Origin: a phage
Direction: 5' to 3' (one strand)
Sequence record: PZ386972.1
Length of the DNA stretch: 64,000 bases
In this document: positions 1-64,000 of the stretch, piece after piece
Numbering within the stretch: the first letter of the stretch is position 1
Layout: every line of letters begins with the position of its first letter
Made by a program: the position numbers and the translations under genes
The notes under the pieces: model-generated
Told to the model about the DNA's origin: nothing
The model's database searches: none
What the model saw: only the letters and a program-made list of their open reading frames with translations

Positions 1-1317
1 ATGGAAGTATCAAGACCCTACGTTAACACAGTAGATGTTATTGATTTCGGAATAGACAAACGTTTCTTTCGTCTACCTGTTTCTGGAATACTAGCTCAAG
101 AGGGTATTACACCTAATGGTCCTCAAATAGCAATTATTAATGCTCTAGAAGATCCTAGACATCGTTTTGTAACGGCGTGTGTATCACGCCGTGTAGGTAA
201 ATCCTTTATAGCGTATACACTTGGGTTCCTAAAATTGCTGGAACCTAATGTGAAGGTGCTAGTAGTTGCCCCTAACTACTCACTGGCCAACATCGGATGG
301 TCTCAGATTCGTGGCCTTATTAAGAAGTATGGCCTACAAACCGAACGTGAGAACGCTAAAGATAAAGAAATAGAGTTAGCTAATGGTTCTCTATTTAAAC
401 TAGCTTCTGCTGCTCAGGCTGACTCCGCAGTTGGACGTTCATATGATTTTATCATCTTCGATGAGGCGGCAATTTCCGATGTGGGTGGTGATGCCTTTAG
501 GGTTCAGTTACGTCCTACTCTAGATAAACCTAATTCTAAGGCTCTATTTATTTCCACCCCTCGTGGAGGTAACTGGTTTAAAGAGTTTTACGCCTACGGA
601 TTTGATGATACATTACCTAACTGGGTATCTATTCATGGTACATATCGTGATAACCCACGTGCTGACCTGAATGACATCGAAGAAGCACGTCGTACTGTTA
701 GTAAAAACTACTTCCGTCAAGAATATGAGGCTGACTTCTCTGTATTCGAAGGTCAGATCTTTGATACCTTTAATGCTATCGATCATGTTAAAGATCTCAA
801 AGGTATGCGTCACTTCTTTAAAGATGATGAGGCATTCGAAACGTTGCTTGGCATTGACGTTGGTTATCGTGACCCTACAGCAGTTCTTACTATTAAATAT
901 CACTATGATACAGATACTTACTATGTATTAGAAGAGTACCAGCAGGCGGAGAAAACTACAGCTCAGCACGCTGCGTATATTCAGCACTGTATAGATCGTT
1001 ATAAAGTTGATCGTGTTTTTGTTGACTCTGCCGCAGCTCAGTTCCGCCAGGACTTAGCTTATGAACATGAAATTGCATCGGCTCCTGCTAAAAAATCTGT
1101 CCTAGATGGTCTAGCATGCTTGCAAGCGCTATTCCAGCAGGGCAAGATTATTGTAGATGCTTCATGTTCCTCATTAATCCATGCATTGCAGAACTATAAG
1201 TGGGATTTCCAAGAGGGTGAAGAGAAATTATCACGTGAAAAACCACGTCATGATGCTAACTCTCACCTTTGTGATGCGCTGCGCTATGGAATTTACTCTA
1301 TTTCCCGTGGTAAATAA
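1..1317 (+). CDS. terminase large subunit; ORF starts at window position 1, so the true 5' end may coincide with or precede the window edge
   Basis: 438-aa ORF with Walker A-like VGKSF and Walker B-like IIFDEAA; first gene of packaging/head module followed by portal, protease, capsid. Confidence 0.8.
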   Translation: MEVSRPYVNTVDVIDFGIDKRFFRLPVSGILAQEGITPNGPQIAIINALEDPRHRFVTACVSRRVGKSFIAYTLGFLKLLEPNVKVLVVAPNYSLANIGWSQIRGLIKKYGLQTERENAKDKEIELANGSLFKLASAAQADSAVGRSYDFIIFDEAAISDVGGDAFRVQLRPTLDKPNSKALFISTPRGGNWFKEFYAYGFDDTLPNWVSIHGTYRDNPRADLNDIEEARRTVSKNYFRQEYEADFSVFEGQIFDTFNAIDHVKDLKGMRHFFKDDEAFETLLGIDVGYRDPTAVLTIKYHYDTDTYYVLEEYQQAEKTTAQHAAYIQHCIDRYKVDRVFVDSAAAQFRQDLAYEHEIASAPAKKSVLDGLACLQALFQQGKIIVDASCSSLIHALQNYKWDFQEGEEKLSREKPRHDANSHLCDALRYGIYSISRGK

Positions 1318-1328
1318 ATAAGTATAGG

Positions 1329-1356
1329 ATGGGATACTACTCAGTTGGTATCCCAT
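1329..1356 (+). other. 9-bp stem hairpin (ATGGGATAC / GTATCCCAT) downstream of terminase stop; weak terminator or RNA processing site
   Basis: inverted repeat read directly; T-run downstream is short and displaced. Confidence 0.3.
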
Positions 1357-1376
1357 TCCTGCATTTTAAAATCCCC

Positions 1377-1405
1377 TTTACAAATTCGATACGATTATGT
1401 ATACT
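1377..1405 (+). promoter_or_regulatory. sigma70-like promoter (TTTACA, 17 bp, TATACT) upstream of HNH-like gene
   Basis: hexamers and spacing read directly; followed by GAGGAG RBS and ATG at 1432. Confidence 0.4.
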
Positions 1406-1431
1406 ATATTCATACAGTTGAGGAGAATACT

Positions 1432-1869
1432 ATGGCAAGCAATGTAAAATATAAACGCGATGCTATATCCCTTATGAGAGACGGAATAAAAAGTCAATAT
1501 AAAAAAGACTCTCAATGTGCTATCTGCGGTTGTGCTGAAGAATTAGAGCTTCATCATTTCCATACGGTGTCTCTACTAGTTAAAAAATTTGCTAAAGAAC
1601 TCCAATTGGATTTCACTGACGAAGAAACAGTCCTTTCAAATAGGACGGCATTCTATGATCGATATAGGCATGAGCTAGTAGAAGACACTGTTACCCTTTG
1701 TGTACGCCATCACCAATTATTACATAAGGTTTACACAAAAGAACCTCCTTTATTTTCTGCTAATAAGCAAAAAGTGTGGGTTCAAAAGCAGAAAGACAAA
1801 TTACAGAATCCTCAAGAAAAGACACAAGTCAAGACTGAAACAAAATCAGGATTCGCAAGGTTCTTATAA
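1432..1869 (+). CDS. HNH-like zinc-finger protein between terminase and portal
   Basis: CAICGC...LELHHFH...LCVRHHQLLH resembles a CxxC / HH / CxxH HNH core; GAGGAG RBS 5 nt upstream of ATG; the six-frame ORF 1345-1869 begins with TTG inside the hairpin and is likely too long. Confidence 0.55.
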   Translation: MASNVKYKRDAISLMRDGIKSQYKKDSQCAICGCAEELELHHFHTVSLLVKKFAKELQLDFTDEETVLSNRTAFYDRYRHELVEDTVTLCVRHHQLLHKVYTKEPPLFSANKQKVWVQKQKDKLQNPQEKTQVKTETKSGFARFL

Positions 1870-3086
1870 TGGGTTTTAAAAGCTGGATTACTGAAAAGCT
1901 AAATCCGGGTCAACGTATTATAAGAGACATGGAACCAGTTAGTCATCGCACTAACCGTAAGCCTTTTACCACTGGACAAGCCTACAGTAAAATTGAGATT
2001 CTCAATAGAACTGCTAATATGGTTATAGATAGTGCGGCGGAGTGTTCTTATACTGTCGGAGATAAATATAATATTGTCACGTATGCCAATGGCATCAAGA
2101 CAAAGACTCTAGACACTCTCTTAAATGTACGACCTAATCCATTCATGGATATAAGCACATTCCGTAGACTTGTAGTCACTGACCTACTTTTTGAAGGTTG
2201 TGCATACATCTATTGGGATGGCACAGCACTTTATCATGTCCCTGCTGCACTAATGCAAGTAGAGGCAGATGCCAATAAGTTTATCAAAAAATTTATATTT
2301 AATAATCAGATAGACTATCGCGTAGATGAGATTATCTTTATAAAGGATAACAGTTACGTGTGTGGCACAAACTCTCAAATTTCTGGACAATCTCGTGTTG
2401 CTACTGTTATTGATTCTCTTGAGAAGCGTTCCAAGATGCTTAACTTTAAAGAGAAATTCCTCGATAACGGAACCGTGATTGGTCTTATTCTTGAGACGGA
2501 TGAAATCCTGAACAAGAAATTGCGTGAGCGTAAACAAGAAGAATTACAACTAGATTATAATCCTAGTACTGGTCAGTCCTCTGTCCTGATTCTAGATGGT
2601 GGTATGAAAGCTAAACCGTACTCCCAAATATCCTCTTTTAAAGATCTAGACTTTAAGGAAGACATTGAAGGATTTAATAAATCTATCTGTCTAGCCTTTG
2701 GTGTTCCGCAAGTACTGCTTGATGGTGGTAATAATGCGAACATTCGACCAAACATCGAATTGTTCTACTATATGACTATCATCCCTATGCTGAACAAGCT
2801 GACTAGTTCTCTTACTTTCTTTTTTGGTTATAAGATTACTCCTAATACTAAGGAAGTAGCTGCATTAACACCAGATAAAGAATCTGAGGCTAAACATTTA
2901 ACCTCATTGGTTAATAATGGTATTATAACTGGTAACGAAGCTCGTTTAGAGCTGAACCTTGAACCTTTAGATGATGAGCAGATGAATAAGATTCGTATTC
3001 CTGCTAACGTTGCTGGTTCTGCAACAGGCGTATCTGGTCAAGAAGGTGGTAGACCTCAAGGTTCCACCGAGGGAGATAAAGAATGA
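1869..3086 (+). CDS. portal protein
   Basis: 405-aa ORF directly after terminase; start overlaps previous stop (TAATG); size and position match siphophage portal. Confidence 0.8.
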   Translation: MGFKSWITEKLNPGQRIIRDMEPVSHRTNRKPFTTGQAYSKIEILNRTANMVIDSAAECSYTVGDKYNIVTYANGIKTKTLDTLLNVRPNPFMDISTFRRLVVTDLLFEGCAYIYWDGTALYHVPAALMQVEADANKFIKKFIFNNQIDYRVDEIIFIKDNSYVCGTNSQISGQSRVATVIDSLEKRSKMLNFKEKFLDNGTVIGLILETDEILNKKLRERKQEELQLDYNPSTGQSSVLILDGGMKAKPYSQISSFKDLDFKEDIEGFNKSICLAFGVPQVLLDGGNNANIRPNIELFYYMTIIPMLNKLTSSLTFFFGYKITPNTKEVAALTPDKESEAKHLTSLVNNGIITGNEARLELNLEPLDDEQMNKIRIPANVAGSATGVSGQEGGRPQGSTEGDKE

Positions 3087-3562
3087 TTGATTATAGTGGT
3101 CTAAAGACCATTTTTGGTGAAAAACTGCCAGAATCTCATATCTTCTTTGCTACGGTTGCTGCGCATAAATATGTTCCTAGCTACGCTTTTCTGCGTAGAG
3201 AACTAGGACTTTCATCTGCGCATACTAACCGTAAAGTATGGAAGAAATTTGTAGAGACCTATGGTAAAGCAGTTCCTCCTGCTCCACCATTAACTCTTTC
3301 TAAGGATTTAACTGCTAGCATGTCCGTTGAAGAGGGAGCAGCGTTAACCCTTTCTGTTACTGCAACCGGTGGTACTGGTCCATATACTTATGCATGGACT
3401 AAAGATGGTTCTCCTATTCCAGAGGCTTCAGGAGCTACCTATACTAAGCCTACAGCAGCTACTGGGGATTCTGGAGCTTATAAAGTAACTGTAACAGATA
3501 GTAAGAAAGTTAGTAAACCTTCCACTACATGTACTGTGACAGTAAACCCAAGTGGAGGCTAA
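3083..3562 (+). CDS. head decoration protein with C-terminal Ig-like domain (pb10-like)
   Basis: ATGA start/stop overlap with portal; C-terminal LTLSVTATGGTGPYTYAWTKDGSPI...YKVTVTD is a typical phage-surface Ig-like fold signature. Confidence 0.7.
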   Translation: MIDYSGLKTIFGEKLPESHIFFATVAAHKYVPSYAFLRRELGLSSAHTNRKVWKKFVETYGKAVPPAPPLTLSKDLTASMSVEEGAALTLSVTATGGTGPYTYAWTKDGSPIPEASGATYTKPTAATGDSGAYKVTVTDSKKVSKPSTTCTVTVNPSGG

Positions 3563-3565
3563 TAA

Positions 3566-4198
3566 ATGACACAAGCTGCTATTGACTATAACAAGTTAAA
3601 ATCAGCACCGGTTCATTTAGATGCTTATATTAAATCTATTGATAGCGAATCCAAAGAGGGTGTTGTAAAAATACGTGGATTCGCTAATACAATTAGTAAA
3701 GATCGCGCTGGTGATGTAATCCCTGCTTCGGCATGGAAAACATCTAATGCACTTGCTAACTACATGAAAAACCCGATTATTCTTTTCGGACACGACCATC
3801 GTCGTCCAATCGGCAAGTGTATTGATCTTAACCCTACTGAAATGGGTCTCGAAATCGAATGCGAGATCTATGAAAGTTCTGATCCGGCTATCTTTTCACT
3901 AATTAAAAACGGTGTACTGAAAACTTTTAGTATCGGATTCCGCTGCCTAGATGCAGAGTGGGATGAAGCTACTGATATATTTATTATTAAAGATTTAGAA
4001 CTATACGAAGTTTCGGTAGTTTCTGTACCTTGTAATCAGGACTCGACCTTCAATCTCGCTAAGAGCATGAATGGTCATGATTATACTGAATGGCGTAAAT
4101 CTTTTACTGCAATAAGTTCTAAAGCTGTCCCAGCTCAAGAACGTAATCTTTCTGAACTAGAAAAACTTGCGATAGCTTTAGGCTACGTTAAAGAATAA
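3566..4198 (+). CDS. prohead maturation protease
   Basis: 210-aa ORF between decoration and capsid genes; size and position of an HK97-type prohead protease. Confidence 0.75.
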   Translation: MTQAAIDYNKLKSAPVHLDAYIKSIDSESKEGVVKIRGFANTISKDRAGDVIPASAWKTSNALANYMKNPIILFGHDHRRPIGKCIDLNPTEMGLEIECEIYESSDPAIFSLIKNGVLKTFSIGFRCLDAEWDEATDIFIIKDLELYEVSVVSVPCNQDSTFNLAKSMNGHDYTEWRKSFTAISSKAVPAQERNLSELEKLAIALGYVKE

Positions 4199-4215
4199 CG
4201 GAGAATTATTTAAAA

Positions 4216-5592
4216 ATGACTATTGATATTAATAAGCTGAAAGAAGAACTTGGTCTGGGTGATCTGGCTAAATCTCTGGAAGGTCTGACCGCTGCTCAGA
4301 AAGCTCAGGAAGCTGAACGTATGCGTAAAGAGCAGGAAGAAAAAGAACTGGCTCGTATGAATGATCTGGTTTCTAAAGCAGTTGGCGAAGATCGTCAGAA
4401 GCTAGAAGAAGCTCTGGAACTGGTTAAATCCCTGGATGAAAAATCCAAGAAGAGCGCAGAACTGTTTGCACAGACTGTAGAAAAACAGCAGGAAACTATT
4501 GTTGGTCTTCAGGACGAAATCAAATCTCTGCTGGCAGCTCGTGAAGGGCGTTCCTTCGTCGGTGATAGCGTAGCTAAAGCACTGTACGGTACTCAAGAAA
4601 ACTTTGAAGACGAAGTGGAGAAACTGGTTCTTCTGTCCTACGTGATGGAAAAAGGTGTATTTGATACCGAACATGGCCAGAGACACCTGAAAACTGTAAA
4701 CCAGTCCTCCTCAGTAGAAGTTTCTAGTGAAAGCTATGAAACTATTTTCTCCCAGCGTATTATTCGTGACCTGCAGAAAGAACTAGTAGTTGGTGCTCTG
4801 TTTGAAGAACTGCCAATGTCCAGCAAAATTCTTACTATGCTGGTTGAACCAGATGCTGGTAAAGCTACTTGGGTAGATGCCGCTACTTACGGTACTGATG
4901 CTACTACTGGTAATGAAGTTAAAGGCGCTCTTAAAGAGATCAGTTTCAAAACTTACAAACTGGCTGCTAAATCCTTCATTACTGATGAAACTGAAGAAGA
5001 TGCAATCTTCTCCTTGCTGCCACTGCTTCGTAAGCGTCTGATTGAAGCACATGCTGTTTCTATCGAAGAAGCTTTCATGACTGGTGATGGTTCTGGTAAG
5101 CCGAAAGGTCTGCTGACTCTTGCTAGTGAAGACAGTGCTAAAGTTATTACTGAAGCTAAAGCTGATGGTTCTGTTCTGGTAACTGCTAAAACTATCTCTA
5201 AACTGCGTCGTAAATTGGGCCGTCATGGTCTGAAACTGAGCAAACTGGTACTGATCGTATCTATGGATGCTTATTACGATCTGCTGGAAGATGAAGAATG
5301 GCAGGATGTTGCCCAGGTTGGTAATGATGCTGTTAAACTGCAAGGTCAGGTTGGTCGTATTTACGGTCTGCCGGTTGTAGTTTCTGAGTACTTCCCGGCT
5401 AAAGCTACCTCCGCAGAGTTCGCAGTTATTGTTTACAAAGATAACTTCGTAATGCCACGTCAGCGTGCTGTTACTGTTGAACGTGAGCGCCAAGCTGGTA
5501 AACAGCGTGATGCGTACTACGTTACTCAGCGTGTTAACCTGCAACGTTACTTTAATAATGGCGTTGTATCTGGTGCTTACGCTGCATCTTAA
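4216..5592 (+). CDS. major capsid protein precursor with N-terminal coiled-coil scaffold-like domain (pb8-like)
   Basis: 458-aa ORF; charged coiled-coil N-terminal ~150 aa then capsid-like body; followed by strong terminator. Confidence 0.85.
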   Translation: MTIDINKLKEELGLGDLAKSLEGLTAAQKAQEAERMRKEQEEKELARMNDLVSKAVGEDRQKLEEALELVKSLDEKSKKSAELFAQTVEKQQETIVGLQDEIKSLLAAREGRSFVGDSVAKALYGTQENFEDEVEKLVLLSYVMEKGVFDTEHGQRHLKTVNQSSSVEVSSESYETIFSQRIIRDLQKELVVGALFEELPMSSKILTMLVEPDAGKATWVDAATYGTDATTGNEVKGALKEISFKTYKLAAKSFITDETEEDAIFSLLPLLRKRLIEAHAVSIEEAFMTGDGSGKPKGLLTLASEDSAKVITEAKADGSVLVTAKTISKLRRKLGRHGLKLSKLVLIVSMDAYYDLLEDEEWQDVAQVGNDAVKLQGQVGRIYGLPVVVSEYFPAKATSAEFAVIVYKDNFVMPRQRAVTVERERQAGKQRDAYYVTQRVNLQRYFNNGVVSGAYAAS

Positions 5593-5611
5593 TACAGGCT
5601 TTTCAGCCGAT

Positions 5612-5640
5612 AAGGAGAGCTTCGGCTCTCCTTTTTTATT
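5612..5640 (+). terminator. rho-independent terminator after capsid gene
   Basis: GGAGAGC-ttcg-GCTCTCC hairpin followed by TTTTTTATT. Confidence 0.8.
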
Positions 5641-5651
5641 GGGAAAAATAA
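5636..5651 (+). other. conserved post-terminator motif TTATTGGGAAAAATAA, copy 1, abutting ATG at 5652
   Basis: near-identical copies at 10641-10658 and 14372-14389. Confidence 0.5.
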
Positions 5652-6164
5652 ATGCAAATCATCACAGCCGAAGATTATAGATTATATGGTGGTTTAAAAC
5701 GACCTGAATTAGAATCTGGTGTAGAAATGATGATTACTGCTGCCAATGCGCTGATCACGAGCCTTCTAGGCATGGATGATGCTGATGCGGTAGACCAGTT
5801 AATCAATACAAAACCTACACGTAGGAAATATTTTCTGAGCTCACCATCTGCTACCTCCGTAACTAAAGTGACGATTAACGATAATGAGATTGACCCAGAG
5901 CAGTATAAGCTATACTCTGATGGTATTATCCTTCTCAAATTTAATCCTCCAGAAGGTTATATGGATGTAGCATATACACAAGGTGGATTCAATCCAATAC
6001 CTGAAGATCTCAAACTTGCAGCATGTATGCTAGTAGATCATTGGCACAAACAAGATTATCGCCAAGCTAAAACAATTGGTGGTGAAACAGTAACCTTCAA
6101 TAATACTAAATCTGGTATTCCAGAGCATATTCGTACTATTATTGAAGTATATAGGAGAGTATAA
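5652..6164 (+). CDS. head completion / head-tail adaptor protein (putative)
   Basis: 170-aa ORF immediately downstream of capsid terminator in structural operon; assignment by synteny only. Confidence 0.45.
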   Translation: MQIITAEDYRLYGGLKRPELESGVEMMITAANALITSLLGMDDADAVDQLINTKPTRRKYFLSSPSATSVTKVTINDNEIDPEQYKLYSDGIILLKFNPPEGYMDVAYTQGGFNPIPEDLKLAACMLVDHWHKQDYRQAKTIGGETVTFNNTKSGIPEHIRTIIEVYRRV

Positions 6165-6931
6165 TGTCTCTTTCTGATCTAGCTAGACAAATTATTAAAG
6201 AGCAGCTAGATACTGCAAGTCGATCTGAAAACAATAAGAATACTGTTGTATACTCTGTTGAAACAGGATTAAAAGATCCTACCAGAGATGGTACTGTTGC
6301 TCAAGTATCTTTTAAGTTTTCAAAACCTGTATCACAAGATCTCCTTAATATTAGAACAGCTTCTATATTAAAAGCTGTATCCTCTAGTTTAGATCTTTCT
6401 GGAGATTTAGGTGCTCTAGAGAACTTAATACAAGCAACCGCTGGTAAAAAATCCTCAGTAGGTAAAAAACGTTCTACTGGTAGAGTGCAGGTAAATTTTG
6501 GTGATCCTAGTGATGTTGAAGATGGATATTCTGGTGCAGTAACAGGTGCTTCTGGACGTTTCGTGTCTAACAGCAATATGAAGGTTATACTGGAGATAGT
6601 TGCTAAAGAATACTTAATAAAGGATATGAAAAAAGCGGGAGCACCACTAAAATTTAGGACCGGTCGCTTTGCAAACTCTTTAAAAATTAAAGATGTTATG
6701 CTTCGTGATTCTGAAACTAGTAAAGGCTCCCCTGAATTGAACGTAACATATAATTATATGACTCGTCCATATTCTGTGTTCAATCCGGCAGTATCTACAT
6801 ACAGAAGATTATCTCTACGACCTTATCCTGGCGCTAGAAACCCACAAAAACTTATTGGTGAGGCTATAGCAAAAGCTGCAAGAGACCTGATTCACTCCAG
6901 ATATAAAATTAAGGTTAATCAAGGAACCTAA
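6164..6931 (+). CDS. structural protein of head-tail joining region (hypothetical)
   Basis: 255-aa ORF, start overlaps previous stop; synteny only. Confidence 0.45.
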   Translation: MSLSDLARQIIKEQLDTASRSENNKNTVVYSVETGLKDPTRDGTVAQVSFKFSKPVSQDLLNIRTASILKAVSSSLDLSGDLGALENLIQATAGKKSSVGKKRSTGRVQVNFGDPSDVEDGYSGAVTGASGRFVSNSNMKVILEIVAKEYLIKDMKKAGAPLKFRTGRFANSLKIKDVMLRDSETSKGSPELNVTYNYMTRPYSVFNPAVSTYRRLSLRPYPGARNPQKLIGEAIAKAARDLIHSRYKIKVNQGT

Positions 6932-6934
6932 TAA

Positions 6935-7420
6935 ATGGACCACAGAACAAGTATTGCACAAGCTATGGTTGACCGAATCTCTAAACAAATGGATGGTTCT
7001 CAACCTGACGAATATTTTAATAATCTATACGGAAACGTTTCTCGTCAAACTTATAAATTTGAGGAAATACGAGAGTTTCCTTATGTAGCAGTTCATATCG
7101 GAACTGAAACTGGGCAGTATCTTCCTTCAGGCCAACAGTGGATGTTTTTAGAACTTCCAATCCTGGTGTACGATAAAGAGAAAACAGACATTCAAGAGCA
7201 ACTTGAAAAACTCGTAGCGGATATAAAAACCGTTATTGACACAGGTGGAAATTTAGAATATACTGTTAGTAAACCTAATGGATCGACCTTCCCATGTGAG
7301 GCAACTGATATGATCATTACATCAGTTAGTACAGATGAGGGTCTACTGGCCCCATATGGTTTAGCAGAAATAAATGTAACAGTGAGGTATCAGCCTCCAC
7401 GTAGGTCACTTCGCAGATAA
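6935..7420 (+). CDS. tail completion / terminator protein (putative)
   Basis: 161-aa ORF immediately upstream of tail tube gene; synteny only. Confidence 0.4.
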   Translation: MDHRTSIAQAMVDRISKQMDGSQPDEYFNNLYGNVSRQTYKFEEIREFPYVAVHIGTETGQYLPSGQQWMFLELPILVYDKEKTDIQEQLEKLVADIKTVIDTGGNLEYTVSKPNGSTFPCEATDMIITSVSTDEGLLAPYGLAEINVTVRYQPPRRSLRR

Positions 7421-7446
7421 GTTACAGATTAGGAGAAAATAATTAA

Positions 7447-8841
7447 ATGTCTTTACAACTATTACGTAATACTCGAATCTTCGTGTCTACGGTTAAGACT
7501 GGTCATAATAAGACCAACACGCAAGAGATTCTAGTTCAGGATGATATTTCTTGGGGTCAGGACAGTAACTCAACAGATATTACTGTTAATGAGGCTGGTC
7601 CGCGTCCAACTCGTGGTTCTAAACGTTTTAACGACTCTTTAAACGCAGCTGAGTGGAGTTTCTCTACCTATATCCTGCCATATAAAGACAAAACTACTAA
7701 CAAACAAATTGTTCCTGACTATATGTTATGGCATGCACTTTCTAGTGGTAAAGCTATTAACCTAGAAGGTAATACGGGGGCACACAATAACGAAGCTAAC
7801 TTTATGGTTAACTTCAAAGATAACTCTTATCACGAGTTAGCAATGTTACACATTTATATTCTGACTGATAAAGCATGGAGTTATATCGATTCCTGTCAGA
7901 TTAATCAAGCAGAAGTTAACGTTGATATTGAAGATATTGGCCGTGTAACTTGGTCTGGTAATGGTAATCAGCTTATTCCTCTGGATGAGCAACCATTTGA
8001 CCCAGATGAAATAGGTATTGATGATGAAACTTACATGACTATCCAGGGTTCTTACATCAAGAACAAATTAACGATCCTTAAGATCAAGGACATGGATACC
8101 AATAAGTCTTACGACATACCAATTACCGGTGGTACTTTTACTATTAACAACAACATTACTTATCTAACACCTAATGTAATGTCCCGTGTTACTATTCCAA
8201 TTGGTTCCTTTACTGGTGCTTTTGAATTAACTGGTTCATTAACTGCTTATCTGAATGATAAATCTCTTGGTTCTATGGAACTGTATAAAGATCTTATCAA
8301 AACTCTGAAGGTAGTTAACCGCTTCGAAATAGCTCTAGTACTTGGTGGCGAGTATGAGGATGAACGTCCTGCAGCTATTCTGGTAGCCAAACAAGCGCAC
8401 GTTAATATTCCTACGATTGAGACTGATGATGTACTTGGTACATCAGTAGAGTTTAAGGCTATTCCGTCAGAGCTGGATGCAGGTGATGAGGGTTACTTAG
8501 GCTTCTCTAGTAAGTATACCAAAACAACTATTAATAACTTGATTGTTAATGGTAATGGTGCTACTGATGCTGTAACTGCAATTACTGTTAAATCTGCTGG
8601 TAATGTTACTACAGTAAACACTTCTGCCACTCTTCAGATGAGTGTTGAAGTTACTCCTTCTTCCGCAGAGAATAAGGAAGTTACTTGGGCTATCACTGCT
8701 GGTGATGCAGCTACTATCAGTGCAACAGGATTACTAAAAGCAGATGTTAGTAAAACTGGTGCAGTAACTGTAGAAGCTACTGCTAAAGATGGTTCTGGAG
8801 TTAAAGGCACTAAACAGATTACTGTAACAGCAGGTGGTTAA
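7447..8841 (+). CDS. tail tube protein with C-terminal Ig-like (Big_2-like) domain (pb6-like)
   Basis: 464-aa ORF; C-terminal TAITVKSAGNVTT...VTVEATAKDGSG...ITVTAGG Ig-like segment; RBS AGGAGAAAA upstream. Confidence 0.75.
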   Translation: MSLQLLRNTRIFVSTVKTGHNKTNTQEILVQDDISWGQDSNSTDITVNEAGPRPTRGSKRFNDSLNAAEWSFSTYILPYKDKTTNKQIVPDYMLWHALSSGKAINLEGNTGAHNNEANFMVNFKDNSYHELAMLHIYILTDKAWSYIDSCQINQAEVNVDIEDIGRVTWSGNGNQLIPLDEQPFDPDEIGIDDETYMTIQGSYIKNKLTILKIKDMDTNKSYDIPITGGTFTINNNITYLTPNVMSRVTIPIGSFTGAFELTGSLTAYLNDKSLGSMELYKDLIKTLKVVNRFEIALVLGGEYEDERPAAILVAKQAHVNIPTIETDDVLGTSVEFKAIPSELDAGDEGYLGFSSKYTKTTINNLIVNGNGATDAVTAITVKSAGNVTTVNTSATLQMSVEVTPSSAENKEVTWAITAGDAATISATGLLKADVSKTGAVTVEATAKDGSGVKGTKQITVTAGG

Positions 8842-8845
8842 TTAA

Positions 8846-9742
8846 ATGTTTTATTCTCTCATGCGAGAGTCTAAAATAGTTATTGAGTATGATGGTAGAG
8901 GGTATCATTTCGATGCCCTCTCTAACTATGATGCTAGTACGTCTTTTCAAGAGTTCAAAACTCTTAGACGTACTATTCATAATCGTACCAACTATGCAGA
9001 CTCTATTATTAATGCTCAAGATCCTTCATCTATTTCATTGGCAATAAATTTCAGTACTACGCTTATTGAATCTAATTTCTTTGATTGGATGGGATTCACG
9101 CGTGAGGGAAATTCTTTATTTTTGCCAAGAAATACTCCCAATATTGAACCTATTATGTTCAATATGTATATTATTAATCATAATAATAGCTGTATTTATT
9201 TCGAAAACTGTTATGTATCAACAGTTGATTTTTCTTTAGATAAAAGTATACCGATCCTAAATGTTGGTATTGAGTCTGGAAAATTCTCTGAAGTATCTAC
9301 TTTCCGCGATGGATATACAATTACACAAGGTGAAGTACTTCCATATAGTCCTCCAGCTGTGTATACTAATAGCGCGCCATTGCCCGCATTAATTTCAGCA
9401 TCTATGTCCTTCCAGCAACAATGTTCTTGGAGAGAAGATAGAAGTATATTTGATATAAATAAAGTTTATACTAATAAACGAGCTTATGTCAATGAGATGA
9501 ATGCTTCCGCAACGCTAGCTTTCTATTACGTTAAGAGATTGGTAGGAGATAAGTTCTTGAATCTAGACCCTGAAACAAGAACTCCACTAATTATTAAAAA
9601 TAAATATGTTTCTATAACATTCCCTTTAGCACGTATTTCAAAACGCCTAAACTTCTCAGATTTGTATCAGGTAGAGTATGATGTAATACCAACTGCTGAT
9701 TCAGATCCTGTAGAAATAAACTTCTTTGGAGAAAGAAAATAA
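8846..9742 (+). CDS. tail-associated hypothetical protein
   Basis: 298-aa ORF between tail tube and chaperone genes. Confidence 0.45.
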   Translation: MFYSLMRESKIVIEYDGRGYHFDALSNYDASTSFQEFKTLRRTIHNRTNYADSIINAQDPSSISLAINFSTTLIESNFFDWMGFTREGNSLFLPRNTPNIEPIMFNMYIINHNNSCIYFENCYVSTVDFSLDKSIPILNVGIESGKFSEVSTFRDGYTITQGEVLPYSPPAVYTNSAPLPALISASMSFQQQCSWREDRSIFDINKVYTNKRAYVNEMNASATLAFYYVKRLVGDKFLNLDPETRTPLIIKNKYVSITFPLARISKRLNFSDLYQVEYDVIPTADSDPVEINFFGERK

Positions 9743-10146
9743 TGATTAACTTAAAAGATATTACTCTAGAAACTCGTACGGTCACCCTTTCATACCCAGG
9801 TATGCCTAACTTTAAGCTAGAGCTTAATTATATGTCTCGTGCTACTTCTAAGCGAGTTATCACTTCTGCTAAGCGTGACGAGTGGGTTAACGGTACTTTG
9901 ATTCAGGTACAGGATGATGATAAGTTCATTGAAGCCTTCGTTGATGCTGCGATTAAAGGTTGGACTGGTTTGACTGTAGGTGACGTTGAAAAACTGATGC
10001 TGATTGAAACAGATGCTGATCCTGCTACGGAAGTTCCATTTAGTCGTGATAATGCTGTAATGCTTATGCAGAATTCTGCTGCGTTTGATTCTTGGATCAA
10101 CCAGACAGTGTTCCACTTAGACACTTTTCGTAGCTCAAAAGCGTAA
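9742..10146 (+). CDS. tail assembly chaperone (putative, gpG-like position)
   Basis: 134-aa acidic ORF two genes upstream of tape measure gene. Confidence 0.4.
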   Translation: MINLKDITLETRTVTLSYPGMPNFKLELNYMSRATSKRVITSAKRDEWVNGTLIQVQDDDKFIEAFVDAAIKGWTGLTVGDVEKLMLIETDADPATEVPFSRDNAVMLMQNSAAFDSWINQTVFHLDTFRSSKA

Positions 10147-10207
10147 AGAATTACTAGATGCTGTTGCTGATTTTGCAGATAAATGTATTAAAAGCTCAGC
10201 ATCTAAA

Positions 10208-10576
10208 ATGACTAAACAACAATATTTAATACTTTGTGAATCAATGGGTATAGAGCCTGATCCTAAGGCTATGCCTGTTGAACTTGAAGACTTTCCACCT
10301 ATTGTAGCTATTAGTATGAATATTTATAATAGTCTAATTGACTGTTTCATACCGGGTGACTTTCCTATTTTTATAGGTAAAGACAAAGCTGCTTTAGGTG
10401 TTTTATTTGATATTTATGGGATTACTGATCCTATAGAAAAAGAATTTGTTCTACACATTATCAATATATTTGATGCTAAAGCTGTAGATGCTGCACGTAA
10501 ACGTGCTGAGAAGCATAAACCGCAAAACGGAAGGATTCCTAACGTTAAGCCACATGCTAAATCTCGAGCACGGTAA
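10208..10576 (+). CDS. hypothetical protein in chaperone position upstream of tape measure
   Basis: 122-aa ORF; basic C-terminus; no obvious frameshift link to previous ORF. Confidence 0.4.
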   Translation: MTKQQYLILCESMGIEPDPKAMPVELEDFPPIVAISMNIYNSLIDCFIPGDFPIFIGKDKAALGVLFDIYGITDPIEKEFVLHIINIFDAKAVDAARKRAEKHKPQNGRIPNVKPHAKSRAR

Positions 10577-10611
10577 AAGTTTCCTCCAATGGGCGTTCCA
10601 CGATGAGGCTT

Positions 10612-10642
10612 GGCTCTGGGTGATTTGCCCAGAGCCTTTTTT
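10612..10642 (+). terminator. rho-independent terminator upstream of tape measure gene
   Basis: GGCTCTGGG-tgatttg-CCCAGAGCC hairpin followed by TTTTTT. Confidence 0.75.
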
Positions 10643-10658
10643 ATTGGGAAAAATAAAA
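10641..10658 (+). other. conserved post-terminator motif TTATTGGGAAAAATAAAA, copy 2, abutting ATG at 10660
   Basis: same motif as 5636-5651. Confidence 0.5.
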
Positions 10659-10659
10659 C

Positions 10660-13600
10660 ATGACTGATAAGCTAATACGAGAACTACTAATAGACGTTAA
10701 ACAGAAGGGGGCAACTCGTACTGCAAAGTCTATTGAAAACGTATCTGATGCGTTAGAAAACGCTGCTGCTGCTTCCGAACTGACAAATGAGCAGTTAGGT
10801 AAAATGCCCAAAACCCTTTACTCCATTGAGAGGGCAGCGGATAGAGCAGCGAAAAGTCTTACTAAAATGCAAGCAAGCCGAGGTATGCTTAGTGTTACTA
10901 AATCTATAAATGATATAGGAGCTAAGTTAGATGATCTTGCTATCCAACTTATTGAAGTAACAGATAAGCTAGAAATTGGATTCGATGGAGTTTCTAGATC
11001 TGTTAAAGCAATGGGTAATGATGTTGCAGCTGCAACAGAGAAAGTTCAAGATAGATTGTATGACACCAATAGAGTTTTAGGCGGTACAGCTAGAGGTTTT
11101 AATGATACTGCTGGTGCCGCTGGTAGAGCTTCTAGAGCTATTGGTAATACTTCTGGTTCAGCGCGTGGTGCAACTCGTGATTTTGCAGCAATGGCTAAGA
11201 TCGGTGGTAGTTTACCTATTATGTACGCAGCCCTTGCTTCCAACATCTTCGTTTTGCAATCTGCATTTGAACAACTTAAACTAGGTGATCAGCTAAATCG
11301 TCTAGAAAAATTTGGTGTTATAGTAGGTACTCAGACAGGTACTCCTGTTCAGACCCTTGCTAGATCACTACAAGAAGCTGCTGGATATGCTATTTCTTTT
11401 GAGGAAGCAATGAGACAGGCATCTTCAGCATCTGCTTATGGATTTGATGCCGAACAACTTAATAAATTTGGTTTAGTAGCTCGTCGTGCGGCTGCTGTTC
11501 TTGGCGTTGATATGACTGATGCACTTAACCGTGTAATTAAGGGCGTATCTAAACAAGAAATCGAACTTCTGGATGAACTTGGTGTCACCATTCGTCTTAA
11601 TGACGCATATGCTGATTATGTTAAACAGTTAAACGCTGCAAACACAGGTATAACATATAATATTAATAGCCTTACTACCTTCCAGAAACAGCAAGCATAC
11701 GCTAACGCGGTAATTGCTGAATCTACTAAGCGGTTTGGCTACCTAGATGAAGTACTACGTGCAACTCCATGGGAGCAATTTGCTGCTAATGCAGATGCTG
11801 CACTAAGAAAAATACAACAAGCTGCTGCCAAGTATTTAGGGCCAGTAATTGATGCTATCAACACAGTATTTTATACATCTCAGGCTTCTATATCTGCTGA
11901 GGCAGCTAGAGCTCAAGAAAAAACTAATAGACAGATAGATCCTAATAATGTAGGTGCTGTTGCTTTAAGTTTAGCTGCTTCTGAAGAAGGCTATAATAAA
12001 GCTCTAGATATGTATAAGGAATCTCTTGATAAGCGTAATAAGCTAAAATCTGAGTTCGATAAACGAATGGAACAGGCAGATTTCTATACAAAACTAGCTA
12101 TACGTCAAGTTGGTGAAGGTATTCCTGTTGGTCTTGCAGCAGCAGGTGCTTCGGAGGCCAATAAGCAATTTGTAGCAGAAACTGCAGCTATGGGTCTACA
12201 AGTAACTAGACTTGGTAAGGAAGTAGAGGATTCTACAGAGAATCTCAATGCTTGGAAATCAGCGTATCAAGCTGCTGGGGCTGCTGCTGCAAAGGCTAGT
12301 CCAGAGTTTCAGAAGCAAATTAATCTCCAGAGAGATACTACTGATCCTGATGCTGTATACGATTTTAACTCTACTGTATTAAAAGGACTAACTGAGCAGC
12401 AGAAAGCGTACAATCAGACTAAGAAAACTGCTAGTGACTTAGCTAATGACTTTCAAAATATAGCTAGTAGCACAGATACTGCTGCTAAAACCAGTGCAAC
12501 TTTTGAAGAGGTAATTAAAAACATATCGTCTCTATCCGCAGGAACTGGTAAGAGTGCTGATGATTATGTTAAAAGCCTCAACTTAGGGTTTAACACTCTG
12601 TCTGAAATGAAAACTGCGTCTCAGGCCTTATCTGAGTACGTTAAACTAACTGGTAATGAGACTAAGAACCAGTTAGCAGTTCAACAGAAGATAGCGGATG
12701 TATATAACCAAACTAAGGATAAAGAAAAAGCACAGGAAGCTGGTAGACGTTTAGAGTTGCAACAGTTAGAAGAGCAAGAAACTGCTTTACGCCGTGTTCT
12801 TCAAACAAACCAGGGAAATAAAGCTGTTGAGAAAGAAATTGAAAAAATTCAGCTGGAGAAACTTAAACTTACCAATCAAGGTATGGAAGCTCAGAAGAAG
12901 GTCAAGAATTACACAGATAAAATTCTTGGTGTAGATCGTGAGATAGCTCTCTTAAATAACCGTACTATGACAGATACTCAGTATCGTCTAGCACAGTTAA
13001 ATCTTGAATTGACCATTGAAAAAGAGAAGTATGAATGGTATACAAAACAAGCTGATAAACAGAAAGAGGCAGAACAGTCTAGACGTGCTCAAGCCCAAAT
13101 TGAACGTGAAATCTGGAAATTCCGTCAGGATCAGATTGCTTCAATGGCTGCTGGTAGAGAGGAAGAACAGCAAAGACAATTTACTGCTAAACCATTAATG
13201 GGAAATGCGGAGCGCTTACAGGAACAGCTAAAATTATATGAAGACTTAAAGCAGAAAACATTAGGTAATGCTGCGGCACAAGCGGAGTATAATAAAAAGA
13301 TAGCTGAAACTAGGGCACAACTAGCAGGTTTAAGAGCACAGAGAAATGCGGATATGCAAACTTCTGTTGGGTCTTCTTTAGGTGCTGTGTACACTCCTAC
13401 AACTGGGCTATCTGGAGAGGATAAAGATTTTGCTGATATGCAGAATAGGATGTCTTCATATGACCAAGCAATTTCTAAACTATCTGAGTTAAATTCCGAA
13501 GCTACTGCTGTAGCTCAAAGCATGGGTAATTTAACTAATGCTATGATTCAGTTCTCCATGGGATCTTTAGATACTACTTCCACGATCGCAGCAGGTATGC

Positions 13601-14340
13601 AGACTGTAGCCTCTATGATTCAATATAGTACTAGCCAACAAGTTAGTGCAATTGATCAGGCTATTGCAGCAGAACAGAAACGAGATGGTAAATCTGAAGC
13701 CTCTAAAGCTAAACTGAAAAAGTTAGAAGCTGAAAAGTTAAAAATCCAGCAAGATGCAGCTAAGAAACAAATTATTATCCAGACAGCAGTAGCAGTAATG
13801 CAAGCGGCAACAGCTGTACCATACCCGTTCTCTATTCCTTTGATGGTGGCGGCAGGTTTAGCAGGTGCCTTAGCTCTTGCTCAAGCATCTTCTGCGTCTG
13901 GCATGTCTTCTATTGCAGATTCTGGAGCAGATACTACTCAGTATCTAACTCTAGGTGAGCGACAGAAGAACGTTGATGTATCTATGCAAGCTAGTTCAGG
14001 AGAACTATCCTACTTACGTGGTGATAAGGGTATTGGTAATGCCAATTCATTTGTTCCGCGTGCTGAGGGTGGTATGATGTACCCTGGAGTAAGCTATCAA
14101 ATGGGTGAGCATGGTACCGAAGTAGTAACTCCTATGGTTCCTATGAAAGCCACACCTAATGATCAGCTTTCCGATGGATCAAAGACTACCTCTGGAAGAC
14201 CAATCATTCTGAATATTAGCACAATGGATGCTGCTAGCTTTAGAGATTTTGCATCGAATAATAGCACTGCTTTAAGAGATGCCGTGGAACTGGCTCTTAA
14301 TGAGAATGGATCCACCCTTAAATCTCTTGGTAATATGTAA
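10660..14340 (+). CDS. tail tape measure protein (pb2-like)
   Basis: 1226-aa ORF, largely alpha-helical/coiled-coil with Ala/Gln-rich low complexity and hydrophobic segment near C-terminus. Confidence 0.85.
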   Translation: MTDKLIRELLIDVKQKGATRTAKSIENVSDALENAAAASELTNEQLGKMPKTLYSIERAADRAAKSLTKMQASRGMLSVTKSINDIGAKLDDLAIQLIEVTDKLEIGFDGVSRSVKAMGNDVAAATEKVQDRLYDTNRVLGGTARGFNDTAGAAGRASRAIGNTSGSARGATRDFAAMAKIGGSLPIMYAALASNIFVLQSAFEQLKLGDQLNRLEKFGVIVGTQTGTPVQTLARSLQEAAGYAISFEEAMRQASSASAYGFDAEQLNKFGLVARRAAAVLGVDMTDALNRVIKGVSKQEIELLDELGVTIRLNDAYADYVKQLNAANTGITYNINSLTTFQKQQAYANAVIAESTKRFGYLDEVLRATPWEQFAANADAALRKIQQAAAKYLGPVIDAINTVFYTSQASISAEAARAQEKTNRQIDPNNVGAVALSLAASEEGYNKALDMYKESLDKRNKLKSEFDKRMEQADFYTKLAIRQVGEGIPVGLAAAGASEANKQFVAETAAMGLQVTRLGKEVEDSTENLNAWKSAYQAAGAAAAKASPEFQKQINLQRDTTDPDAVYDFNSTVLKGLTEQQKAYNQTKKTASDLANDFQNIASSTDTAAKTSATFEEVIKNISSLSAGTGKSADDYVKSLNLGFNTLSEMKTASQALSEYVKLTGNETKNQLAVQQKIADVYNQTKDKEKAQEAGRRLELQQLEEQETALRRVLQTNQGNKAVEKEIEKIQLEKLKLTNQGMEAQKKVKNYTDKILGVDREIALLNNRTMTDTQYRLAQLNLELTIEKEKYEWYTKQADKQKEAEQSRRAQAQIEREIWKFRQDQIASMAAGREEEQQRQFTAKPLMGNAERLQEQLKLYEDLKQKTLGNAAAQAEYNKKIAETRAQLAGLRAQRNADMQTSVGSSLGAVYTPTTGLSGEDKDFADMQNRMSSYDQAISKLSELNSEATAVAQSMGNLTNAMIQFSMGSLDTTSTIAAGMQTVASMIQYSTSQQVSAIDQAIAAEQKRDGKSEASKAKLKKLEAEKLKIQQDAAKKQIIIQTAVAVMQAATAVPYPFSIPLMVAAGLAGALALAQASSASGMSSIADSGADTTQYLTLGERQKNVDVSMQASSGELSYLRGDKGIGNANSFVPRAEGGMMYPGVSYQMGEHGTEVVTPMVPMKATPNDQLSDGSKTTSGRPIILNISTMDAASFRDFASNNSTALRDAVELALNENGSTLKSLGNM

Positions 14341-14346
14341 TATTGG

Positions 14347-14374
14347 AGGAGGACTTTATGTCCTCCTTTTCTTT
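14347..14374 (+). terminator. rho-independent terminator after tape measure gene
   Basis: AGGAGGAC-tttat-GTCCTCCT hairpin followed by TTTTCTTT. Confidence 0.75.
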
Positions 14375-14389
14375 ATGGAAAAATAAAAA
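14372..14389 (+). other. conserved post-terminator motif TTTATGGAAAAATAAAAA, copy 3
   Basis: same motif family as 5636 and 10641. Confidence 0.45.
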
Positions 14390-14393
14390 TTTC

Positions 14394-14422
14394 TTGATAA
14401 AATTTTCCAATACTATTATAAT
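14394..14422 (+). promoter_or_regulatory. sigma70-consensus promoter (TTGATA, 17 bp, TATAAT) inside late operon, upstream of distal tail gene
   Basis: hexamers and spacing read directly; followed by AAAGAGGAGAAA RBS and ATG at 14450. Confidence 0.55.
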
Positions 14423-14449
14423 ATTGTTATTAAAGAGGAGAAATTAACT

Positions 14450-15064
14450 ATGAGACTACCAGATCCATACACGAACCCAGAATACCCAGGGTTAGGTTTT
14501 GAAAGCGTCAACGTAGTAGATAATGACCCTATGATTCGTGATGAATTACCTAATGGTAAAGTCAAAGAGGTTAAAATATCTGCTCAATACTGGGGAATTA
14601 ATATCTCATACCCGGAACTTTTCCCAGATGAATATGCGTTCCTAGATTCTAAAATTTTAGAATATAAAAGAACTGGAGATTATCTAGAAGTACTTCTACC
14701 TCAGTATGAAGCATTTAGAGTACGTGGTGATACTAAAAGTGTTAATATACCAGCAGGACAGAAAGGTTCCCAGATTATACTAAATACTAATGGAACCTTA
14801 ATAGGACTACCAAAAGCTGGAGACCTATTTAAGTTATCCAGTCACCCAAAAGTCTATAAAATAACAAACTTTACTAGCTCAGGAAATGTATGGAGCTTAT
14901 CCCTATACCCTGACCTATTTATTACTACTACGGGTAGTGAAAAACCAGTTTTTAATGGTATCCTATTTAGAACTAAGCTAATGAATGCTGATTCTTTTGG
15001 TTCTACATTAAATAACAATGGTACTTACTCTGGTATTTCACTTTCCTTGAGGGAAAGTCTATGA
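14450..15064 (+). CDS. distal tail protein (Dit, pb9-like)
   Basis: 204-aa ORF directly downstream of tape measure, upstream of large baseplate protein. Confidence 0.55.
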   Translation: MRLPDPYTNPEYPGLGFESVNVVDNDPMIRDELPNGKVKEVKISAQYWGINISYPELFPDEYAFLDSKILEYKRTGDYLEVLLPQYEAFRVRGDTKSVNIPAGQKGSQIILNTNGTLIGLPKAGDLFKLSSHPKVYKITNFTSSGNVWSLSLYPDLFITTTGSEKPVFNGILFRTKLMNADSFGSTLNNNGTYSGISLSLRESL

Positions 15065-17910
15065 AGCAGATACTCGATAGTGCTAAAACATATCTTAATA
15101 CTCATGACAAGCTAAAAACAGCTTGTCTTATAGCTTTAGAGCTTCCTAGCTCATCTGGTTCCGCAGCTACTTATATATACCTGACAGACTATTTTAGAGA
15201 TGTTACATATAATGGTATTTTGTACAGATCAGGTAAAGTAAAAAGTATAAGCTCTCATAAACAGAATCGTCAATTATCTATTGGTAGCTTATCTTTTACA
15301 ATAACTGGTACAGCAGAAGATGAAGTATTAAAACTAGTTCAAAATGGGGTATCTTTCTTAGATAGAACTATTACTATACATCAAGCGATAATTGATGAAG
15401 AAGGAAATATTCTTCCAGTAGATCCTAGTACAGACGGCCCTTTATTATTCTTCCGTGGTAGAATTACCGGAGGTGGAATAAAAGATAATGTTACTACTTC
15501 AGGGATAGGAACCTCTGTTATCACATGGAACTGTTCCAACCAGTTCTATGACTTTGATAGGGTGAATGGTCGTTATACCGATGATGCTTCTCATCGAGGA
15601 CTTGAAGTTGTTAATGGACAATTACAGCCTTCTAATGGGGCTAAACGTCCTGAATATCAAGAAGACTATGGATTCTTCCACTCTAATAAAAGTACCACTA
15701 TCTTAGCTAAGTATCAAGTAAAAGAAGAACGCTATAAACTTCAGTCCAAGAAGAAACTTTTTGGGCTATCAAGAAGTTACAGTCTTAAAAAGTATTATGA
15801 GACTGTAACTAAAGAAGTTGATTTAGACTTTAACTTAGCTGCTAAATTTATACCTGTTGTATATGGGGTTCAGAAAATTCCTGGTATACCTATTTTTGCA
15901 GATACTGAGCTAAATAACCCTAATATAGTGTATGTAGTCTATGCTTTTTCGGAAGGAGAAATCGATGGATTCCTAGATTTCTATATTGGGGACAGCCCAA
16001 TGATCTGTTTCGATGAAATGGATTCCAATGCTAGAACCTGCTTCGGTCGTAAGAAACTAGTGGGTGATACAATGCATAGACTAGCTGCTGGTACAAGCAC
16101 GTCTCAACCTTCTGTTCATGGTCAGGAGTATAAGTATAATGATGGTAATGGTGACATAAGAATATGGACTTTTCATGGAAAACCAGACCAGACAGCAGCT
16201 CAAGTATTAGTGGATATTGCTAAAAGAAAAGGTTTCTATTTACAGAATCAAAATGGCAATGGACCAGAATACTGGGATTCTCGTTATAAGCTCTTAGACA
16301 CAGCCTACGCTGTAGTTAGATTTACTATTAATGAGAATAGAACTGAAATTCCAGAAATTAGTGCTGAAGTACAAGGTAAGAAAGTCAAAGTATATAGTTC
16401 TGACGGTACTGTAAAAGCAGATAAAACTAGTCTAAATGGTATCTGGCAACTTATGGATTACCTGACTTCAGATCGTTACGGGGCTAATATAACTCTAGAC
16501 CAGTTCCCTCTACAAAAGATTGTATCAGAAGCAAAAATACTTGATATAATTGATGAGTCCTATCAGGTTAGTTGGCAACCTTACTGGCGTTACGTTGGAT
16601 GGAGTGATTCTATATCTGAACATCGTCAAGTAGTTCAATTAAACACCATACTAGATACTTCTGAATCAGTTTTTAAAAACGTTCAAGGTATATTAGAATC
16701 ATTTGGTGGGGCTATAAATAACCTGTCAGGTGAGTATAGGATAACAGTAGAAAAACATTCTACAACTCCACTAAAAATAGGTTTTCTAGACACTTATGGT
16801 GACTTAGACTTATCTGATACTACTGGTAGAAATAAATTTAACTCAGTACAAGCATCCCTAGTAGACCCTGCGCTAAGTTGGAAAACAAACTCTATTACAT
16901 TCTATAACTCTAAGTTTAAAGAACAAGATAAGGGTCTGGATAAAAAACTTCAGCTATCTTTTGCAAATATTACTAACTACTATACTGCTAGGAGTTACGC
17001 AGATAGAGAACTTAAGAAATCTAGATACTCCCGTACTTTAAGTTTTTCTGTACCATATAAATTTATAGGTATAGAGCCTAACGATCCTATTGCTTTCACA
17101 TATGAACGTTATGGCTGGAAAGATAAATTCTTCCTGGTTGACGAAGTAGAAAATACTCGTGATGGTAAAATTAATCTAGTCCTCCAAGAGTATGGAGAAG
17201 ATGTATTTATTAATTCCGAGCAGGTAGATAATAGTGGTAATGATATTCCTGATATTAGTAATAACGTTCTACCTCCTAGAGACTTTAAGTACACTCCTAC
17301 TCCAGGTGGCGTAGTTGGTGCTATAGGCAAAAATGGGGAACTATCTTGGCTACCTAGTCTTACTAATAACGTAGTATATTATTCTATAGCTCATTCAGGT
17401 CATGTAGATCCTTACATAATTCAGCAATTAGAGAATAATCCTAATGAAAGGATGATTCAGGAGATTATAGGTGAGCCTGCTGGTTTAGCTATTTTTGAAC
17501 TACGTGCTGTTGATATTAATGGTAGACGTAGCTCTCCTGTTACTCTTTCCGTGGATCTTAACTCTGCTAGAAACTTGAGTGTAGTTAGTAACTTCAGAGT
17601 AACTAATACAGCTTCTGGAGATGTAACCGAATTTGTTGGTCCAGATGTGAAACTTGCTTGGGATAAGATACCTGAGGAAGAAATAATTCCAGAAATCTAT
17701 TACACTCTAGAAATACATGATTCTCAGGATAGAATGCTTCGTAGTATTAGGATAGAGGATGCCTATACCTATGACTATCTATTAACATATAATAAGGCGG
17801 ATTTTGCACTATTAAACTCCGGTGCTTTAGGAATTAATCGTAAACTACGATTTAGGATTAGAGCAGAGGGGGAAAATGGTGAGCAATCTGTTGGTTGGGC
17901 TACTATTTAA
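15061..17910 (+). CDS. baseplate hub / tail tip protein (pb3-like)
   Basis: 949-aa ORF, start overlaps Dit stop; size and position. Confidence 0.65.
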   Translation: MKQILDSAKTYLNTHDKLKTACLIALELPSSSGSAATYIYLTDYFRDVTYNGILYRSGKVKSISSHKQNRQLSIGSLSFTITGTAEDEVLKLVQNGVSFLDRTITIHQAIIDEEGNILPVDPSTDGPLLFFRGRITGGGIKDNVTTSGIGTSVITWNCSNQFYDFDRVNGRYTDDASHRGLEVVNGQLQPSNGAKRPEYQEDYGFFHSNKSTTILAKYQVKEERYKLQSKKKLFGLSRSYSLKKYYETVTKEVDLDFNLAAKFIPVVYGVQKIPGIPIFADTELNNPNIVYVVYAFSEGEIDGFLDFYIGDSPMICFDEMDSNARTCFGRKKLVGDTMHRLAAGTSTSQPSVHGQEYKYNDGNGDIRIWTFHGKPDQTAAQVLVDIAKRKGFYLQNQNGNGPEYWDSRYKLLDTAYAVVRFTINENRTEIPEISAEVQGKKVKVYSSDGTVKADKTSLNGIWQLMDYLTSDRYGANITLDQFPLQKIVSEAKILDIIDESYQVSWQPYWRYVGWSDSISEHRQVVQLNTILDTSESVFKNVQGILESFGGAINNLSGEYRITVEKHSTTPLKIGFLDTYGDLDLSDTTGRNKFNSVQASLVDPALSWKTNSITFYNSKFKEQDKGLDKKLQLSFANITNYYTARSYADRELKKSRYSRTLSFSVPYKFIGIEPNDPIAFTYERYGWKDKFFLVDEVENTRDGKINLVLQEYGEDVFINSEQVDNSGNDIPDISNNVLPPRDFKYTPTPGGVVGAIGKNGELSWLPSLTNNVVYYSIAHSGHVDPYIIQQLENNPNERMIQEIIGEPAGLAIFELRAVDINGRRSSPVTLSVDLNSARNLSVVSNFRVTNTASGDVTEFVGPDVKLAWDKIPEEEIIPEIYYTLEIHDSQDRMLRSIRIEDAYTYDYLLTYNKADFALLNSGALGINRKLRFRIRAEGENGEQSVGWATI

Positions 17911-19995
17911 ATGATTTCAAATAATGCACCAGCTAAAATGGTCCTAAATAGCGTCTTAACTGGATATACGTTGGCGTATATCCAGCATTCTATCTACTCT
18001 GATTATGACGTTATAGGCAGGTCTTTTTGGCTTAAAGAAGGTAGCAACGTTACTCGTAGAGATTTTACTGGGGTTGATACCTTCTCTGTAACTATTAATA
18101 ACCTAAAACCTACAACAACTTATGAAGTTCAGGGTGCATTTTATGATTCTATAATAGACTCTGAACTGCTTAATGCTCAGATAGGTATTAATCTATCTGA
18201 TAAACAAACTTTTAAAATGAAATCAGCACCTAGAATTACAGGTGCTAGGTGTGAATCAGAGCCTGTAGACGTAGGTGTTGGAGCGCCAATAGTTTATATA
18301 GATACTACAGGAGAAGCTGATTATTGTACTATAGAATTAAAAAATAATTCTAATGCTAATAATCCGTGGGTTAAATATTACGTTGGTGCACTAATGCCAA
18401 CTATTATGTTCGGTGGCGTGCCAATCGGATTCTATAAAGTAAGAATTTCTGGTCAAATAAGCCTACCAGACGGTGTTACTATTGATTCATCTGGATACTA
18501 TGAGTATCCTACTGTCTTTGAAGTTAATTATAATTTTGTTCCTCCTACCGCACCCACTAATATTGAGTTTAAAGCAGCGCGCATTGCAGACGGTAAAGAA
18601 CGCTATGATTTACGTGTGCAATGGGATTGGAATAGAGGCACAGGTGCTAACGTTCGTGAATTCGTTCTATCTTATATAGCTTCAGCAGAATTTGCTAGAA
18701 CTGGATGGACTAAGGCACAAAAAATCAACGTGGGGGCTGCTCAGTCGGCAACAATTATATCATTCCCATGGAAAGTAGAGCATAAATTTAAAGTGTCATC
18801 TATTGCTTGGGGACCAGGTGCTCAAGATGTTATCGATTCCGCAGTACAGACATTTATGCTAAAGGAGGATACTCCACTAGATAACAGTTTTGTAAATGAA
18901 ACTGGTATTGAAGTAAACTACGCGTACATTAAAGGCAAGATCAAAGATGGTTCTACCTGGAAACAAACCTTCTTAATAGATGCTGCCACCGGTGCTATTA
19001 ATATAGGTCTTCTAGATGCTGAAGGAAAAGCACCAATATCTTTTGACCCTATTAAAAAGATAGTTAACGTTGATGGAAGTGTAATAACTAAAACTATTAA
19101 CGCTGCTAACTTTGTCATGACTAATTTAACCGGTCAAGATAACCCAGCAATTTATACTCAAGGCAAAACTTGGGGTGATACAAGATCTGGTATCTGGATG
19201 GGTATGGATAATGCTACTGCTAAACCAAAACTGGATATTGGCAATGCTACCCAGTACATTCGTTACGACGGTGATACATTAAGAATCTCTAGTGGGGTTG
19301 TAATTGGTACACCTAACGGTGACATCGATATAGCAACAGGTATACAAGGTAAGCAAACAGTGTTTATCTATATTCTAGGAACCTCACTACCTGCTAAGCC
19401 TACAAGCCCTGCATATCCACCTTCAGGTTGGTCAAAAACTCCACCTAATAGAACATCTAATACTCAAAATATTTACTGTTCTACAGGTACCTTAGATCCT
19501 GTTACTAATCAATTAGTATCTGGAACTAGTTGGTCAGATGTGGTTCAATGGAGTGGTACAGAAGGTGTTGATGGTAGGCCAGGAGCTGATGGAAAACCAG
19601 GGACAGACGGACAACGTGGTCCTGGAATGTATTCTCTTGCTATTGCAAATTTAACCGCATGGAATGATTCTCAGGCTAATTCGTTTTTTACGTCTAACTT
19701 TGGTACTGGTCCTGTTAAATATGATGTATTAACCGAGTATAAAAGTGGGGCACCAGGAACAGCGTTTACTAGACAGTGGAATGGTTCAGCATGGGCTAGC
19801 CCTGCAATGGTTTTACATGGTGATATGATAGTTAATGGTACAGTAACTGCTAGTAAAATTGTTGCTAATAACGCTTTCTTATCACAAATTGGTGTAAATA
19901 TTATATATGATCGTGCAGCAGCACTATCCTCTAATCCAGAGGGATCTTACAAAATGAAGATAGACCTGCAAAACGGGTATATCCATATAAGGTAA
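17911..19995 (+). CDS. tail tip protein with collagen-like Gly-X-Y stretch (pb4-like)
   Basis: 694-aa ORF; [21 protein letters not shown] motif; ATG overlaps previous stop. Confidence 0.6.
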
Positions 19996-19999
19996 AATA

Positions 20000-20422
20000 A
20001 TGAGTACAGAAAATAGAGTTATTGATTTAGTAGTAGACGAAAACGTACCTTATGGTTTACTTATGCAATTTATGGATGTAGATGATAGTGTTTATCCTGC
20101 TACATCTAAGCCAGTAGATCTTACTGGCTTCTCTCTTAGAGGAAGTATTAAAAGTAGTTTAGAAGATGGGGCTGAAAATTTAGCATCTTTTACTACATCT
20201 ATTATTGATGCGAATCAAGGAGTAGCATCCATAAGTCTACCTGTTAGTGCCGTAACTACTATTGCATCTAAAGCATCCAAAGAAAGGGACAAGTATAACC
20301 CTAGACAAAGGCTAGCTGGATACTATGATGTTATAATTACTAGAACAGCCGTTGGTAATGCTGCTAGCTCTTTCCGTATTATGGAAGGCAAAGTTTATAT
20401 TAGCGATGGGGTAACTCAATAA
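20000..20422 (+). CDS. collar / fibre attachment protein (putative)
   Basis: 140-aa ORF between tail tip protein and long fibre gene. Confidence 0.45.
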
Positions 20423-23400
20423 TGGCTATAACTAAAATAATCTTACAACAAATGGTCACCATGGACCAAAATAGTATAACTGCAAGTAAATATCCTAAGT
20501 ATACGGTTGTACTTTCTAATTCCATTAGCTCTATTACAGCAGGAGAACTAACTGCCGCTATAGAATCCTCTAAAGCTTCTGCTGCAGCAGCTAAACAATC
20601 TGAGATTAATGCTAAGCAGTCAGAGTTAAATGCCAAAGATTCTGAGAATGAGGCAGAAATTTCTGCAGCATCTTCCCAGCAATCTGCAACTCAGTCTGCT
20701 TCTTCTGCTACTGCTTCTGCTAATAGTGCTAAAGCTGCAAAAACTTCAGAAACCAATGCAAAAGCTAGTGAGACGGCTGCAAAAACTTCAGAAACCAATG
20801 CAAAAGCTAGTGAAACAGCAGCTAAAACTTCTGAGACCAATGCTAATAGTAGCAAAACTGCTGCTGCTGCATATGCTTCCGCAGCAAAAACCTCAGAAAC
20901 TAATGCTGCTGCATCTGCTTCTGCCGCTAAAACTTCTGAAACTAACGCTAATAGTAGTAAAACTGCTGCTGCTAACAGTGCTAATGCTGCTAAAGTATCA
21001 GAAACTAATGCTAAAACTTCGGAAACTAATGCAGCTGCTTCAGCTACTAAAGCTGAAAATGTAGCTTCCGGCATGAGAGATTCTATAGGCCTAGGTAATT
21101 CAGCTCGTGATTGCCCAGATATTTCTGGTAATCCTTCTGCATACATTGGTTTTATGCGTATTCGTGAAGGTGTGCCTGGATGGCCTTCTATTGCTGATGG
21201 GGAGGCGTATTTAACTGGTGTTATTTCTGCTAATGACGGTTCTCCTTCCTACACTGGTATTTTTCAGGGATGGGGTAGTCGCTCATTATACACGTATCGT
21301 TGGGCAAGCAATCTAGGCCCTCAATGGACACGTCACGCTCGTAAAGACGAGGTAAATAGACTTGTACAGATAGCGAATGACCAAACTAGATTATATGCTG
21401 GCAATGGTACTACATACATAGAAGTGGGCAATAATAGGGCTTGGGGAGTATATGACTCTGTACTCAATAAGTGGCAACCGCTGGCTATAGCTCAGGGCGG
21501 TACAGGTGGAATTACAGATATAGAGGCACGTACCAACCTGAGACTGGGGGTAAACGATAGCCCACAATTTGCAAACCTTAATCTTGTAAGATCTTCAGAT
21601 GTAGCAACTACGGCAGGAGGTATTCTACAAAGCATCCTCAGTGATACAACAGGGGTGCAGAGGACACGCTGCCGCTTTTACTCAGAATTACGTGGTGATG
21701 ATAAAGCATGGGGAACTATTCATCTTCAAAAAGGTGACAAAAATCAATATGCTGGATTAAATGAGGACGGAGACTTCTCTCTAAATAGTGGAGATTTTAT
21801 TGGTAGAAGAGTAAAATTAAGTGCCAATTTTAGTTATCCAGTAGAGATAACAAGTGCTCATCCTACTATCAGATTCAACGAAAGTGATCGTCCAGCAAAT
21901 ACACCTTATTACAGCTTTGTTTTTGACGGAGGTAATTGGCGTATCCAAAAAGACGGTTATGACGGTACAAAAAGTAGTAATGCTATTAGCTATAACTATG
22001 CAAGGGATGAAATAGAAATTCCAAATCTCAAGGTTAATGCTATTGCCACCCCCGTAAATCTTACACAGACAAAAACAAATCTGCAAATACCATTTACTGG
22101 TTTAGCTCGTTGGACTGATTATAATGCTCCTGCAGGAGCTGAAGCTAAAAAATATTATCCTGTAATTATAAGCCATCCATTATACTACAATGGTGATTTC
22201 CTTGTTGAAGTTGCTATGAGAACTAAATCTATAACTGGAAGTGAGGAACCTAACTGTAATGCTATTCATTTATGGATTAGAGATGCTGGATGGTCTGACA
22301 TGGGTGCAGCAGTATTTGGTCACTATTTCTGCTATGCTAAAAACGAAAATGCTATCCTATGTGTTCGAGGTACTGATAAGGGTCAGTATCCTCATAATGC
22401 AATTTATGTTCGCGGAGACGCTTTTCCTATTAGGCTTGCTACAACTGTTGGTTGCATTGTAACCATACCTACATCTGACTGGAAGCCTTCAACTGCAGCA
22501 GATAGTCCTACATACAAATGGGGTATCTCAAACTCAGGAGAGGGTATTGATCTTGATACCTACGGCATCAGTAATAATTTGCTTGATTTTACAGCAAGTG
22601 CAACAGGATTTTATTGTACTGATACATACCGCAATAAATATGGTGATTCCTACCAAGTAATATCGGCAAATGGCACCATCCAGCCAGCTAATGGCGTTGC
22701 AACATACTTAAATCAAGATTGGAACACTCAGCATACAGATGGAGTAAATAAGTTTAAACCTATTGCTGGACAAGTAAACTCACCGGAAAATGGAATTGTT
22801 TATGCCGGTTTTCACACCAGTTTTAGTGAAAGTTATGCTACCCAACTTGCAGGACGTAATTCTAGATTCTGGGTAAGAAGTATTGAAGCTGGGGAAAGTA
22901 AAGAATGGTTAAAACTTATTACTGCTACATTAGCTCCTAAAATTCCTACAGATGCACGAGATGGTTTCATCAGTGATAACGCAGGAGACACCTCTTGGGC
23001 TCCTAGCAATGGTGGGGGCTTTCAGGCTAGTTATGCCGAAAACCGCATTATGCAGAGCTGGATTGATAGTGCTGGAAGATTATACAGCAGATTTCTAACA
23101 ACTAATCAGCCTACAACTTCGAAAACGGATGTTCCCTGGAAAAGTGCTGCGATGCTAGAGCTGGATAACCGCTTTACTGGTAATAATACCTTTATTGGGG
23201 ATATTTTATGTAGCGCTTCAAACCCACTTACTCTTAAGTCTGCAAATCCTACGTTATCCTTTGTGGAGTCTGACGTAGATAACTCTACATACATGTTTGT
23301 AGCAGATGGTGGTGGTTTTAGGCTTAATATGGACAATACTGGAGGTGCGGAAATATTTAACTACAGCCGTTCCCAGAATAATCTTAAACTTGGTGTAAGT

Positions 23401-24069
23401 TCTTATTTTACTCTAAATACTAGATTTGATCAGGGATGGACATCTAGAGGTTCTGTAGATGTAACTACTACGGGGTATAGTACCGTTACTATTACTACAA
23501 CATCCTCAACTAATGGTGTTGGTGCACGTAACCAATTTGAGGTTAACCCGAGTACTAATCAGTTCTACTTAGCTAGACGTAATAGGAGCGACCTTACAGG
23601 GCAATGGATCATAAATTTCCCTTCAGCTGGCGGTACTCTAGCACTTAGTGGTACATCAGATATTAACTATAAGACTAATATAGAAGAATACGATGGTATT
23701 CATTCCATAGAAAATATTAAGGCTATGGATCTTGTTACTTTTGTATTTAAGGACGATGAGAAAAAACGTACTCGCAGAGGGGTTATTGCTCAGCAAATCG
23801 AGCAAATAGATCCTACATACGTTAAACATACATATGAACCATGCGGGGAACCTATTGTTGATGATGATGGGATCATTCAAGGGTATACTGATACAAAAGA
23901 AAGGGTTGTTTTAGATAATAACGTACTTTTACTAGATGCACTGTGTGCCATAAAAGTACTAGCACAACGTGATGAGGAGAAAACTGAACGTATTAATAAA
24001 CTTGAGAAAGATGTAGAAGATTTGAAAACTGTAGTAGAGCATTTATTGACTACTATGAAAAATAGTTAA
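20422..24069 (+). CDS. L-shaped tail fibre with C-terminal intramolecular chaperone (S74-like autoprocessing) domain
   Basis: 1215-aa ORF; N-terminal tandem AKTSETNAKASET repeats; C-terminal GTSDINYK...IAQQIEQIDPTYV...coiled coil typical of auto-cleaved chaperone domains. Confidence 0.8.
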   Translation: MAITKIILQQMVTMDQNSITASKYPKYTVVLSNSISSITAGELTAAIESSKASAAAAKQSEINAKQSELNAKDSENEAEISAASSQQSATQSASSATASANSAKAAKTSETNAKASETAAKTSETNAKASETAAKTSETNANSSKTAAAAYASAAKTSETNAAASASAAKTSETNANSSKTAAANSANAAKVSETNAKTSETNAAASATKAENVASGMRDSIGLGNSARDCPDISGNPSAYIGFMRIREGVPGWPSIADGEAYLTGVISANDGSPSYTGIFQGWGSRSLYTYRWASNLGPQWTRHARKDEVNRLVQIANDQTRLYAGNGTTYIEVGNNRAWGVYDSVLNKWQPLAIAQGGTGGITDIEARTNLRLGVNDSPQFANLNLVRSSDVATTAGGILQSILSDTTGVQRTRCRFYSELRGDDKAWGTIHLQKGDKNQYAGLNEDGDFSLNSGDFIGRRVKLSANFSYPVEITSAHPTIRFNESDRPANTPYYSFVFDGGNWRIQKDGYDGTKSSNAISYNYARDEIEIPNLKVNAIATPVNLTQTKTNLQIPFTGLARWTDYNAPAGAEAKKYYPVIISHPLYYNGDFLVEVAMRTKSITGSEEPNCNAIHLWIRDAGWSDMGAAVFGHYFCYAKNENAILCVRGTDKGQYPHNAIYVRGDAFPIRLATTVGCIVTIPTSDWKPSTAADSPTYKWGISNSGEGIDLDTYGISNNLLDFTASATGFYCTDTYRNKYGDSYQVISANGTIQPANGVATYLNQDWNTQHTDGVNKFKPIAGQVNSPENGIVYAGFHTSFSESYATQLAGRNSRFWVRSIEAGESKEWLKLITATLAPKIPTDARDGFISDNAGDTSWAPSNGGGFQASYAENRIMQSWIDSAGRLYSRFLTTNQPTTSKTDVPWKSAAMLELDNRFTGNNTFIGDILCSASNPLTLKSANPTLSFVESDVDNSTYMFVADGGGFRLNMDNTGGAEIFNYSRSQNNLKLGVSSYFTLNTRFDQGWTSRGSVDVTTTGYSTVTITTTSSTNGVGARNQFEVNPSTNQFYLARRNRSDLTGQWIINFPSAGGTLALSGTSDINYKTNIEEYDGIHSIENIKAMDLVTFVFKDDEKKRTRRGVIAQQIEQIDPTYVKHTYEPCGEPIVDDDGIIQGYTDTKERVVLDNNVLLLDALCAIKVLAQRDEEKTERINKLEKDVEDLKTVVEHLLTTMKNS
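20734..21040 (+). repeat. tandem 42-bp (14-aa) repeats within fibre N-terminus
   Basis: two near-identical units at about 20734-20775 and 20776-20817 followed by degenerate copies; produces spurious low-complexity ORFs on other frames. Confidence 0.7.
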
Positions 24070-24075
24070 AATATA

Positions 24076-24113
24076 AAAAGAAACCCCAGCGGACAAAATC
24101 CGCTGGGGTTTTT
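24076..24113. terminator. bidirectional rho-independent terminator between convergent fibre gene and early operon
   Basis: CCCCAGCGGA-caaaa-TCCGCTGGGG hairpin flanked by A-run and T-run. Confidence 0.8.
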
Positions 24114-24116
24114 CTA

Positions 24117-24380
24117 CTATTCGCTTTTACAACCTTCTATAATACCAAGATTATAAATAGTTAATAGTATTTTTAACTGCTCATTATCCGTATTAGTACA
24201 AAGCTCTACAAAACCTTCAGGATCCCAGAAAATAACATTACCTTCTTTATCTGTTTTTAGTACAACCGTTTCTGGTTCAGTAGTTTTAATCTGATAAGTT
24301 GACGTATTAGTATTAATACCTACCATATTAGGATCGGTAAAATTATTTGCTTCCTGAACTTCCAAATCCGCCTTCCCCAC
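24117..24380 (-). CDS. hypothetical small protein, last gene of leftward early operon
   Basis: 87-aa ORF with GTG start preceded by GGGGAGA; overlaps dUTPase 3' end by about 38 nt; start uncertain. Confidence 0.35.
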   Translation of the reverse strand: MGKADLEVQEANNFTDPNMVGINTNTSTYQIKTTEPETVVLKTDKEGNVIFWDPEGFVELCTNTDNEQLKILLTIYNLGIIEGCKSE

Positions 24381-24789
24381 GATTAGTCTCCCCTAGTTCG
24401 TCAACGATTTCAAAATTATGAGTTGAGTAGTGTGGTACTACTACTAGCTGACAAAGTCTTTCAAAATTTTCCAGAGTTTGAATTTCAGAACCATAGTTAT
24501 AAAGGTTCATCTTAATAGTTCCACGATAGTCTGAGTCGATCACTCCTGCGGTATTTGCAATCATCAGATGGCGTTTACCTAAAGAGCTGCGAGGAACTAC
24601 CAAACCGAACCAACCTCGCGGAATTTCTACCGCGACACCGGTGTCAATCATAAGAGATTTGCCTGGTGCAATAGCACGTAAATCTGCAGCAGGGTTAGTA
24701 CCAAAGAACGCTCGCAGATCCATACCTGCGGCATCTTCGGAGCCAATCTTAGGCATACAATCTGGATGGGTTAATTTAATTTTAATCAT
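24343..24789 (-). CDS. dut: dUTP pyrophosphatase
   Basis: 148-aa ORF; C-terminal RGEGGFGSSG matches dUTPase motif 5. Confidence 0.85.
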   Translation of the reverse strand: MIKIKLTHPDCMPKIGSEDAAGMDLRAFFGTNPAADLRAIAPGKSLMIDTGVAVEIPRGWFGLVVPRSSLGKRHLMIANTAGVIDSDYRGTIKMNLYNYGSEIQTLENFERLCQLVVVPHYSTHNFEIVDELGETNRGEGGFGSSGSK

Positions 24790-25661
24790 TGTCCTGCAAT
24801 CTCCAAAATATCTTTTGTAAACTTATCTAATACGTCTTGACCCACTGCAGCAATAGCATCCACACAGTAGGTAGGTAAATCAACCAGAATTAGGTTTCGG
24901 TAAAGCAACTCTTCCGAAGCATTTAAATTCTGTATATATTTTTGTTTTCCAGGCAGTGGAAGCTGATCAATAATATCCAGAACGTTACCGAATTCACGAA
25001 TAATGTTATATCCGCGCTTTGCCCCAATACCTTCAACACCCCGGATATTATCCCCTAAATCCCCCATAATTGCTTTCAGAGAGATAAACTGCTCTACATC
25101 GTCAACATTATGATGCTCATACATATCACGAAGATGATATTCACGACGTGTTGTGAAAGAGAAGCGAGATACTTTATCAGTTAATAAAGTATCCCAGTCA
25201 CCGTCAGTAGAAATCAGCCAAACGTGATCATATAGATGCCCGATCAGCTTAACAATATAAGCTGCCATATCATCTGCTTCTACACCACGAATAGTGAAAG
25301 TTGGGAATGTAGTTTCACATAATTCGAAAGCATCTTTCAAATACTCAAAGAACTGCTCATCTAATGCTTTCTCCTCTTCCGTACGCTGCGAGTATTTCTC
25401 ATCTCGGTTCCCTTTATACTCTGGTAGATGTTCTAGACGAAATACAGACTTCCCCTTATCACCTAGAACAATCGTAGTTCTAGCAGAATAAGATTTTGCA
25501 AGAGATTGAATAGTGGAAACATAACTTGAGGCAAATGGTTTTTTACTATTATTATGTTTGAAGCGAAAGCCTAAGTTAGTTCCATCGACAATCATTAGGT
25601 TACGACGGGAAGCCATTTCAGCTTCCTCTTCTTCAATAAATTTTCCCCAGGATTTACTCAT
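24786..25661 (-). CDS. D15: 5'-3' flap endonuclease / exonuclease (T5 D15-type)
   Basis: 291 aa; N-terminus MSKSWGKFIEEEEAEMASRRNLMIVDGTNLGFRF recognised as T5 exonuclease; FEN acidic motifs. Confidence 0.9.
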   Translation of the reverse strand: MSKSWGKFIEEEEAEMASRRNLMIVDGTNLGFRFKHNNSKKPFASSYVSTIQSLAKSYSARTTIVLGDKGKSVFRLEHLPEYKGNRDEKYSQRTEEEKALDEQFFEYLKDAFELCETTFPTFTIRGVEADDMAAYIVKLIGHLYDHVWLISTDGDWDTLLTDKVSRFSFTTRREYHLRDMYEHHNVDDVEQFISLKAIMGDLGDNIRGVEGIGAKRGYNIIREFGNVLDIIDQLPLPGKQKYIQNLNASEELLYRNLILVDLPTYCVDAIAAVGQDVLDKFTKDILEIAGQ

Positions 25662-26143
25662 TATTTAATTAAGTCCTCAACAGATGCATGATGTAGCCAC
25701 GGCTCAAATAAACCAATTACGATTTCCATGTCTTTCTTATTTAACACCATATGGGTACGACTTATTAAGTTGTCAACCATCGGGTCTGAGCTATCCAAAG
25801 CTATTAACCACTGTCCTCTGTCTTTCTTGAATATTAATGCAGGTTTGGAGTTCATCTGCTCACCTTCACGTGAGCACTGCTGCCACCACTTCTCTAGAGT
25901 GGACTCACCAACATTAAATAAATTACTTGATAATGCGTCATCTTTATACCACTTAACTTCGAAGCAGTATTTACTAATGTGTCCGCTTTGTGGTGGAAGG
26001 TAGATGTCACCCTTCAGTCCGTGGCTCTGGCCAAAAGCACCAGAGCCAGGAACACGTTCCCACTCAAGACCTGTACGCTCACGTAGAATATCTCTTACCT
26101 GATATTCACCACGTTTACCTTTCTCTCTACTATCTACAGCCAT
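25661..26143 (-). CDS. putative PD-(D/E)XK-type nuclease
   Basis: 160 aa; GEYQV ... GDIY ... FEVKW spacing resembles E / D / ExK nuclease core; inference only. Confidence 0.4.
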   Translation of the reverse strand: MAVDSREKGKRGEYQVRDILRERTGLEWERVPGSGAFGQSHGLKGDIYLPPQSGHISKYCFEVKWYKDDALSSNLFNVGESTLEKWWQQCSREGEQMNSKPALIFKKDRGQWLIALDSSDPMVDNLISRTHMVLNKKDMEIVIGLFEPWLHHASVEDLIK

Positions 26144-26146
26144 ATT

Positions 26147-27985
26147 TTATTCTAAGTAGGAAAATCCTTCTGCATCTTTTTTGACAGTAATCTTATGAGC
26201 TAATGGATGCGTATGCCCATGAGAAACAATGATAGAATTTAGACTTTCTTCCTCATTTAATAGTTCAACGAGAGTATCAAGTCCTTTCGTATCAATAAAG
26301 CTAATTACTTCATCAAGGAATAGAAGATTAATATTAACTTTACTAATAGATGTTAACAGCATACGAATAGCTAACAGGGTTGCTAGATTAATTCGACTTT
26401 GCTGACCAGTAGAGCAGTTCTCCATACTGGTACGGTTTCCATCATTGAAGATTACTACTTGTAACTTCGTTTCATCAAGTTCAAATCCAAGTGCGAATTT
26501 ACCGCCAGTCATAATGGAAAGGTATTTATTAATTAGTTCTTCAAATACTTTCACACTATGCTCTAGTTTATACCCCACCAGATTTTTCAAAGCAGCAATC
26601 AGAATATCGAGATCAGCAACAGCTTCTGATACTTCATTTAATTTGGAAGTAATCTCGGACATTTCTGCTTCAGCTTTCTCAATCTGTTCTAGTTTCGCTT
26701 TATATTTTGCATTGGCTAATTCGACATTTGCATTATGCTCTTTGGCAGTTGCAACCTTAGAGCGACCATCAGCGATTTCCTGTTCTAATTGTCGGATTTG
26801 CACCTGTAGGATTTGCACATTGAGTTCTTCAAAAGAAGCATCACTCATTGAATTTTTGAACTCGTCTCTAGCTACCACTGCCTTATCCAAAGCATCCTTT
26901 GCTCTAGTATACGCAATGTACTCAAGTTGTTCTTTCTTCAACTGTTCTAGCTTAGCTTCAAGAGATTGCTTCTCTTTGAACAGAGGATCATATTCTGTTC
27001 TAGCCATATCCATTGCTTTTTGAGCAGCAGTTGTATCTAGATGAGTACCACAAGTAGGACATTCAGTATTTGAAGCCTCTTGCTTGAACTTCTGATAACG
27101 TTTCTTAACTTCGCCAGCACGTGAGGTCACAATAGTTAGGTCACGCGTAACACTTGAGATCTCTTCGTTTTGGTCAGTGGGCGCAGGCAGATTTTTGAAA
27201 GGCTCAAAAGATTGTTCGGCAACTTGTACAGCTTTGTCCAAATTACGCAACTTAGTAATATTAGCCTCTTGAGACTTGGCTAATGCCGCCTTAATTTTCG
27301 ATTCAGTAAGTTCTTGTGCTAATGGCTCTTCATCAAACTCCGGTACTTCTACAGGTTCCTGCAAAGTTCCTAGATTATTTTTTCCATTAAGGATTTTCGT
27401 AATTACAGCCATTTGGCCCTGCAAATTATTTAAGGTATTTGCTATTTCTTTACGGTCCGCCTTAATAGTTTCCGACATTTCTTTGTATTGCTCTTGATTG
27501 AACAAGTTAACAAGAAAAGCCTTACGTGTTGCATCTGTTGCTTTTAGAAAGTCTAGATTGGAACCCACTGATTGATAAATTAGTTTGGTGAATGTTTGAA
27601 AATCACCGCCCATAATCTCTTCAATCATCTTGTATGTTTGGGTTGCCGTATGTCCACTAATATCTTCTCCATTCTTAATTAGTGTAACCTTAGCAGTTGA
27701 TTTAACTACTTTATGCAATTCATACTCATCATCATCCTTTGAAAAGTAAGCGTGCATATCGTATTCTTTCTTAGGGGTATTCCAAGAGAACAATGCATCC
27801 TTCTTGATACCTCGAGAGTTCTTATTATAAAACAATTCCTCGATAACCGTAGCGATGGTGGATTTCCCTAGCCCGTTGCCACCAATTAGTTGAGTAACTG
27901 GATTCTTATCGAAATGAATTACGATGTCCTTACCATAAGACATAACGTTACTAAATTTTAGTGTCTTAATTGTAATCTTTGACAT
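26147..27985 (-). CDS. SbcC/Rad50-like recombination ATPase
   Basis: Walker A GGNGLGKST, long coiled-coil middle, C-terminal LLFLDEV Walker B; start placed at MSKITIKTLKFSNV, the six-frame ORF extends to 28066. Confidence 0.8.
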   Translation of the reverse strand: MSKITIKTLKFSNVMSYGKDIVIHFDKNPVTQLIGGNGLGKSTIATVIEELFYNKNSRGIKKDALFSWNTPKKEYDMHAYFSKDDDEYELHKVVKSTAKVTLIKNGEDISGHTATQTYKMIEEIMGGDFQTFTKLIYQSVGSNLDFLKATDATRKAFLVNLFNQEQYKEMSETIKADRKEIANTLNNLQGQMAVITKILNGKNNLGTLQEPVEVPEFDEEPLAQELTESKIKAALAKSQEANITKLRNLDKAVQVAEQSFEPFKNLPAPTDQNEEISSVTRDLTIVTSRAGEVKKRYQKFKQEASNTECPTCGTHLDTTAAQKAMDMARTEYDPLFKEKQSLEAKLEQLKKEQLEYIAYTRAKDALDKAVVARDEFKNSMSDASFEELNVQILQVQIRQLEQEIADGRSKVATAKEHNANVELANAKYKAKLEQIEKAEAEMSEITSKLNEVSEAVADLDILIAALKNLVGYKLEHSVKVFEELINKYLSIMTGGKFALGFELDETKLQVVIFNDGNRTSMENCSTGQQSRINLATLLAIRMLLTSISKVNINLLFLDEVISFIDTKGLDTLVELLNEEESLNSIIVSHGHTHPLAHKITVKKDAEGFSYLE

Positions 27986-28943
27986 ATTTCGCAGCTCTAG
28001 CCAAGATTCTATCAATGTCGCCTTGAGATAGCTTCTCGACTTCACGGAAGTAAAGTTCAAGTTCACCTAACATATCAAGATCAACAAGATTTAACTTAGC
28101 GTCTTTAGTAACTCGATGGTTAATCTTCTTATCTAATAAATCAGAGTCTTTGATAGACTTTAATTGAACAACGTCACCAGTAACTTCGTAGACTACACGA
28201 TCATAATCACTAGGTTCCATCTCTTCACCAGCTCCGATTGTTTTACGAATCAGTTGTGGTAAATCACCTAGTTCAATCCATTCTACTTTTAATGTGTCGG
28301 TATCAACGATAAAGCAACCATTTGTACCTTTTGTGCGTTCTCTATGGAACGATGTAGTTAATGGAGACCCTGGGTAGAGGAGTCTAGTAGACCCGATAGT
28401 CTGGCTATTAGTATAAGAATGTAAATCACCAGCAATTACAGTATCATAACAGTTGTACTTAGTTAGATCAATTTCTGGTTTTACATGTGGAGGGATTTCA
28501 CCGCGAACATGCGTGAAACATAGTTTTGATTCAGATGGTTTCCACTTAGATTTATGGATTTCGTCATATGGAACAATATCAAATTCAGGGGAACGATATG
28601 GTTTGGTAATTACTTCCCACTTACCACTCGTTACTTTATTAATAACTCCTGCATAATGATATAGACATGAAATCGTTTTAGTTAACATTTCATGATTTCC
28701 AGTAAAGATTTTACCTGGGTGGTCAAGTCTTGACATGAACTGTTCAAGCAGTTCTATTTCTTCTGACGACGGGTCGGAATGGTCAAATAAATCACCACCA
28801 ATAATATGAAGATCACAGTTATGATTATGGAATACATCATTTAAACGGCCTCCCAACATTAAGAATCTCTTCTTTTGCCATTCTTTGGGAATTTTGTCCT
28901 GCCCAAGTTTTATATGATGATCTGCGCTAAAGAGTATTTTCAT
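27966..28943 (-). CDS. SbcD/Mre11-like nuclease
   Basis: 325 aa; N-terminal ILFSADHH and GDLFD metallophosphatase motifs; directly upstream of SbcC-like gene. Confidence 0.8.
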   Translation of the reverse strand: MKILFSADHHIKLGQDKIPKEWQKKRFLMLGGRLNDVFHNHNCDLHIIGGDLFDHSDPSSEEIELLEQFMSRLDHPGKIFTGNHEMLTKTISCLYHYAGVINKVTSGKWEVITKPYRSPEFDIVPYDEIHKSKWKPSESKLCFTHVRGEIPPHVKPEIDLTKYNCYDTVIAGDLHSYTNSQTIGSTRLLYPGSPLTTSFHRERTKGTNGCFIVDTDTLKVEWIELGDLPQLIRKTIGAGEEMEPSDYDRVVYEVTGDVVQLKSIKDSDLLDKKINHRVTKDAKLNLVDLDMLGELELYFREVEKLSQGDIDRILARAAKYVKDYN

Positions 28944-29455
28944 CTTTGTGCATACTTTCGCTTTATCTCTTGAATATCTATTCCTTGTTTCAGTTCATTC
29001 AAAACTTGGTCTAAGATGCCCTCGAGATCTTTTCGTTCTTTACTAGCCATTATATGGTAGTGTTTTTTATTATAGTACAAACGTAGAGTATATGTACTTG
29101 ATTTGGCATTGTAGCTTATATTCCCAGAATAATTTTCTATATTCTGCATGTTAGATCGGTGATCACCATTTTTGAGATTGTCCCACCTATTATCGTGTCG
29201 TATGCGATTATCATGGTCAATTTCTTCTGGCATCTCCCCGGTTTGCATTAACCAAATAAGTCTGTGCAACCTATATTTAGTTCCAAATACCCTAGCGTCT
29301 AAATATCCAGACTGCTTAGAGGGAGTTCCCACAGGTTTTCCTACACAATCTTTAGGAAGCCCATTTGACCATACTTTATAGGTTACAATACCTGTATCTG
29401 GGTCATATGAGAATCTACGATGACATTCATCGTACAACTTAACTAAATCATCCAT
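28940..29455 (-). CDS. HNH-type homing endonuclease (HNH_3-like)
   Basis: 171 aa; YDPDTG ... IDHDNRIRHDNRWDNL HNH core; starts immediately after a terminator with no RBS. Confidence 0.7.
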   Translation of the reverse strand: MDDLVKLYDECHRRFSYDPDTGIVTYKVWSNGLPKDCVGKPVGTPSKQSGYLDARVFGTKYRLHRLIWLMQTGEMPEEIDHDNRIRHDNRWDNLKNGDHRSNMQNIENYSGNISYNAKSSTYTLRLYYNKKHYHIMASKERKDLEGILDQVLNELKQGIDIQEIKRKYAQR

Positions 29456-29456
29456 A

Positions 29457-29483
29457 AGTTAAAAAGAAAGGGGCCGAAGCCCC
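29457..29483 (-). terminator. rho-independent terminator
   Basis: AGGGGC-cgaa-GCCCCT hairpin with T-rich tract on minus strand. Confidence 0.7.
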
Positions 29484-29491
29484 TCTATTTA

Positions 29492-30265
29492 TTAGTCGTC
29501 CAGATCGCTTGCAGCTTCTGTGTCAATACCTTTCTGGGAGCCTGCATTGCTATTACCAGATTTGGCATCGTCATCTTTATTCTCACGACCCTCCATGAAG
29601 GCTAGAATTGCTTCTTTCTGCTCTTCATAGGTAGGAACCGGATAGGTTTGTTCCAGAGAAGGAACTTTCTCGAACTTAATGATGTCACCATCTTCGTCAC
29701 ACATAGCTTCACCGATCAGGTCTACATCTGCAGCATATTGCTTAGATTCTGCACTGTTAGGATCTTGCAGCTTAATTTGGAACTGCATAGCAGCAATTTG
29801 CTGTACATCATACTCAGTATCGAAACCTTTGCCTTTTTTCTCAATAGAAATATCAATATCAAACGGAGTTGCCAGATTCAACTGCTTCATGATAGACTGG
29901 ATGCCTTTCAGAATAGTAGCTTTGACTTCCATTACTTTCAGTTTGTTATCAGAACGGTCGATAACAAAAGCGATATAGTTTTTCTTCGGTTTCAGCGGAA
30001 CGCGATTACCATCTTTATCCAGCTCTTTCTCAAAGAAGCCCATCTCATGAACCGGATCAGCTTTACCACGAACAAAGCTCTCTTTGTCGCGGTTAAAACG
30101 GAGACATTCGAAAGGAGCTACGCTACCTTCTTTATTAGTCAGCCAATAGACATAACGTGGAAGAACACCAGAAACGATACGAACACGAGTGATACCGTTG
30201 TTGAACTTCAGGAATTCGATTTTATCGTTAGAACCGCCAGTAGTTTCGCCCCAAGACTTAGCCAT
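29492..30265 (-). CDS. hypothetical DNA-metabolism protein with acidic C-terminal tail (possible ssDNA-binding protein)
   Basis: 257 aa; C-terminus GIDTEAASDLDD; RBS AAAGAGGAAA before ATG. Confidence 0.4.
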   Translation of the reverse strand: MAKSWGETTGGSNDKIEFLKFNNGITRVRIVSGVLPRYVYWLTNKEGSVAPFECLRFNRDKESFVRGKADPVHEMGFFEKELDKDGNRVPLKPKKNYIAFVIDRSDNKLKVMEVKATILKGIQSIMKQLNLATPFDIDISIEKKGKGFDTEYDVQQIAAMQFQIKLQDPNSAESKQYAADVDLIGEAMCDEDGDIIKFEKVPSLEQTYPVPTYEEQKEAILAFMEGRENKDDDAKSGNSNAGSQKGIDTEAASDLDD

Positions 30266-30542
30266 ATTTTATTTCCTCTTTAAAGATTAATTTCGATTTG
30301 TTAATTGCGATTAGTGGGTTAGTGTCGATTACTAAACGTGGTATCCATACTGGAACATATTGTATGTCCAAGCTAGGATCGTTTGTAAACTTGTATTCGG
30401 CATAATTTCGTAGACTTAAAATTCCTAGATATTCTGCCAGTTGTCTATTAGACAATTTATTTGGATTATCAACTATTGTTGATTCATTCAAAATGAATGA
30501 GGGACCGACCAATAATTGGTGAGCATCAGGCTCTGTAAGCAT
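30258..30542 (-). CDS. hypothetical protein
   Basis: 94-aa ORF downstream of tandem early promoters. Confidence 0.35.
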   Translation of the reverse strand: MLTEPDAHQLLVGPSFILNESTIVDNPNKLSNRQLAEYLGILSLRNYAEYKFTNDPSLDIQYVPVWIPRLVIDTNPLIAINKSKLIFKEEIKYG

Positions 30543-30649
30543 TCTTTTGAATAGCTTAATAATTAGGTCGGAATTTCCTTTAGCTAGTAAGTATAGCTTT
30601 TCATAATCGAAGAATTTAATTTTTGTTTTCTCCTCGAATTTATGTATAT

Positions 30650-30679
30650 ATTATACTAGATTTCGAGAGAATTTAGCAA
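30650..30679 (-). promoter_or_regulatory. early promoter (TTGCTA, 18 bp, TATAAT)
   Basis: hexamers read on minus strand; duplicated 20-bp core AATTTATGTATATATTATAC also at 30737-30756. Confidence 0.5.
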
Positions 30680-30762
30680 CTAAAATTTTTATTTTTCTGC
30701 TTAGGACTTTCTTATCAATCCGAAACTTTCTCTCTCAAATTTATGTATATATTATACATCAT

Positions 30763-32115
30763 TTATGAGCTGTTGCCAAATGCAATTTTAGCTAATTGAA
30801 CTGCTTTCTCAGGAGTCATGGTAATAGTTTTCCACCCGTTGTTACGATATACTGCCATACGTCCAGAAGCCTGTCTTAGTCCAGTGCCGCCTTTCATAAT
30901 TAGATCTACAACAATAGGGTCGAGTTTACCATCGACAATACGTTGAACACGACCTGCAAGCTGTTCAATGAGAGACTCATTATTAATAAGACTTCCCATT
31001 ATTAAACAAGACAACTCATTAAGAGAAATACCCTCAGAGAAGATACTTTGAGCTGCTGCAAGTACACAAGGGCCGCCTTTTGCTATATCTTCCTGAATTT
31101 TTAATCGGTCATCCAAGTGGGTTGCCCCTATAATTTCATGTGTTGTAACACCACGCTGTGCGAGAGCTTCTAGTACTGTTTGGATTAACTCTGTTCTGTC
31201 ACTTACAATGAGTACTTTATGCCCCATATTCACGTATAAATGTGCTAAGTTTATAATGGTTTCTCGATACTCAGGATGATTATATACATCATTAGCACGT
31301 AATGCCCACGGTACGTTTTGGTTTCCTGATAACTCAACAGGCACGGAGTACCTATGGATTGTAGGTGCAACAGTATTATTAACTGGTGGGCTAAATATCT
31401 TATATCCGAAGAAATCTTTGAACATAACCTGTAAACCATCTTTTCGTTTTAGTGTACCGGATAGTCCAATTTTATAGCGAGCACATGATATTTCTAGGAA
31501 ATTAGTGAAAGTTGTAGCCACACAATGGTGAACCTCATCAACTATAACAGTACCGAATACTTTAGAAAGATTATTCGCATGTTTATTCACTGTTTGAATA
31601 TTACTGACTACAATTGGTGGATCAATATTGTATTTCCCAGAACCTATAATGCCCGGTTCAAACCCAAACCATTTACGAACTTCTGCCGCCCACATTTCAC
31701 GAATGGATGTATTCGTACAGATTACCAAAGTTTTCTGGCCAAATTTATACGCAAGTGCAAGGGCTAGGATAGTTTTACCAAACCCAGGCTTACCATTAAT
31801 AATACAGGTATCATCGCACTCTTCATATATTGGGAGCTGGTCTTCTTCACGCAGCTTGAACTTAGGTTTTGGTATATCTACCGGAGCTAATGTACGTTTA
31901 TCTACTAATTCGTATTTTACTCCTTTAGCATCTAATAAATCCAGACGCGTGATAGGAATCCACTTAATCTCTTTAGCAACAACACCACTATTCTTATACA
32001 TAATAGGGTATTTACTAGTCATTGTCTCTATGTGATAAGTGGTTTGCTTACTACAATAATCCCAAAGTTCATCATCGGGCTTGAAATAGGCTTTATTAGA
32101 TATAACAACCTTCAT
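30763..32115 (-). CDS. SF2 DNA helicase (DEAH-type; D10-like branch-migration helicase)
   Basis: 450 aa; Walker A GKPGFGKT and IVDEVHH DExH box. Confidence 0.8.
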   Translation of the reverse strand: MKVVISNKAYFKPDDELWDYCSKQTTYHIETMTSKYPIMYKNSGVVAKEIKWIPITRLDLLDAKGVKYELVDKRTLAPVDIPKPKFKLREEDQLPIYEECDDTCIINGKPGFGKTILALALAYKFGQKTLVICTNTSIREMWAAEVRKWFGFEPGIIGSGKYNIDPPIVVSNIQTVNKHANNLSKVFGTVIVDEVHHCVATTFTNFLEISCARYKIGLSGTLKRKDGLQVMFKDFFGYKIFSPPVNNTVAPTIHRYSVPVELSGNQNVPWALRANDVYNHPEYRETIINLAHLYVNMGHKVLIVSDRTELIQTVLEALAQRGVTTHEIIGATHLDDRLKIQEDIAKGGPCVLAAAQSIFSEGISLNELSCLIMGSLINNESLIEQLAGRVQRIVDGKLDPIVVDLIMKGGTGLRQASGRMAVYRNNGWKTITMTPEKAVQLAKIAFGNSS

Positions 32116-32609
32116 AATTTTATTCTAAGTCTAGGAATTTCAGGCTCCTCTTGATGGACTTGATAAATAACAGGGCTATTATTTACCAGAATATAGCTTA
32201 TATAAGCTGGAACATAGGATAATACAAACGGATATGGAACTTTAGCTACATAGCATTGGTATTTTCCGTTATAAATTCTAGCTGAATGCAAAACTTTAGA
32301 GGTAACAACATCATAGAACGTAGTTTTCTTCCAATTAATAAGATTTCCATCAGAATCTATAAATTGGCTACGCTTTGACCCAACTAATTGGGACAACATT
32401 GATATTCTACCTCTAATAGGATAGAGCTTGTATGGTAATTCTTTCCGTTTCTCAAATAGAATAAGCCTACGTTGAGAAAAAGTGCCAGGCAACTTCCTAT
32501 TATCTAGCACATATTTATTATATCTTGTTGTAATTACGGAATAATCACCTTCTTGCTCAATTGATACAAACGCCCGTAAAGCATATACGGGCAATTTGAA
32601 ATCAAGCAC
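32112..32609 (-). CDS. hypothetical protein between polymerase and helicase genes
   Basis: 165-aa ORF, overlaps neighbours by 4-8 nt. Confidence 0.4.
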   Translation of the reverse strand: MLDFKLPVYALRAFVSIEQEGDYSVITTRYNKYVLDNRKLPGTFSQRRLILFEKRKELPYKLYPIRGRISMLSQLVGSKRSQFIDSDGNLINWKKTTFYDVVTSKVLHSARIYNGKYQCYVAKVPYPFVLSYVPAYISYILVNNSPVIYQVHQEEPEIPRLRIKL

Positions 32610-35169
32610 CGAGAATCCTTCTCACGTTATCCAAATCTTTACATACAGCAATAAACTTATCATCCTTGTATTTGCTATGATCTGGATGCTCTTTATCCAT
32701 TGCAGCTAGTTTCTTATACTCGAACTCTGCATCAAGTAATACACCCTTGACATAACGAGTATATTCATCATCATCAATACAAGCGATTGATGGGTGCTGT
32801 TTCTTCATCTTACCACAAGAGTAGTCACGAGAACCTCCAGCTTCAGAATCAGAATCAATACCAATCGGACAACCAGGAATACTGATACCACGGTCTTTCT
32901 GAATATTACGAATCAGGATTTCATTGTATTGGTCGATCAAGTCTTCACGAACAATAGCAACTACGGAGTCATGAACCAGCATAACAATCTTCATCTCTTG
33001 TTCTAGGCCAAGAGAAATGATCTCATTATCTGCATCTACAGCACCTAAAAGGAGACTATCAGAAGAAGCAGACTGAATGATTGCGTTAAATCCAGAACGA
33101 ATTTCTTCACCCTGAACGCCACGGTCTTCGGAGTGGATATTATGCAGACGACGTTTACGACCAAAGTGACTATAGATAAATCCATGATTCTTGATCTGGT
33201 CGTGACACTTATCAATCCAACGCTTAAGCTGTGGGAACTGACCGAAGTAAGTTTCAATATAGTCCTTCGCATCCGCAACAGTACACTCTACAAACGGTTC
33301 ACCTGTCTTAGCAGCCTGTTCCAGAAGAGCTTCGTTAACAGAATGAGCTACTTTAGCTGGGCCAGAACCATACAGAATACCGAAGGTGATTGCTTTAGCT
33401 GCTTGACGCAGAGCTGGGAACAGCTTTTTAACATCACGTGGTTCGCATTGGAGTTTAAATACCATGTGTGCGATGTTAGAGTGGAAGTCCGGGTATTTAT
33501 CAGGTTCATTTCTCATGTTGATAAATACCTGTTGCATATTTCTATCACCAGATAGAACAGCAGCATAATAAACTTCCGCAGTTGTTAAGTCCCACGCGAT
33601 TACACGATACCCCGGAAGGGCTACTACACAACCCTTGATAATAGATTCATCACGAGGTAACTGCTGCAGGTTCAGTTTACCAGAAGAACTCAGACGACCA
33701 GAAGTAGTCATGTGTTCGTGGAAACCAGTACGAATGCAACCATCAGCATCAATGCTCAGAAGAATCTTCTCAACGTAAGTAGAGATCAGCTTAGTCAGCT
33801 TACGAATCTCTAGTAGAGTCTTAGCAATTGGATGCTGCGTAGACAATTCGTTCAGAGCTTCTGCATCTGTAGAGTCTGCTCCAGTATCCGTCAATTTACC
33901 TGTTGGAGTTAAGCCAACATAGTCAAACAGAAGAACACGGAGTTGTTTAACAGAGTTTGGGTTAAACGCTTCATTCTGATCTTTCTCTAGCTGAACGACT
34001 TCTGGATAAGTATACAGCTTTTCACGGGCTTTATTCAGATTATGGGTTAACTGGTACTGAGCTTCTTTTAAACGATCAATAGAAATAGGTACACCACGAT
34101 CCTCAACACGCTGGAGAAATACACAACCAGGCATTAGGACATCATAATACAGGCTGCAAAGTTTTTCATTCTTCTCAATTTTTGGTAAGAAGAAGTTGTG
34201 CAAACGTATGGTAGCATCTGTATCTTTCGCAGCGTAAGGCCACATAATATCAAACGGAATTAAATCATAGGTGAAATCTTCTTTCTTGATTTTATGTGCT
34301 TTGCAGTAGTCCTCTTTGAACTTATCTAGTTCGAAGTCATAGTCACCCATATCGGTGTACTTCATCGCTAGAGATTTCAAGCCATGAGTACCACGACGTT
34401 CATCTAGAACATAGTGCTGCAACATGGTATCATGGAGCCTGCGTTCTTTATGCGCTTTATCAAAAGTAAGTCCCAGATGGTACTTATAAAAGTGCATATC
34501 AAACTTCAAGTTGTGAAAAACAATAGTGTGGTTTTCACTATCCAGAATTTTCTGGAGATAATATACTGCAACCTCTGTGAGACAATCAGAATCGATATAT
34601 ACACCCTGATATTCTTGGTGAGACATAGAAACACCAAGCAGATAACCATCTCGACAGTATAGTGCTGAGGTTTCGGAGTCGAATGCGACAGGTCCGATAA
34701 CCATATTATACACCATCTTGATATATTCTTCTGCCTCATCAGGGTCAGTAATAGGACGGTAATCACCAGCTTTTGCAATCTTCTCACGACCATTGATAAT
34801 ATCGTGGATATTCTCTACTGTTGCATCAAAAACTGGTTTCATTTCAGGTTTAAAGTGTAACTGGGCTGGGCTGATACTCGCAATCCAGTTAGCATATCCA
34901 TTATATTCTACACGTTTACCGGTATAATCACCAATACCTTTCTTACCTGCAAAGTACAGGAAAGGTTCGGCACCTACCAGTATAACAAAATCATAATCAT
35001 TCGGATCAAATGGGTTTTCTGGTGTTCCAATAGTAATGTGCTTTTTAAGCAAACGACCAGATAACTTCTCGTTACACATATGAAATACATCAACTTCCTC
35101 GCCGTATAGCTGGAAATGTTTATCGTAACGAGTGTTATTTAGAGCTTTATCAACTACTGCGATTTTCAA
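32602..35169 (-). CDS. DNA polymerase, family A with 3'-5' exonuclease domain
   Basis: 855 aa; exo motif DSETSALY, polymerase motifs RRLHDTMLQHYV-region and KAITFGILYG; RBS AGAGGAG. Confidence 0.9.
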   Translation of the reverse strand: MKIAVVDKALNNTRYDKHFQLYGEEVDVFHMCNEKLSGRLLKKHITIGTPENPFDPNDYDFVILVGAEPFLYFAGKKGIGDYTGKRVEYNGYANWIASISPAQLHFKPEMKPVFDATVENIHDIINGREKIAKAGDYRPITDPDEAEEYIKMVYNMVIGPVAFDSETSALYCRDGYLLGVSMSHQEYQGVYIDSDCLTEVAVYYLQKILDSENHTIVFHNLKFDMHFYKYHLGLTFDKAHKERRLHDTMLQHYVLDERRGTHGLKSLAMKYTDMGDYDFELDKFKEDYCKAHKIKKEDFTYDLIPFDIMWPYAAKDTDATIRLHNFFLPKIEKNEKLCSLYYDVLMPGCVFLQRVEDRGVPISIDRLKEAQYQLTHNLNKAREKLYTYPEVVQLEKDQNEAFNPNSVKQLRVLLFDYVGLTPTGKLTDTGADSTDAEALNELSTQHPIAKTLLEIRKLTKLISTYVEKILLSIDADGCIRTGFHEHMTTSGRLSSSGKLNLQQLPRDESIIKGCVVALPGYRVIAWDLTTAEVYYAAVLSGDRNMQQVFINMRNEPDKYPDFHSNIAHMVFKLQCEPRDVKKLFPALRQAAKAITFGILYGSGPAKVAHSVNEALLEQAAKTGEPFVECTVADAKDYIETYFGQFPQLKRWIDKCHDQIKNHGFIYSHFGRKRRLHNIHSEDRGVQGEEIRSGFNAIIQSASSDSLLLGAVDADNEIISLGLEQEMKIVMLVHDSVVAIVREDLIDQYNEILIRNIQKDRGISIPGCPIGIDSDSEAGGSRDYSCGKMKKQHPSIACIDDDEYTRYVKGVLLDAEFEYKKLAAMDKEHPDHSKYKDDKFIAVCKDLDNVRRILGA

Positions 35170-35230
35170 ATTTAATCTCCTCTTGGTAAGTAAGTATAAC
35201 TTCAGTGTTTCTTCTCTAACTTACCAATAT

Positions 35231-35259
35231 ATTATATCAAAATATTGGGATAATAGCAA
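35231..35259 (-). promoter_or_regulatory. early promoter (TTGCTA, 17 bp, TATAAT) for DNA polymerase
   Basis: read on minus strand; about 60 nt upstream of polymerase start. Confidence 0.6.
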
Positions 35260-35262
35260 ATA

Positions 35263-35592
35263 CTATTTATAGGTGTGAAGTAATTTACGCATTTCATTGC
35301 GCTGCTTTTCTAGTACCCGAAATTCTTCATCTATACGCAGAAAAGCATCTAGCGCTTTCATAGATTGCTCAGTATTTTCTACAACAGCCCAATCATATGT
35401 TAGGTATACCTCTTGACCTGTATCTTTTACTTTAAAGTAAATATAAGATGCAGGTAATTTAGGATCACCAAATAAATGGAAATTCTTTCGTTTATTAAGG
35501 GACTCCAGTGTTGTAAACCGCTCTAGTTTAACCTCTTTGTGTGTTATACTATCATACACTGGAACATCCGCATAAATATATACATATTCCAT
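35263..35592 (-). CDS. hypothetical protein
   Basis: 109-aa ORF. Confidence 0.4.
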   Translation of the reverse strand: MEYVYIYADVPVYDSITHKEVKLERFTTLESLNKRKNFHLFGDPKLPASYIYFKVKDTGQEVYLTYDWAVVENTEQSMKALDAFLRIDEEFRVLEKQRNEMRKLLHTYK

Positions 35593-35618
35593 AGTAGCTC
35601 CTCAGTTATTTAGGACTA

Positions 35619-36509
35619 TTATACCAAATCTTTAAGCGATTCAGCAACTAAAATTTCAATACGTTTTGCTAACATATCAATTTCTTCTTTACTTAAGTCA
35701 CCTGGGTCTTTACCTTCAGGCAGAAGAAAGTTAGCAACTACAGGTGTTAAACGCGTTTTTGTACGAATTAACTTAGCCAGTGCTTGTGCAGCTTTATTAC
35801 CAGAAGCATCATTATCTAGTAAGATAACAACAACTTTAACACCAGCAATAATATACGGACTGAACTTATCTGCAATGTTGTCTGAAGTAAACTGATGTGT
35901 ACCAAAGCAACAAGAAGCATAGTCTATACCATTATCCTCTAGATTCAGCATATCAAAGATACCTTCAACTAGAATAAGAACTGGAGTATTATATCGTACA
36001 GGAAAAATTGGCGGTGAAACTTGTTTTGGTTTTACTAGGTATTTAGGAGGGGCAGAACTGTTTATAGAACGACCCAAAAATAGGATATTGCGTCCAACAG
36101 CATCTGTGATTGGGAATACAATTCTGCCTTCCCAGTCTGCTTGGTGTTGGAAAGCAAAATATTTCTTCAAGGTCTTAGAACTTATACCTCGGAAATCACC
36201 TTCGAAAAGGTAAGCAGATTCAGGAATTGCAAGATTCGTAGATCCATTCCTAATCTCTGAAATCTTTTTACGTACCTGTGATAGTCTTGGGGACTGTCGG
36301 TACTGAGTCTCATTAAAATAATGGTAAATGCTCGGTATACCTTTACCGAAGCCACAACTCAAGCAGTGCATAATACCTGTTTCAGGATCAATACGCAAAC
36401 TTGGGTGTTTATCGTCATGATCTGGATTGAGACAACAGATGAGGATGTCCCCACCTGTGTCTTTATATTCAATGCCTTTCAGATCAAGTAGTTCTGTTAT
36501 TCTACTCAT
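35619..36509 (-). CDS. DnaG-type DNA primase (zinc-binding + TOPRIM)
   Basis: 296 aa; CLNPDHDDKHPS...HCLSCG zinc-binding motif; EGIFDMLNLED TOPRIM glutamate. Confidence 0.7.
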   Translation of the reverse strand: MSRITELLDLKGIEYKDTGGDILICCLNPDHDDKHPSLRIDPETGIMHCLSCGFGKGIPSIYHYFNETQYRQSPRLSQVRKKISEIRNGSTNLAIPESAYLFEGDFRGISSKTLKKYFAFQHQADWEGRIVFPITDAVGRNILFLGRSINSSAPPKYLVKPKQVSPPIFPVRYNTPVLILVEGIFDMLNLEDNGIDYASCCFGTHQFTSDNIADKFSPYIIAGVKVVVILLDNDASGNKAAQALAKLIRTKTRLTPVVANFLLPEGKDPGDLSKEEIDMLAKRIEILVAESLKDLV

Positions 36510-37978
36510 ATATCGCTGGCCTGTTCACCTGTTGAATTTTCAGCTTTGTCTTTCTTAGCACGTTTAGGTTGAGCCGGCTTATCCTTCTCAATAGGGATAA
36601 CGAACTCAGCTTCCATTTGAGATATATCTTCCATTGCTAGGTTGGTAGTGTTATCCATCCGCAGGGTTTCCCAGTTCATTTTAGGCATAAACTTCACGCT
36701 ATCAGAAGAACGAGTCTTAACGAAGTCAAACATAATAGCACCTTGACCATTATCAGCTTTTGCAGCATTAAGATTAGCAGCCATGTCTGCAGAATCAAGA
36801 ATCCCCTTTGACATACGTGTTCTACCATCTTGATCGATCTGGTAAGGAGCTACGCCAGCCACGTTATGTTTCTGGCAGATAGATTTGAAAGACGAGCTAA
36901 CAACCATCTGTTCTTTCCAGTCATACATATCAATGGTTTTAGAGTCTGGAAGTCGGGTTTGGTTAATATAGTCCAGTAAAGCTACTGTAACTTTATCTCC
37001 GTATCTAGCAACTAATTTATTTAATTCTACGTCAACTGTTGTAATGGACAGTTCAGGATCATAAACAATAATCATGGGAGTATGTAGTTCATATCCCTCT
37101 ATTAGCTTACTCTCCATATCGTAGAAATCACTCATCTTAGCCATTGTGTACTGTTTAACGAAGTTATCAAAAAGCTCTTCACCTCCATTAAACATTCTAG
37201 CTCTAGTTCTGGCCAATCTCAACAGAGCTGCACCTTCTAGAGTATTATTACGCATTGCTAGTGCTGATACACCAGCTAACATGGCTAGATTACGTCTAAA
37301 TACTTCATGTTCTTTCATCTCAATTGAGAAGTATGGAGCAATATCCCCATTCAAATATTGCTGAACCTGTATGTTTGAACAGATAATGGATTTACCAGTA
37401 CCACGCCAACCACCAAGCAGTAACGTTTCTGTGCGAGCTAAACCAATTTGAGCGTCGAACTCATTACAAATACCAAGAGCGATTAAGTTCAGTTTGGTAT
37501 CTTCTTCTCTCTGGAAAATACGCATGTTATCTGCGTTGAATACTTTTCCAGTATTCGTTACTTTCTCTTCTAATTTTAAGTGAAGGGAGGCAACTCGGTT
37601 GAGAATTTCTCCCTGATCCAGCATTGTTAAATCTTGAAGCACGTCTGTTTCTAGAAGCTTCAGGAATAAATCCTGTGTATATTCGGCCTCTAGGACTTCA
37701 AGTGCCTGTTCCATGCTCACTTCTGGAATTTGAGTGTTAGCTAAGACGACTAGAGCTTGAGAAAGGCGGGCGTTCCTATTAGCCTCAAGCATCAGTGCAT
37801 CAATGGACGGCATTGTGTTATATTTTTTATAATAATTCTGGACGGCTTGGTAAATTGAGGAGAAAGCGTCATTAAAATGATCTTTATGCAGTTTTGAGAA
37901 TGTTTCCAATGCTATTTGCTTCTGTTCAGAAGCTAGAAGCATCTTCAACACTACAGCTTGCACGTTAAACAAGGTCAT
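36506..37978 (-). CDS. DnaB-like replicative helicase
   Basis: Walker A GGWRGTGKS; six-frame ORF extends to 38029 but upstream start lies inside a terminator hairpin; start uncertain. Confidence 0.65.
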   Translation of the reverse strand: MTLFNVQAVVLKMLLASEQKQIALETFSKLHKDHFNDAFSSIYQAVQNYYKKYNTMPSIDALMLEANRNARLSQALVVLANTQIPEVSMEQALEVLEAEYTQDLFLKLLETDVLQDLTMLDQGEILNRVASLHLKLEEKVTNTGKVFNADNMRIFQREEDTKLNLIALGICNEFDAQIGLARTETLLLGGWRGTGKSIICSNIQVQQYLNGDIAPYFSIEMKEHEVFRRNLAMLAGVSALAMRNNTLEGAALLRLARTRARMFNGGEELFDNFVKQYTMAKMSDFYDMESKLIEGYELHTPMIIVYDPELSITTVDVELNKLVARYGDKVTVALLDYINQTRLPDSKTIDMYDWKEQMVVSSSFKSICQKHNVAGVAPYQIDQDGRTRMSKGILDSADMAANLNAAKADNGQGAIMFDFVKTRSSDSVKFMPKMNWETLRMDNTTNLAMEDISQMEAEFVIPIEKDKPAQPKRAKKDKAENSTGEQASDI

Positions 37979-38003
37979 TCTCCTTTGCACGCTTTCGTGC
38001 CTT

Positions 38004-38041
38004 CTAAATGCAAAAAGGGGAAGGAGCATAGCCCCCTCCCC
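38004..38041 (-). terminator. hairpin terminator after D5-like gene, overlapping alternative helicase start
   Basis: imperfect G/C-rich stem followed by TTTTTGCATTT on minus strand. Confidence 0.5.
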
Positions 38042-38060
38042 TTAGGTTTAATTTACCAGA

Positions 38061-38828
38061 TTATTCAGCAGCCGCAGCTTTTGCATCCAGTTTAGCACGC
38101 TTAGCGGCACCATCATAGTCCTTAGCAACCAGACCACGACGAGACAGCATAGATTTAACACCGCGCTCAGATTTACCAGTTTTCTCAGCGATCTCAGCAA
38201 CAGTCATGTTAGCCAGATCCAGACCTTCTAACAGATCTTCACGAGTTTTAGCACTTGAGGTTTCCTGTACCGGCATAGCAGCGATACGACCTTCACGAAG
38301 CAGGCTCAGAGCTTTACCACGGATCTGCTTGATATTACGACCGAAGTGAGCAGCGATAGCTTCAATAGTAGCACCAGCAACAACCTGATTAACAAAATCA
38401 GTTTCTTCATCCGGAGTAAAGGAACGAACAGCAGCAGCTTTTTCAGTTGGTTTAACAGAAGCAGTCATTTCCAGACTCAGGATCTTACCCTGTACCTGTT
38501 TAGCACCGAACTGACCACCAGCTACAGCAGCAGCGATTTCAGCATAGGTATACTGACCAGCATGAGCGTTCAGGAAATCAACCAGTTCAGCTTCCTGCTC
38601 AGGAGTCCACGGGGATTTCTGTACTTCGTTAGCTTTCTGTACTTCAAAACCTTCTTTACGCAGTTTAGAGCCAACAGAGCGAGCAGTAACATCTTTGCCA
38701 GTTTCAGCAGCCAGTTCAGTAGCGATAGCAGCTACTTGTTCTTGAGAGATTACAGAAACACCCAGAGCAGTGGCTTTTGCTTTCAGAGACTCGGTTACAC
38801 CTTCTACGTTCCAGTTCAGTTTAGACAT
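38061..38828 (-). CDS. D5-like DNA-binding protein with repeated helix-turn-helix-like modules
   Basis: 255 aa; three internal repeats of a WT/FTPE...EIA...G module; Ala/Lys-rich C-terminus. Confidence 0.55.
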   Translation of the reverse strand: MSKLNWNVEGVTESLKAKATALGVSVISQEQVAAIATELAAETGKDVTARSVGSKLRKEGFEVQKANEVQKSPWTPEQEAELVDFLNAHAGQYTYAEIAAAVAGGQFGAKQVQGKILSLEMTASVKPTEKAAAVRSFTPDEETDFVNQVVAGATIEAIAAHFGRNIKQIRGKALSLLREGRIAAMPVQETSSAKTREDLLEGLDLANMTVAEIAEKTGKSERGVKSMLSRRGLVAKDYDGAAKRAKLDAKAAAAE

Positions 38829-39603
38829 TATTATTTTTCTCCAATAGTTCTTTAATCGACAGGATTTCTATCCCATTCGTTTCGGCTTTCTTATAAGATG
38901 AGGAAGAACGCTTCGATTCATCCTCACAGATTAGGTATTTGACGTCTTTGGTAACGGATTTCTTAACCGTATACCCTAGACTTTCTAAATAGTTTGTTGC
39001 ATCCGTTCGATTTGCAAAATCTTGCAAAGATCCGGTAATACATACCGCGATTCCATTTGGCTGGGCAACTAATTCATCTGTAATGATGACGTCAGCTTTA
39101 GTGCCCTTAATACCAGTTGAAAATTTCCACGGTAATTCGATAACATCCTTGCCTTGTGGGGAATTTAGCCAGGCTTTATAATTTTCTCCAGCCTTGCCGT
39201 CAGCCTTCACATCATGGAAGCTAGTGCAATTTTGGGATAATTTCTTTGCTGCAACCTCTCCAATTAGAGGGATTCCTAAAGAACCGAGAACTGAACCAAA
39301 GTCAATGTCTCCGCGAACTTTAGTATTTAATTCGCTAATTAACTTAGCGGCAACCTTGCTACCCACGGCTCTAACCAAATCTTCTTCGGTTAGGTAAAAT
39401 AGTTCTGAGATCTTCGTCAGCTCCAGCTTCTCAATAGTTTTTGGACCAAAGCCCTTTAACTTCATTTTTGTACAGAAGTTCTCAATTAACTTACTTGATT
39501 GCGCTGGACAGTTGGACTTATTCCGACAAAATAATTGTCCGTTGACAAGATCTAGCTTAGAACCACAAGAGGGACATTGTGTTGGAATTTCGATTTTCAT
39601 CAA
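38821..39603 (-). CDS. NAD-dependent DNA ligase, C-terminal part (Zn finger, HhH, BRCT)
   Basis: 260 aa; CPSCGSKL...CRNKSNCPAQ zinc finger at N-terminus, GFGPKTIEKL HhH. Confidence 0.8.
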   Translation of the reverse strand: MMKIEIPTQCPSCGSKLDLVNGQLFCRNKSNCPAQSSKLIENFCTKMKLKGFGPKTIEKLELTKISELFYLTEEDLVRAVGSKVAAKLISELNTKVRGDIDFGSVLGSLGIPLIGEVAAKKLSQNCTSFHDVKADGKAGENYKAWLNSPQGKDVIELPWKFSTGIKGTKADVIITDELVAQPNGIAVCITGSLQDFANRTDATNYLESLGYTVKKSVTKDVKYLICEDESKRSSSSYKKAETNGIEILSIKELLEKNNNV

Positions 39604-39630
39604 ATTTCTTCCTTATCAATTTATATAAAT

Positions 39631-39659
39631 ATTATAGCAAGTATTTAAGCATTTAGCAA
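39631..39659 (-). promoter_or_regulatory. early promoter (TTGCTA, 17 bp, TATAAT) for ligase C-terminal gene
   Basis: read on minus strand in the ligase spacer. Confidence 0.6.
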
Positions 39660-39723
39660 CTACAATTTTAACTAACTTTGCTTACCCTCGCCATAACTTT
39701 CTATCCCTCAACTGAATGATAAT

Positions 39724-39752
39724 AGTATATACCTAAGCGGCGAAAATGTCAA
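39724..39752 (-). promoter_or_regulatory. second promoter in ligase spacer (TTGACA, 17 bp, TATACT)
   Basis: consensus -35 hexamer with 17-bp spacer read on minus strand. Confidence 0.5.
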
Positions 39753-39802
39753 TAACCACTTTATAATTCCGATATGGTAGATGGGTAGCAAAGGGTTATG
39801 TA

Positions 39803-40774
39803 TTAATCGTATACTCGTTCTACTATGCACGGGATTACACCACCAGCACGAATCACTCGAATCTGGCAACCGATCTCTAGATCGAGAGAGTTAATATAAT
39901 CAACGTTATTAAGAGTCGCTTTAACAATTGTAGCATCATCAATAATTACCGGTTCGAAATAACCAACTGGAGTTACTTTACCAGAAGCCCCTACCTGCCA
40001 TTCAACTTTAGTAAGAGTTGTAACCTCGCCTTCTTCATCCTCTTTAATAGCGAATGCTCCACGAGGGAATTTATTAGTCCAGCCTTCACGGAAGAATTTG
40101 TTGTTGTCATTAATACGAACAACTTTACCATCCGTCGGAATCCATTTAAAGAAGGAACGCACATTAACAACTGTTAAGAAGTTCTCATTCTCCAGCCAAA
40201 GCATATCTTTTAAATATGCTTCTGTAATACCTACAGATTCAGCAGAACACTGGATACCATATGCAACGAAGATTAAACCACCTTCTCCGATACGTTGTAC
40301 AAAATCATCACTATCTTTGAGGTTAATAGCACCAGAGGCAAAGTTACGTTTATTTTCTACTTCTTTTGTAATTAGAACTTCACCAGTGATTTGAGTAGGT
40401 ATTTTTTGGGAAATCTTTTTAGGGATATTCAGCAATCTTACGTTGCTTGTGACATCATTTCCCAGAATACCATTGCCACGAGTTAGTGCTTGAACAAATT
40501 CTCCATTAATATATAACAGAGAAATCGCACAACCATCTAACTTATCAGTTTCTACCTGACCTAATGGGTTGAATGGGGGTTTATCTCCACGATTATAATA
40601 AACTTTCTGTAAAGAATACATACGATATAGATGTGGAATATCACCCTTAGGTCCGATCTCTTCTTCTAACGGGAAGCGTTTTACCAGGCAATCATACTCC
40701 TCATCTGAGATTAAAGACATACCTTGATAATATGCTTCTTGGCAACGTTTAATAAAGTCTTTTACATTGGTCAT
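39803..40774 (-). CDS. NAD-dependent DNA ligase, N-terminal part (adenylation + OB domains)
   Basis: 323 aa; KLDGCAIS adenylation motif (KxDG); OB-domain-like C-terminus ending at a domain boundary. Confidence 0.8.
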   Translation of the reverse strand: MTNVKDFIKRCQEAYYQGMSLISDEEYDCLVKRFPLEEEIGPKGDIPHLYRMYSLQKVYYNRGDKPPFNPLGQVETDKLDGCAISLLYINGEFVQALTRGNGILGNDVTSNVRLLNIPKKISQKIPTQITGEVLITKEVENKRNFASGAINLKDSDDFVQRIGEGGLIFVAYGIQCSAESVGITEAYLKDMLWLENENFLTVVNVRSFFKWIPTDGKVVRINDNNKFFREGWTNKFPRGAFAIKEDEEGEVTTLTKVEWQVGASGKVTPVGYFEPVIIDDATIVKATLNNVDYINSLDLEIGCQIRVIRAGGVIPCIVERVYD

Positions 40775-41047
40775 TTATTCTGCCTCATAGTATGTGGGTT
40801 GTCTAGTGGATCCGTGCCATGTATAATTTTTGCAAAGATGCAAATATGTAGTTTTTACTAGCCTATCTGACAACGGAGAGTATATTTCAGCTACTAATAC
40901 TTCTTTTTCGTAATGAAGTGAAATCAGCTTATACCCACTTCTAGTTTTAGTATACTTTTCTCCATTAATCTTCTCCTCCCACATAAGTATAAGAGGCTGT
41001 CCGATGTACGGGAAAGGTTTAAGTGTACTTATACTTATCTTTTTCAC
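40775..41047 (-). CDS. hypothetical protein
   Basis: 90-aa ORF with GTG start downstream of promoter 41078-41106. Confidence 0.35.
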   Translation of the reverse strand: MKKISISTLKPFPYIGQPLILMWEEKINGEKYTKTRSGYKLISLHYEKEVLVAEIYSPLSDRLVKTTYLHLCKNYTWHGSTRQPTYYEAE

Positions 41048-41077
41048 TTTGCAACCCTCTCATTAATTTATATAAAT

Positions 41078-41106
41078 ATTATATAACAAAACTGAGTTGA
41101 AAGCAA
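41078..41106 (-). promoter_or_regulatory. early promoter (TTGCTT, 17 bp, TATAAT)
   Basis: read on minus strand. Confidence 0.55.
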
Positions 41107-41110
41107 GTAC

Positions 41111-41150
41111 ATTTATAAAGAAAAAGCCAAGAACTAGGCATTCTTGGCTT
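41111..41150 (-). terminator. rho-independent terminator after PC4-like gene
   Basis: AAGCCAAGAA / TTCTTGGCTT stem followed by TTTTCTTTAT on minus strand. Confidence 0.7.
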
Positions 41151-41442
41151 TGAGTTCTTCAGCTCGTTTCTGTACTTCATGTAAAACCTCAGATTCGCTA
41201 AGAATCTGTGTAAACGCATAGAAAAGCTGTGATGTTGTTTCTAGGGTGTAAGGAAAAGAGAAGCCAGATTTCGTTGGAAACCATTCATCATTAATATCAA
41301 GAAGCCAGTAACGAATACCCATGTATAGATTCCCACGAAATTCAGATACTGTTAATCTTACTTGTTCCCCCTCCTTCTCCCAAAGTATGATGGACTGGTC
41401 ATCAACGTGTCCTTCATAGTTTTGATTTACCTGTTCGCTCAT
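41134..41442 (-). CDS. PC4-like ssDNA-binding protein
   Basis: 102 aa; VRLTVSEFRGNLYMGIRYW resembles PC4 fold core; a T5 PC4 homolog is described in the literature. Confidence 0.55.
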   Translation of the reverse strand: MSEQVNQNYEGHVDDQSIILWEKEGEQVRLTVSEFRGNLYMGIRYWLLDINDEWFPTKSGFSFPYTLETTSQLFYAFTQILSESEVLHEVQKRAEELKAKNA

Positions 41443-41452
41443 TTACATATCC

Positions 41453-41482
41453 CAAATACACAAAAAGCCCCATATAGGGGCT
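41453..41482 (-). terminator. hairpin terminator
   Basis: AGCCCC-atata-GGGGCT hairpin followed by TTTTTGTGTATTT on minus strand. Confidence 0.6.
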
Positions 41483-41492
41483 AATTGGTTTC

Positions 41493-41789
41493 TTATCGGC
41501 CTACTGGAGAAGCACGATCTAACTCTGATTGGAGGCTAGTCACACGACGGACTTTCTCGACAGGAATAAAACGGAAGCTATCATTAGTACGAGAGAAGAC
41601 AAGGATTTCATCATCTTTCGCTTTACGAATACGTTCACGTTTAATACGCTCAGCCAGATATTTATCTTGGGCTGGATCAAATTCCATCGTACCCTGAAGG
41701 TACGTGGTTCCTTTCTGACGAAGTTTCTCGTAATGAAGATAAAACTCACCAAATTTTTCACATTGTGCGATAATTTCAGCTTTGGTCAT
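41493..41789 (-). CDS. hypothetical protein
   Basis: 98-aa ORF. Confidence 0.4.
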   Translation of the reverse strand: MTKAEIIAQCEKFGEFYLHYEKLRQKGTTYLQGTMEFDPAQDKYLAERIKRERIRKAKDDEILVFSRTNDSFRFIPVEKVRRVTSLQSELDRASPVGR

Positions 41790-41825
41790 AACTGTGTTCC
41801 TTTTGTTGGTGGATTTATCTAAAAA

Positions 41826-42236
41826 TTACTTAGTGATAGCTCGGATTGCTTCTGCCAGATGAGCAGCCGCTTTACCGGTCAGTTTGTCGATAATCGCATC
41901 ATCCAGAAAATCTGGTGCTAGGCCAGCATCAGAGAATGCTGAACGAAGATCGGCGTGAGCTTGGGCTTTGGAGGTACGAGAACCACCGGAAGCTTTTTCT
42001 CCAGTAGATGCGCTAGATTTAGAAGCAGAGCCAGCAGCTTTCTTGATATATACACCTGCTTTGGTCAGCTTCATACGAAAACCGTTCGGAGTTACACCAT
42101 TTTCCTGAGCAATTTCGCTAACAATTTCCATGCTAACACCCGGACGTTCATCCTCTGGGAATTGCTCCATACGAGCAATGTATTCGGAAGACATTTTTTC
42201 GAACAGTTCATCAGTCCACTGAGTTGGAGTAGTCAT
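41826..42236 (-). CDS. D5-like paralog (single HTH-like module, Ser/Ala/Lys-rich linker)
   Basis: 136 aa; QWTDELFEKM...EIVSEIAQENG module resembles repeats in 38061-38828. Confidence 0.45.
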   Translation of the reverse strand: MTTPTQWTDELFEKMSSEYIARMEQFPEDERPGVSMEIVSEIAQENGVTPNGFRMKLTKAGVYIKKAAGSASKSSASTGEKASGGSRTSKAQAHADLRSAFSDAGLAPDFLDDAIIDKLTGKAAAHLAEAIRAITK

Positions 42237-42293
42237 ATTTTATATTTCCTTAATTAAGAATTAAACAGAATAGTTCTTTCAAACTATGAGAAT

Positions 42294-42322
42294 ATTATAT
42301 CAAGAATTATAGGATTAAGCAA
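42294..42322 (-). promoter_or_regulatory. early promoter (TTGCTT, 17 bp, TATAAT)
   Basis: read on minus strand; followed by AAGGAAAT RBS. Confidence 0.6.
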
Positions 42323-42342
42323 CTGAAATTTTTCGGTAACTG

Positions 42343-42630
42343 CTACACATCTAGTTCAACGATCTCCCAATCATCCGCCAATGCTTCCTCTAAGGTTAGA
42401 GATGTGGTTTTCCATGTTGCGTCTTTTATATCGAACTTGGTATATCCATCTTCATTGGGCCACCAGGTAAACTCGACAATATCATTATTATCAACATCTA
42501 CTTTTATAATAGTAGAGTAACAGGTACGAACATCCCAGTTACCCCAGCTATCCCGTTGGAGATATTTTACATCTCCATCTTTAAGCAAATCTGTTAGCTT
42601 ACTCACGGCGTTTTCCTTTCTCTTTATCAA
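42343..42630 (-). CDS. hypothetical protein
   Basis: 95-aa ORF. Confidence 0.4.
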   Translation of the reverse strand: MIKRKENAVSKLTDLLKDGDVKYLQRDSWGNWDVRTCYSTIIKVDVDNNDIVEFTWWPNEDGYTKFDIKDATWKTTSLTLEEALADDWEIVELDV

Positions 42631-43303
42631 GTTTCAAGGCGGCCTTAACAGCTTCGTTAATCAACGTAATAATTTCTTCACGAGTCCACTTATATCCTAG
42701 AGATTTTACGTCTACCCCTAACTTTTCCAGATGTTTAACAGAAGCCAGCTCGTAATTCATATAATGAACGTTCTGTTGTTTGCCTTCTGATAGAAGCCAT
42801 ACACGGTAGCAACCAACAGGATTATCCATTGCTTTTTTGATTTCACCGATACACTGGTATCCAGGAACCCAAACAAGCTCACCAACTGCAAATTCTTCTG
42901 CTACAGCATCATCAGGAATAATCGGAGGATTCAATGGATCTACAATATCATTCAAACGAAGTAGAGCACCATAGCGTTCCAGAACAGATTTAACCATTGC
43001 TACAGAACGATAATTACGATCGGCAATCTCTTCAAAAGAATCACCAGATAAATACTGCTCAATAACGTTGGCTAACTCGATGCCTTCAATGAGTGTGCCA
43101 CGTTTCTTTTTCTTCATTTCGGCAACTTGAATCTGGCGGTCTTGCCATTCTTCAATCATCCTTTCCATAGTTGGATTGGATGATACGCCGAGCATTTCAC
43201 ATGCTGCTTTCTTAGTACCACCGTTCTCCAGATGCTCTATAACCTTTTTAAAGACTTCATCCGGGATTTCATGGATATGTTTCTTTCTGCGAGAACCAGC
43301 CAT
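42599..43303 (-). CDS. putative DNA-binding regulator with two helix-turn-helix-like segments
   Basis: 234 aa; KKAACEMLGVSSNPT and SFEEIADRNYRSVAMVKSVLER HTH-like; directly downstream of PN25-type promoter. Confidence 0.5.
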   Translation of the reverse strand: MAGSRRKKHIHEIPDEVFKKVIEHLENGGTKKAACEMLGVSSNPTMERMIEEWQDRQIQVAEMKKKKRGTLIEGIELANVIEQYLSGDSFEEIADRNYRSVAMVKSVLERYGALLRLNDIVDPLNPPIIPDDAVAEEFAVGELVWVPGYQCIGEIKKAMDNPVGCYRVWLLSEGKQQNVHYMNYELASVKHLEKLGVDVKSLGYKWTREEIITLINEAVKAALKLDKEKGKRRE

Positions 43304-43334
43304 ATTTAAACTCCTCTCTCAAATTTATGAATCT

Positions 43335-43363
43335 ATTATACAGAAAAATTTTCCTGAAAGCAA
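43335..43363 (-). promoter_or_regulatory. strong early promoter matching the T5 PN25 sequence (TTGCTT, 17 bp, TATAAT, then CATAAATTTGAGAGAGGAG)
   Basis: minus-strand sequence TTTATTTGCTTTCAGGAAAATTTTTCTGTATAATAGATTCATAAATTTGAGAGAGGAG recognised from memory as PN25. Confidence 0.8.
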
Positions 43364-43371
43364 ATAAATTT

Positions 43372-43614
43372 TTACGATTCCTTGAGCAAAGAAGCAAGTT
43401 CAGCATAGACTTTATCTAACTCAAAGCCGATGCGAAGAGATACGTTAGTTTTCCGTTGTTTAAGTAACCACTCGGATATGTTAGGGATGCCAGCTAATCT
43501 ATGTGGTACCACCCTACATAGCTTTTCCGAAGTGTCGTAAACAGGAACTTTACGTTCTTTTACTGGGAACTTCCTTGTTTCCCATTTTTTATTCTTCACT
43601 GTCATTTCTAGCAC
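43372..43614 (-). CDS. hypothetical protein
   Basis: 80-aa ORF. Confidence 0.35.
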   Translation of the reverse strand: MLEMTVKNKKWETRKFPVKERKVPVYDTSEKLCRVVPHRLAGIPNISEWLLKQRKTNVSLRIGFELDKVYAELASLLKES

Positions 43615-46378
43615 CTAGCTCTGCCATTGCTTCATCATGCATATGTTTCTCCTCATCAGTCATAAACTTATATGGAATTGGCATACACTCGATTTTACAA
43701 TAAGTTCTGTACCAGTCTACAATATTCTCCGTGTTCATATCCTTACCAATACCCATCATACCAAGATACATTCTTGCATATTTTGGGTTAGCACTCTGAC
43801 CTGTTTTAAGGAAGAAATCTTTCTTTTTACCTTTCAAAGCTTCTATGAATGGTTTGATAGTGACATTTGAACACTTCTTAATATCCTCCCAGAACATCTC
43901 GTGCATCTTATGAAAGAATGCAGCTCTATCATTCGGTTTATCTTTGATATATTGTTCAACATGCTCAACCGTTACATCTTTAATAGACTCAAGATGATAA
44001 TAGCGAACAAGAAGTAGTTTAGCTTCATACGCATCTGCATGGCGGGGGGCACAATAATCAGGAGTTGAGTACAAAATGGCTTTGATTCGCTCTTCTGTAT
44101 ACTCTTTACCTGCACCTTCGATAGTTCCCCAGCTTTCACTGAAAATATCAATAGTTGCACCCTGATCAAGCAAGTAATAACGTAAAGTACTAGTATAGTT
44201 CCTAGACTCCAGCTCCCTGCGACGTGCGTATAATTGCTGTGCTAACTCCAGCCAACCCTCATCAATGTTATATTGTTCAGAACCTGCGGAAAATCCACTC
44301 GTAGATTTATCAATAAAATAATAAATGTTCTGAGCGCCACGGTCGCGCCTGATTGCTTGAAAACGCATGTTTGGCGCTTGGTTACTAGTTCTAGTAATAA
44401 CGAATACGTTATCAAAATAGTTGAAGTCAACACCACTCGTTACGGATGGACTACATAATAAGCAATCAATTTGTTGGTCAATTAGCTCATTAGTTGTGTA
44501 ATCCAGAATACGTCGAATATCCACATCAGACGTAGAGTTTGAGTGGATTTCCTTAACTAACGCACCCGTATTACGACGCAATGCCATGCCCTTCTCATTC
44601 AGTTCATCCGGACCACAGTCAGATACTAGGATAGATTTCTCACCCATCTCTAGGGAAGTCTGAAGTGCAACCCAAATACTGGATTCATCAGGGAACTCAT
44701 AAGCATGAGCTTTTGACAGCATTTTACGATGATGATTATAAAATGCAACCGGTTTATCAAACTCAATCAAAGAACCATATGCTTCAATTGTTTCTGCACT
44801 AATATCCCCATCAGATAATATAATGATTTTTGCAGTTGCAAGAATATCCCGAAGAACCTGAATGCACTCGCGACGTTGTTTAACAACCGGGGCGAATAAT
44901 AGGTCATTCATTACTGCATCACATTCATCAATAAAGATTGCATCAATTTGACCAATAAAACTCTTGAACTTATGCAAAGAGTGAATAGTTGTGGACATAC
45001 GGTCAATAGCACCACGCTTAAAATTAAGCATATCTACAGACTTATCATATTGTCCTGCGCTAAATTTCTTAGCGTTTGAAGATACCAGCGCTCTAGTATT
45101 TGTAACTGCTAAGAAATTACCTTTAATAACTCCTGAATCTAACCAACGCACAACCGCCGTGGTTTTACCTGTACCTAGACTTGCTTTTACAAAAGTCATA
45201 TAACCTTCTGGCGGTACAGTATTTAATTTCAAAAAGTTATCAGTTTCTAGGGAATTAGTTTCTAGCTTTTTAAGTGGAATACCTTTTAAAACATCAGGTA
45301 TATCACGTTTAGAATTATTAACAAACGCTTTCAGAGCCTGTTTACGACCGTTATTAAAGTAATCTTGAATATTACGACTATTATCTTTAGTTGCAATATA
45401 TTCTGATAAGGCTGGACGGATTTCTTTTTCTAGCCATGCAAAATCAACACCATCCTCTAAAGCTCTGTGATAGAGTTTAGGTATGATACGTAGATACACT
45501 CCATCCTCAGCTTCTTCTAGTTCGCTGATAGTTTCCTCTACTTTATCAGAGGCAGCTTTTTTACCTTTAATTTGATCGAGTAAAGAGTAAAACTCCTCCT
45601 TAAACTCACCTCTAGTTGTTTCATAGTCAACCAGATTATTAGGTAAATTTACTTTAGAACCCTTAACAAATACCAGACGTGAAGCACCCTCCGCCTTAAA
45701 CGGATCTACTATACCATCAGTAAATAACGGATCTGCAAAATAATGGAGCTGTACGGAAGAGTAATAAGCTAAGTCGGCAATATCAAAGCCATACTTTTGT
45801 CTACTACTTTCGTTGATAGATGTAAATAAGAATTTGATTTGACCCTGAGTTACTTTAACATTAGATTCTAGTATTAGGTGCATTCGGATACCTGGTTTTA
45901 GCCCAGCCGAAGACGATGCATGAGCGATAAACCCTGCATCGAGAGGAAACATGTCCTCACTAATACTATTTAACATTCTAATAATATGTCGAGCCATGCC
46001 AACAAGATCAAACTTGTTACAACCACCTGTATCTACAATACCATCCACGTCCATTGCAATTATATGACTTGGATTAGATACATTAAAGTTGCCCTTCTTA
46101 CGCCGCACATTATTTTTAGGTGCAAGACATCGACCTCGTACCGCAACGATATGAGGATCAGACGTTAAACGTCTCATAAGAGGGAGCATTTCTACTAGGG
46201 TTTGAGGATCAACTTCATCAATTACATCAAACTTGAAGGGCATTGAAGCTGGTTTACCTTCAGAATGCTTTGAGGAAAATCTTTTAGCAAAAAGATAGTC
46301 TTCTGCTTTAACTTCTCGCCAAATGCCTGTGGCTAAATCGCGATGAAATCCTGCATGACCTTGTAGGATTGAGAACAC
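43589..46378 (-). CDS. primase-polymerase (AEP-like) domain fused to P-loop ATPase/helicase; candidate replication initiator
   Basis: N-terminal IIAMDVDG, GFIAHASSSAG and YFADPL resemble AEP motifs I-III; central Walker A LGTGKTT and Walker B IFIDECD; start placed at GTG after AGGAG, the six-frame ORF extends to 46456 with TTG. Confidence 0.55.
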   Translation of the reverse strand: MFSILQGHAGFHRDLATGIWREVKAEDYLFAKRFSSKHSEGKPASMPFKFDVIDEVDPQTLVEMLPLMRRLTSDPHIVAVRGRCLAPKNNVRRKKGNFNVSNPSHIIAMDVDGIVDTGGCNKFDLVGMARHIIRMLNSISEDMFPLDAGFIAHASSSAGLKPGIRMHLILESNVKVTQGQIKFLFTSINESSRQKYGFDIADLAYYSSVQLHYFADPLFTDGIVDPFKAEGASRLVFVKGSKVNLPNNLVDYETTRGEFKEEFYSLLDQIKGKKAASDKVEETISELEEAEDGVYLRIIPKLYHRALEDGVDFAWLEKEIRPALSEYIATKDNSRNIQDYFNNGRKQALKAFVNNSKRDIPDVLKGIPLKKLETNSLETDNFLKLNTVPPEGYMTFVKASLGTGKTTAVVRWLDSGVIKGNFLAVTNTRALVSSNAKKFSAGQYDKSVDMLNFKRGAIDRMSTTIHSLHKFKSFIGQIDAIFIDECDAVMNDLLFAPVVKQRRECIQVLRDILATAKIIILSDGDISAETIEAYGSLIEFDKPVAFYNHHRKMLSKAHAYEFPDESSIWVALQTSLEMGEKSILVSDCGPDELNEKGMALRRNTGALVKEIHSNSTSDVDIRRILDYTTNELIDQQIDCLLCSPSVTSGVDFNYFDNVFVITRTSNQAPNMRFQAIRRDRGAQNIYYFIDKSTSGFSAGSEQYNIDEGWLELAQQLYARRRELESRNYTSTLRYYLLDQGATIDIFSESWGTIEGAGKEYTEERIKAILYSTPDYCAPRHADAYEAKLLLVRYYHLESIKDVTVEHVEQYIKDKPNDRAAFFHKMHEMFWEDIKKCSNVTIKPFIEALKGKKKDFFLKTGQSANPKYARMYLGMMGIGKDMNTENIVDWYRTYCKIECMPIPYKFMTDEEKHMHDEAMAELGARNDSEE

Positions 46379-46877
46379 AACAATACTCCTGTGTTGGAAA
46401 TGAAATAAGTTTTCTTTAGGACTATTCAGAAAGAATAGAACAACTGTTACTGTCAATTTCTCAACAAATTAATTGCAAATACTGAAGTGGGGTGGCAACT
46501 TCCACTTTCACGCTGCGCTGCTGCTTTGCTATATCGCACAAATCCTTGAGGATGGCCGCTAAGCCAGATTTGCTCACCTAATGCTTCATATACTAGCTCA
46601 TACTAGATGCAATATAACTTACAGAATCACGTCTCGGAGTTTTTCACTCCTCCCGTCTCACTTCACAACCACCTCTATCTAGGTTGCTTCGAGGCCTTAC
46701 CAGGGTTCCTACGGGACGCAGATCGCTAAGTATTCTATTAACTATTTGTTTAAAAACTAACACGTAACAGTTAAAACAACCCTTAATGTGGCAGCCTAAC
46801 TGTTCCGTATCGCGGATTGTAAACAAGAAAAATTAGCAAAATCAATTTTTACTAATGTCTCTCAATTCAATATAAAT

Positions 46878-46906
46878 ATTATACCAAGATTTTGGGCATC
46901 ATGCAA
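46878..46906 (-). promoter_or_regulatory. early promoter (TTGCAT, 17 bp, TATAAT) driving the long leader
   Basis: read on minus strand. Confidence 0.55.
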
Positions 46907-46945
46907 GTAAAATTTTCCGGATGGTGCTATCATTGGTCTTAAGTA

Positions 46946-46974
46946 CGGATAAAACCGAGCCAAAATGACTCGGT
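46946..46974 (-). terminator. rho-independent terminator ending the nrdD-Sir2 operon
   Basis: ACCGAG / CTCGGT stem followed by TTTTATCC on minus strand. Confidence 0.6.
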
Positions 46975-46997
46975 AATCAGAGTTCAGCTAATAAAAA

Positions 46998-47390
46998 TCA
47001 TTCATCATTTAATCCTGGAACATAGATCCCAACACGATTTAATTGTTCTTTAGCTTCTGCGAGAATATCTGGAGTGTACTCCCAAATATCGTCTTCCACC
47101 TGTAAAAGATGGGAAGAACAACCATCATGCGGCACACGACATATGGCCAAACCACGTGGATGGAACAAAGAGAAATTTAGGGCAACAATTAAACCCATAG
47201 CAGACAACTCATTCCAATCCAACTCCCATTCCCCCGCGTAGCCGGATAGGAAAACACCAACACAGGGATCATCTATTTGCTGCTCCGGAAAAGTGAAGGA
47301 GGCTTGTCTTACCCCCAACCAACGTTGTAGCAGCTTCTCCGCACGTTTCACCAAACTAGGATCAATCTGACGCCAATATACTTGTTCCAT
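46998..47390 (-). CDS. hypothetical protein, tandem paralog A
   Basis: 130 aa; shares PCVG ... GEWELDWNELS.MGL..ALN..LF.P ... VPGL pattern with 47400-47828. Confidence 0.45.
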   Translation of the reverse strand: MEQVYWRQIDPSLVKRAEKLLQRWLGVRQASFTFPEQQIDDPCVGVFLSGYAGEWELDWNELSAMGLIVALNFSLFHPRGLAICRVPHDGCSSHLLQVEDDIWEYTPDILAEAKEQLNRVGIYVPGLNDE

Positions 47391-47399
47391 TCTGCCTCC

Positions 47400-47828
47400 T
47401 TAAGCAGTTAAACCTGGGATCATATACCCGAAACGTCGAAGTTTCTGAATCCCATCATTTACTTCTTCCGGTGAGTAAGACCAACCGTAACGTTCATTAA
47501 CCTGAAAACCAGGAGATTCACTAGTTTTATAGTTAACAACAAGGCGATGCTTAGCAGGCATAAACAGCTTATAGTTTAACGCAAAAACTAAGCCCATTTC
47601 ATCTAACTCTTTCCAGCCGACAATTTCTTCAAGACCCTCCTCTACCTGAACAATTAAACCAATACAGGGAGCCTCATCAATATCATCTTTAAAAGCAAAG
47701 GAGATTTCGTTATTCTCACACCATATTTTCAAAGAGTTAATAGCCTCATTATATAGGCTAGCTGGGAGAGTACGCCAAAAGTTAACCAAAATTGGGTTAG
47801 CTTCTTTAGAGAATACATTATTGAACAT
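47400..47828 (-). CDS. hypothetical protein, tandem paralog B
   Basis: 142 aa; paralogous to 46998-47390. Confidence 0.45.
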   Translation of the reverse strand: MFNNVFSKEANPILVNFWRTLPASLYNEAINSLKIWCENNEISFAFKDDIDEAPCIGLIVQVEEGLEEIVGWKELDEMGLVFALNYKLFMPAKHRLVVNYKTSESPGFQVNERYGWSYSPEEVNDGIQKLRRFGYMIPGLTA

Positions 47829-47830
47829 AT

Positions 47831-48337
47831 TTACACCTTAAATTGCTGTAAGGATTTACACATTTCAAGATCCGGACTAAATTCTAGCATATAGCTAACA
47901 GCTTTTAAATCTTGAAGATTTATCCCAGTCCTACCGTTGACTATAACCGTTGGATACTGATACATCATAGCACCCGCATCATCAAGCACACACCAATGTT
48001 TGAGCTTATGCTTTTCAACGAAGCGAAGAACAGAATTACCCCTAGATAATCCACCTCCAGTAAAATCCGTTGTACCAAGAAAGCGATCGATAAGACCTAA
48101 TCCGGTCATAATCTGAACGTTCTCCATCTCATTTCTAACAGAGAACCAAGATGATACCCCAACAATCATTATTGGGGAAGGACGAATAAAGTCCTGAAAA
48201 GCCTTGAGAAGTGGTTTGAAAACCCAGTCACTTCCAAAGAAAATCTTTTCATCATCAGGTGCATGATGGTGGGAGATGCTCGAATTGAGCACCCCATCAA
48301 TATCTAGAAAAATAATTGGAGTATTACTTATTTCCAT
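47831..48337 (-). CDS. HAD-superfamily phosphatase (putative nucleotidase)
   Basis: 168 aa; N-terminal IIFLDIDGVLN matches HAD motif I. Confidence 0.55.
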   Translation of the reverse strand: MEISNTPIIFLDIDGVLNSSISHHHAPDDEKIFFGSDWVFKPLLKAFQDFIRPSPIMIVGVSSWFSVRNEMENVQIMTGLGLIDRFLGTTDFTGGGLSRGNSVLRFVEKHKLKHWCVLDDAGAMMYQYPTVIVNGRTGINLQDLKAVSYMLEFSPDLEMCKSLQQFKV

Positions 48338-48506
48338 TTTTGTTCCTTTCTAAGAACGTATCATACTCAACCGTATCAACATATATAACACCATAGTCAT
48401 CGGATTTATAGTCCATTTCCCACAGCTCACAGCGATAGCACCAACTACCATCAGCCCATACAAATATATCATCGGGATGTGTATAAACAGATTTAACTAT
48501 GGACAT
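48324..48506 (-). CDS. small hypothetical protein (WCYR-motif paralog 1)
   Basis: 60 aa; DIFVWADGSWCYR shared with next ORF. Confidence 0.35.
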   Translation of the reverse strand: MSIVKSVYTHPDDIFVWADGSWCYRCELWEMDYKSDDYGVIYVDTVEYDTFLERNKNGNK

Positions 48507-48682
48507 ACCTGTTTCTCCTCATCTCCAGAGGAGAACCACATATTATCCGTAGTATAGATAATTTTATATGTGTATCCCAACCGTTTTCTTACACTAGGAA
48601 ACCTGTAGGCAAACCTATAACACCAAGTGCCAGACTCAGTTATAAAAATATCCCATTCATTATTTCTTGCTTCTCGACACAT
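48497..48682 (-). CDS. small hypothetical protein (WCYR-motif paralog 2)
   Basis: 61 aa; DIFITESGTWCYR. Confidence 0.35.
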   Translation of the reverse strand: MCREARNNEWDIFITESGTWCYRFAYRFPSVRKRLGYTYKIIYTTDNMWFSSGDEEKQVCP

Positions 48683-49478
48683 AAGGTCTACCCTCTAAAT
48701 GAGCTTCTACACGAGCAATAAAATCAGGATCACTGAAAGCATCTACCGCACCCTTACTCCAATAAGGGATACTACGTTCTTCCAGCTGGTACATCTCACT
48801 ACGAGTCATACCCTGATAGCCTGGCTCCGCTGCTAGGGCACTATCATAGTAGTTAACTACCATAAATTTCGCAGCAGTCCTATTAAGAACAGGAAATAAT
48901 TCCCAGTAGAAGTTAATTACTTGGTTAGAGCAACCAACCACAACGATCATATCTTGGCTGGTAATACCATCAAAAACATTGTACATTTCTGCATATGCTG
49001 GAGCATGCTCTCCAAAGAAGATTACATTAGGTTTAACCCATTTATAATCATCTGGATCAATAGAAGTATATCCTACATCAATAACCAGTTTATTGCTACT
49101 ATTGTAGCTATCAGCTACAACAACCTCTTTTAAATATCCGTGAATGTGCAGAATGTCACTATGTGGAACGCCAGCACGCTCAATAAGGTCATCGACGTTG
49201 GTAGTCAAGTTTACTACTTGACCTGGATATTGTTTATACCATTCACCAATACGCAAATGCGCAAGATTGGGTTCAACAGTTTTTAGCTCTTCACGACGCT
49301 TGTTGTAAAACATATGGGTTTTATGATAAAAATTACCACGAAAGGCATGAATATTACATACTTCTTCTAGATCATAATCATCCCACAATGCTTTACCACT
49401 AGCAGTATCAGTACGAAAAGCTCGTACACCACTTTCAACACTCAAACCTGCACCGCTAATAATAATTAATCTACGCAT
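48660..49478 (-). CDS. Sir2-like (sirtuin family) NAD-dependent deacylase / ADP-ribosyltransferase, zinc-ribbon cysteines absent
   Basis: 272 aa; SGAGLSVESGVRAFR, TTNVDDL, HIHG catalytic His, VVVGCS align to sirtuin motifs; no CxxC pairs in the zinc-module region. Confidence 0.7.
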   Translation of the reverse strand: MRRLIIISGAGLSVESGVRAFRTDTASGKALWDDYDLEEVCNIHAFRGNFYHKTHMFYNKRREELKTVEPNLAHLRIGEWYKQYPGQVVNLTTNVDDLIERAGVPHSDILHIHGYLKEVVVADSYNSSNKLVIDVGYTSIDPDDYKWVKPNVIFFGEHAPAYAEMYNVFDGITSQDMIVVVGCSNQVINFYWELFPVLNRTAAKFMVVNYYDSALAAEPGYQGMTRSEMYQLEERSIPYWSKGAVDAFSDPDFIARVEAHLEGRPYVSRSKK

Positions 49479-49692
49479 TTTTCACCTGTTCTCTGAAGTT
49501 TTGCCCAATACTGTCTAATAGCTCAGCTAATTCTTTATTGCCTTTCTCCGTTAAGGTATTAGCAATAACTTCTAGCATAGTAGCGCAGGATTCAACACCG
49601 TCCTTATAGCCAGCTTCCCATTGCTGCATTAATGCGTTTTCCAAAGCAGCGTTTAAACCCTTATCTGGTAGCATCGGCTTCGAGAATGCCAT
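49471..49692 (-). CDS. hypothetical protein
   Basis: 73-aa ORF. Confidence 0.35.
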   Translation of the reverse strand: MAFSKPMLPDKGLNAALENALMQQWEAGYKDGVESCATMLEVIANTLTEKGNKELAELLDSIGQNFREQVKNA

Positions 49693-49879
49693 AAAGTTTC
49701 TCCTCTAGTTCCATAACACGATTTTCATAAGAGGCACGCAACTTTTCAATTGCCAGCGCACGCACTGTAACCTCATTAGAGTTAATAGCTAATTGGGCCA
49801 GATCTTCTGTTTCCATACGTCCGTTGTAAATTAAGCGATATTTAAGATGTTTTACATTCTTCATAGTTTCTCCTCTCAA
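49661..49879 (-). CDS. hypothetical protein
   Basis: 72-aa ORF downstream of promoter 49892-49920 with GAGAGGAGAAA RBS. Confidence 0.4.
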   Translation of the reverse strand: MRGETMKNVKHLKYRLIYNGRMETEDLAQLAINSNEVTVRALAIEKLRASYENRVMELEEKLYGILEADATR

Positions 49880-49891
49880 ATTTATAAATCA

Positions 49892-49920
49892 ATTATACAT
49901 AAGTTTTAGCTCGAAAGCAA
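49892..49920 (-). promoter_or_regulatory. early promoter (TTGCTT, 17 bp, TATAAT)
   Basis: read on minus strand. Confidence 0.6.
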
Positions 49921-49955
49921 ATAAAATAAAAGCCAGGTCGACTAGCAACCCGGCT
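49921..49955 (-). terminator. hairpin terminator after nrdD
   Basis: AGCCAGGT / ACCCGGCT imperfect stem followed by TTTTATTTTAT on minus strand. Confidence 0.5.
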
Positions 49956-49962
49956 GATTAGC

Positions 49963-51837
49963 TTATTTAGCTCGAATATCCTGATGTTTCACCCTACCCA
50001 TAACTTCATGTTGTTTGCCGGGGTTAAATGGACGAGCACCCGGATTTCCAAGATACCCACAAACTCGACGAGTTACTTCAAGAGTTTCTGGGTCATGATT
50101 ACCACAGATAGGGCACTTAAATCCATCTTCGGATGCTATTGTTTCACCTAAGAATCCACATTTACCACAAGAATCTACTGGAGTATTAATACCGAAGTAA
50201 TGAACCTTACTAGCAGCATAATTAATAACCCATTCGAGTGCATCTGGGAATCGTTTCATATCCGGTAGTTCTACATAGGAAATACACCCACCAGAAGCAA
50301 TCGGAGTAAAGTTAGATTCATAATCAAATTTCACGTTAGGAGCAACTTTACGTTCTACATCAAGGTGATGCGAGTTAGTATAGTATCCTTTGGACAGAAT
50401 ATCTTCATGCTCCGGGAAATATTCACGATCTAGACGACAAAAACGGTCACATAGGGACTCTGATGGTGTAGCATACAGGCTATAACCTAACTTAGTTTCT
50501 TCCTTCTTCTGATCTACCCTATCCCGCATGTACTGCAGTACACGCTGAACAAACTTGATGCAGGTCTCGGACATTGTGTCTATATCTTTGCCAAACATGA
50601 ACTGTAGCATTTCATGGCAACCAATATACCCTAGAGATACAGAAGCACGGTTATAGAAATGATCGAATACGTATTCATCAGGCTCCAAGCGCAGTCCAAA
50701 GGCTCCTGACATATAGAGGATGGGTGCAGCTTTAGCTTGAATGTATTTTAAGCGATCAACTCTCCACTCCAATGCTTTTAACGCTGTATCCACACGTAGC
50801 TCAAGCAAATCAAAGAATAGGTCAATATTTCCTTCAGCTTCGATAGCAATTCTAGGCAAGTTTACAGAAACAACACCTAAGTTATTACGACCGGCAGTTT
50901 CACCATCTTCTGTAGCAGCTAGGAATGAACGGCAGCCCATAGAAACTTTGTAGTCTCCAGTAACTTCTACAACTTTGTCATAGCTGATATAATCTGGATA
51001 CATACGTTCAGCAGTACATTTCATAGCTAACTTCTTGATGTCATAATTAACATCTCCTGGTTTCATATTTACGCCATCACGAAGCACAAATACCAGTTTC
51101 GGGAAGATAGCTGTACGTTTATTGATACCTAAACCATCCATGCGTACTTTCAGTATTGCTTTCTGTACTAGACGTGCTTCCCAAGAAGTTCCTAGACCAA
51201 AACCAAAGGTAATAAATGGACTCTGACCATTAGAGTTGAACATCGTATTGATTTCATACTCTAGACCCTGACAAGCATCATAGACTTCTTTTTCAGTCAT
51301 CTCCGTAGCCATTACTGATGCTTTGGCTTCATCCTTAGTCCAACGTTTTGCAAAGGCATGATTTTTGTCATAGGATTTACGAACATAAGGAGCTAATACC
51401 TCATCTAATCGGTCTACAGAAGTACCACCATACTGATGGGAGCTAACCTGTGTGATAATCTGAGCTGTAATAGCCGCCGCAGTAGTAATAGAGTTTGGAG
51501 TACTAATTTCAGCATTACCAACCTTCATACCATTCTTCAACATATCTTCCAGAGCTACCAGACAACAATTAGTCATGCCTAATGCAGCATAATCAGCATC
51601 ATGGAAATGAATATCCCCAATCATATGAGCATTTCGAATCTGAATTGGCATTTCTTCTAGAATCAGATACTTACTCAATTCACCTGCAAGCATATCCCTC
51701 TGTGTAGGGAAACGTTCTGAGGGTTTATTGGCATTATTAAACAGCAGCTCTTCATCTGCTGACCCTTCGATAATCTCTTTGCAGTTTCTAATTAACGCCT
51801 GCATTTCTTTATACTTTAGTTCTTCATTGCGATTCAT
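49963..51837 (-). CDS. nrdD: anaerobic ribonucleoside-triphosphate reductase (class III, glycyl radical)
   Basis: 624 aa; C-terminal RVCGYLG glycyl-radical motif and CxxC zinc ribbon (CGKCG ... CPICG). Confidence 0.9.
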   Translation of the reverse strand: MNRNEELKYKEMQALIRNCKEIIEGSADEELLFNNANKPSERFPTQRDMLAGELSKYLILEEMPIQIRNAHMIGDIHFHDADYAALGMTNCCLVALEDMLKNGMKVGNAEISTPNSITTAAAITAQIITQVSSHQYGGTSVDRLDEVLAPYVRKSYDKNHAFAKRWTKDEAKASVMATEMTEKEVYDACQGLEYEINTMFNSNGQSPFITFGFGLGTSWEARLVQKAILKVRMDGLGINKRTAIFPKLVFVLRDGVNMKPGDVNYDIKKLAMKCTAERMYPDYISYDKVVEVTGDYKVSMGCRSFLAATEDGETAGRNNLGVVSVNLPRIAIEAEGNIDLFFDLLELRVDTALKALEWRVDRLKYIQAKAAPILYMSGAFGLRLEPDEYVFDHFYNRASVSLGYIGCHEMLQFMFGKDIDTMSETCIKFVQRVLQYMRDRVDQKKEETKLGYSLYATPSESLCDRFCRLDREYFPEHEDILSKGYYTNSHHLDVERKVAPNVKFDYESNFTPIASGGCISYVELPDMKRFPDALEWVINYAASKVHYFGINTPVDSCGKCGFLGETIASEDGFKCPICGNHDPETLEVTRRVCGYLGNPGARPFNPGKQHEVMGRVKHQDIRAK

Positions 51838-51866
51838 TATACTCTCCTTCTCTAACTAAGACTACT

Positions 51867-51895
51867 ATTATAACTCATTCGAGGGCGGATGTCAA
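51867..51895 (-). promoter_or_regulatory. consensus sigma70 promoter for nrdD (TTGACA, 17 bp, TATAAT)
   Basis: perfect hexamers with 17-bp spacer read on minus strand; RBS GAAGGAGAG. Confidence 0.7.
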
Positions 51896-51922
51896 CAATA
51901 TTTTACTATAAAGTTCTGTAAC

Positions 51923-51936
51923 ATGATCTGAGTCAA
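51923..51936 (-). promoter_or_regulatory. FNR-like inverted repeat (TTGAC-N4-ATCAT) upstream of nrdD promoter
   Basis: 12 of 14 matches to TTGAT-N4-ATCAA; centred roughly 70 bp upstream of the inferred start site. Confidence 0.3.
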
Positions 51937-51946
51937 AAAATTTTAT

Positions 51947-51975
51947 TTGCCAATTTCTATTAAAAATTGTATAAT
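51947..51975 (+). promoter_or_regulatory. early promoter (TTGCCA, 17 bp, TATAAT), first of two upstream of phoH
   Basis: read directly; divergent from nrdD promoter. Confidence 0.5.
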
Positions 51976-52087
51976 CACGCACTCGTGCACGCGATATAAA
52001 ATGATTATCTAGTATCACACATCTCACGTTAAAAGCAAGCAAATTTTTTATTTAAATGCAATATCATAGGCTTATTTAAAATTGTAG

Positions 52088-52116
52088 TTGCTTTTTACTG
52101 TATATATTGGTATAAT
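52088..52116 (+). promoter_or_regulatory. early promoter (TTGCTT, 17 bp, TATAAT), second upstream of phoH
   Basis: read directly. Confidence 0.6.
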
Positions 52117-52189
52117 ATATTTGTAAGTTGATAAACAAGATCTTTTTGTTGATCCTCTGTTAGCGAAGTACACTATAGGAGTGTTATTT

Positions 52190-52942
52190 ATGGGAAAAGC
52201 ACGTCAAAAAAGAGAGAACCGCAATGGTTCAAGAAAGCGTGGCAACAAATATGAGAATAACGTAATTCAGGCTGATTTTTCTAATGATTACGCTAACCCA
52301 GTTGCTAAATCCCTAGTAGGTAAAAACCGCGAGCAAAAATCATATATCAATATGATCAAGAACAACACAGTGACTGTGGGTATCGGTGAGCCAGGTACTG
52401 GTAAAACCTTTATTCCGTCCGTTCTTGCAGCTCAGGAACTCGTAGACATTCACTCAGATATTGAGCAAGTGATCCTCGTACGTCCTAATGAACCTCTAGG
52501 TAAGTCTCTTGGTATGCTTCCTGGTGATCTAGCAGAAAAGCTAGAGCCTTGGTTGGAGCCAATAGCTGATGGTATGAAATGGGCCATCGGCGAACATGCC
52601 TATAAGGGATATGTCGAACGTCAGAAAATTAAATTTTTGGCTATCGAACATGCTCGTGGCAGAACTTTCAACAACTCCTATGTAATTGTCGATGAAGCTC
52701 AGAATATTTCCGTTGAGGCAATGATTTGTCTCCTAACTCGTGTAGGACAAGACTGCCGTTTAATTATCTGCGGAGATATAGCTCAGAAAGACATTAAAGG
52801 TGACTCAGGTCTAGCACTCCTTATGGAAGTCTATGAGAAATACGAAAATGCCCCATTCTCAATGATCGAATTGATTGATAACGTTCGTTCTGTTGAGTCT
52901 AAAGCATTCTATGACATCTTTAAAGACATGGGGAAGGTGTAA
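52190..52942 (+). CDS. phoH: PhoH-like ATPase
   Basis: Walker A GEPGTGKT, Walker B VIVDEAQN; ATG at 52190 after GGAG RBS, the six-frame ORF starts at GTG 52181. Confidence 0.85.
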   Translation: MGKARQKRENRNGSRKRGNKYENNVIQADFSNDYANPVAKSLVGKNREQKSYINMIKNNTVTVGIGEPGTGKTFIPSVLAAQELVDIHSDIEQVILVRPNEPLGKSLGMLPGDLAEKLEPWLEPIADGMKWAIGEHAYKGYVERQKIKFLAIEHARGRTFNNSYVIVDEAQNISVEAMICLLTRVGQDCRLIICGDIAQKDIKGDSGLALLMEVYEKYENAPFSMIELIDNVRSVESKAFYDIFKDMGKV

Positions 52943-52943
52943 T

Positions 52944-53165
52944 ATGGGAAACGTCGTTCATCTGAGCCGTAAAACTAAAATACATCGTACTTCACTGAGT
53001 GCTGCTAATATGATTACACGTAAGGAAGGGGAAGAAAGTCCTAAGACAACCCTAGCGTGGAAAATTGTAACCTCAAATCCAAATAAACCATTCAATTATA
53101 ACGAGCTGAGCACCTCCATAGATATTCTATTAAAAGAAGTAGCTAGAGCTAAAGTAATTGAATAA
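52944..53165 (+). CDS. hypothetical small protein
   Basis: 74 aa from ATG at 52944 with AAGGTG RBS; the six-frame ORF 52875 start overlaps phoH. Confidence 0.4.
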   Translation: MGNVVHLSRKTKIHRTSLSAANMITRKEGEESPKTTLAWKIVTSNPNKPFNYNELSTSIDILLKEVARAKVIE

Positions 53166-53240
53166 GCTAAAAAGCTAGACTGGTAATATACAGGGCCTGG
53201 GTATGAAAATACTCGGGCCTTTTCTATCAGAAAATTTTAT

Positions 53241-53269
53241 TTGCCTAATGACCGATAATAAAGTAGAAT
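53241..53269 (+). promoter_or_regulatory. promoter (TTGCCT, 17 bp, TAGAAT) upstream of nrdA
   Basis: read directly. Confidence 0.45.
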
Positions 53270-53307
53270 ATTCCTTAAATCCTGATAACTATAAAAAGGA
53301 AAGCCAA

Positions 53308-55638
53308 ATGAGCCATCGCATTGAAAAAGTAATTAAACGTGACGGTACTGTAGAAGACTTTGCTCCTGAAAAACTCAATGGTTGGGCAGAGTATGGTTGC
53401 AAAACAGTTGATGTAAGTTGGTCCGCCATTACTATGGCTGCTCAAAAAACGCTACCTAAAGGGGTTGTAGATTCCGACACTCTGATGGACGCATTAATTA
53501 AAGCTGCTGAAAGTCTTATCAAAGATAACCCAGCATACGATGTGCCAGCAAAGGAATTACGTCTTGCGCAAATGCGTAAACGCCTTTATGACTCTTTCGA
53601 ACCGCCTTCTCTACGCTTCTTCCATGACCACATGGTTAGCGTAGGTGCATGGGAAGACATGAGTGCATGGATTACCGATGAGCAATTTGAAGCTCTGAAT
53701 CAGGTTATCGACCATGATCGTGACCGTCTTTTTACTAGTGGTGGGCTGAAGCAGTTCTTTGATAAGTATTCCCGTCGTAACATAGCCACTGGTGAAATTT
53801 ACGAAACTCCGCAGTTTGCCTACATGGGTATGGCAATGGCGATGCTATCTCAACCTAACTGGACAATTCTAGATGCAATCGACCTCTACAACGCAATGTC
53901 ACTCCACAAAATCAACGTTCCTACGCCGCCACTGGTTGGTCTGCGCTCTAGTGACCGTGGATTTGCTAGTTGCTGCCTCGTGGATTCCACTGACACGTTG
54001 GATTCAATCGACACCGCCGAGCACATCGTCTTCAAAATGGTCGCAGCCAGAGCGGGAATCGGGTATCATCTTGAAAGCCGATCAATTGCTGATCCGGTGC
54101 GAAATGGGGCATTCCCGCATTCCGGAAAACTGCCATATTATCGACACATTGACCGCTCAGTAAAGGCCAATACTCAGCAAACTCGTGGTGGTTCTGCTAC
54201 AGTATCTTATCCATACTTCGACCCTGAAATCATTCAATTGATGCAGGTTAAGCAACAACGTGCTACAGATGAGAATAAAATCGATAAGATGGATTATTCT
54301 CTGAGCTTTAACAACCTTTTGTTAAAACGTTATCTTAAAAACGAAGATATTACGCTAATGTCATACTTCTATGCTCCAGAAGTTCATGAAGCGTTTTATA
54401 GTGATGACGAGGCTAAATTTGAAGAAATCTACGTGGCAGCGGAGAAACGTGTGGCATCTCTTACAAAGATCGACCACGAAGGAAAAACAGTTCCTGCAGC
54501 TCCTAAAGTCTCTGCAAAAGAAATCCTAGATACTTGGCTACGTATCCGAATGGAAACAGGACGTATGTATGCTCACCACATTGGAGAATCTAATCGTCAC
54601 GGTAACTTCCTTGATCCGATCCGTATGACAAACCTTTGTGTTGAAATTACTCAGCCTACACGCCCGTTCCATCACATTACAGAGCTGTACAAGACAAAAG
54701 AGCAGCTTGATCAAATGAAGCCGGAGGATATTGGTGAAGTATCTCTGTGTAACTTAGGTGGTGTTGTACTTGGACGCATGGAATCTCTGGCTGAGTGGGA
54801 AAAAACTTGCTACATCCTTCTGAAATTTGTTGACACAATTATTGAAATTCAGGATTATCCGTTCCCAACTATGGAATATACGGCTAAGAAACGTCGTAAT
54901 GTTGGTATTGGCCTGATGAACGCAGCGGGTGCAATGGCAGCAGAAGGTCTGGCTTACGAAGGTATTGAAGCCCGTAACTGGATTCACCGTGAGGCTGAAA
55001 AACTGTCTTACTTCCTGCATAAAGCCTCTGTACGCCTGGCTAAAGAACAGGGTGCATGTGAGTGGTTTGATCGTACTAAACCATCTAAAGGAATTCTAGT
55101 AATCGACACGTATAAGAAAACTGTTGATGAACTGGTATCCGTAGGTCTAGAAATGGATTGGGAGTCTCTACGTGCAGATATTCTGAAATATGGTATGCGT
55201 AACTCTGTTCTGACTGCTCAGATGCCGGGAGAAAGTTCTTCTGTTCTGCTAGGAGTTACTAACTCTATTGAACCGCCTCGTAAGATTGTATCTATCAAGG
55301 GTAGTGCAGTGAATAAAGTAATTGCAATTGCTCCGGGTGCAACCGATTGGGAAACGTTAATGAGCTATAAACTGGCTTATGATGTAGATCGTATCGAGTG
55401 GATCAAATGGGTAGCAACTATGCAAAAATTCTTCAGTCAGTCTATCAGTACGAATATGTACTATGACTACACCAAGTTTGAGAATGAAATCATTCCTGGC
55501 CCAGTAGTAGTTCGTGATTTCATGACTGCTGTTAAGTATGGGTGGAAAACTTTCTACTATGCAAACTTCAATACCGCAAATGGTGGAGGTGCTGGAGAAG
55601 AAGCAGCCGGTTGTGCATCCGGTGGTTGTACTATTTAA
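53308..55638 (+). CDS. nrdA: ribonucleoside-diphosphate reductase alpha subunit (class Ia)
   Basis: ATP-cone VIKRDGTVEDF at N-terminus; C-terminal CASGGC; start at MSHRIEK after AAAAAGGAAAG, the six-frame ORF starts upstream at 53203. Confidence 0.9.
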   Translation: MSHRIEKVIKRDGTVEDFAPEKLNGWAEYGCKTVDVSWSAITMAAQKTLPKGVVDSDTLMDALIKAAESLIKDNPAYDVPAKELRLAQMRKRLYDSFEPPSLRFFHDHMVSVGAWEDMSAWITDEQFEALNQVIDHDRDRLFTSGGLKQFFDKYSRRNIATGEIYETPQFAYMGMAMAMLSQPNWTILDAIDLYNAMSLHKINVPTPPLVGLRSSDRGFASCCLVDSTDTLDSIDTAEHIVFKMVAARAGIGYHLESRSIADPVRNGAFPHSGKLPYYRHIDRSVKANTQQTRGGSATVSYPYFDPEIIQLMQVKQQRATDENKIDKMDYSLSFNNLLLKRYLKNEDITLMSYFYAPEVHEAFYSDDEAKFEEIYVAAEKRVASLTKIDHEGKTVPAAPKVSAKEILDTWLRIRMETGRMYAHHIGESNRHGNFLDPIRMTNLCVEITQPTRPFHHITELYKTKEQLDQMKPEDIGEVSLCNLGGVVLGRMESLAEWEKTCYILLKFVDTIIEIQDYPFPTMEYTAKKRRNVGIGLMNAAGAMAAEGLAYEGIEARNWIHREAEKLSYFLHKASVRLAKEQGACEWFDRTKPSKGILVIDTYKKTVDELVSVGLEMDWESLRADILKYGMRNSVLTAQMPGESSSVLLGVTNSIEPPRKIVSIKGSAVNKVIAIAPGATDWETLMSYKLAYDVDRIEWIKWVATMQKFFSQSISTNMYYDYTKFENEIIPGPVVVRDFMTAVKYGWKTFYYANFNTANGGGAGEEAAGCASGGCTI

Positions 55639-55647
55639 TAAAAACAA

Positions 55648-55675
55648 GGAGATCTTCGGGTCTCCTTTTTCTTTG
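55648..55675 (+). terminator. hairpin terminator after nrdA
   Basis: GGAGATC...GGTCTCC stem followed by TTTTTCTTT. Confidence 0.6.
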
Positions 55676-55684
55676 AAATTTTAC

Positions 55685-55713
55685 TTGCTAATCGCTACCA
55701 GATTTGCTATAAT
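55685..55713 (+). promoter_or_regulatory. early promoter (TTGCTA, 17 bp, TATAAT) directly abutting homing endonuclease ATG
   Basis: -10 hexamer ends 6 nt before ATG at 55720; implies leaderless or read-through expression. Confidence 0.55.
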
Positions 55714-55719
55714 ATTTAT

Positions 55720-56217
55720 ATGAAATTAACACAGAGTAGATTAAAAGAGCTAATCTCCTATGATCCTGAAACTGGTGAATTTACCTGGCTTCCAAGAAAA
55801 AATTTAGCAAAGCATTTATGGAACGCTAAAGCAGGAACCTACGATAAGCTAGGGTATCTTCGTATAAAAGTGGAAGGAGTTCAATACTTAGCTCATCGCC
55901 TAGCCTTCTTGTATATGACTGGAGAAATACCAGAAGGAAAAATTGACCATAAAGATACTAATCCGTCCAATTGTGCCTGGAATAATCTACGTGAAGCCAC
56001 GAGTTCCCAAAATTCTATGAACTCATGCGCAAGAGTGGATAACCAGCTTGGAATGAAAAATATTCGTGTAAAAGGCAATTCATTTCAGGTTAGGATAGGC
56101 AAAGACGGTAAATCTTATACAAAAACTTTAAAAACCATAGAAGAAGCTATAGAGTGGAGAGATACCAAACTACTAGAACTTCATGGGGACTTTGCAAACA
56201 ACGGAGAAGCTAAATGA
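55720..56217 (+). CDS. HNH-type homing endonuclease inserted between nrdA and nrdB
   Basis: 165 aa; YDPETGEFTWL and GKIDHKDTNPSNCAWNNL HNH_3-like core; paralog-like to 28940-29455. Confidence 0.7.
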   Translation: MKLTQSRLKELISYDPETGEFTWLPRKNLAKHLWNAKAGTYDKLGYLRIKVEGVQYLAHRLAFLYMTGEIPEGKIDHKDTNPSNCAWNNLREATSSQNSMNSCARVDNQLGMKNIRVKGNSFQVRIGKDGKSYTKTLKTIEEAIEWRDTKLLELHGDFANNGEAK

Positions 56218-57359
56218 CTACTTTACTTAACTTAGAATGGGATCATACTAACGCTGATCTTTTCCTCGGTGATTCTTTGGGTATCGCAGATTATGTGCGT
56301 GTGGCACATCCCGAACTGGAGCGATTAGCTCTGTTGCAGCGTTCCCAATTCTGGACTGAAACTGAAATTAGTCTTGAAGCTGATAAAAAGCAGTGGGGTA
56401 ATCTCCCGCGTGAAATTCAGGAAATTACACTCCTGAACTTAGCATGGCAAACTCAAACTGATTCCTTTATCAGTCGTGCCCCTGAAGCAGCTATTATGCC
56501 GCTTGTAAGTCGTCCAGAATTGGAAGGTATGCTCAAGCAGTGGAGCTACTTCGAAGATCTGCATAGCCGTGCATATAGTAATATTATTCGTAATGTGCTG
56601 ACTGATCCAGCAGAATTTATTGATTCTGTAACCAAAAACCAGGAAGCATTCGCACGCATCGCTGATTCTGTTGAACTATTCGATGAACTGTATCAGTTAG
56701 GTCAGTATTTCATCGCAGTACGCGATCATCGTGGTGACAATACATATCCAGAAACTGAGTTCCCTGAAGTTAAACGTGAAACTCAGGCTAAACTATTAGA
56801 CGCTTACTTTGCGATCTATGGTCTGGAAGCAATGCAGTTTTACGCATCCTTTGCATGTACCTTTGCATTAGCAGAGAACGATATTCTGCAAGGTATTGCT
56901 AAAAATCTGCAATTAATCGCTAAAGATGAAGCTCTGCACACTCAGATGTCCAAAGCAATCATCCAGATTATGTTCCAGCAGTTTGACAAAGATCTGGTGA
57001 ATGAAGCAGTGGCTAAAGCACCAGCACAGCTCCTGAAAACTCTGAAAACTGAAATTGAATGGGGTCATTTCATTTTCAAAGGTCGTAGTCTGATTGGCTT
57101 GAATGCAGAACTTCTAGAAGAATATCTGTACTTTGTGGGGCGTAATGCATTTATGCACATCGGTGTAGAATGGCCTAGTCATTTACCAGTAATCACCAAG
57201 AACCCCATTCCGTGGATCATGAACTGGCTGGATACCACTTCTTTACAGCCTGCTCCACAAGAAATCCAGATTGGTGCAGCATATCGTGTAGGTCAGGTAA
57301 CTGAGACCTCTACTGATACTCTGAAAGATCTGGGTAATGAATTTGGAGATTTCTTATGA
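56214..57359 (+). CDS. nrdB: ribonucleoside-diphosphate reductase beta subunit
   Basis: 381 aa; di-iron and tyrosyl radical region (EAMQFYASF...AKDEALH). Confidence 0.9.
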   Translation: MTTLLNLEWDHTNADLFLGDSLGIADYVRVAHPELERLALLQRSQFWTETEISLEADKKQWGNLPREIQEITLLNLAWQTQTDSFISRAPEAAIMPLVSRPELEGMLKQWSYFEDLHSRAYSNIIRNVLTDPAEFIDSVTKNQEAFARIADSVELFDELYQLGQYFIAVRDHRGDNTYPETEFPEVKRETQAKLLDAYFAIYGLEAMQFYASFACTFALAENDILQGIAKNLQLIAKDEALHTQMSKAIIQIMFQQFDKDLVNEAVAKAPAQLLKTLKTEIEWGHFIFKGRSLIGLNAELLEEYLYFVGRNAFMHIGVEWPSHLPVITKNPIPWIMNWLDTTSLQPAPQEIQIGAAYRVGQVTETSTDTLKDLGNEFGDFL

Positions 57360-57889
57360 TTACAGCAATGTATGCAGTTGGGCCGAATGGAGAGTTCGGC
57401 CTCCGCGGTAAACTTCCCTGGGGTTCCTTCAAAGAAGAACTAGATGCCTTCTATTCTCAACTGGACGTGTTGAATCCAGATAACATCATCATTGGTGCTG
57501 GTACTTATTTAGCTCTTCCATACGCCGTTAGGGAACGTATGATTGGAGCTTCTGATCTATTTATTCGTGCTGATCGTCCACTGCCAGACGATATTACGCA
57601 TGATATTTACACCCCAATTTCAAAGATTGGGGATACATTACCTACTTTTCTAAAAGATCAGCAAACAGTAGTTCTAGGTGGAGCTAATCTTCTTCTAGAA
57701 ATGTACCAACATGGGCATATAGAAAGTGCTTTTGTATCTACAATCTTTAGCGAACAGAAGCTAGAGGCAGATATACACCTAGATAGTATGATACTGGATT
57801 ATAACTATGAATCCACCCGATTAGTCTATGCAGTTGGCGCAAACAGTGATAACAGCCTGCGATTTGTACAGGAATTGGTTACTTATTAA
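57356..57889 (+). CDS. dihydrofolate reductase
   Basis: 177 aa; GKLPW motif; immediately upstream of thymidylate synthase. Confidence 0.75.
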   Translation: MITAMYAVGPNGEFGLRGKLPWGSFKEELDAFYSQLDVLNPDNIIIGAGTYLALPYAVRERMIGASDLFIRADRPLPDDITHDIYTPISKIGDTLPTFLKDQQTVVLGGANLLLEMYQHGHIESAFVSTIFSEQKLEADIHLDSMILDYNYESTRLVYAVGANSDNSLRFVQELVTY

Positions 57890-58728
57890 TGCAACAATAT
57901 TTAAAAATTTTGACAGATGTAATTTTACTAGGTGAACCCCGTAATGACCGTACAGGAACAGGCACAGTTTCAATTTTTGATTCCTATGCTAAGTTCGACC
58001 TACGTGAAGGGTTCCCGGCTGTAACTACCAAACGCCTGGCCTGGAAATCAGTAGTAGGAGAACTTTTATGGTTCTTGTCTGGTTCCACAAATCTTCATGA
58101 TCTACGTGTATTCACATTCGGTCGTGACGAAGGACAGTGGACCATCTGGACTCCAAATTATGAAGACCAAGCCATAAGTATGGGGTATGATAAGGGTAAT
58201 CTAGGACCAGTATATGGTAAACAGTGGCGTAACTTTGGTGGGCGAGATCAGATTCTAGAACTTATTGAAGGACTCAAGAATAATCCTCATGGCCGCAGAC
58301 ATCTAGTTTCTGCATGGAACGTAGCTGAACTTGATAAAATGGCATTACCACCCTGTCACTACGGCTTCCAGTGCTATGTAAGTAACGAGGGATACCTAGA
58401 CCTTAAATGGACACAACGTTCTGTAGATTGTTTCCTCGGTTTACCTTTCAATATTGCTAGTTATGCTTTATTAACGCATATATTAGCAAAACTGACAGGG
58501 TTAAAACCTCGTTATCTTATCTTTAGTGGCGGTGATACTCATATCTATAATGACCACATGGAACAGGTAGAAGAACAGGTAAAACGTAAACCTCGTGCTT
58601 TACCTACTCTAGTAATGCCAGAGTTTGTAGATCTTTACGATTTATTAGAAAATAATACAGCAGCTTGGTCCTTCCAGCTTGAAGGATATGATCCGCATCC
58701 GGCTCTTAAAGCTAAAATGTCCTCTTAA
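57889..58728 (+). CDS. thyA: thymidylate synthase
   Basis: 279 aa; PPCHYGFQCYV active-site region; FNIASYALLTH. Confidence 0.9.
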   Translation: MQQYLKILTDVILLGEPRNDRTGTGTVSIFDSYAKFDLREGFPAVTTKRLAWKSVVGELLWFLSGSTNLHDLRVFTFGRDEGQWTIWTPNYEDQAISMGYDKGNLGPVYGKQWRNFGGRDQILELIEGLKNNPHGRRHLVSAWNVAELDKMALPPCHYGFQCYVSNEGYLDLKWTQRSVDCFLGLPFNIASYALLTHILAKLTGLKPRYLIFSGGDTHIYNDHMEQVEEQVKRKPRALPTLVMPEFVDLYDLLENNTAAWSFQLEGYDPHPALKAKMSS

Positions 58729-58734
58729 CTTAAA

Positions 58735-58750
58735 TAGCCCTTCGGGGCTA
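58735..58750 (+). terminator. hairpin (TAGCCC-ttcg-GGGCTA) after thyA
   Basis: stem-loop read directly; downstream tract is AT-rich rather than pure T. Confidence 0.45.
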
Positions 58751-58767
58751 TTATATTTAAATTTCAT

Positions 58768-58796
58768 TTGCTTATTTAGTGAAATCTAAATATAAT
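58768..58796 (+). promoter_or_regulatory. early promoter (TTGCTT, 17 bp, TATAAT)
   Basis: read directly; GGAGG RBS and ATG 58822 downstream. Confidence 0.6.
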
Positions 58797-58821
58797 ATAT
58801 TTTATAAATTGGAGGTATACA

Positions 58822-59103
58822 ATGATTTCAGCCAAAGAAGCTCAAGAACTTGCAGGATTAACAGAAGTACCCGCATTTCTAAAGTTTATAGAAGAAAAGA
58901 TTGTAGAAGCTGCTAAGTCTGGAAATACAGAAGTAATTATTCGAGATAATCCTTACGCTAGGTGGCTATATAATCCTAGAGAAATGCCAGGAGCAGCTAA
59001 ATCGGTACTAAAAACCTTATCGGATAAGGGGTATCATCTCTCACAATACTACCGAGAAGCCGCCTTTGTAGACATGGGTCTTAAAATTAGTTGGGAGGTA
59101 TAA
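58822..59103 (+). CDS. hypothetical protein
   Basis: 93-aa ORF. Confidence 0.45.
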   Translation: MISAKEAQELAGLTEVPAFLKFIEEKIVEAAKSGNTEVIIRDNPYARWLYNPREMPGAAKSVLKTLSDKGYHLSQYYREAAFVDMGLKISWEV

Positions 59104-59579
59104 TGTCGGTTTTCCACATTTATACAGATGGTGCTTGTAAGTCTAATCCAGGTCCAGGTGCTTGGGGTTTTATTGTCTATGATGATAACGACGATCGTTT
59201 AGGTTCTAAATCTGGATATAGTCCTAAAACTACAAATAATGAGATGGAACTCACGGCTATTGTAGAAGCTCTACGTTGGTCTGTTAAAAAAGATAATAGA
59301 CCAATTGCTATCTATACTGACTCTGCTTATTGCAAAAATGGCATGGAAAGTTGGATGTTTTCTTGGCAAAGGAAAGGCTGGAAGAAAGCAGATGGTGAAG
59401 TCCCTCTTAATCTAGAACTTTGGCAGGAAGCATTTAAATTAACACAGCAGTATATCAACTTTCACAATACTAATCCTACCTTTATTAAGGTTAAAGGACA
59501 TTCTGGTATTAGTGGTAATGAAGCTGTAGATGCATTGTGTAACACAGTTATTACTGAGGCTGAAATGGCCGAGATGTGA
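59103..59579 (+). CDS. ribonuclease H (RNase HI-like)
   Basis: IYTDGACKSNPGPGAWGF and TNNEMELTAI motifs; ATG at 59103 after GGGAGG, the six-frame ORF starts at 59091. Confidence 0.8.
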   Translation: MSVFHIYTDGACKSNPGPGAWGFIVYDDNDDRLGSKSGYSPKTTNNEMELTAIVEALRWSVKKDNRPIAIYTDSAYCKNGMESWMFSWQRKGWKKADGEVPLNLELWQEAFKLTQQYINFHNTNPTFIKVKGHSGISGNEAVDALCNTVITEAEMAEM

Positions 59580-59599
59580 TAAATAAATTAAAAATTTTC

Positions 59600-59628
59600 T
59601 TGCTTAAAGCCACCTAATTTAGTATAAT
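59600..59628 (+). promoter_or_regulatory. early promoter (TTGCTT, 17 bp, TATAAT)
   Basis: read directly; GAGGAGG RBS downstream. Confidence 0.6.
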
Positions 59629-59655
59629 ATTCGTATTGAAAGTGAGGAGGGCTTT

Positions 59656-59940
59656 ATGCGAATTTATAACTCAAATTCATTAGGATTTAAACCATTGAGA
59701 AAACGTGCACAATCACCTCGTCAAATAAGAAAGGCTAATATTGGTGAGCCAGAAACACGTCTTCCACCTCCTCCAGAACAACGTTTAGTTTATCTGGACG
59801 AAGAATTAGCTGAACGCGAAAGAAAAGCTCAAGAAGAGATTGAGCGTAAGAAAATGTGTACTGCCCCAGCCTACTCCAAAGGGGCTTATCAGTATATCTA
59901 TACAGCCGAAGAGGCCAAAGATGCGGGGCGTAAAAAATGA
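59656..59940 (+). CDS. hypothetical protein
   Basis: 94-aa ORF co-transcribed with NADAR gene. Confidence 0.4.
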   Translation: MRIYNSNSLGFKPLRKRAQSPRQIRKANIGEPETRLPPPPEQRLVYLDEELAERERKAQEEIERKKMCTAPAYSKGAYQYIYTAEEAKDAGRKK

Positions 59941-60386
59941 AGATTACTGAATTTAAAGGTGCTTATAGTTTCTTATCTAACTTTTATTTATCACCAATTA
60001 CTTTCGAATATCTGAATGAAATATGGCATGCTGATACTGTAGAACATGCTTTTCAGGCTATGAAATCCGACCAAAAAGATGATGTAGCTCATGTACTACG
60101 CTCCCTAAATGCAGGAGTTGCTAAACGTAGAGGACGTAAATTAATTCTACGCTCTGACTGGGATAAGGTAAAAGATGATGTAATGTTAGAGCTTTTACGG
60201 TTAAAGTTTGCAATCCCTGATTTGAGAGACAAACTGTTAGCAACAGAAAATGCAACTTTGATTGAAGGAAATACCTGGGGGGATACATATTGGGGTGTTT
60301 GCCGAGGCATCGGGGATAATACTTTAGGAGTTCTTTTGATGCAGGTAAGGTCTGAAATTAAAAGAAGCTTACAGTTAATAAATTAA
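59937..60386 (+). CDS. NADAR-family (YbiA-like) protein; putative ADP-ribose N-glycosidase
   Basis: 149 aa; YSFLSNFY, EHAFQAMK, LLATENATLIEGNTWGDTYWG align along the length of E. coli YbiA. Confidence 0.7.
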   Translation: MKITEFKGAYSFLSNFYLSPITFEYLNEIWHADTVEHAFQAMKSDQKDDVAHVLRSLNAGVAKRRGRKLILRSDWDKVKDDVMLELLRLKFAIPDLRDKLLATENATLIEGNTWGDTYWGVCRGIGDNTLGVLLMQVRSEIKRSLQLIN

Positions 60387-60394
60387 AAATTCAT

Positions 60395-60423
60395 TTGCTA
60401 AACGCTTCAAATTCTCGTATAAT
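60395..60423 (+). promoter_or_regulatory. early promoter (TTGCTA, 17 bp, TATAAT)
   Basis: read directly. Confidence 0.6.
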
Positions 60424-60461
60424 ATACTTCATAAATTGATAAACAAAAAGGAAAATAAATA

Positions 60462-60977
60462 ATGGCTAAGCAGAAAAACGCAAAAACTCAAGCAGCTCCG
60501 GCAGTTAAAACTTTCCCCCAGACTGAGGCTAACCGCAAAGCTCGTCTGGAACGCCACCTGCGTAAGCATCCTACCGATGCTCAGGCTGCGCAAGCACTGA
60601 ATAATCCGGCTCCGATTCGTCAAAAGCCGAAGGCTAAGAACGCTACTCGTTCTGTAGCCCGCCTTGTGACCTATGTACAGGGTTACGGTCACAAATCTGT
60701 TCCCGTAGCACTGAGTTTCAATGCTGGAGCAGAATTGTTCCCTCGTAATGGCATGGCCATGAAAGATTATGAGAAAGCAGTTAACCAGAAACGCAAACCA
60801 ACGGCAGATGTATTGCGTGATACTCGTGGACAGTTTGGTTCTGTTAAGCCAAATATCTTTGGCGTAGAGTATAGTAAAGATAATGTTCGTGCTCTGTGTT
60901 ACGGTGTAGGCATTAAGTTCACGGGTGATTCTGCTCGTAAATCTGCTAAACCAGCTCGTAAACGTAAAGAGAAGTAA
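60462..60977 (+). CDS. hypothetical basic protein
   Basis: 171 aa, Lys/Arg-rich termini. Confidence 0.45.
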   Translation: MAKQKNAKTQAAPAVKTFPQTEANRKARLERHLRKHPTDAQAAQALNNPAPIRQKPKAKNATRSVARLVTYVQGYGHKSVPVALSFNAGAELFPRNGMAMKDYEKAVNQKRKPTADVLRDTRGQFGSVKPNIFGVEYSKDNVRALCYGVGIKFTGDSARKSAKPARKRKEK

Positions 60978-61040
60978 TAGATAAATAGGGGCTTCTGCCC
61001 CTAGAATCTACTAATTCTCTAACTAATCAAGGATATTTTT

Positions 61041-61256
61041 ATGTTCTCTAAGAAACCACGTTCTGTTACTGAAATCGTTGCTTCCTTTACCACTATCACT
61101 GATGAGCTTCAAGCTCGTATTGAGGCTGATCAAAAAATTGCTGCGGATATTCAGAAACAGCAGGAAGAACTCGCTTTAAAGTTGGCTGAAACCAACAAGA
61201 GTGAAAAATCTGCCCAAACTATTATGGAAAATATCCTTAAACTGCTGGGCAAGTGA
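61041..61256 (+). CDS. hypothetical small coiled-coil protein
   Basis: 71-aa ORF preceded by AAGGA RBS. Confidence 0.4.
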   Translation: MFSKKPRSVTEIVASFTTITDELQARIEADQKIAADIQKQQEELALKLAETNKSEKSAQTIMENILKLLGK

Positions 61257-61297
61257 TTTAAATCAGGGGGCGAAAGCCCCTCTTATTTGGAGAAACT

Positions 61298-61534
61298 ATG
61301 CGTAATTTTGTAGCAAAGAATGATTTTAACCGTGCTAGCACCCATAAGTCAGCTAGGGATTATACACGACTTTCTAGTCATGAGGTAATGGATGCCTGTT
61401 ATGAAGAGCTGGAAGGTAGCTGGAATGAATGGCCCGACTTCTCTATGGAAGAGAACTGGGATGTCAGTGAGGATATGCTTCCTGGTTTTAAAGACCCCAA
61501 GAAGTGGGAGTCTATTAAAGAGACAGCTCTTTAA
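61298..61534 (+). CDS. hypothetical protein
   Basis: 78-aa ORF preceded by hairpin and GGAG RBS. Confidence 0.4.
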   Translation: MRNFVAKNDFNRASTHKSARDYTRLSSHEVMDACYEELEGSWNEWPDFSMEENWDVSEDMLPGFKDPKKWESIKETAL

Positions 61535-61562
61535 TAGTTTTCTACACAATAAAGGATAGATT

Positions 61563-62264
61563 ATGAAAGTAAAACCATTTGGTATGCTAGATATTGAATC
61601 TCTAGGAACTCCAGGAGATTGTGGTACTACTCATATCGCAATGCCTTCTTTCGCTTTTGTGGCTATGCATGGGATTGATAAAGACCCTGACTTAGTATTT
61701 GTTACTTTGGATGTGCAGGATCAGCTTAATTCTGGTGCCAAAGTTACAGCATCTACTCTAGCATTCTGGATGGATCAAGCTAAAAATAGCCCCTCTGCTA
61801 TTCACATAATGGAAGCTATGAAGGAACGTAATCCAAAACTGATTGCCTTCCAAAATGGTAAACATCATTGCACTAATAAATTAGGCTCAAACTATGCTGC
61901 CTTCTCTATGGCGCAAAATATTATGGAGTTGGCTCTAGGCGAAAATGCTTTGTATTATGGCAATGGCCCAGAGTTTGATATGACTATCTACTCTGCAAAC
62001 ACGTTCCATGCTGGAACCAATGAAGAGGTAGTTCCGTGGAAATTCTGGAATTTAGGCAATGTTCGATCTCTTCGTAATCTCTGGATGCAAGCTGGTTATA
62101 GTTACAAAGATCTAGAGGCTGAAGGTATTAGCTGGGCAAAAGCTAAAATGGAAAAGATGGACACCATTCGTTATGGGATCTATCCGGTTAAGCACGACCC
62201 AGCATTCGATGCCCTAGTTGAGGGCTATTGTGTTGCAGCTATGATCGAAAAAATGAAAATTTGA
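61563..62264 (+). CDS. putative DEDD-type 3'-5' exonuclease
   Basis: 233 aa; MLDIESLG (Exo I-like D-x-E) and KHDPAFDAL (H-x4-D) motifs; inference. Confidence 0.45.
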   Translation: MKVKPFGMLDIESLGTPGDCGTTHIAMPSFAFVAMHGIDKDPDLVFVTLDVQDQLNSGAKVTASTLAFWMDQAKNSPSAIHIMEAMKERNPKLIAFQNGKHHCTNKLGSNYAAFSMAQNIMELALGENALYYGNGPEFDMTIYSANTFHAGTNEEVVPWKFWNLGNVRSLRNLWMQAGYSYKDLEAEGISWAKAKMEKMDTIRYGIYPVKHDPAFDALVEGYCVAAMIEKMKI

Positions 62265-62265
62265 T

Positions 62266-62294
62266 TTGCTTCCGGCTCCAAAATTCTGTATAAT
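62266..62294 (+). promoter_or_regulatory. early promoter (TTGCTT, 17 bp, TATAAT)
   Basis: read directly; followed by CATAAATTTGAGA initial transcribed motif. Confidence 0.6.
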
Positions 62295-62334
62295 ATATTC
62301 ATAAATTTGAGAAAACAATAAAAGGAAAACAAAT

Positions 62335-62517
62335 ATGCCAGTATCTAAAAATGTTCGTAAAAATGGTAAGAAAGCTACTCGTAATCTTGGTATCCGTCGT
62401 ATGGCTGAACGTCAATCAGGTATCCAGAAAATCTTTGATCTGCTAAATCGTGCTAATCCTAAAATTGATAACAGTAACGATACTGTTCTGCGCACTCTGC
62501 TGGCAATTGGTCTGTAA
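62335..62517 (+). CDS. hypothetical small basic protein
   Basis: 60-aa ORF. Confidence 0.4.
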   Translation: MPVSKNVRKNGKKATRNLGIRRMAERQSGIQKIFDLLNRANPKIDNSNDTVLRTLLAIGL

Positions 62518-62570
62518 TAGACCAAGTTTAAACAAATTCAAATCTCAAACTTCATATAAGGAAGCAAATA

Positions 62571-63209
62571 ATGACTACTCGTATTTCTAAAACTCGTGCT
62601 CTGGCAACCATCAAATCTCTGGAAGCTAAAATCCGTAAAGCTACTGAACAACAGCTCCTGATCGCTGTTGGTGAAGGTAAGGATAAAAATAAGGTTGTAG
62701 TTGGCGCTGCAATCGAAGTAGACGATCTATCTGCTCGTATTAAGGCAGATTTCCAATCTCTCCTAGATATGATGTCCCAGCGTGATCGTATAAAAGCTGC
62801 TCTGATTAAGAGCAATGCGGAAACAGTAGTTGAGATTGGTTCTCGTAAGATGACTGTTGCGGAAGCAATTGAAGCTAAGCGTTCTATGGAACTTAAAGCT
62901 CAACTGCTGGCTAACATGCGTAAACAGTTCCATGCCGCTACGGTTAAGTTTAATACGCAGAAAGCACAGTTTGATGCTAAATATGAGCGTCTGCAGGATA
63001 GCATGGCTACCCGCGATAAGAAAACTTCCGAAGATGAAGTTAAAATGCAGCTCAACCTGCTGGAACTCAAGAATACTCCATTCTTGATTGATCCGCTGGA
63101 ACTGGAAAAGCTGATTAAGCAGCATGACGAGGAATATCAGGACTTTGCAACAAATGTTGACTTTGTTCTGTCCGAGTCTAACGCCTCTACCTTCATTGAA
63201 GTAGAGTAA
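62571..63209 (+). CDS. hypothetical coiled-coil protein
   Basis: 212-aa ORF. Confidence 0.45.
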   Translation: MTTRISKTRALATIKSLEAKIRKATEQQLLIAVGEGKDKNKVVVGAAIEVDDLSARIKADFQSLLDMMSQRDRIKAALIKSNAETVVEIGSRKMTVAEAIEAKRSMELKAQLLANMRKQFHAATVKFNTQKAQFDAKYERLQDSMATRDKKTSEDEVKMQLNLLELKNTPFLIDPLELEKLIKQHDEEYQDFATNVDFVLSESNASTFIEVE

Positions 63210-63592
63210 TAATTTAAAAGCTAGTAAATCGGTAGACGAAAGCCCAAGCATCTTACCTCGCAGCAGCGGTTGAAATACGAGGTTAAATAAGACCGCTGAC
63301 CATACTATAAAGTATAATCTATTGGAGATTATGTTTATTACACCAGCCTTTTAAGCTGACACGTAAGAACAAAGCGTCGTTGATATTACCGACACAACTT
63401 CAAAGATCAACATTTAAGTATGAAAGCTGAAAAGTTTAAAGAACTCAAACTTCTAAACTTCTAAAGCTAAAAGATGCAAAGTATTCGTTGATGATTCAAA
63501 CCCTAGATCAAAGGTACATGGCTTATAAGATATGGCCTGTGGCGCCTCTAGGCTGTTTATCGGTTTACTAGTTTCACAATTTAAAAATGTAT

Positions 63593-63621
63593 TTGCTAAT
63601 TTACTAAGTTATTTGTATAAT
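63593..63621 (+). promoter_or_regulatory. early promoter (TTGCTA, 17 bp, TATAAT)
   Basis: read directly. Confidence 0.6.
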
Positions 63622-63651
63622 ATATTTTTAAATTGATGAAACGAGGCTATT

Positions 63652-63969
63652 ATGACTTTTCATATTTTGATTGATGATGTGCGTAATCTTCACGGAATGG
63701 ACATTATCATTCGAACCCCAGAAGCCGCTGTAGAGTTTCTGAATAAAACTGATACCACAGGCCACTTCGTTTATATGGATAATGACTTGGCTGTAGATGG
63801 TATGGAAGGTTATCAAATTCTTCGTTTACTATTAGAATTTGGGCAGAGACCAAAGAAAGTGGTACTAGTAACCTCGAACCCAGTAGCTAAGCAAAATATG
63901 CGTAATGATTTGCTTGACTTAGGGTATAAAGAAAATCCCAATCGTGTTGAATATGATTGGCAGGAGTAA
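63652..63969 (+). CDS. hypothetical protein
   Basis: 105-aa ORF. Confidence 0.45.
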   Translation: MTFHILIDDVRNLHGMDIIIRTPEAAVEFLNKTDTTGHFVYMDNDLAVDGMEGYQILRLLLEFGQRPKKVVLVTSNPVAKQNMRNDLLDLGYKENPNRVEYDWQE

Positions 63970-63974
63970 AAAGA

Positions 63975-64000
63975 ATGAAGGCAGCTTTGCTTTTAGTAGC
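63975..64000 (+). CDS. 5' end of an ORF truncated by window edge
   Basis: ATG at 63975 after GGAG; MKAALLLVA... hydrophobic start. Confidence 0.3.

Follow-up and report, generated by a model that had tools for sequence, protein, structure and literature searches.

A short motif recurs three times within the late operon of a T5-like phage, each time directly behind a transcription terminator, and this arrangement raises the question of whether the motif is one regulatory element or several signals lying side by side. The window analysed here, a stretch of 64,000 nt from record PZ386972.1, is a Tequintavirus (T5-like phage) genome, and its closest relative is Salmonella phage FGS009, with 98% identity to the window. 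A preliminary description of this DNA had placed the motif after three hairpin terminators and had suggested a late-promoter element, an antitermination or processing signal, or a translational role. The three sites are indeed present, with their coordinates corrected as follows:

5636-5652, + strand: motif copy 1, TTATTGGGAAAAATAAA, whose last base is also the first base of the ATG at 5652
10641-10657, + strand: motif copy 2, a 17-mer identical to copy 1 (TTATTGGGAAAAATAAA), with an ATG at 10660, 2 nt past the motif
14373-14389, + strand: motif copy 3, TTATGGAAAAATAAAAA, one G shorter than copies 1 and 2 and not followed by an ATG

The recurrence of this motif is real and far above chance. 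Specifically, the exact 11-mer GGAAAAATAAA has three matches in the window against 0.07 expected, a count reached in none of 100 shuffles, and copies 1 and 2 share 21 of 21 nt (TTTTTTATTGGGAAAAATAAA; 0.02 expected). Copy 3 is set apart from these two by an indel and by the different sequence that follows it. Each copy begins 3-5 nt past a strong + strand hairpin. A search of the window at relaxed stringency returned no extra copies, only unrelated matches with one to three mismatches, and the ~41.5 kb of FGS009 lying beyond the window had none. The motif is limited to three late-operon terminators within ~105 kb (the window plus the rest of FGS009). In an IMG/VR scan, no T5-sized contig (~104-122 kb) contained more than two copies, ~5 kb apart, of the 17-mer, and single matches also occurred in shorter or unrelated contigs. 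No Rfam family was matched.

With respect to genomic context, the three sites fall within a late operon whose relevant landmarks are:

4216-5592: major head protein gene, upstream of terminator 1
5652, + strand: ATG of the head-tail adaptor gene, downstream of terminator 1
7236-7264, + strand: PJ5-type late promoter, TTGACA-17-TATACT (promoter scan), corresponding to the T5 'promoter P-J 5' feature
10208-10576: tail assembly chaperone ORF, upstream of terminator 2
10660-14340, + strand: tape measure gene, between terminators 2 and 3
14450, + strand: ATG of the distal tail protein gene, with SD GAGGAG at 14435-14440, driven by a PG25-type promoter

Along the operon, terminator 1 separates the capsid genes from low-copy connector genes. 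PJ5, located inside the tail terminator gene and ahead of the major tail protein gene, then starts transcription anew for the tail tube and chaperones; terminator 2, the tape measure gene, terminator 3 with PG25, and the tail-tip genes complete the order. Both PJ5 and PG25 are sigma70 late promoters that are active in vivo, the late activity of PG25 having been observed by primer extension (PMC7472727). This layout is kept in the enterobacterial relatives examined (Escherichia, Salmonella, Klebsiella and Proteus phages) and through to Vibrio phages.

At all three sites, a stable GC-rich stem-loop on the coding strand is accompanied by a U-tract, the arrangement expected of an intrinsic terminator, and the end of this tract makes up the 5' part of the motif:

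5612-5633, + strand: terminator 1 hairpin, AAGGAGAGC-UUCG-GCUCUCCUU (terminator scan; -14.5 kcal/mol)
5632-5640, + strand: terminator 1 U-tract, TTTTTTATT, forming the 5' half of copy 1
10612-10636, + strand: terminator 2 hairpin (terminator scan; -19.1 kcal/mol)
10637-10645, + strand: terminator 2 U-tract, TTTTTTATT, forming the 5' half of copy 2
14345-14369, + strand: terminator 3 hairpin (terminator scan; -15.7 kcal/mol), followed by the tail TTTTCTTTAT

All three hairpins are annotated as rho-independent terminators, labelled 'putative', in the T5 record AY543070. The terminator 1 hairpin is identical in sequence in four genera (including Sugarland, Eos and Stubb), shows no compensatory changes, and differs in the Vibrio phages; this invariance could point to sequence-specific recognition of the hairpin. 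At sites 2 and 3 the hairpin sequence differs and its position is constant in all genera examined, with compensatory stem changes at terminator 2 and, at site 3, another hairpin and T-tract in the same place in every genus. The tails are conserved as well, as T6ATT is retained at site 1 in Sugarland, Stubb, Eos and Vibrio phage JSF12, and the terminator 2 U-tract is conserved across genera. In terms of direct measurements, the searchable literature yielded no usable data on T5 late transcript ends, read-through, transcriptomes or late-gene translation.

Two sets of reading frames in these regions were considered as coding and rejected, namely short ORFs that FGS009 has annotated over terminators 2 and 3, and an extension of the chaperone ORF by read-through. 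Their frames are not kept between genera, and 1-nt indels occur. Separately, a nucleotide-conserved CCUCC...GGGCGUUCCACGA block (10580-10611) lies in the 3' UTR just 5' of terminator 2. It occurs once in the window, and RNAalifold returned for it only an invariant 2-bp GG/CC stem, with no covariation.

For the 3' part of copies 1 and 2, our analysis is most consistent with a role in translation initiation. The features concerned are:

5641-5651, + strand: ribosome-binding region of the head-tail adaptor gene, with SD GGGA at 5641-5644 and a 7-nt spacer AAAATAA (anti-SD duplex -4.2 kcal/mol)
10646-10659, + strand: ribosome-binding region of the tape measure gene, with SD GGGA at 10646-10649 and a 10-nt A-rich spacer (anti-SD duplex -4.2 kcal/mol)

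In both copies, a block able to pair with the 16S rRNA 3' end is placed 5-10 nt before the start codon. GGGA is the sole purine block ahead of both ATGs, and these ATGs are the earliest possible starts of their ORFs. The predicted pairing is weak, at -4.2 kcal/mol versus -6.6 to -9.3 kcal/mol for the capsid, tail-tube and Dit genes. The arrangement follows the phage-wide ribosome-binding profile, which is G-rich from -14 to -8 and A-rich from -5 to -1, and AAATAA-like spacers are found in 9 of 70 ORFs, such as ggagaaaataattaaATG at 7447 and ttggagaaaaataataATG at 38828(-).

Comparison with relatives supports this assignment. Klebsiella, Proteus and Eos phages carry GGGT or GGGTGA at the position orthologous to site 1 and GGA, GGATGA or AGGTGA at that of site 2, and Vibrio phages carry GGAGG, AGGAGG or AAGGAG at the former and AGGAG or TGGAG at the latter. 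The purine block always lies directly 3' of the hairpin and T-tract and 5-10 nt ahead of the ATG, such that the position of the SD is kept while its letters drift within SD space. Within Tequintavirus the number of Gs differs (GGG, GG, AGG), and at site 2 the spacer varies in length toward its 3' end. Annotated records point the same way: a ribosome-binding site is marked at the GGGT of site 1 in Sugarland and Stubb, and independent annotators placed 'terminator' next to 'ribosome_binding_site' at site 2 in Sugarland, Slocum and Spivey. In T5 itself, site 2 is interrupted immediately behind TTTTTTATT by a 750-bp ORF that contains a CapR homology domain, so that the 3' half of copy 2 is missing, and the tape measure gene there uses another ribosome-binding site, CAGGAAAACATTAGATG. 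Taken together, these observations indicate that the 3' part of copies 1 and 2 is the ribosome-binding region itself, predicted to consist of a weak SD and an A-rich spacer.

The preliminary description was right that the first two copies lack sigma70 hexamers, as the promoter scan gave no promoter-like + strand site at 4763-6225 or at 9682-14376, and it was also right that an ATG directly follows the motif in two cases. Copies 1 and 2 are not promoters for the adjacent genes, because the ATG begins 0-2 nt past the motif and the only possible SD lies inside it. The suggested translational role is partly right for these two copies, and not for copy 3, which no ATG follows.

Copy 3 belongs instead to a promoter region:

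14373-14393, + strand: copy 3 together with an A5TA5T3 block, at ~-56 to -36 of the PG25-type promoter
14394-14422, + strand: core of the PG25-type sigma70 promoter, TTGATA-17-TATAAT, with 11 of 12 consensus matches

The copy itself lies at ~-52 to -42 of this promoter, inside the T5 'promoter P-G 25' feature, which the T5 record puts directly after the third terminator hairpin. An A/T-rich stretch is present at ~-40 to -60 of this active sigma70 promoter, and the copy forms part of it. All strong promoters of the window carry an A-rich block around -45 to -38, and the A5TA5T3 block GAAAAATAAAAATTT recurs at an unrelated promoter, 30679(-), immediately before the -35 hexamer. The UP-element consensus reportedly set out by Estrem in 1998 has a proximal subsite AAAAAARNR and a distal subsite AWWWWWTTTTT; against this consensus, ATAAAAATT (14383-14391) agrees with the proximal subsite at ~7 of 9 positions, and TTTATGGAAAA is a poor match to the distal one. 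The orthologs of copy 3 read GGAATTTATAAAA and GGTTTTTTAAAAAG, and outside Tequintavirus the terminator-promoter layout is kept at site 3 whereas GGAAAAATAAA is not. Most likely, the block is contacted by the alpha subunits of RNA polymerase in the manner of an UP element. The proposal of a late-promoter element therefore stands in part, since copy 3 lies in the upstream A/T-rich portion of the known PG25, and fails for copies 1 and 2.

We consider it likely that the motif is a composite of ordinary, abutting expression signals in three compact intergenic regions of a T5-type late operon. Under this proposal, its 5' part (TTAT or TTATT) would be the end of an intrinsic terminator U-tract. The 3' part of copies 1 and 2, GGGAAAAATAA..., would be the site of translation initiation, for the head-tail adaptor at copy 1 and for the tape measure protein at copy 2, composed of the weak SD GGGA, an unstructured A-rich spacer of 7-10 nt and the ATG, and the 3' part of copy 3, GGAAAAATAAAAATTTC, would be the A/T-rich block that PG25, a strong sigma70 late promoter, carries at ~-52 to -36. 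GGGA would then matter for adaptor and tape measure expression, and the exact letters of AAAAATAAA would not, provided that A/T content is kept. Since no promoter separates terminator and ATG, the adaptor and tape measure genes would be expressed only from read-through transcripts. We infer that the terminators are leaky and that the ribosome-binding sites of copies 1 and 2 are used; a leaky terminator combined with a weak SD likely lowers the output of low-copy proteins encoded behind the abundant capsid and tail-tube genes, as a stoichiometry argument suggests. The motif is not a single regulatory element, and a signal shared by the late operon as a whole does not fit with ribosome-binding regions at copies 1 and 2, a promoter upstream block at copy 3 and the loss of half of copy 2 in T5.

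A counterpoint to this explanation is that 21 of 21 identical positions, and a T6ATTGG junction that both sites share throughout the family, are more than a terminator tail and a weak ribosome-binding site need. This surplus identity of copies 1 and 2 may go back to shared descent, to gene conversion or to some additional constraint. Across 19-22 Tequintavirus loci, the intergenic regions are 96-100% conserved, versus 66-88% at third codon positions, which points to selection without indicating its target.

Among the alternatives, it is unlikely that the U-tract-GGGAAA-A-tract junction is an RNA module in its own right that tunes translation of the low-copy genes to terminator read-through, either through pairing of UUUAUU with AAUAAA in the read-through RNA, which would show the SD in a hexaloop, or through recruitment of Hfq or S1 by the hairpin, U-tail and (ARN)n tract. 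Copies 1 and 2 do contain a perfect 6-bp inverted repeat, TTTATT-GGGAAA-AATAAA (TTTAT-GGAAAA-ATAAA in copy 3), with predicted mini-hairpins of -1.5 to -2.8 kcal/mol, of which the one at site 2 is present in the 110-nt minimum-energy fold, and RNAalifold gives the same U/A helix in six genera; such a module would also account for the 21-nt identity and the T6ATTGG conservation, which lack another explanation. Nonetheless, the helix is made up of A-U and G-U pairs only, with marginal stability, of a kind that arises from any T-tract followed by an A-rich ribosome-binding site, its A-tract is broken or shifted in Eos, Stubb, Vibrio 70E37-4 and PG07, and copy 3 has no SD role. We likewise hold it improbable that the hairpin-U6AUU-GG(G)A-A-rich junction at the two sites in Demerecviridae genera constitutes a dedicated terminator-RBS module. 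If it did, its exact sequence could be read by Hfq, S1 or a phage protein or act as a U-tract/A-tract clamp, translation of adaptor and tape measure protein would be coupled to terminator read-through, and the module might cooperate with the conserved block upstream of terminator 2.

That the 17-mer is a dedicated cis-element for a phage or host factor, acting as a late promoter of non-canonical type, in antitermination or in RNA processing, appears very improbable, even with the motif exclusive to three late-operon terminators and strongly conserved within Tequintavirus. A further point in its favour is that the way in which T5 controls its late transcription is only partly understood (PMC7472727). 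A transcript starting at copy 1 or 2 would, however, be deprived of its sole SD, and the -10 and -35 elements are absent there. Antitermination, as raised in the preliminary description, was rejected because an RNA signal of this kind would have to precede the terminators, whereas the motif comes after them and is untranscribed when termination is decided; nor are there boxA/boxB-like features or any structure beyond the marginal A-U helix, and the Rfam search gave no match. In addition, T5 does without the 3' half of copy 2, drift between genera is SD-like (GGGA to GGGT, GGTGA or GGAGG), and copy 3 is not kept outside the genus and recurs in sequence at the terminator-less promoter 30679(-). 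Judged by sequence and position, a new late promoter or antitermination signal is thus without apparent support. We also give very little credence to the idea that the likeness of copy 3 is a coincidence of an AT-rich genome and that copies 1 and 2 descend by shared ancestry or gene conversion from one terminator-tail/RBS cassette, with no common function. The indel and unlike downstream sequence of copy 3, its divergent orthologs, and the other tails normally carried by terminator-promoter modules elsewhere in the window are in keeping with it, whereas three exact 11-mers are hard to blame on composition alone and the site 1 and site 2 hairpins bear no relation to each other, so that a recent duplication of a whole cassette did not take place. 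This last proposal concerns origin and is compatible with the motif being a composite of abutting signals.

The component signals of that composite are already known, the terminators and PG25 from the T5 record and the ribosome-binding sites from records of relatives, and no new regulatory principle is implied. What is gained is a clarified layout of the T5-type late operon for transcription and translation, which helps the engineering of T5-like phages, and a caution that a striking repeated motif can arise from two ordinary signals packed together, here a terminator tail and either a ribosome-binding site or a promoter upstream block.

In relation to known systems, the motif shares only late-operon location and AT-richness with the lambda nut/qut, HK022 put and T4 late TATAAATA elements; unlike these, it lies downstream of terminators and lacks boxA/boxB, put-like structure and TATAAATA. 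The late promoters of T5 are of the ordinary sigma70 type (PMC7472727). Like a typical SD with an A/U-rich spacer, copies 1 and 2 place a 16S-complementary purine block 7-10 nt before the ATG, with an A-rich spacer as in most genes of this phage and canonical GGAGG in distant orthologs, although GGGA is weak and abuts a terminator. Copy 3 resembles the upstream A-tract or UP element of strong sigma70 promoters (Estrem et al. 1998; Aiyar et al. 1998; both cited in PMC2412878) in its proximal part, with the difference that its distal half (TTTATGG) is terminator tail and does not match the distal UP subsite. The closest parallels in layout are intra-operon terminators such as T7 T-phi after the major capsid gene and those of LUZ7 with sequential read-through, where, as here, a GC-rich hairpin and U-tract directly follow the most abundant structural genes and promoterless genes lie downstream. 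Inefficient terminators balance expression in T7 and LUZ7 (PMC9163698); partial read-through is presumed in the present phage, where, unlike in those phages, the SD of the next gene begins within 1-2 nt of the U-tract and one 21-nt junction serves at two sites.

The recurring motif of the late operon resolves into two kinds of site, whose component signals carry existing annotations in T5 and its relatives. In copies 1 and 2 a terminator tail runs into a ribosome-binding site (RBS); in copy 3 the tail leads into the upstream block of the late promoter PG25. The reading of the motif as one shared late-operon signal finds no support. Window positions 5000-15000 match 552 phage records, the best being Salmonella phage vB_Si_CECAV_FGS009 (Tequintavirus, Demerecviridae; 98% identity), and all three sites lie on the + strand within the late structural operon.

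Motif copies, preceding hairpins and flanking genes
Site 1, +: major head protein gene 4216-5592, then head-tail adaptor gene 5652-6164; hairpin 5612-5633 (-14.5 kcal/mol); copy 1 at 5636-5652, TTATTGGGAAAAATAAA, which ends on the first base of the ATG
Site 2, +: tail-assembly-chaperone ORF 10208-10576, then tape measure gene 10660-14340; hairpin 10612-10636 (-19.1 kcal/mol); copy 2 at 10641-10657, a 17-mer identical to copy 1; ATG at 10660
Site 3, +: tape measure gene, then distal tail protein (Dit) gene 14450-15064; hairpin 14345-14369 (-15.7 kcal/mol); copy 3 at 14373-14389, TTATGGAAAAATAAAAA, with one G fewer and no ATG after it

Each copy begins a few bases 3′ of its hairpin. The preliminary description was accurate in this placement and in the sequences, as well as in placing an ATG immediately after two copies (at 5652 and 10660) and in noting the absence of sigma70 hexamers at the first two, as our promoter scan found no promoters at sites 1 and 2. 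The search for further copies that it called for returned the exact 11-mer GGAAAAATAAA three times in 64 kb (0.07 expected), always at sites 1-3, and nothing comparable in the ~41.5 kb by which the genome of the closest relative extends beyond the window. Copies 1 and 2 share 21 identical nucleotides, TTTTTTATTGGGAAAAATAAA. Among IMG/VR contigs, those of T5 size carry at most two copies of the 17-mer, ~5 kb apart; other matches are single and lie in shorter or unrelated contigs. In the T5 record (AY543070) all three hairpins are labelled putative rho-independent terminators, with 'promoter P-G 25' directly 3′ of the third and 'promoter P-J 5' within T5.146, the position equivalent to TTGACA-17-TATACT at 7236 in the window. 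Transcripts from PJ5 and PG25 build up late, as seen by primer extension (Klimuk et al., PMC7472727).

With respect to copies 1 and 2, neither ORF has a possible start codon ahead of its ATG (at 5652 or 10660). The sole purine block preceding each ATG is GGGA, with spacers of 7 and 10 nt. Its calculated duplex with the 16S 3′ end is worth -4.2 kcal/mol; stronger Shine-Dalgarno (SD) sequences precede the capsid (-6.6), tail tube (-7.3) and Dit (-9.1 kcal/mol) genes. The A-rich spacer is the norm for this phage: the RBS profile of 70 ORFs is rich in G from -14 to -8 and in A from -5 to -1, and 9 of the 70 have AAATAA-like spacers, such as aggagaaaataattaaATG (tail tube gene) and ttggagaaaaataataATG at 38828(-). 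Members of Tequintavirus differ among themselves in the G count (GGG, GG, AGG) and at the spacer's 3′ end. In T5 itself, site 2 is interrupted precisely after TTTTTTATT by the 750-bp ORF T5.141, whose product has a CapR homology domain plus a treble-clef zinc finger; the tape measure gene there relies on an alternative RBS, CAGGAAAACATTAGATG. The type phage can therefore do without the specific 3′ half of copy 2. We also compared the position directly 3′ of the hairpin and T-tract, 5-10 nt upstream of the ATG, in other genera.

Sequence at the equivalent position in relatives
Sugarland (Klebsiella): site 1 GGGT; site 2 GGA
Eos: site 1 GGGTGA; site 2 GGATGA
Stubb (Proteus): site 1 GGGT; site 2 AGGTGA
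JSF12 (Vibrio): site 1 GGAGG; site 2 AGGAG
70E37-4 (Vibrio): site 1 AGGAGG (site 1 only compared)
PG07 (Vibrio): site 1 AAGGAG (site 1 only compared)
Chester (Vibrio): site 2 TGGAG (site 2 only compared)

Judged by their sequence, the blocks in all compared relatives are SD variants, which settles the RBS reading of copies 1 and 2. The Sugarland, Stubb, Slocum and Spivey records independently annotate a terminator and then immediately a ribosome_binding_site at these positions. The proposed translational role is partly right, for copies 1 and 2, on SD complementarity, spacing and the relatives' variants, but not for copy 3.

The promoter option is likewise partly right, applying to copy 3 and failing for copies 1 and 2. 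The PG25 core, TTGATA-17-TATAAT at 14394-14422, matches 11/12 consensus positions, and the 11-mer of copy 3 falls at about -52 to -42, within the annotated P-G25 feature. The 15-mer GAAAAATAAAAATTT is common to the copy 3 region and an unrelated promoter, 30679(-), where it lies directly 5′ of the -35 hexamer with no preceding terminator, and an A-rich stretch at around -45 to -38 is a feature of all strong promoters in the window. ATAAAAATT at 14383-14391 resembles the proximal subsite of the UP-element consensus reportedly described by Estrem et al. in 1998, a paper in the reference list of PMC2412878. Other genera retain the terminator-promoter arrangement with changed sequence: GGAATTTATAAAATTATC-TTGAAA in Sugarland, GGTTTTTTAAAAAGTTC-TTGATA in Eos and further different sequences in Vibrio phages. 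A weak promoter-like match at 14376-14403 (TGGAAA-16-TAAAAT, TG extension), which takes its -35 from the motif's TGGAAA and overlaps the PG25 -35, is probably a by-product of AT-richness. At 30650-30779(-), ATATACATAAAT lies downstream of both members of a tandem pair of strong promoters, TTGGCA-17-TATAAT and TTGCTA-18-TATAAT, and the second promoter is preceded by AGAAAAATAAAAATTTTAG, the A5TA5T3 block of copy 3.

Direct observations comprise the anatomy of hairpin plus U-tract, the complementarity of the SD and its distance from the ATG, the lack of promoters at sites 1 and 2, the placement of copy 3 within PG25 and a layout conserved across Demerecviridae. Identity to the window in 19-22 distinct Tequintavirus loci is 96-100% for the three intergenic regions and 66-88% for third codon positions of the flanking genes; this conservation takes in hairpins, motif and promoter alike, without setting the motif apart. 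Copies 1 and 2 agree at 21/21 positions, and sites 1 and 2 share a T6ATTGG junction across genera, both of which exceed the minimal functional requirement. TTTATT-GGGAAA-AATAAA is a perfect A-U inverted repeat that could form a marginal hairpin (-1.5 to -2.3 kcal/mol) presenting the SD within its loop; a functional role for such a hairpin is an improbable reading. The terminator 1 hairpin is identical in sequence in four genera.

Just upstream of terminator 2, nucleotide-level conservation of a non-coding block (10580-10608, TTTCCTCCAATGGGCGTTCCACGATGAGG) extends to Vibrio phages. In its longer form (10580-10611, TTTCCTCCAATGGGCGTTCCACGATGAGGCTT), between the chaperone stop codon and the terminator, it is conserved in Sugarland, Eos, Stubb, JSF12 and Chester, contains an anti-SD-like CCUCC and is single-copy in the window. 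The neighbouring minor tail protein (8846-9742), by contrast, has only ~26-30% identity in Vibrio phages and 26-57% across phages keeping the block. A 1-nt indel rules out a coding role, and a consensus structure found no covariation support among aligned relatives; the block could be a 3′-UTR RNA element or a protein-binding site. The chaperone ORF lacks an SD (-0.1 kcal/mol), and its frame, open from 10121, runs +1 relative to ORF 9742-10146 and shares the last 26 nt of that ORF. For JSF12 and Chester, too, the equivalent ORFs are annotated as overlapping in +1, and the 9742-10146/10121-10576 overlap is a candidate programmed frameshift of G/GT type.

Elsewhere in the window, terminator-then-promoter modules recur often, each a strong hairpin and T-tract, then TTGCTx-17-TATAAT within ~10-20 nt.

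Further terminator-then-promoter modules
41123-41151, -
49931-49955, -
55646-55667, +; hairpin AAGGAGATCTTCGGGTCTCCTT closely resembles terminator 1

A long hairpin without a T-tract (1327-1358, -17.5 kcal/mol) lies 3′ of the terminase large subunit gene, directly followed by a promoter-like TTTACA-17-TATACT (1377-1405). At site 1, relatives show a T13 instead of T6 tract (L014, ~3770-3790), TTATTATTAGG in place of TTATTGGG (L011, L016) and GG in place of GGG (L018, L022). ORFs with the CapR domain (PF21817) and treble-clef zinc finger adjoin late terminators in T5 (L024 9326-10078), L018 (3164-3736), L016 and L022, and are possibly homing-endonuclease-related; in T5 the inserted ORF takes the place of copy 2's 3′ half, and in three IMG/VR phages the ORF separates terminator 1 from the capsid stop codon. 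Two small hypothetical proteins of FGS009 (37 and 29 aa; L001 11553-11666 and 15357-15446, window ~10554-10667 and 14358-14447) span the motif together with terminators 2 and 3; other genera do not conserve these frames, and both proteins are probably gene-caller artefacts.

In terms of mechanism, terminators 1 and 2 may be leaky, in which case the adaptor, tail completion, tail terminator and tape measure proteins would be made only from read-through transcripts, with weak RBSs. This combination would reduce the yield of all four compared with the capsid and tail-tube proteins, which the T5 virion needs in hundreds of copies versus a handful for the low-copy proteins. PJ5 and PG25 restart transcription where higher levels are needed again. 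PHROG transfer labels a 61-aa ORF of FGS009 outside the window (L029 35214-35399) as a putative 'anti-termination protein Q'; it would matter only if read-through at the late terminators proves factor-dependent. Inefficient terminators that balance phage gene expression are documented for T7 and LUZ7 (PMC9163698).

Follow-up and report, generated by a model that had tools for sequence, protein, structure and literature searches.

A terminator–promoter module matching T5 late promoter PG25 at the junction of the tape measure and distal tail genes in a T5-like phage

We analysed a 64,000-nt stretch of phage DNA (record PZ386972.1), referred to below as the window. It derives from a T5-like phage (Demerecviridae, Tequintavirus) and shares 97–98% identity with numerous T5-like phages infecting Salmonella or E. 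coli; its nearest relatives are the Salmonella phages SE11 and NBSal005 (~98%). The locus considered here is a 109-nt gap between the tape measure gene, with which the upstream late unit ends, and the gene for the distal tail protein, whose product is 94% identical to T5 pb9. The features of the gap and of the surrounding structural genes are as follows:

10660–14340, plus strand: gene for the tape measure/pore-forming tail tip protein, orthologue of T5 pb2 (D18-19/pb2), 1226 aa (PHROG 3779, E = 0)
14345–14376, plus strand: putative intrinsic (rho-independent) terminator, a hairpin at 14345–14369 followed by TTTTCTTTA (terminator scan)
14379–14393, plus strand: A/T-rich tract AAAAATAAAAATTTC abutting the –35 hexamer on its 5′ side, putative UP element
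14394–14399, plus strand: –35 hexamer TTGATA, 5 of 6 positions of the consensus TTGACA (sequence reading and consensus scan)
14400–14416, plus strand: 17-nt spacer AAATTTTCCAATACTAT, of optimal length for sigma70 (consensus scan)
14417–14422, plus strand: –10 hexamer TATAAT, 6 of 6 consensus positions, including the key A2 and T6
14429, plus strand: predicted transcription start (A), 7 nt past the –10 hexamer; the leader would be 21 nt long
14433–14440, plus strand: Shine-Dalgarno sequence AAGAGGAG, its core 9 nt ahead of the ATG at 14450
14450–15064, plus strand: gene for the distal tail protein, orthologue of T5 pb9, 204 aa (PHROG 1302, E = 3e-61; T5 annotation)
15061–17910, plus strand: gene for pb3, baseplate hub (this and the next three genes from the open reading frame list, PHROG and T5 annotation)
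17911–19995, plus strand: gene for pb4, straight fibre
20000–20422, plus strand: gene for p132, collar
20422–24069, plus strand: gene for pb1, L-shaped tail fibre
24081–24111, acting in both directions: intrinsic terminator with a 14-bp stem, predicted to close the pb9–pb1 unit and a converging early unit

The initial annotation had described TTGATA, a 17-nt spacer and TATAAT followed by a ribosome-binding site, and both its coordinates and its description proved exact when the sequence was read and scanned for consensus matches. The element at 14394–14422 agrees with the sigma70 consensus at 11 of 12 positions at the optimal 17-nt spacing, and has all that is expected of a sigma70 promoter: a –35 hexamer, a –10 hexamer and a spacer within 17 ± 1 nt. 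The A/T tract at 14379–14393 is likely to be an UP element, putatively contacted by the C-terminal domains of the RNA polymerase alpha subunits; UP elements are marked in T5 promoters according to the legend of Fig. S5 of a study of T5 transcription (PMC7472727).

To estimate how often such matches arise by chance, 100 dinucleotide-preserving shuffles of the 64 kb (both strands) served as a window-wide null. Sites with at least 11 of 12 matches number 6 in the window, against 2.27 ± 1.59 in the shuffles. Since about 2.3 sites of this quality are expected window-wide, a single such match somewhere in the window is unremarkable. Within the gap itself (24% G+C, coding strand), a match of at least 11/12 arose in only 7 of 5000 gap shuffles. 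Weak matches (at least 9/12) are depleted over the 18-kb late region (37 versus 55.9 ± 6.8 expected), and the only 11/12 sites found there, 14394–14422 and 7236–7264, both correspond to annotated T5 promoters (PG25 and PJ5, respectively). A 17-nt spacer, the optimal length, is shared by all six top-scoring promoter-like sites of the window.

About 25 nt upstream of the promoter lies a hairpin that was absent from the initial annotation. It starts 5 nt past the tape measure stop codon, has a G+C-rich stem of 9–10 bp and folds with –17 kcal/mol (z = –3.67 versus shuffles). Records of T5, BB1 and Lindwurm mark the same hairpin as a terminator, with the wording ‘putative rho-independent’ in NC_005859. 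Among 28 T5-like genomes its stems are invariant and its loop is variable, and pairing is kept where the stem does change, through G-U to A-U in phiR2-01 and through a compensatory A-T to G-C in Klebsiella phage SEL21, although such informative changes are few. A stable hairpin, an immediate U-run and maintained pairing together point to 14345–14376 as a putative intrinsic terminator.

With a putative intrinsic terminator just upstream, PG25 would head its own 9.7-kb unit, running from the distal tail gene, its first gene, to the terminator at 24081–24111. Genes of this unit overlap or abut, with intergenic gaps of at most 4 nt, and the T5 homologue of the closing site bears the annotation ‘efficient bidirectional rho-independent transcription terminator’. 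The promoter had initially been regarded as embedded in the late structural operon. Its location at the pb2/pb9 junction stands, but the hairpin at 14345–14369 would make it the start of a separate unit.

A further strong terminator-like hairpin (11 bp, 10612–10636, plus strand), followed by TTTTTTATTG, was noticed between the tail chaperone and tape measure genes. The consensus scan revealed no promoter-like site on its 3′ side; thus, expression of the tape measure gene seems to require read-through, and the region can reasonably be read as one of attenuation followed by re-initiation. In T5, a gene for an HNH endonuclease (T5.141) is located between the corresponding terminator and pb2; this gene is absent from the window.

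The whole gap, as part of a longer segment (14341–14470), is 100% identical to T5 (NC_005859, AY692264). In both T5 records this stretch is labelled ‘promoter P-G 25’ (92013–92087 in NC_005859), just past the terminator. The 75-nt T5 feature aligns to window positions 14374–14448, which fits a span from –55 to +20 with +1 at 14429, and the PJ5 feature (7216–7290 of the window) obeys the same rule. A start at A14429 is thus what we infer from the annotated span. PG25 was reportedly first identified by Gentz and Bujard in 1985, by in vitro transcription, and its in vivo strength is said to have been placed by Deuschle et al. in 1986 at roughly 19 times that of the bla promoter. A third record, AY303686, annotates a –35 signal ‘of promoter G25’ and cites Gentz & Bujard 1985, J. 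Bacteriol. 164:70, M11609.

PG25 has also been followed in infected cells. Klimuk et al. (2020) applied multiplex primer extension to RNA from T5-infected cells and found that PG25 and PJ5 products appear 30 min post infection and then accumulate, which corresponds to late kinetics (PMC7472727). Both products were ~5-fold lower in an amber mutant of gpT5.026, a polymerase-binding protein (PMC7472727). The promoters tested in that work had previously been identified by in vitro transcription; host sigma70 polymerase reads all T5 gene classes, and the mechanism of class switching is called unknown there (PMC7472727). Two checks suggested with the initial annotation have therefore already been carried out on this sequence in T5. 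Mapping of transcription starts during infection yielded a PG25 5′-end from 30 min onward (PMC7472727), a test that the promoter passed, and in vitro transcription had been done earlier for the identical T5 promoter (as stated through PMC7472727 and the GenBank annotation). The proposal that the tail-tip and fibre genes can be transcribed independently of the head and tail genes likewise finds support in the published work on T5 PG25, whose gap is identical. That the promoter serves to adjust stoichiometry is a possible, putative role.

We then compared variation in the gap with that of its surroundings, using 28 T5-like genomes and 600 flanking coding positions. In the flanks 223 of 600 positions are variable, and third-codon positions are variable at 76–78%, while only 12 of the 109 gap positions vary (P = 1.6e-8 versus flanking coding sequence). 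No variation at all was detected in the two hexamers (0/12), in the A/T tract (0/15) or from the Shine-Dalgarno sequence to the ATG (14433–14449, 0/17). The A/T tract and promoter taken together vary at 2 of 44 positions; both are in the spacer, at 14408 (C/T) and 14412 (A/C), leaving 15 of its 17 positions invariant. Gap variation is confined to two bases past the stop codon, the hairpin loop, one base of the T-run, these two spacer bases, and the discriminator with the early leader, that is, to places where function predicts tolerance. A pattern scan of IMG/VR returned the same 28 contigs and no added variation. The distribution of changes suggests that the gap is under strong purifying selection.

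Conservation extends beyond close relatives. Both hexamers are kept in more distant Markadamsvirinae (Yersinia phage phiR2-01, oldekolle, Lindwurm and KPP2018), and Klebsiella phage SEL21 has TTGAAA-17-TATAAT, with an unchanged –10 hexamer. Homologues of the distal tail protein occur in ~900 records. A common layout, consisting of the stop codon, a GC hairpin and T-run, a site resembling a sigma70 promoter, a ribosome site and the ATG, is shared by 6–7 sampled relatives (Klebsiella phage SEL21, Vibrio phages Ceto, JSF10, VCPH and D239, and an IMG/VR contig), in which the gap sequence itself has diverged; distal tail proteins of the distant relatives sampled are 40–63% identical. Promoter-like sites of these relatives score 9–11 of 12, with shuffle probabilities of 0.003–0.052 in four of six. 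In JSF10 and VCPH the best site scores only 9/12 and, taken alone, is no better than chance (P = 0.35 and 0.10, respectively). Neither the family-wide terminator–promoter layout nor selection at the pb2/pb9 junction was found described in the papers searched, and a literature search found no Cappable-seq or transcription-unit maps of T5-like phages.

We conclude, with a probability of roughly 0.93, that the element is the orthologue of T5 late promoter PG25 and forms the second half of a compact terminator–promoter module at the pb2/pb9 junction. It is identical in sequence to PG25 and has the same position, after the pb2 terminator and ahead of pb9-pb3-pb4-p132-pb1. Function and late timing in the window phage are carried over from T5 by sequence identity and should be read as predicted.

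An alternative that we consider improbable is that the promoter is functional but minor, with the distal tail genes expressed mainly by read-through across a leaky hairpin at 14345–14369. The position of the tape measure gene, which lies behind the terminator at 10612–10636 with no promoter after it, makes terminator read-through seem a part of late expression. On the other hand, the PG25 transcript is readily detected in T5-infected cells and accumulates late (PMC7472727). Moreover, the hexamers, the A/T tract and the terminator stems are invariant next to synonymous sites of which about three quarters vary, and the terminator–promoter pair recurs in distant relatives. We argue from this invariance and recurrence that both the terminator and the promoter matter. 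The live alternative is thus quantitative only and concerns the shares of downstream expression contributed by read-through and by PG25.

Very little speaks for the gap being conserved because it encodes a small product, either a 29-aa open reading frame at 14358–14447 (MSSFSLWKNKNFLIKFSNTIIILLLKRRN) or a small RNA. Such a frame is present and is preceded by GGAGGAGGA; some records annotate a hypothetical protein here, and an equivalent small coding sequence is annotated in Klebsiella phage SEL21. Yet 19 of 29 T5-like sequences have GAG in place of its ATG, five genomes carry a 1-nt deletion at 14431 that would put it out of frame, and what looks like its Shine-Dalgarno sequence is formed by the 5′ arm of the terminator hairpin. 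With its start lost in so many relatives and a frameshifting deletion in some, the frame was rejected as a gene. An RNA product could be suggested by a sub-threshold match to the Rfam family ctRNA_pND324 at 14341–14423 (27.8 bits, gathering score 45, E = 0.04). No Rfam family reached its threshold in 14200–14600, and this match and one to SraG (18.9 against 50 bits), both far under their gathering scores, were taken as chance.

The least credible alternative, a chance consensus match in an A+T-rich gap with no promoter function, could appeal to the low G+C content of the gap and to the number of sites expected in 64 kb on both strands, but it is opposed by the rarity of such matches in local shuffles, by hexamers that are invariant in 28 genomes and by identity to a characterised T5 promoter, for which primer extension refuted this reading.

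Taking the element as the PG25 orthologue, we propose the following sequence of events. Upstream late transcripts, such as those from PJ5 (7236–7264), would end or be attenuated at 14345–14376, as the sequence suggests. Host sigma70 polymerase would then bind TTGATA-17-TATAAT, recognition by the E. coli enzyme having been published for T5, probably with the assistance of the A/T tract at 14379–14393 as an UP element. Initiation near A14429 would give a 21-nt leader carrying what is presumably a very efficient ribosome-binding site. Judging by gene packing and the positions of terminators, a single mRNA of ~9.7 kb may encode pb9, pb3, pb4, p132 and pb1 and end at 24081–24111. The promoter is predicted to fire only late; the published T5 data place its activity from 30 min and show it ~5-fold lower without gpT5.026.

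Several known systems are related to this arrangement. T5 PG25 has the same sequence, the same pb2/pb9 junction, the same preceding terminator and the same downstream genes, and differs only as an isolate. PJ5 is also a late sigma70-type promoter with an 11/12 match and a 17-nt spacer, located in the same structural region and showing the same late kinetics in T5. It differs in lying inside the tail terminator gene, with neither a directly upstream terminator nor a long A/T tract. In the window PJ5 occupies 7236–7264 (plus strand, TTGACA-17-TATACT), 183 nt ahead of the major tail protein gene, and 7181–7460 is identical to T5. PN25 and the ‘T5 promoter’ of pQE vectors resemble PG25 in being very strong A+T-rich promoters for unmodified host sigma70 polymerase (PMC7472727), but they are pre-early/early promoters and belong to another temporal class. 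The match between pQE vectors and PG25 concerns the leader and ribosome site rather than the promoter. In phage late operons generally, an intrinsic terminator followed by a promoter splits the structural block into units of separate dosage. Compared with such general punctuation, the pair described here is conserved family-wide at one gene junction, from phages of E. coli and Salmonella to those of Klebsiella and Vibrio.

PG25 is already known: it has been cloned and sequenced, carries a GenBank annotation and has been tracked by primer extension in infection. Hence, the element matters little as a discovery. The present analysis makes modest additions, namely the putative terminator, by which PG25 would become the start of a separate unit and not an internal promoter, the signs of purifying selection, and the family-wide layout. 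The question raised is not whether the promoter works but how a near-consensus promoter of host type stays silent until late. Conservation of the A/T tract, the spacer and the distance to the terminator exceeds what sigma70 needs. It is a speculative idea, and a doubtful one, that the invariance of the A/T tract and spacer, the fixed short distance to the terminator and a layout kept out to Vibrio phages mark the site or context of a T5 late-switch factor. If this were true, the pb2/pb9 junction would be an entry point to the early-to-late switch of T5-like phages.

The study of T5 transcription points to the discriminator as what distinguishes the two classes of T5 promoters: early ones have ATATT in it and late ones do not (PMC7472727). 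Here the discriminator reads ATTGTT. The discriminator and early leader (14423–14432) occur in two alternative versions among T5-like genomes, ATTGTTATTA and AATTGTATCT, and represent the only fast-changing part of the terminator–promoter module.

The stretch 14429–14452, ATTAAAGAGGAGAAATTAACTATG, comprises the predicted PG25 leader and the start codon of pb9. Exactly this sequence forms the ribosome-binding region located 3′ of the EcoRI site in vectors of the pQE type and in pCA24N (ASKA library). Roche/Qiagen documents reportedly describe the ‘synthetic’ RBSII as designed after the ribosome site of PG25; if RBSII does derive from PG25, Met-Arg at the start of the MRGS-His tag would correspond to pb9 residues 1–2. 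The vector sequence used for this comparison was taken from printed primers (PMC11880969, PMC6116040). In one T5-like IMG/VR genome (IMGVR_UViG_2974606035), a 24-nt deletion at 700–706, equivalent to window positions 14430–14453, takes out both the Shine-Dalgarno sequence and the start codon (ATG) of the distal tail gene and keeps the promoter. An essential tail gene lacking a start codon is odd; the deletion could be an assembly error or could have occurred between short TTA repeats.

The other top-scoring sites lie outside the late region. Two of them, 51867–51895 (minus strand, 12/12) and 51947–51975 (plus strand, 11/12), stand back to back where gene orientation and GC skew switch, and both have 17-nt spacers. 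The 12/12 site is followed by a ribosome-binding site and the ATG of a 624-aa gene (49963–51837). The pair are probably divergent early promoters. Two more 11/12 sites with 17-nt spacers, 39724–39752 and 30751–30779 (both minus strand), are oriented with the minus-strand early genes. Downstream of the former there is a Shine-Dalgarno-like sequence with a nearby ATG; the latter has a purine-rich leader, with no ATG within 45 nt downstream.

Some database records of related sequences carry unexpected names. T5-like sequences are filed as Listeria phage LM 4-14-1, Campylobacter phage A148 and Corynebacterium phage CPphiVTCCBPA_418, probably through contamination or mislabelling. The record of Klebsiella phage KPP2018 labels its distal tail protein gene ‘DNA polymerase I’.

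Follow-up and report, generated by a model that had tools for sequence, protein, structure and literature searches.

The tandem 42-bp repeats in the long tail fibre gene of this phage are very probably the DNA footprint of a heptad coiled-coil rod, the length of which varies by whole heptads. The DNA analysed is a 64,000-nucleotide stretch of phage sequence (record PZ386972.1; referred to here as the window), and a preliminary description of it had placed the repeats in the N-terminal shaft of a tail fibre, a location that proved correct, both as to the tail fibre gene and as to the shaft. The repeats have a fundamental period of 21 bp (7 amino acids) in the register A-x-x-S-x-x-x, and 25 such heptads follow one another without interruption (20548..21072, plus strand; aa 43–217), forming the predicted proximal coiled-coil rod of the fibre. 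Heptad coiled-coil repeats in a tail fibre are a real and already known kind of feature.

Identity of the fibre gene

The gene carrying the array (20422..24069, plus strand; 1215 aa) is assigned from its sequence to the L-shaped, or lateral, tail fibre (pb1/LtfA family) of a T5-like phage, because of its gene order, its C-terminal domain, its match to a known structure, and its high nucleotide identity to annotated fibres. The gene order pb4-ltfC-ltf in the window is the same as in annotated relatives. The pb4 (straight fibre) ORF at 17911–19995, with four PB4 Pfam domains, precedes the collar protein gene ltfC (p132; 20000..20422, plus strand; Pfam PF23926 LtfC, E=9.5e-16), the stop codon of which shares one base with the start codon of the fibre gene (TAATG). 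The fibre is held at its N-terminus by the LtfC collar. A phmmer search against PDB matched fibre aa 4–215 and aa 1049–1195 to DT57C LtfA (8hqz_d, E=2e-58), with fibre aa 4–215 aligned to DT57C LtfA 5–209 and the strongest likeness in aa 4–56. Residues 1–42 (20422..20547, plus strand) are strongly similar to DT57C LtfA aa 5–43 and, by analogy, are the putative anchor inserting into the LtfC collar. At the other end of the protein, an intramolecular chaperone domain of the Peptidase_S74 type (aa 1079–1134; 23656..23823, plus strand; Pfam PF13884, E=3.8e-12) is predicted to be self-cleaving. The long tail fibre genes of the Salmonella phages Kenya-K44, vB_StyS-LmqsSP1, PS3-1, and SCF are 93–95% identical to that of the window at the nucleotide level across the whole gene.

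DT57C LtfA and T5 pb1 share with the window the position behind pb4 and ltfC and a strongly similar collar-binding N-terminus. They also have in common with it a helix that begins at the residue equivalent to T40, a heptad array of the SE(T/L/I)N type, and an S74 domain at the C-terminus. However, DT57C-type arrays consist mostly of other heptad sequences, with only one or two AKxSExx units, and neither T5 nor DT57C has a distal receptor-binding part related to that of the window fibre. In addition, the window has a single fibre gene, whereas DT57C has both LtfA and LtfB. Three further ORFs at 20630–21064 (plus strand), 20691–21146 (minus strand), and 20400–20636 (minus strand) were rejected as genes, being Leu/Ala-rich out-of-frame readings; they are other frames of the array or of the neighbouring fibre-coding DNA.

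The heptad array and the predicted rod

Heptad position 1 is occupied by Ala in 20 of the 25 heptads and position 4 by Ser in 22. Residue autocorrelation over aa 43–217, evaluated against 2000 composition-preserving shuffles, gave z = 7–10 at lags of 7, 14, 21, 28, and 35, and values at or below expectation at every other lag. AlphaFold2 modelling of the monomer from the single sequence, with no alignment, produced one continuous helix spanning aa 40–220, with pLDDT >90 across approximately aa 60–200 (~140 residues) and no helix before aa 40. Cryo-EM analysis of DT57C LtfA revealed that its N-terminal part consists of β-strands augmenting the LtfC sheets and that a helix begins at T40; this helix acts as a trimerisation domain and leaves the LtfC pocket as a three-helix coiled coil, and the map resolves only the start of the helical bundle (PMC10713586). 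The array sequences of DT57C and the window differ past approximately aa 100. The core positions in the window are filled by the small residues Ala and Ser, without the Leu, Ile, or Val of a textbook coiled coil; therefore, the sequence alone does not fix the oligomeric state, and it is by analogy with the DT57C cryo-EM structure that the whole array is predicted to be trimeric.

The lack of large hydrophobic residues at the core positions and an Ala+Ser+Thr content of 63% (111 of 175 residues; the preliminary description had rightly called the segment Ala/Ser/Thr-rich) could also point to an unstructured linker of that composition, or to a β-structured fibre repeat such as a triple β-helix or a collagen-like repeat, in place of a helical rod. 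Such a structure is highly improbable, given the strict 7-residue periodicity maintained without a stutter for 175 residues, the confident prediction of a continuous helix, and the homologue's cryo-EM density, which is a three-helix bundle. Moreover, there is no Gly/Pro periodicity, and an hmmscan search of the fibre protein against Pfam at E<=0.1 detected no collagen-like or fibre-repeat profile, Peptidase_S74 being the sole match. The segment had been labelled as low-complexity, which is apt for its composition, but it also follows the strict heptad pattern of a coiled coil, which had gone unrecognised.

Each 21-bp unit encodes seven residues with the consensus A-K-T-S-E-T-N, in which Ala fills one core position and Ser the other, and in the proposed helical rod 25 heptads without a stutter would form one long α-helix (aa ~40–220). 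Three of these helices would assemble into a parallel three-helix coiled-coil rod with a predicted length of ~26 nm, constituting the proximal arm of the L-shaped fibre and joining the collar-buried anchor (aa 1–42) to the distal, β-rich receptor-binding part and the S74 chaperone. Regarding the register, a spontaneous deletion of one residue (A198) in DT57C LtfA abolished adsorption (PMC4728585). Alignment to the window fibre maps A198 into the repeat region, and by analogy the heptad register may matter for function.

Repeats at the DNA level

Three tandem 42-bp units are found at 20737..20862 (plus strand), the first two being near-perfect copies that encode AKTSETNAKASETA twice, and the third a degenerate copy (AKTSETNANSSKTA). 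Direct comparison showed that unit 1 (20737–20778) and unit 2 (20779–20820) are identical at 39 of 42 bases, with unit 3 (20821–20862) matching at 31 of 42, and the longest exact direct repeat at an offset of 42 is 38 bp (20734–20771 = 20776–20813). Tandem Repeats Finder reported four overlapping arrays, including period-42 arrays at 20733–20843 (2.6 copies, 89% matches, score 180) and 20855–20949 (2.3 copies, 83% matches) and a period-105 array at 20821–21012 (1.8 copies, 81% matches, score 270); arrays with a period of 21 underlie all those of longer period. A higher-order repeat of 105 bp (5 heptads) is present in two copies at 20821..21030 (plus strand), identical at 76 of 105 positions. 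These results agree with the preliminary description as to two near-perfect and several degenerate 42-bp copies; the encoded unit is, however, 14 and not 13 amino acids long, and the range given there (20734–21040) covers the AKTSETN-rich part of an in-register array that extends more widely, from 20548 to 21072.

Copies other than the near-perfect pair are 66–83% alike. The heptad AKTSETN occurs six times in five DNA spellings, and comparison of the nine canonical heptads counted 101 codon pairs with synonymous differences against 34 with amino-acid differences. These synonymous-site differences suggest that selection acts on the AKTSETN heptads at the peptide level. The four Salmonella phage relatives named above (K44, LmqsSP1, PS3-1, and SCF) have the 25 heptads of the window in unchanged order, and their differences are point substitutions; for example, one core position carries Tyr in the window (AAAYASA) and Ser in the four relatives (AAASASA). 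In the window, the first AKTSETN is spelled like the second, creating the 38-bp exact repeat, whereas the corresponding exact runs in the relatives are only 18–24 bp, and therefore it is the peptide, not DNA identity, that is conserved.

Length variation among relatives

Copy number was compared across relatives, and invariance in all of them was not found. Approximately 18 of the 21 phages with both flanks have an array of the same length as the window, including the four nearest relatives, which have an identical heptad count. In Stp1, precisely one 42-bp AKTSETNAKASETA unit (2 heptads) is missing at the near-perfect tandem; its genome is a draft multi-contig assembly, and an assembly error is conceivable as the source of the deletion. 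BF23 is shorter than the window by 147 bp (7 heptads), leaving 18, and SP01 is longer by 231 and 42 bp (13 extra heptads, for 38 in all). Each measured indel is a whole multiple of 21 bp and ends on repeated heptads, a pattern as expected from unequal recombination or slippage. Among T5-like arrays, ~8 heptads are present in L024, 18 in BF23, 22 in SE11/L001, 23 in T5 pb1 (versus 25 in the window), and ~50 in L028. These counts, drawn from loci beside ltfC plus GenBank phages, come from arrays inspected by eye only; an automatic heptad walker overran the rod end in the window (29 versus 25 heptads) and, in some DT57C-like arrays, was halted prematurely by stutters. A protein search with aa 1–260 was unusable for copy counts, returning ~1190 unrelated proteins that share the repeat; the motif is thus widespread.

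Whole heptads could be gained or lost because the array units are all alike. Unequal recombination or slippage between like units would add or remove entire heptads, and each such event would change the rod by ~1 nm while leaving the helix register intact. Change of fibre rod length by whole repeat units is ordinary for such fibres. The earlier suggestion that copy number could vary, and fibre length with it, between isolates is supported by Stp1, BF23, and SP01, but the identical length in ~18 of 21 phages indicates that this is not frequent.

A stronger form of that suggestion is a contingency locus, in which the near-perfect 42-bp units would slip often, so that a single lysate would contain a mixture of fibre lengths as a hedge against differing host surface thickness. 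The 38-bp exact direct repeat, the loss in Stp1 of precisely one unit at the near-perfect tandem, and exact in-register repeats of 41–65 bp in other T5-like arrays are in keeping with such a locus. On the other hand, most same-flank phages, with all four nearest relatives among them, are equal in length, the same two units in those relatives share only the short exact runs given above, and the array contains only 2.6 copies. Furthermore, the one related deep-sequencing study found, an evolution experiment with the Tequintavirus Salten (~400x for the ancestral genome), reported only two C-terminal point mutations in pb1 (10.1101/2024.03.13.584857). The window is a different phage from Salten: the Salten record OZ075147.1 matches only query positions 1–486, at 86.9%, and the window fibre carries D at residue 1157 and K at residue 1178, where Salten pb1 has A and N (10.1101/2024.03.13.584857). 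Taken together, a contingency locus is considered unlikely, and occasional whole-heptad change in a structural rod is the preferred reading.

Exchange of distal modules within the array

The closest backbone relative, FGS009, is 96.3% identical to the window across positions 1–20000 and remains nearly identical through nt ~20946, after which it carries another distal fibre, with the heptads in register in both phages. The crossover point was placed at 20926..20967 (plus strand) from mismatches per 21 nt and from megablast ends: mismatches rise from 0–3 to 7–18 per 21 nt at gene nt ~525–546, and megablast alignments to FGS009/SE11-type fibres stop at query position 549. The AKTSETN heptad at 20926–20946 is the last unit common to the window and these fibres, with divergence from ~20947. 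Megablast similarity to other T5-like fibres stops at query positions 381, 444, 486, 530, 549, and 591, all within 20737–21051, and the same N-terminus and array precede at least three different distal modules. Homology among the units would let differing distal modules join in register inside the array.

Beyond T5-like phages, the side tail fibres (Stf) of lambda and lambdoid prophages also consist of an N-terminal attachment domain followed by a long coiled coil of AKTSETNAK(A/S)SETA-type heptads, as in the window, and in the Ur-lambda Stf the proximal coiled coil was modelled at residues 102–393 (PMC12617516). The attachment domain of the lambdoid Stf is PF08400, in contrast to the LtfC-binding peptide of the window, and the DNA of the lambdoid array has low similarity to that of the window, the longest exact match being 14 nt. 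The first distal domain past the rod (aa 218–375, GMRDSIGLGN..CPDISGNPS...; 21073..21546, plus strand) also occurs in side tail fibres of lambdoid prophages. BLASTP revealed that the E. coli prophage protein P0012, with a PF08400 N-terminus, is 49% identical over window aa 118–375, which comprises the array end and this first distal domain. DNA matching the distal domain at 69–72% identity is present in 234 of 5426 E. coli genomes; the same search, in which recent prophage transfer was tested, gave no match for the array DNA. The tail fibre of the Klebsiella phage GML-KpCol1, a Webervirus (T1-like, Drexlerviridae), contains many tandem copies of an almost identical 14-aa unit (AKTSETNAKASETA/AKTSETNAKASENK), but its N-terminal domain is unrelated to that of the window and the exact shared DNA is only 20 nt. 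The 14-aa unit is also repeated in the lambdoid Stf PhiR11_1 and in a protein with a YadA_stalk motif. Literature searches for SETNAK/TSETNA-type motif strings, or for tail fibres with heptads and recombination, yielded nothing relevant and no paper naming the motif.

These observations raise the possibility that the array is kept mainly as homology for swapping distal receptor-binding modules, its role as a rod being secondary. The change of fibre type within the array in FGS009, the clustering of all megablast ends inside it, the three or more distal modules behind one N-terminus and array, and the presence of the window distal domain after a SETNA array in fibres of lambdoid prophages speak for this explanation. 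Nevertheless, most differences between copies fall at synonymous sites, contrary to what selection for identical DNA would give, exact DNA shared across families reaches only 14–20 nt, and the E. coli prophage matches leave out the array. Breakpoints would also cluster there if the array were the only structurally tolerated joining place. Hence, maintenance mainly for recombination is a tentative and rather doubtful explanation, and the peptide-level rod remains preferred. Exchange inside the array has been demonstrated only among T5-like phages (window versus FGS009), and the low DNA identity would argue against recent exchange events across families. A still more speculative, improbable proposal is that the AKTSETN(A) cassette serves as a register-preserving splice site common to the unrelated T5-like, lambdoid, and T1-like phage families and is partly retained because recombination between any pair of copies would give a chimeric fibre that stays in frame and in register; if true, the coiled coil would double as structural rod and as universal joint in the exchange of host-range modules.

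Implications

The heptad rod explains the presence of tandem DNA repeats in a tail fibre gene and the differences in fibre gene length in multiples of 21 bp. For annotators and assemblers, both real +/-21n bp variants and spurious ORFs in other frames are to be expected at the array. The finding has practical value for fibre engineering and host-range prediction, as an in-register join after an AKTSETN heptad is a natural template for constructing chimeric T5-like fibres. In the fibre itself, the array marks the natural joint between a conserved collar anchor and interchangeable receptor-binding modules.

The fibre gene and its neighbourhood

The repeats lie within a plus-strand ORF of 1215 aa (20422-24069). 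The upstream ORFs encode pb4, the straight fibre, with four PB4-specific Pfam domains, and then the collar protein LtfC (PF23926), and the C-terminal end of the fibre ORF carries a Peptidase_S74 intramolecular chaperone domain. Among solved structures, the fibre protein matches only LtfA from T5-like phage DT57C (8hqz_d, E=2e-58), the alignment covering aa 4-215 along with the chaperone region at the C-terminus. Over its whole length, the gene shares 93-95% identity with the long tail fibre genes annotated in Salmonella phages Kenya-K44, LmqsSP1, PS3-1 and SCF, and several Tequintavirus genomes are 95-96.5% identical to the window over its initial 20 kb. Therefore, the window belongs to a T5-like phage and the ORF encodes its L-shaped (lateral) tail fibre; the placement of the repeats in the N-terminal part of a tail fibre gene is borne out by the DT57C match and the annotated relatives. 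The ltfC stop and fibre start codons overlap by one base (TAATG, 20420-20424), an arrangement that suggests translational coupling of collar and fibre. Three out-of-frame ORFs overlapping the fibre gene, at 20630-21064 (+), 20691-21146 (-) and 20400-20636 (-) (144, 151 and 78 aa), are almost certainly not genes, being Leu/Ala-rich readings of the repeat or neighbouring fibre-coding sequence in other frames.

DNA repeats and heptad register

Tandem Repeats Finder detected four overlapping arrays in this stretch, with period 42 at 20733-20843 (2.6 copies, 89% matches) and 20855-20949 (2.3 copies, 83%), period 105 at 20821-21012 (1.8 copies, 81%), and period-21 arrays beneath all of these. The best two 42-bp units (20737-20778 and 20779-20820), each encoding the 14-aa AKTSETNAKASETA, are identical at 39/42 positions and, including the preceding GCT codon, share a 38-bp exact run (20734-20771 and 20776-20813). 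The 42-bp tandem repeats noticed in the preliminary description are therefore real, and degenerate copies do accompany the two near-perfect units, a third matching at only 31/42. The protein contains a single, stutter-free register of 25 heptads spanning aa 43-217 (nt 20548-21072), with Ala at position 1 in 20 and Ser at position 4 in 22 of them, and Lys and Glu predominating at positions 2 and 5. Peaks of residue autocorrelation are confined to lags 7, 14, 21, 28 and 35 (z = 7-10 against 2000 shuffles). Thus, the 42-bp and 105-bp repeats are higher-order units, of two and five heptads, of a 21-bp period, and the span first assigned to the repeats, 20734-21040, is rightly located but covers only the two-thirds of the array rich in the consensus heptad AKTSETN. 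One heptad, AAAYASA, has a core Tyr at position 4 (TAT, 20872-20874, aa 151), the counterpart being TCT (Ser) in K44, LmqsSP1, PS3-1, SCF, NBSal005 and SE11; two more distant arrays (loci L009 and L017) have AAAYAAA, so Tyr is tolerated at this position elsewhere.

A predicted coiled-coil rod

An alignment-free AlphaFold2 run on aa 1-330 predicted a single unbroken helix over aa 40-220, with pLDDT >90 over ~140 residues and low-confidence ends. The predicted start is the residue equivalent to T40 of DT57C LtfA. Cryo-EM of DT57C revealed that the N-terminal part of LtfA forms beta-strands augmenting the LtfC sheets and that a helix, the trimerisation domain, begins at T40 and exits the collar as a three-helix coiled coil (PMC10713586); in T5, ~50 N-terminal residues of pb1 were assigned to density within the p132 collar (PMC10038345). 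A spontaneous one-residue deletion at A198 of DT57C LtfA abolished adsorption, and the wild-type sequence restored it (PMC4728585, section 3.4). By the 8hqz_d alignment, A198 falls in the repeat region, and the phenotype fits a register-sensitive helical rod. The array is best explained as the fibre's proximal coiled-coil arm, with an Ala/Ser core atypical for a coiled coil. At ~0.15 nm per residue the arm would be ~26 nm long, presumably trimeric over the full array. The original interpretation as a fibre shaft was essentially right and structurally incomplete, having overlooked the 25-heptad register.

Copy number across relatives

Fibre genes were compared among 28 viral contigs reached via the neighbouring ltfC, GenBank records and a megablast set obtained with fibre gene nt 1-716, which covers both array flanks. 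This span is identical in length in ~18 named phages, and the four nearest relatives share all 25 heptads, in unchanged order. Three phages, Stp1, BF23 and SP01, differ in array length despite sharing both flanks. Relative to the window, the draft assembly of Stp1 lacks 42 bp, precisely one AKTSETNAKASETA unit of the near-perfect tandem, a deletion to be taken as provisional; BF23 is shorter by 147 bp (7 heptads), the missing stretch corresponding to window 20779-20925 and being flanked by AKTSETN heptads; SP01 (locus L002) is longer by 231 bp plus 42 bp (13 heptads in total), and its larger insert is a block duplication that creates a hybrid AKTSENE heptad. All indel sizes are multiples of 21 bp. 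BF23, SE11 and T5 have 18, 22 and 23 heptads, and the inspected T5-like phages range from ~8 (L024) to ~50 (L028). As copy number is not invariant, the proposal that fibre length varies between isolates survives its own test, with such variation occasional rather than rampant. In Escherichia phage HK6 (PP724615.1, hit H162), query nt 1-444 aligns in two pieces across a 633-nt span, which would correspond to a 189-bp (9-heptad) insertion within the array.

Peptide conservation and DNA identity

The six AKTSETN heptads have five distinct DNA spellings, and nine canonical heptads show 101 codon pairs with a synonymous difference versus only 34 with an amino-acid difference. The matching two 14-aa units in the four nearest relatives share exact runs of 18-24 bp only; the window's 38-bp run stems from a first AKTSETN heptad with the DNA spelling of the second, a state common to SE11. 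Judged from these codon patterns, the repeats are kept alike by selection on the peptide, not on DNA identity. A micro-mosaic patch of 42 nt (20716-20757) equals SE11, with 7 differences from K44 and LmqsSP1, and from 20758 the window equals K44 for >80 nt; this switch, at the first AKTSETN heptad, generates the 38-bp exact repeat.

The array as a crossover zone

Crossovers between fibre types also fall within the array. The backbone of FGS009 is one of those closest to the window (96.3% over window 1-20000). Its fibre gene shows 0-3 mismatches per 21 nt until gene nt ~525, rising to 7-18 from window nt ~20947, directly after the AKTSETN heptad at 20926-20946; beyond this point the heptad register is kept into an SE11-type distal fibre (1358 aa). 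The megablast similarity of other T5-like fibres stops at query 381, 444, 486, 530, 549 or 591, all within 20737-21051, and at least three unrelated distal modules follow the same N-terminus and array. Such breakpoints might reflect selection of the array as a recombination joint, or the array might just be the one site at which modules can be joined homologously without harm to the structure.

The published or deposited record already covers where the LtfA coiled coil begins and shows that T5-like fibres join a conserved N-terminus to a variable distal part; it also describes pb1 coiled-coil domains of different lengths, that of BD13 being longer (Salten preprint). The tail fibre gene of Salmonella phage bobsandoy (Epseptimavirus; L034) carries depositor repeat_region features (1031-1070, 1525-1563 and 1643-1703), so annotators had noticed such repeats before. 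Neither the AKTSETN heptad by name nor heptad counts across T5-like phages were found in the literature searched, which is a descriptive gap and not a new kind of system. The array is a real, correctly located feature, known in kind and of modest interest as a finding.

The heptad motif beyond T5-like phages

A protein search with aa 1-260 yielded ~1190 proteins at E<1e-5, mostly not T5-like. E. coli prophage proteins carry a SETNA heptad array between a lambda-type fibre N-terminus (PF08400) and the window's distal domain; in one search hit, P0012, BLASTP aligned aa 118-375 (array end and distal domain) at 49% identity. The first post-rod domain (21073-21546, aa 218-375) also occurs in the lambda-type side tail fibres that E. 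coli prophages encode. Among complete E. coli genomes, 234/5426 match ~21100-21354 at 69-72% DNA identity, the proteins there being labelled prophage tail fibre or S74 peptidase; this genome DNA search matched the distal domain only, not the array. Many tandem AKTSETNAKASETA-like units occur in a lambdoid Stf (PhiR11_1) and a Klebsiella Webervirus tail fibre. P0002 (400 aa) has a YadA_stalk motif, characteristic of trimeric autotransporter adhesins, and then a long run of tandem AKASETAAQTAETN copies, nearly the 14-aa unit of the phage fibre. Another hit, P0001, a 362-aa partial protein from a 1279-bp contig labelled Enterococcus faecalis by NCBI, is almost identical to the T5 pb1 N-terminus, T5's own heptad array included, and is probably phage contamination of that assembly. 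The array DNA matches 509 phage records, and the longest exact run shared outside T5-like phages is only 14-20 nt. Given this wide spread among proteins and the short exact DNA matches, the heptad motif is a widely used element of fibre coiled coils whose conservation is at the peptide level.

Follow-up and report, generated by a model that had tools for sequence, protein, structure and literature searches.

The stretch of DNA analysed here (referred to as the window) comprises 64,000 nucleotides of a phage sequence, record PZ386972.1. Between positions 38821 and 40774 its minus strand carries ligA and, directly downstream on the same strand, ligB, which are followed by the D5 and dnaB genes. 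The preliminary description, made from the sequence alone, had assigned the adenylation and OB domains to the first of these reading frames and the zinc finger, HhH and BRCT domains to the second, and both Pfam matches and alignment bear this out. The features of the locus are as follows.

39803-40774, minus strand: ligA, subunit A, 323 amino acids (Pfam; identity to T5 AAU05253; PDB 9hu3_A; alignment to E. coli LigA; AF2 model)
39773-39802, minus strand: variable start of the spacer, the first 30 nt past the ligA stop codon (column variability in 32 T5-like sequences)
39698-39772, minus strand: P-K28b, T5 early promoter (annotation of AY692264; scan score 11/12; hexamers invariant in seven genera)
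39605-39679, minus strand: P-K28a, T5 early promoter (annotation of AY692264; enrichment of its promoter class; equivalents upstream of ligB)
38821-39600, minus strand: ligB, subunit B, 259 amino acids from the ATG at 39600 (Pfam; PDB 9hu3_B; T5 AAU05254; alignment to E. coli LigA)

The ligA reading frame specifies a shortened domain Ia, a nucleotidyltransferase (adenylation) domain and an OB fold, with Pfam matches to DNA_ligase_aden (PF01653; E 2.7e-23) and DNA_ligase_OB (PF03120; E 3.5e-22). Its product aligns with residues 1 to approximately 401 of E. coli LigA, domain Ia being shortened after the second helix. The lysine of motif I (KLDG) is K78, encoded at 40543-40541, and the phage sequences K78-L-D-G, TRGNG, GEV and AIK align with E. 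coli LigA K115, R136, E173 and K314, respectively; at the position of K290 (motif IV) the phage protein has an arginine. K78, D80 and G81 are invariant among 30 homologues. The NMN-binding residues of E. coli LigA, which are attributed to the work of Sriskanda and Shuman, are reportedly Y22, H23, D32, Y35 and D36; the phage domain Ia has Y, Y, D, Y and D at these positions, four of the five being the same. The AF2 model of this half has a pLDDT of 88 and a TM score of 0.82 to 9i5i_A.

The LigB half, which aligns with the rest of E. coli LigA (residue 402 onwards), has Pfam matches to BRCT and HhH, the latter domain being reduced, and its C4 zinc finger (C9, C12, C25 and C31; CxxC...CxxxxxC) is encoded at 39576-39508. 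A single-sequence AF2 model of this protein reached a pLDDT of only 35 and was left out of the analysis. Read from a TTG codon, the start taken in the GenBank record of T5 (here 39603), the frame covers 38821-39603 and 260 amino acids. The ATG at 39600 appears the likelier start, since the relatives and PDB chain 9hu3_B begin there with MKI(E/Q)IP. A ribosome-binding site (AAGGAAG) is located at 39614-39608, and the 3' end of ligB overlaps the start of D5, whose ATG is at 38828-38826, by 8 nt.

The break lies in the linker between the OB fold and the zinc finger. The LigA half ends at about S401 of E. coli LigA and the first cysteine of LigB corresponds to C408, so that relative to the bacterial enzyme approximately eight linker residues are absent; compared with single-chain phage relatives, too, the loss is confined to linker residues. 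The alignment with E. coli LigA thus places the junction at a domain boundary, as had been proposed, and no essential segment is missing from it. The domains follow one another over two reading frames, the OB fold in the first and the C4 zinc finger, HhH and BRCT domains in the second. They are not part of one polypeptide as in the LigA family, being separated by a stop codon (TAA, 39805-39803), a 202-bp spacer and a ribosome-binding site and ATG belonging to ligB, and it is this division over two polypeptides which marks the T5 type off from that family. An earlier estimate of about 200 bp for the spacer was sound; its exact length, measured from the likelier ATG at 39600, is 202 bp and not 199.

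Two strong sigma-70-like promoters occupy most of this spacer. P-K28b has the -35 hexamer TTGACA (39752-39747) separated by 17 bp from the -10 hexamer TATACT (39729-39724) and scores 11/12, while P-K28a, scoring 10/12, consists of TTGCTA (39659-39654), a 17-bp interval and TATAAT (39636-39631) with an extended -10 TG at 39639-39638. These are the two promoter-like elements noted at the outset; they lie on the correct strand and were the best two matches in a scan of a 3.6-kb region. That scan gave nine promoter-like matches where 8.8 were expected, a number not above chance, and pattern count alone therefore proves nothing. The two are regarded as real because they are invariant in seven genera of the Demerecviridae (for P-K28b, TTGAC and TATA(C/A)T), other spacer sequence having diverged, and because they are named promoters in the T5 record. 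Sites of the class TTGCT-N15-TG-N-TATAAT, to which P-K28a belongs, occur ten times in the window as against 0.28 expected by chance. The names P-K28b and P-K28a presumably denote the functionally selected T5 promoters of Gentz and Bujard (1985). No paper giving the sequences of these two promoters was found in the literature searched.

Over 226 nt, both promoter features included, the spacer region is 100% identical to AY692264. In 32 T5-like genomes, third codon positions in the genes on either side vary some 11-14 times more than the spacer does. Its sole freely varying stretch is the first 30 nt, 39773-39802, where mean column variability is 0.032 versus 0.0025 in the two promoter blocks, and where no terminator-like hairpin was seen past ligA. 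No endonuclease or other gene, nor any recognisable remnant of one, is present between the halves in the window, and the two promoter footprints fill the space, so this candidate was rejected. A structured RNA was likewise rejected: although the leader of P-K28b has an unusually stable predicted fold in the window (-26.1 kcal/mol, z = -3.3), RNAalifold found 0 shared pairs across six genera, and positions 39400-40000 contain no match to any Rfam family, introns included, at E<=1. In our reading the 202-bp spacer is no scar: two back-to-back early promoters and the ligB ribosome-binding site make up nearly all of it.

The domain content of the two genes, the position of the break, the constraint upon genes and spacer, and the identity to annotated T5 features are all established by these analyses. 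The locus very probably encodes the heterodimeric NAD+-dependent DNA ligase of a T5-like phage (Tequintavirus). This arrangement is already known. GenBank AY692264 (T5) annotates, in order, ligA (T5p114), promoter P-K 28b, promoter P-K 28a and ligB (T5p115), and the two-gene ligase has been published for T5 and the whole family (for T5: Wang et al. 2005, Virology 332:45, as cited in PMC1684257). The question of whether the split is standard in T5, raised in the preliminary description, can thus be answered in the affirmative, and comparison with T5-like genomes shows both genes intact in every genus examined. It is present in 441 close phage records, and in approximately 960 phage records altogether; the best 120 matches in a protein search are all 310-340 amino acids long. 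Fifty-eight non-redundant metagenomic loci share the architecture, and the OB/zinc-finger breakpoint is identical in 65 further loci.

We infer that the window's pair depends on NAD+ and seals nicks, and that ligA, spacer and ligB follow an operon logic. Subunit A, with domain Ia, the adenylation domain and the OB fold, would react with NAD+ to form a lysyl-AMP intermediate at K78, and subunit B, with its zinc finger, HhH and BRCT domains, would provide the part of the clamp that binds DNA. The two would encircle a nick and seal it in the manner of single-chain LigA, but joined non-covalently. P-K28b and P-K28a may start or boost transcription of ligB and of the downstream D5, dnaB, primase and polymerase genes. 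Since no terminator was seen after ligA, this gene is probably transcribed from upstream promoters, with transcripts reading through the spacer.

Three other explanations were weighed. That an old nonsense mutation or indel killed the gene, leaving two decaying remnants, might be thought of given the interruption itself, the LigA which E. coli already provides, and a search of the accessible literature which found neither a direct enzyme assay nor other biochemical data for the T5 LigA/LigB pair. Purifying selection acts on both halves, however, with dN/dS values against close relatives of 0.03 for ligA and 0.11-0.28 for ligB. Both frames are intact in every genus examined and their termini are unchanged even in genera whose synonymous sites are saturated. 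The catalytic and zinc-binding residues are retained (the arginine in motif IV apart), the architecture recurs in the phage records and metagenomic loci enumerated above, and there is a solved structure of the orthologous heterodimer from phage PR1, bound to nicked DNA. Decay is extremely improbable and is already effectively refuted; the selection, the few missing linker residues and the approximately 960 phage genomes sustain the original proposal of a functional two-subunit ligase rather than a pseudogene. Equally remote is the idea that the spacer arose in sequencing or assembly, one of two outcomes which the preliminary description had named as fatal to its reading, or that an intron, intein or translational bypass joins the frames. 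Nothing beyond the interruption speaks for it, whereas T5 has the same 226 nt and 430 of the 441 independent matching phage records cover at least 80% of the query spanning the spacer. Against any joining stand the absence of Rfam matches noted above, the spacer's length, which is not a multiple of three, the ribosome-binding site and ATG of ligB, and the PDB entries, in which the proteins are two separate chains, each with both ends at the gene boundaries.

It is more difficult to dismiss the view that each half works on its own, either in addition or for the most part. LigB, produced with D5, DnaB and primase under its own strong promoters, would then serve as a DNA-binding BRCT scaffold in the replisome or as an excess nick-binding factor, which LigA joins when sealing is needed; the split would regulate the ligase, and this could matter in a phage which packages nicked DNA. 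We consider it unlikely. Such a role would accord with the two promoters dedicated to ligB, ligA having none of its own in the spacer, with the overlap of ligB and D5, and with the consensus promoter upstream of ligB as the most conserved junction feature in the 58 uncultured loci. One PDB entry was, moreover, made with a "phage nick sequence", from which it follows that the depositors also considered a link to genome nicks. On the other hand there is no evidence of a partner for LigB other than LigA, the solved PR1 complex is a canonical ligase-on-nick assembly, and this group of phages has no strict need of separate halves, since in some relatives a single-chain ligase stands at the same place in the gene order. 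We therefore retain the heterodimeric ligase as our reading.

The single-chain relatives are compact NAD+ ligases of 555-586 amino acids in uncultured T5-like phages (P0152, P0158, P0171, P0173 and others), and are rare. Their compact domain set is that of the split enzyme, identity to the LigA half of the window is 38-47%, and the genes around them follow the order found in the window (PC4-like gene, ligase, D5-like gene, DnaB, primase, PolA); where the window has a stop codon they run from OB fold to zinc finger through a linker of 6-15 residues. In a bootstrapped neighbour-joining tree of 85 LigA-half sequences they cluster with split forms in a compact clade (88%), and a second supported clade (92%) holds the cultured Demerecviridae, all of them split, but the backbone nodes have 0-30% support, so neither the number nor the direction of fission or fusion events can be read from this tree.

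Among the 58 uncultured T5-like loci, 47 have a near-consensus promoter directly upstream of ligB. It is present whatever the length of the gap (24-1775 bp) and sometimes overlaps the ligA stop codon. TTGAC contains TGA and TATAAT contains TAA, so that the promoter hexamers themselves hold stop codons, and ligA in several lineages actually ends at one of these. In the rare single-chain relatives promoter-like sequence is either threaded through the linker codons or lacking. The linker codons of one fused gene (L042; TTGAATTCGGCAGCCTCGGAGTGCTATAAT) spell TTGAAT-18-TGcTATAAT, a 10/12 match plus TG, and another (L045) has an 11/12 promoter-like site just past the first cysteine pair; no such site was seen at the linker in L046 or L047. 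With four fused genes to go by, promoters inside their linkers are a possible lead and not a result.

Longer gaps between ligA and ligB carry cargo, including a T5orf172-like putative endonuclease, thioredoxin, a SET-domain protein and a DprA-like protein. The putative endonuclease gene (T5orf172/phrog_681), with a product of roughly 120 amino acids, lies within the gap in 24 uncultured relatives. In Vibrio phages VPG01 and 70E37-2 the ORFs within the gap had no endonuclease match; one of them is DprA-like. We advance as a tentative proposal, and lean slightly against it ourselves, that in the T5-like group the conserved element is the near-consensus replication-operon promoter and not the gap, and that this promoter caused or maintains the split. 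Were this so, the gap once opened would be a landing site for cargo genes, and the ligase an instance of gene fission driven by transcription-unit architecture, with separate dosage of the catalytic and DNA-binding halves. The comparison offers a small, testable case of regulatory DNA coupled to gene fission in phage genomes.

Free-standing homing endonucleases have produced "genes in pieces" in T4-like phages, as with nrdA and mobE of Aeromonas phage Aeh1, or gp39 and gp60 of T4 with mobA. There, as in the T5-like ligase, the break in an essential enzyme falls between domains and the two resulting polypeptides function together. An endonuclease gene lies between the halves there, as a putative one does in the 24 uncultured relatives, whereas the spacer of the window holds promoters only.

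E. coli LigA (PDB 2OWO, on nicked DNA-adenylate) has the same order of domains (Ia, NTase, OB, zinc finger, HhH, BRCT) and shares the catalytic motifs and four cysteines with the phage enzyme, being 34% identical to the LigA half and 28% to the LigB half. It is a single polypeptide of 671 amino acids, compared with 323 plus 259 in the phage, where domain Ia is shortened, the NTase domain bears deletions and the HhH domain is reduced. The split ligase is a clean natural case of a multidomain ligase working as two chains cut at the OB/zinc-finger linker, and as such is of interest to enzyme engineering.

Two PDB entries released in 2026, 9hu3 and 9i5i, are entitled [quoted passage not shown]; no paper on this ligase was found in the literature searched. 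Providencia phage vB_PreS_PR1 belongs to a different genus (Priunavirus), and its enzyme has the same two-chain architecture, the chains starting and ending at the same places as those of the window. The LigA half matches 9hu3_A (E 2e-103) and the LigB half 9hu3_B, "DNA ligase subunit B" (E 5e-81); in the structural alignment identity to the LigA half is approximately 52-53%. In the PR1 record one promoter and a terminator are annotated between the two genes, as opposed to two promoters and no predicted terminator in the window. The physical heterodimer, crystallised on nicked DNA, is a result for the PR1 orthologue.

In phage oldekolle an additional 200 bp is located upstream of ligA and not in the spacer. 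The window has an extra 90-amino acid ORF just upstream of ligA which is absent in T5 st0. With the T5 annotation at textbook level and the structure of an orthologous heterodimer public, little is at stake in the finding as such. The window is a T5-like isolate other than T5, with approximately 96% nucleotide identity in the ligase genes and amino acid identities of 98.8% (LigA, AAU05253) and 97.3% (LigB, AAU05254); gene order, strand and breakpoint are the same, and its ligase differs from that of T5 in nothing of substance.

The DNA ligase of this phage is encoded by two minus-strand genes, ligA for the adenylation and OB half and ligB for the zinc-finger, HhH and BRCT half. This layout, proposed in the preliminary description, is borne out by ORF calls and Pfam searches: the 323-aa ORF matches DNA_ligase_aden (E 2.7e-23) and DNA_ligase_OB (E 3.5e-22), and the ligB ORF has BRCT and HhH motif matches and an N-terminus (MKIEIPTQCPSCGS...C...C) that is a C4 zinc finger.

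Features of the ligase locus and its surroundings
36506-38029: dnaB ORF
38015-38043, minus strand: strong terminator-like hairpin 3' of the D5 gene, 13-bp stem with 8 G-C pairs
38821-39603, minus strand: ligB ORF, 260 aa counted from TTG (ATG at 39600)
39605-39679, minus strand: P-K28a, transferred from the AY692264 annotation
39659-39631, minus (coding) strand: promoter-like TTGCTA-17-TATAAT, 10/12 match plus extended -10 TG
39698-39772, minus strand: P-K28b, transferred from the AY692264 annotation
39752-39724, minus (coding) strand: promoter-like TTGACA-17-TATACT, 11/12 match
39803-40774, minus strand: ligA ORF, 323 aa
41123-41151, minus strand: strong terminator-like hairpin inside the 3' end of the PC4-like ORF (41134-41442)
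41466-41482, both strands: strong terminator-like hairpin 3' of ORF 41493-41789

Both ORFs were aligned to E. coli LigA. The 323-aa ORF spans residues 1 to approximately 401; its domain Ia is shortened and its adenylation domain has some deletions. The first cysteine of the ligB ORF corresponds to C408, and only about eight linker residues of the E. coli enzyme are without a counterpart. The KLDG lysine (K78), TRGNG, GEV and AIK motifs are kept, as are four of the five NMN-contacting residues of domain Ia and all four zinc-finger cysteines, and K78, D80 and G81 are invariant across 30 homologues. The description of the break as lying exactly on a domain boundary is thus correct.

The possibility that the locus is a pseudogene was rejected because of low dN/dS, intact ORFs in distant genera and widespread ligB relatives. 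Compared with the close relatives T5_ev212, oldekolle and T5 st0, ligA has a dN/dS of 0.03 and ligB one of 0.11-0.28. Even in Sugarlandvirus, Hongcheonvirus, Vipunavirus and Shenzhenvirus, where synonymous sites have reached saturation, neither ORF is disrupted and their ends are unchanged. Among the best 120 protein matches to the ligA ORF, whose identity ranges from 98% to 46%, lengths are 310-340 aa, so that the proteins end after the OB fold; the one exception is a partial sequence of 240 aa (P0012). Relatives of the ligB ORF were found in 963 phage records, the hosts being Escherichia, Salmonella, Klebsiella, Pectobacterium, Proteus, Providencia, Vibrio and Aeromonas, and every annotated record inspected has the order ligA, ligB, D5, dnaB, with ligA directly upstream of ligB. 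Purifying selection and intact ORFs, along with annotation, literature and the chains of a solved structure, support the proposal that the split ligase functions as two subunits in this phage.

The two promoter-like elements described in the spacer are real and lie on the coding strand, being recovered by a motif scan and both named in the T5 record. P-K28b and P-K28a are names of classic T5 promoters, functionally selected in the Bujard laboratory. Within the 3.6 kb scanned these elements are the top two promoter matches; the total of nine is not above that in shuffles (8.8), so the count alone carries no weight. Conservation was assessed over 32 T5-like sequences.

Mean column variability, 32 T5-like sequences
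Whole spacer: 0.0069
First 30 nt past the ligA stop: 0.032
ligA second codon positions: 0.0074
ligA third codon positions: 0.099
ligB third codon positions: 0.077

By these figures third codon positions vary approximately 11-14 times more than the spacer, which is about as conserved as ligA second positions; appreciable variation is confined to the first 30 nt past the ligA stop. Among seven genera compared, TTGAC...TATA(C/A)T of P-K28b and TTGC...TTGnTATAnT of P-K28a are invariant, the remaining spacer having diverged. The two annotated 75-bp promoter features occupy nearly all of the spacer which, judged from sequence, is a regulatory block. A scan for terminator-like hairpins between ligA and ligB found none, and an Rfam search of the spacer matched no family. 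Transcription of ligA would, we infer, begin at promoters further upstream and read through, with P-K28b and P-K28a adding transcription of ligB and the replication genes beyond. The predicted P-K28b leader RNA (39598-39718, minus strand) folds into a long hairpin in which the leader is paired with the P-K28a -10 region (-26.1 kcal/mol, z = -3.3; 0/200 shuffles as stable); no consensus structure for it is shared across six genera.

Elsewhere in the window, the TTGCT-N15-TG-N-TATAAT class, which includes P-K28a, has 10 sites (0.28 expected) spanning 35231-63621. Up to 46.9 kb all are on the minus strand and from 52 kb all are on the plus strand, a switch suggestive of divergent early transcription units. 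The core sequence of P-N25, a classic T5 promoter (TTGCTTTCAGGAAAATTTTTCTGTATAAT), occurs as an exact copy at 43335-43363 (minus strand). Terminator-like sites in the scanned region number 8, against 2.2 expected.

A metagenome scan yielded 80 further loci. When these and the loci obtained before were submitted to a junction classifier, 65 were split and no further fused locus was found, the remainder being truncated by contig ends. The break position is constant in all split loci, with a gap of 24 to 1775 bp. Promoters were sought in 58 non-redundant, uncultured split loci as 11-12/12 matches to TTGACA-N16-18-TATAAT.

Matches to the consensus promoter
80 nt upstream of ligB: 11-12/12 in 47/58 (at least 10/12 in 52/58)
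80 nt upstream of other ORF starts, same loci: 11-12/12 in 57/407
Shuffled upstream sequences: 11-12/12 in 3/1160

The sigma-70 match upstream of ligB is independent of gap length and usually has an A-rich block 5' of it; example sites are L056 2231-2283 and L055 2087-2115, among the uncultured loci L052-L131, and L050 3936-3961. The -35 hexamer and the end of ligA overlap in seven loci; in six of them the TGA of TTGAC serves as the ligA stop, and in the seventh (L055) the hexamer lies within the coding sequence, directly before a TAA stop. In L050, ligA ends at the TAA that forms part of TATAAT. This pattern across phages, in which the constant feature of the break is the promoter, is an evolutionary curiosity and the sole part of the analysis that may be new.

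Long gaps in many marine and freshwater relatives hold cargo genes. In 24 loci the gap encodes a member of a family of approximately 120 aa that is possibly a free-standing homing endonuclease: its hit to phrog_681 "endonuclease" has an E value of 6e-13 (5e-37 for a 249-aa member), and there is a weak hit to Pfam T5orf172. Other cargo comprises a thioredoxin, a SET-domain protein, a DUF3307 membrane protein and a DprA-like protein.

Example gap cargo genes
L100 3932-4297; L083 3646-4395; L048 3941-4330
L075 3433-3705; L076 3448-3744; L004 1781-2344

Compact single-chain relatives of 555-586 aa (38-47% identity) came out of an exhaustive profile-free search. Four are on uncultured contigs with T5 gene order (PC4-like gene, ligase, D5-like gene, DnaB, primase, PolA), their D5-like protein being 37% identical to that of the window.

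Fused ligase genes, 555-566 aa
L042 5790-7490
L045 5001-6674
L046 4875-6563
L047 2100-3767

Their OB/zinc-finger linker has 6-15 residues, and the split proteins stop and resume exactly at its two sides. The L042 linker codons (6741-6770) read TTGAAT-18-TGcTATAAT, the top promoter-like site within a 2.9-kb region; the signal is less clear in the other fused genes. In a bootstrapped NJ tree support falls on the compact clade, at 88%, and on the clade of cultured, all-split Demerecviridae, at 92%; the backbone has no resolution. The fused forms may be ancestral or re-fused, and the first split may have been made by a promoter or by insertion of an endonuclease.

Several observations concern the neighbouring genes. 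The stop of ligB and the start of D5 share 8 nt (ATGTCTAA; 38821-38828, minus strand; D5 gene, 38061-38828), which suggests translational coupling. D5 has HTH matches resembling sigma-70 region 4, and a homologue lies 3' of the ligase in all T5-like loci examined, uncultured ones included (37% identity). The TAA of a 90-aa ORF (40775-41047, minus strand; phrog_35018, function unassigned; no match in a Pfam search) abuts the ligA ATG. T5 st0 is without this ORF, just 87 nt separating its PC4-like gene and ligA, whereas phage oldekolle has an additional 66-aa ORF upstream of ligA, a pattern suggestive of a small hot spot for insertions. The T5 record also annotates genes for HNH endonucleases, lying close to D2 and in the interval from dnaB to the primase gene (281-781 and 7575-8108 of L009, the AY692264 locus).

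The split-ligase interpretation is right, yet it was anticipated in annotation, literature and structure. T5 st0 (AY692264) is annotated in the order ligA (T5p114, AAU05253), promoter P-K 28b, promoter P-K 28a, ligB (T5p115, AAU05254), and the window is 100% identical to it over 226 nt covering the entire spacer. Two papers confirm the two-gene arrangement; for T5 itself, PMC1684257 cites Wang et al. 2005 (Virology 332:45). For LigN, one of the two reports that an Ia-NTase-OB fragment self-adenylates and that later steps require the zinc finger, HhH and BRCT part. The LigA and LigB halves of the window have hits to chains A and B of PDB 9hu3 and 9i5i (E 2e-103 and 5e-81; released January and February 2026), whose titles name the heterodimeric ligase of phage PR1 on a nicked 21-mer DNA. 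Chain B shows 100% identity to the LigB protein of Providencia phage vB_PreS_PR1. An AF2 model for the LigA half (pLDDT 88) superposes on 9i5i_A with TM 0.82. The preliminary description had left open whether the split is usual in T5; comparison with T5-like genomes and the literature shows that the split is standard, and published, for T5 and its family, and the arrangement is therefore already known.
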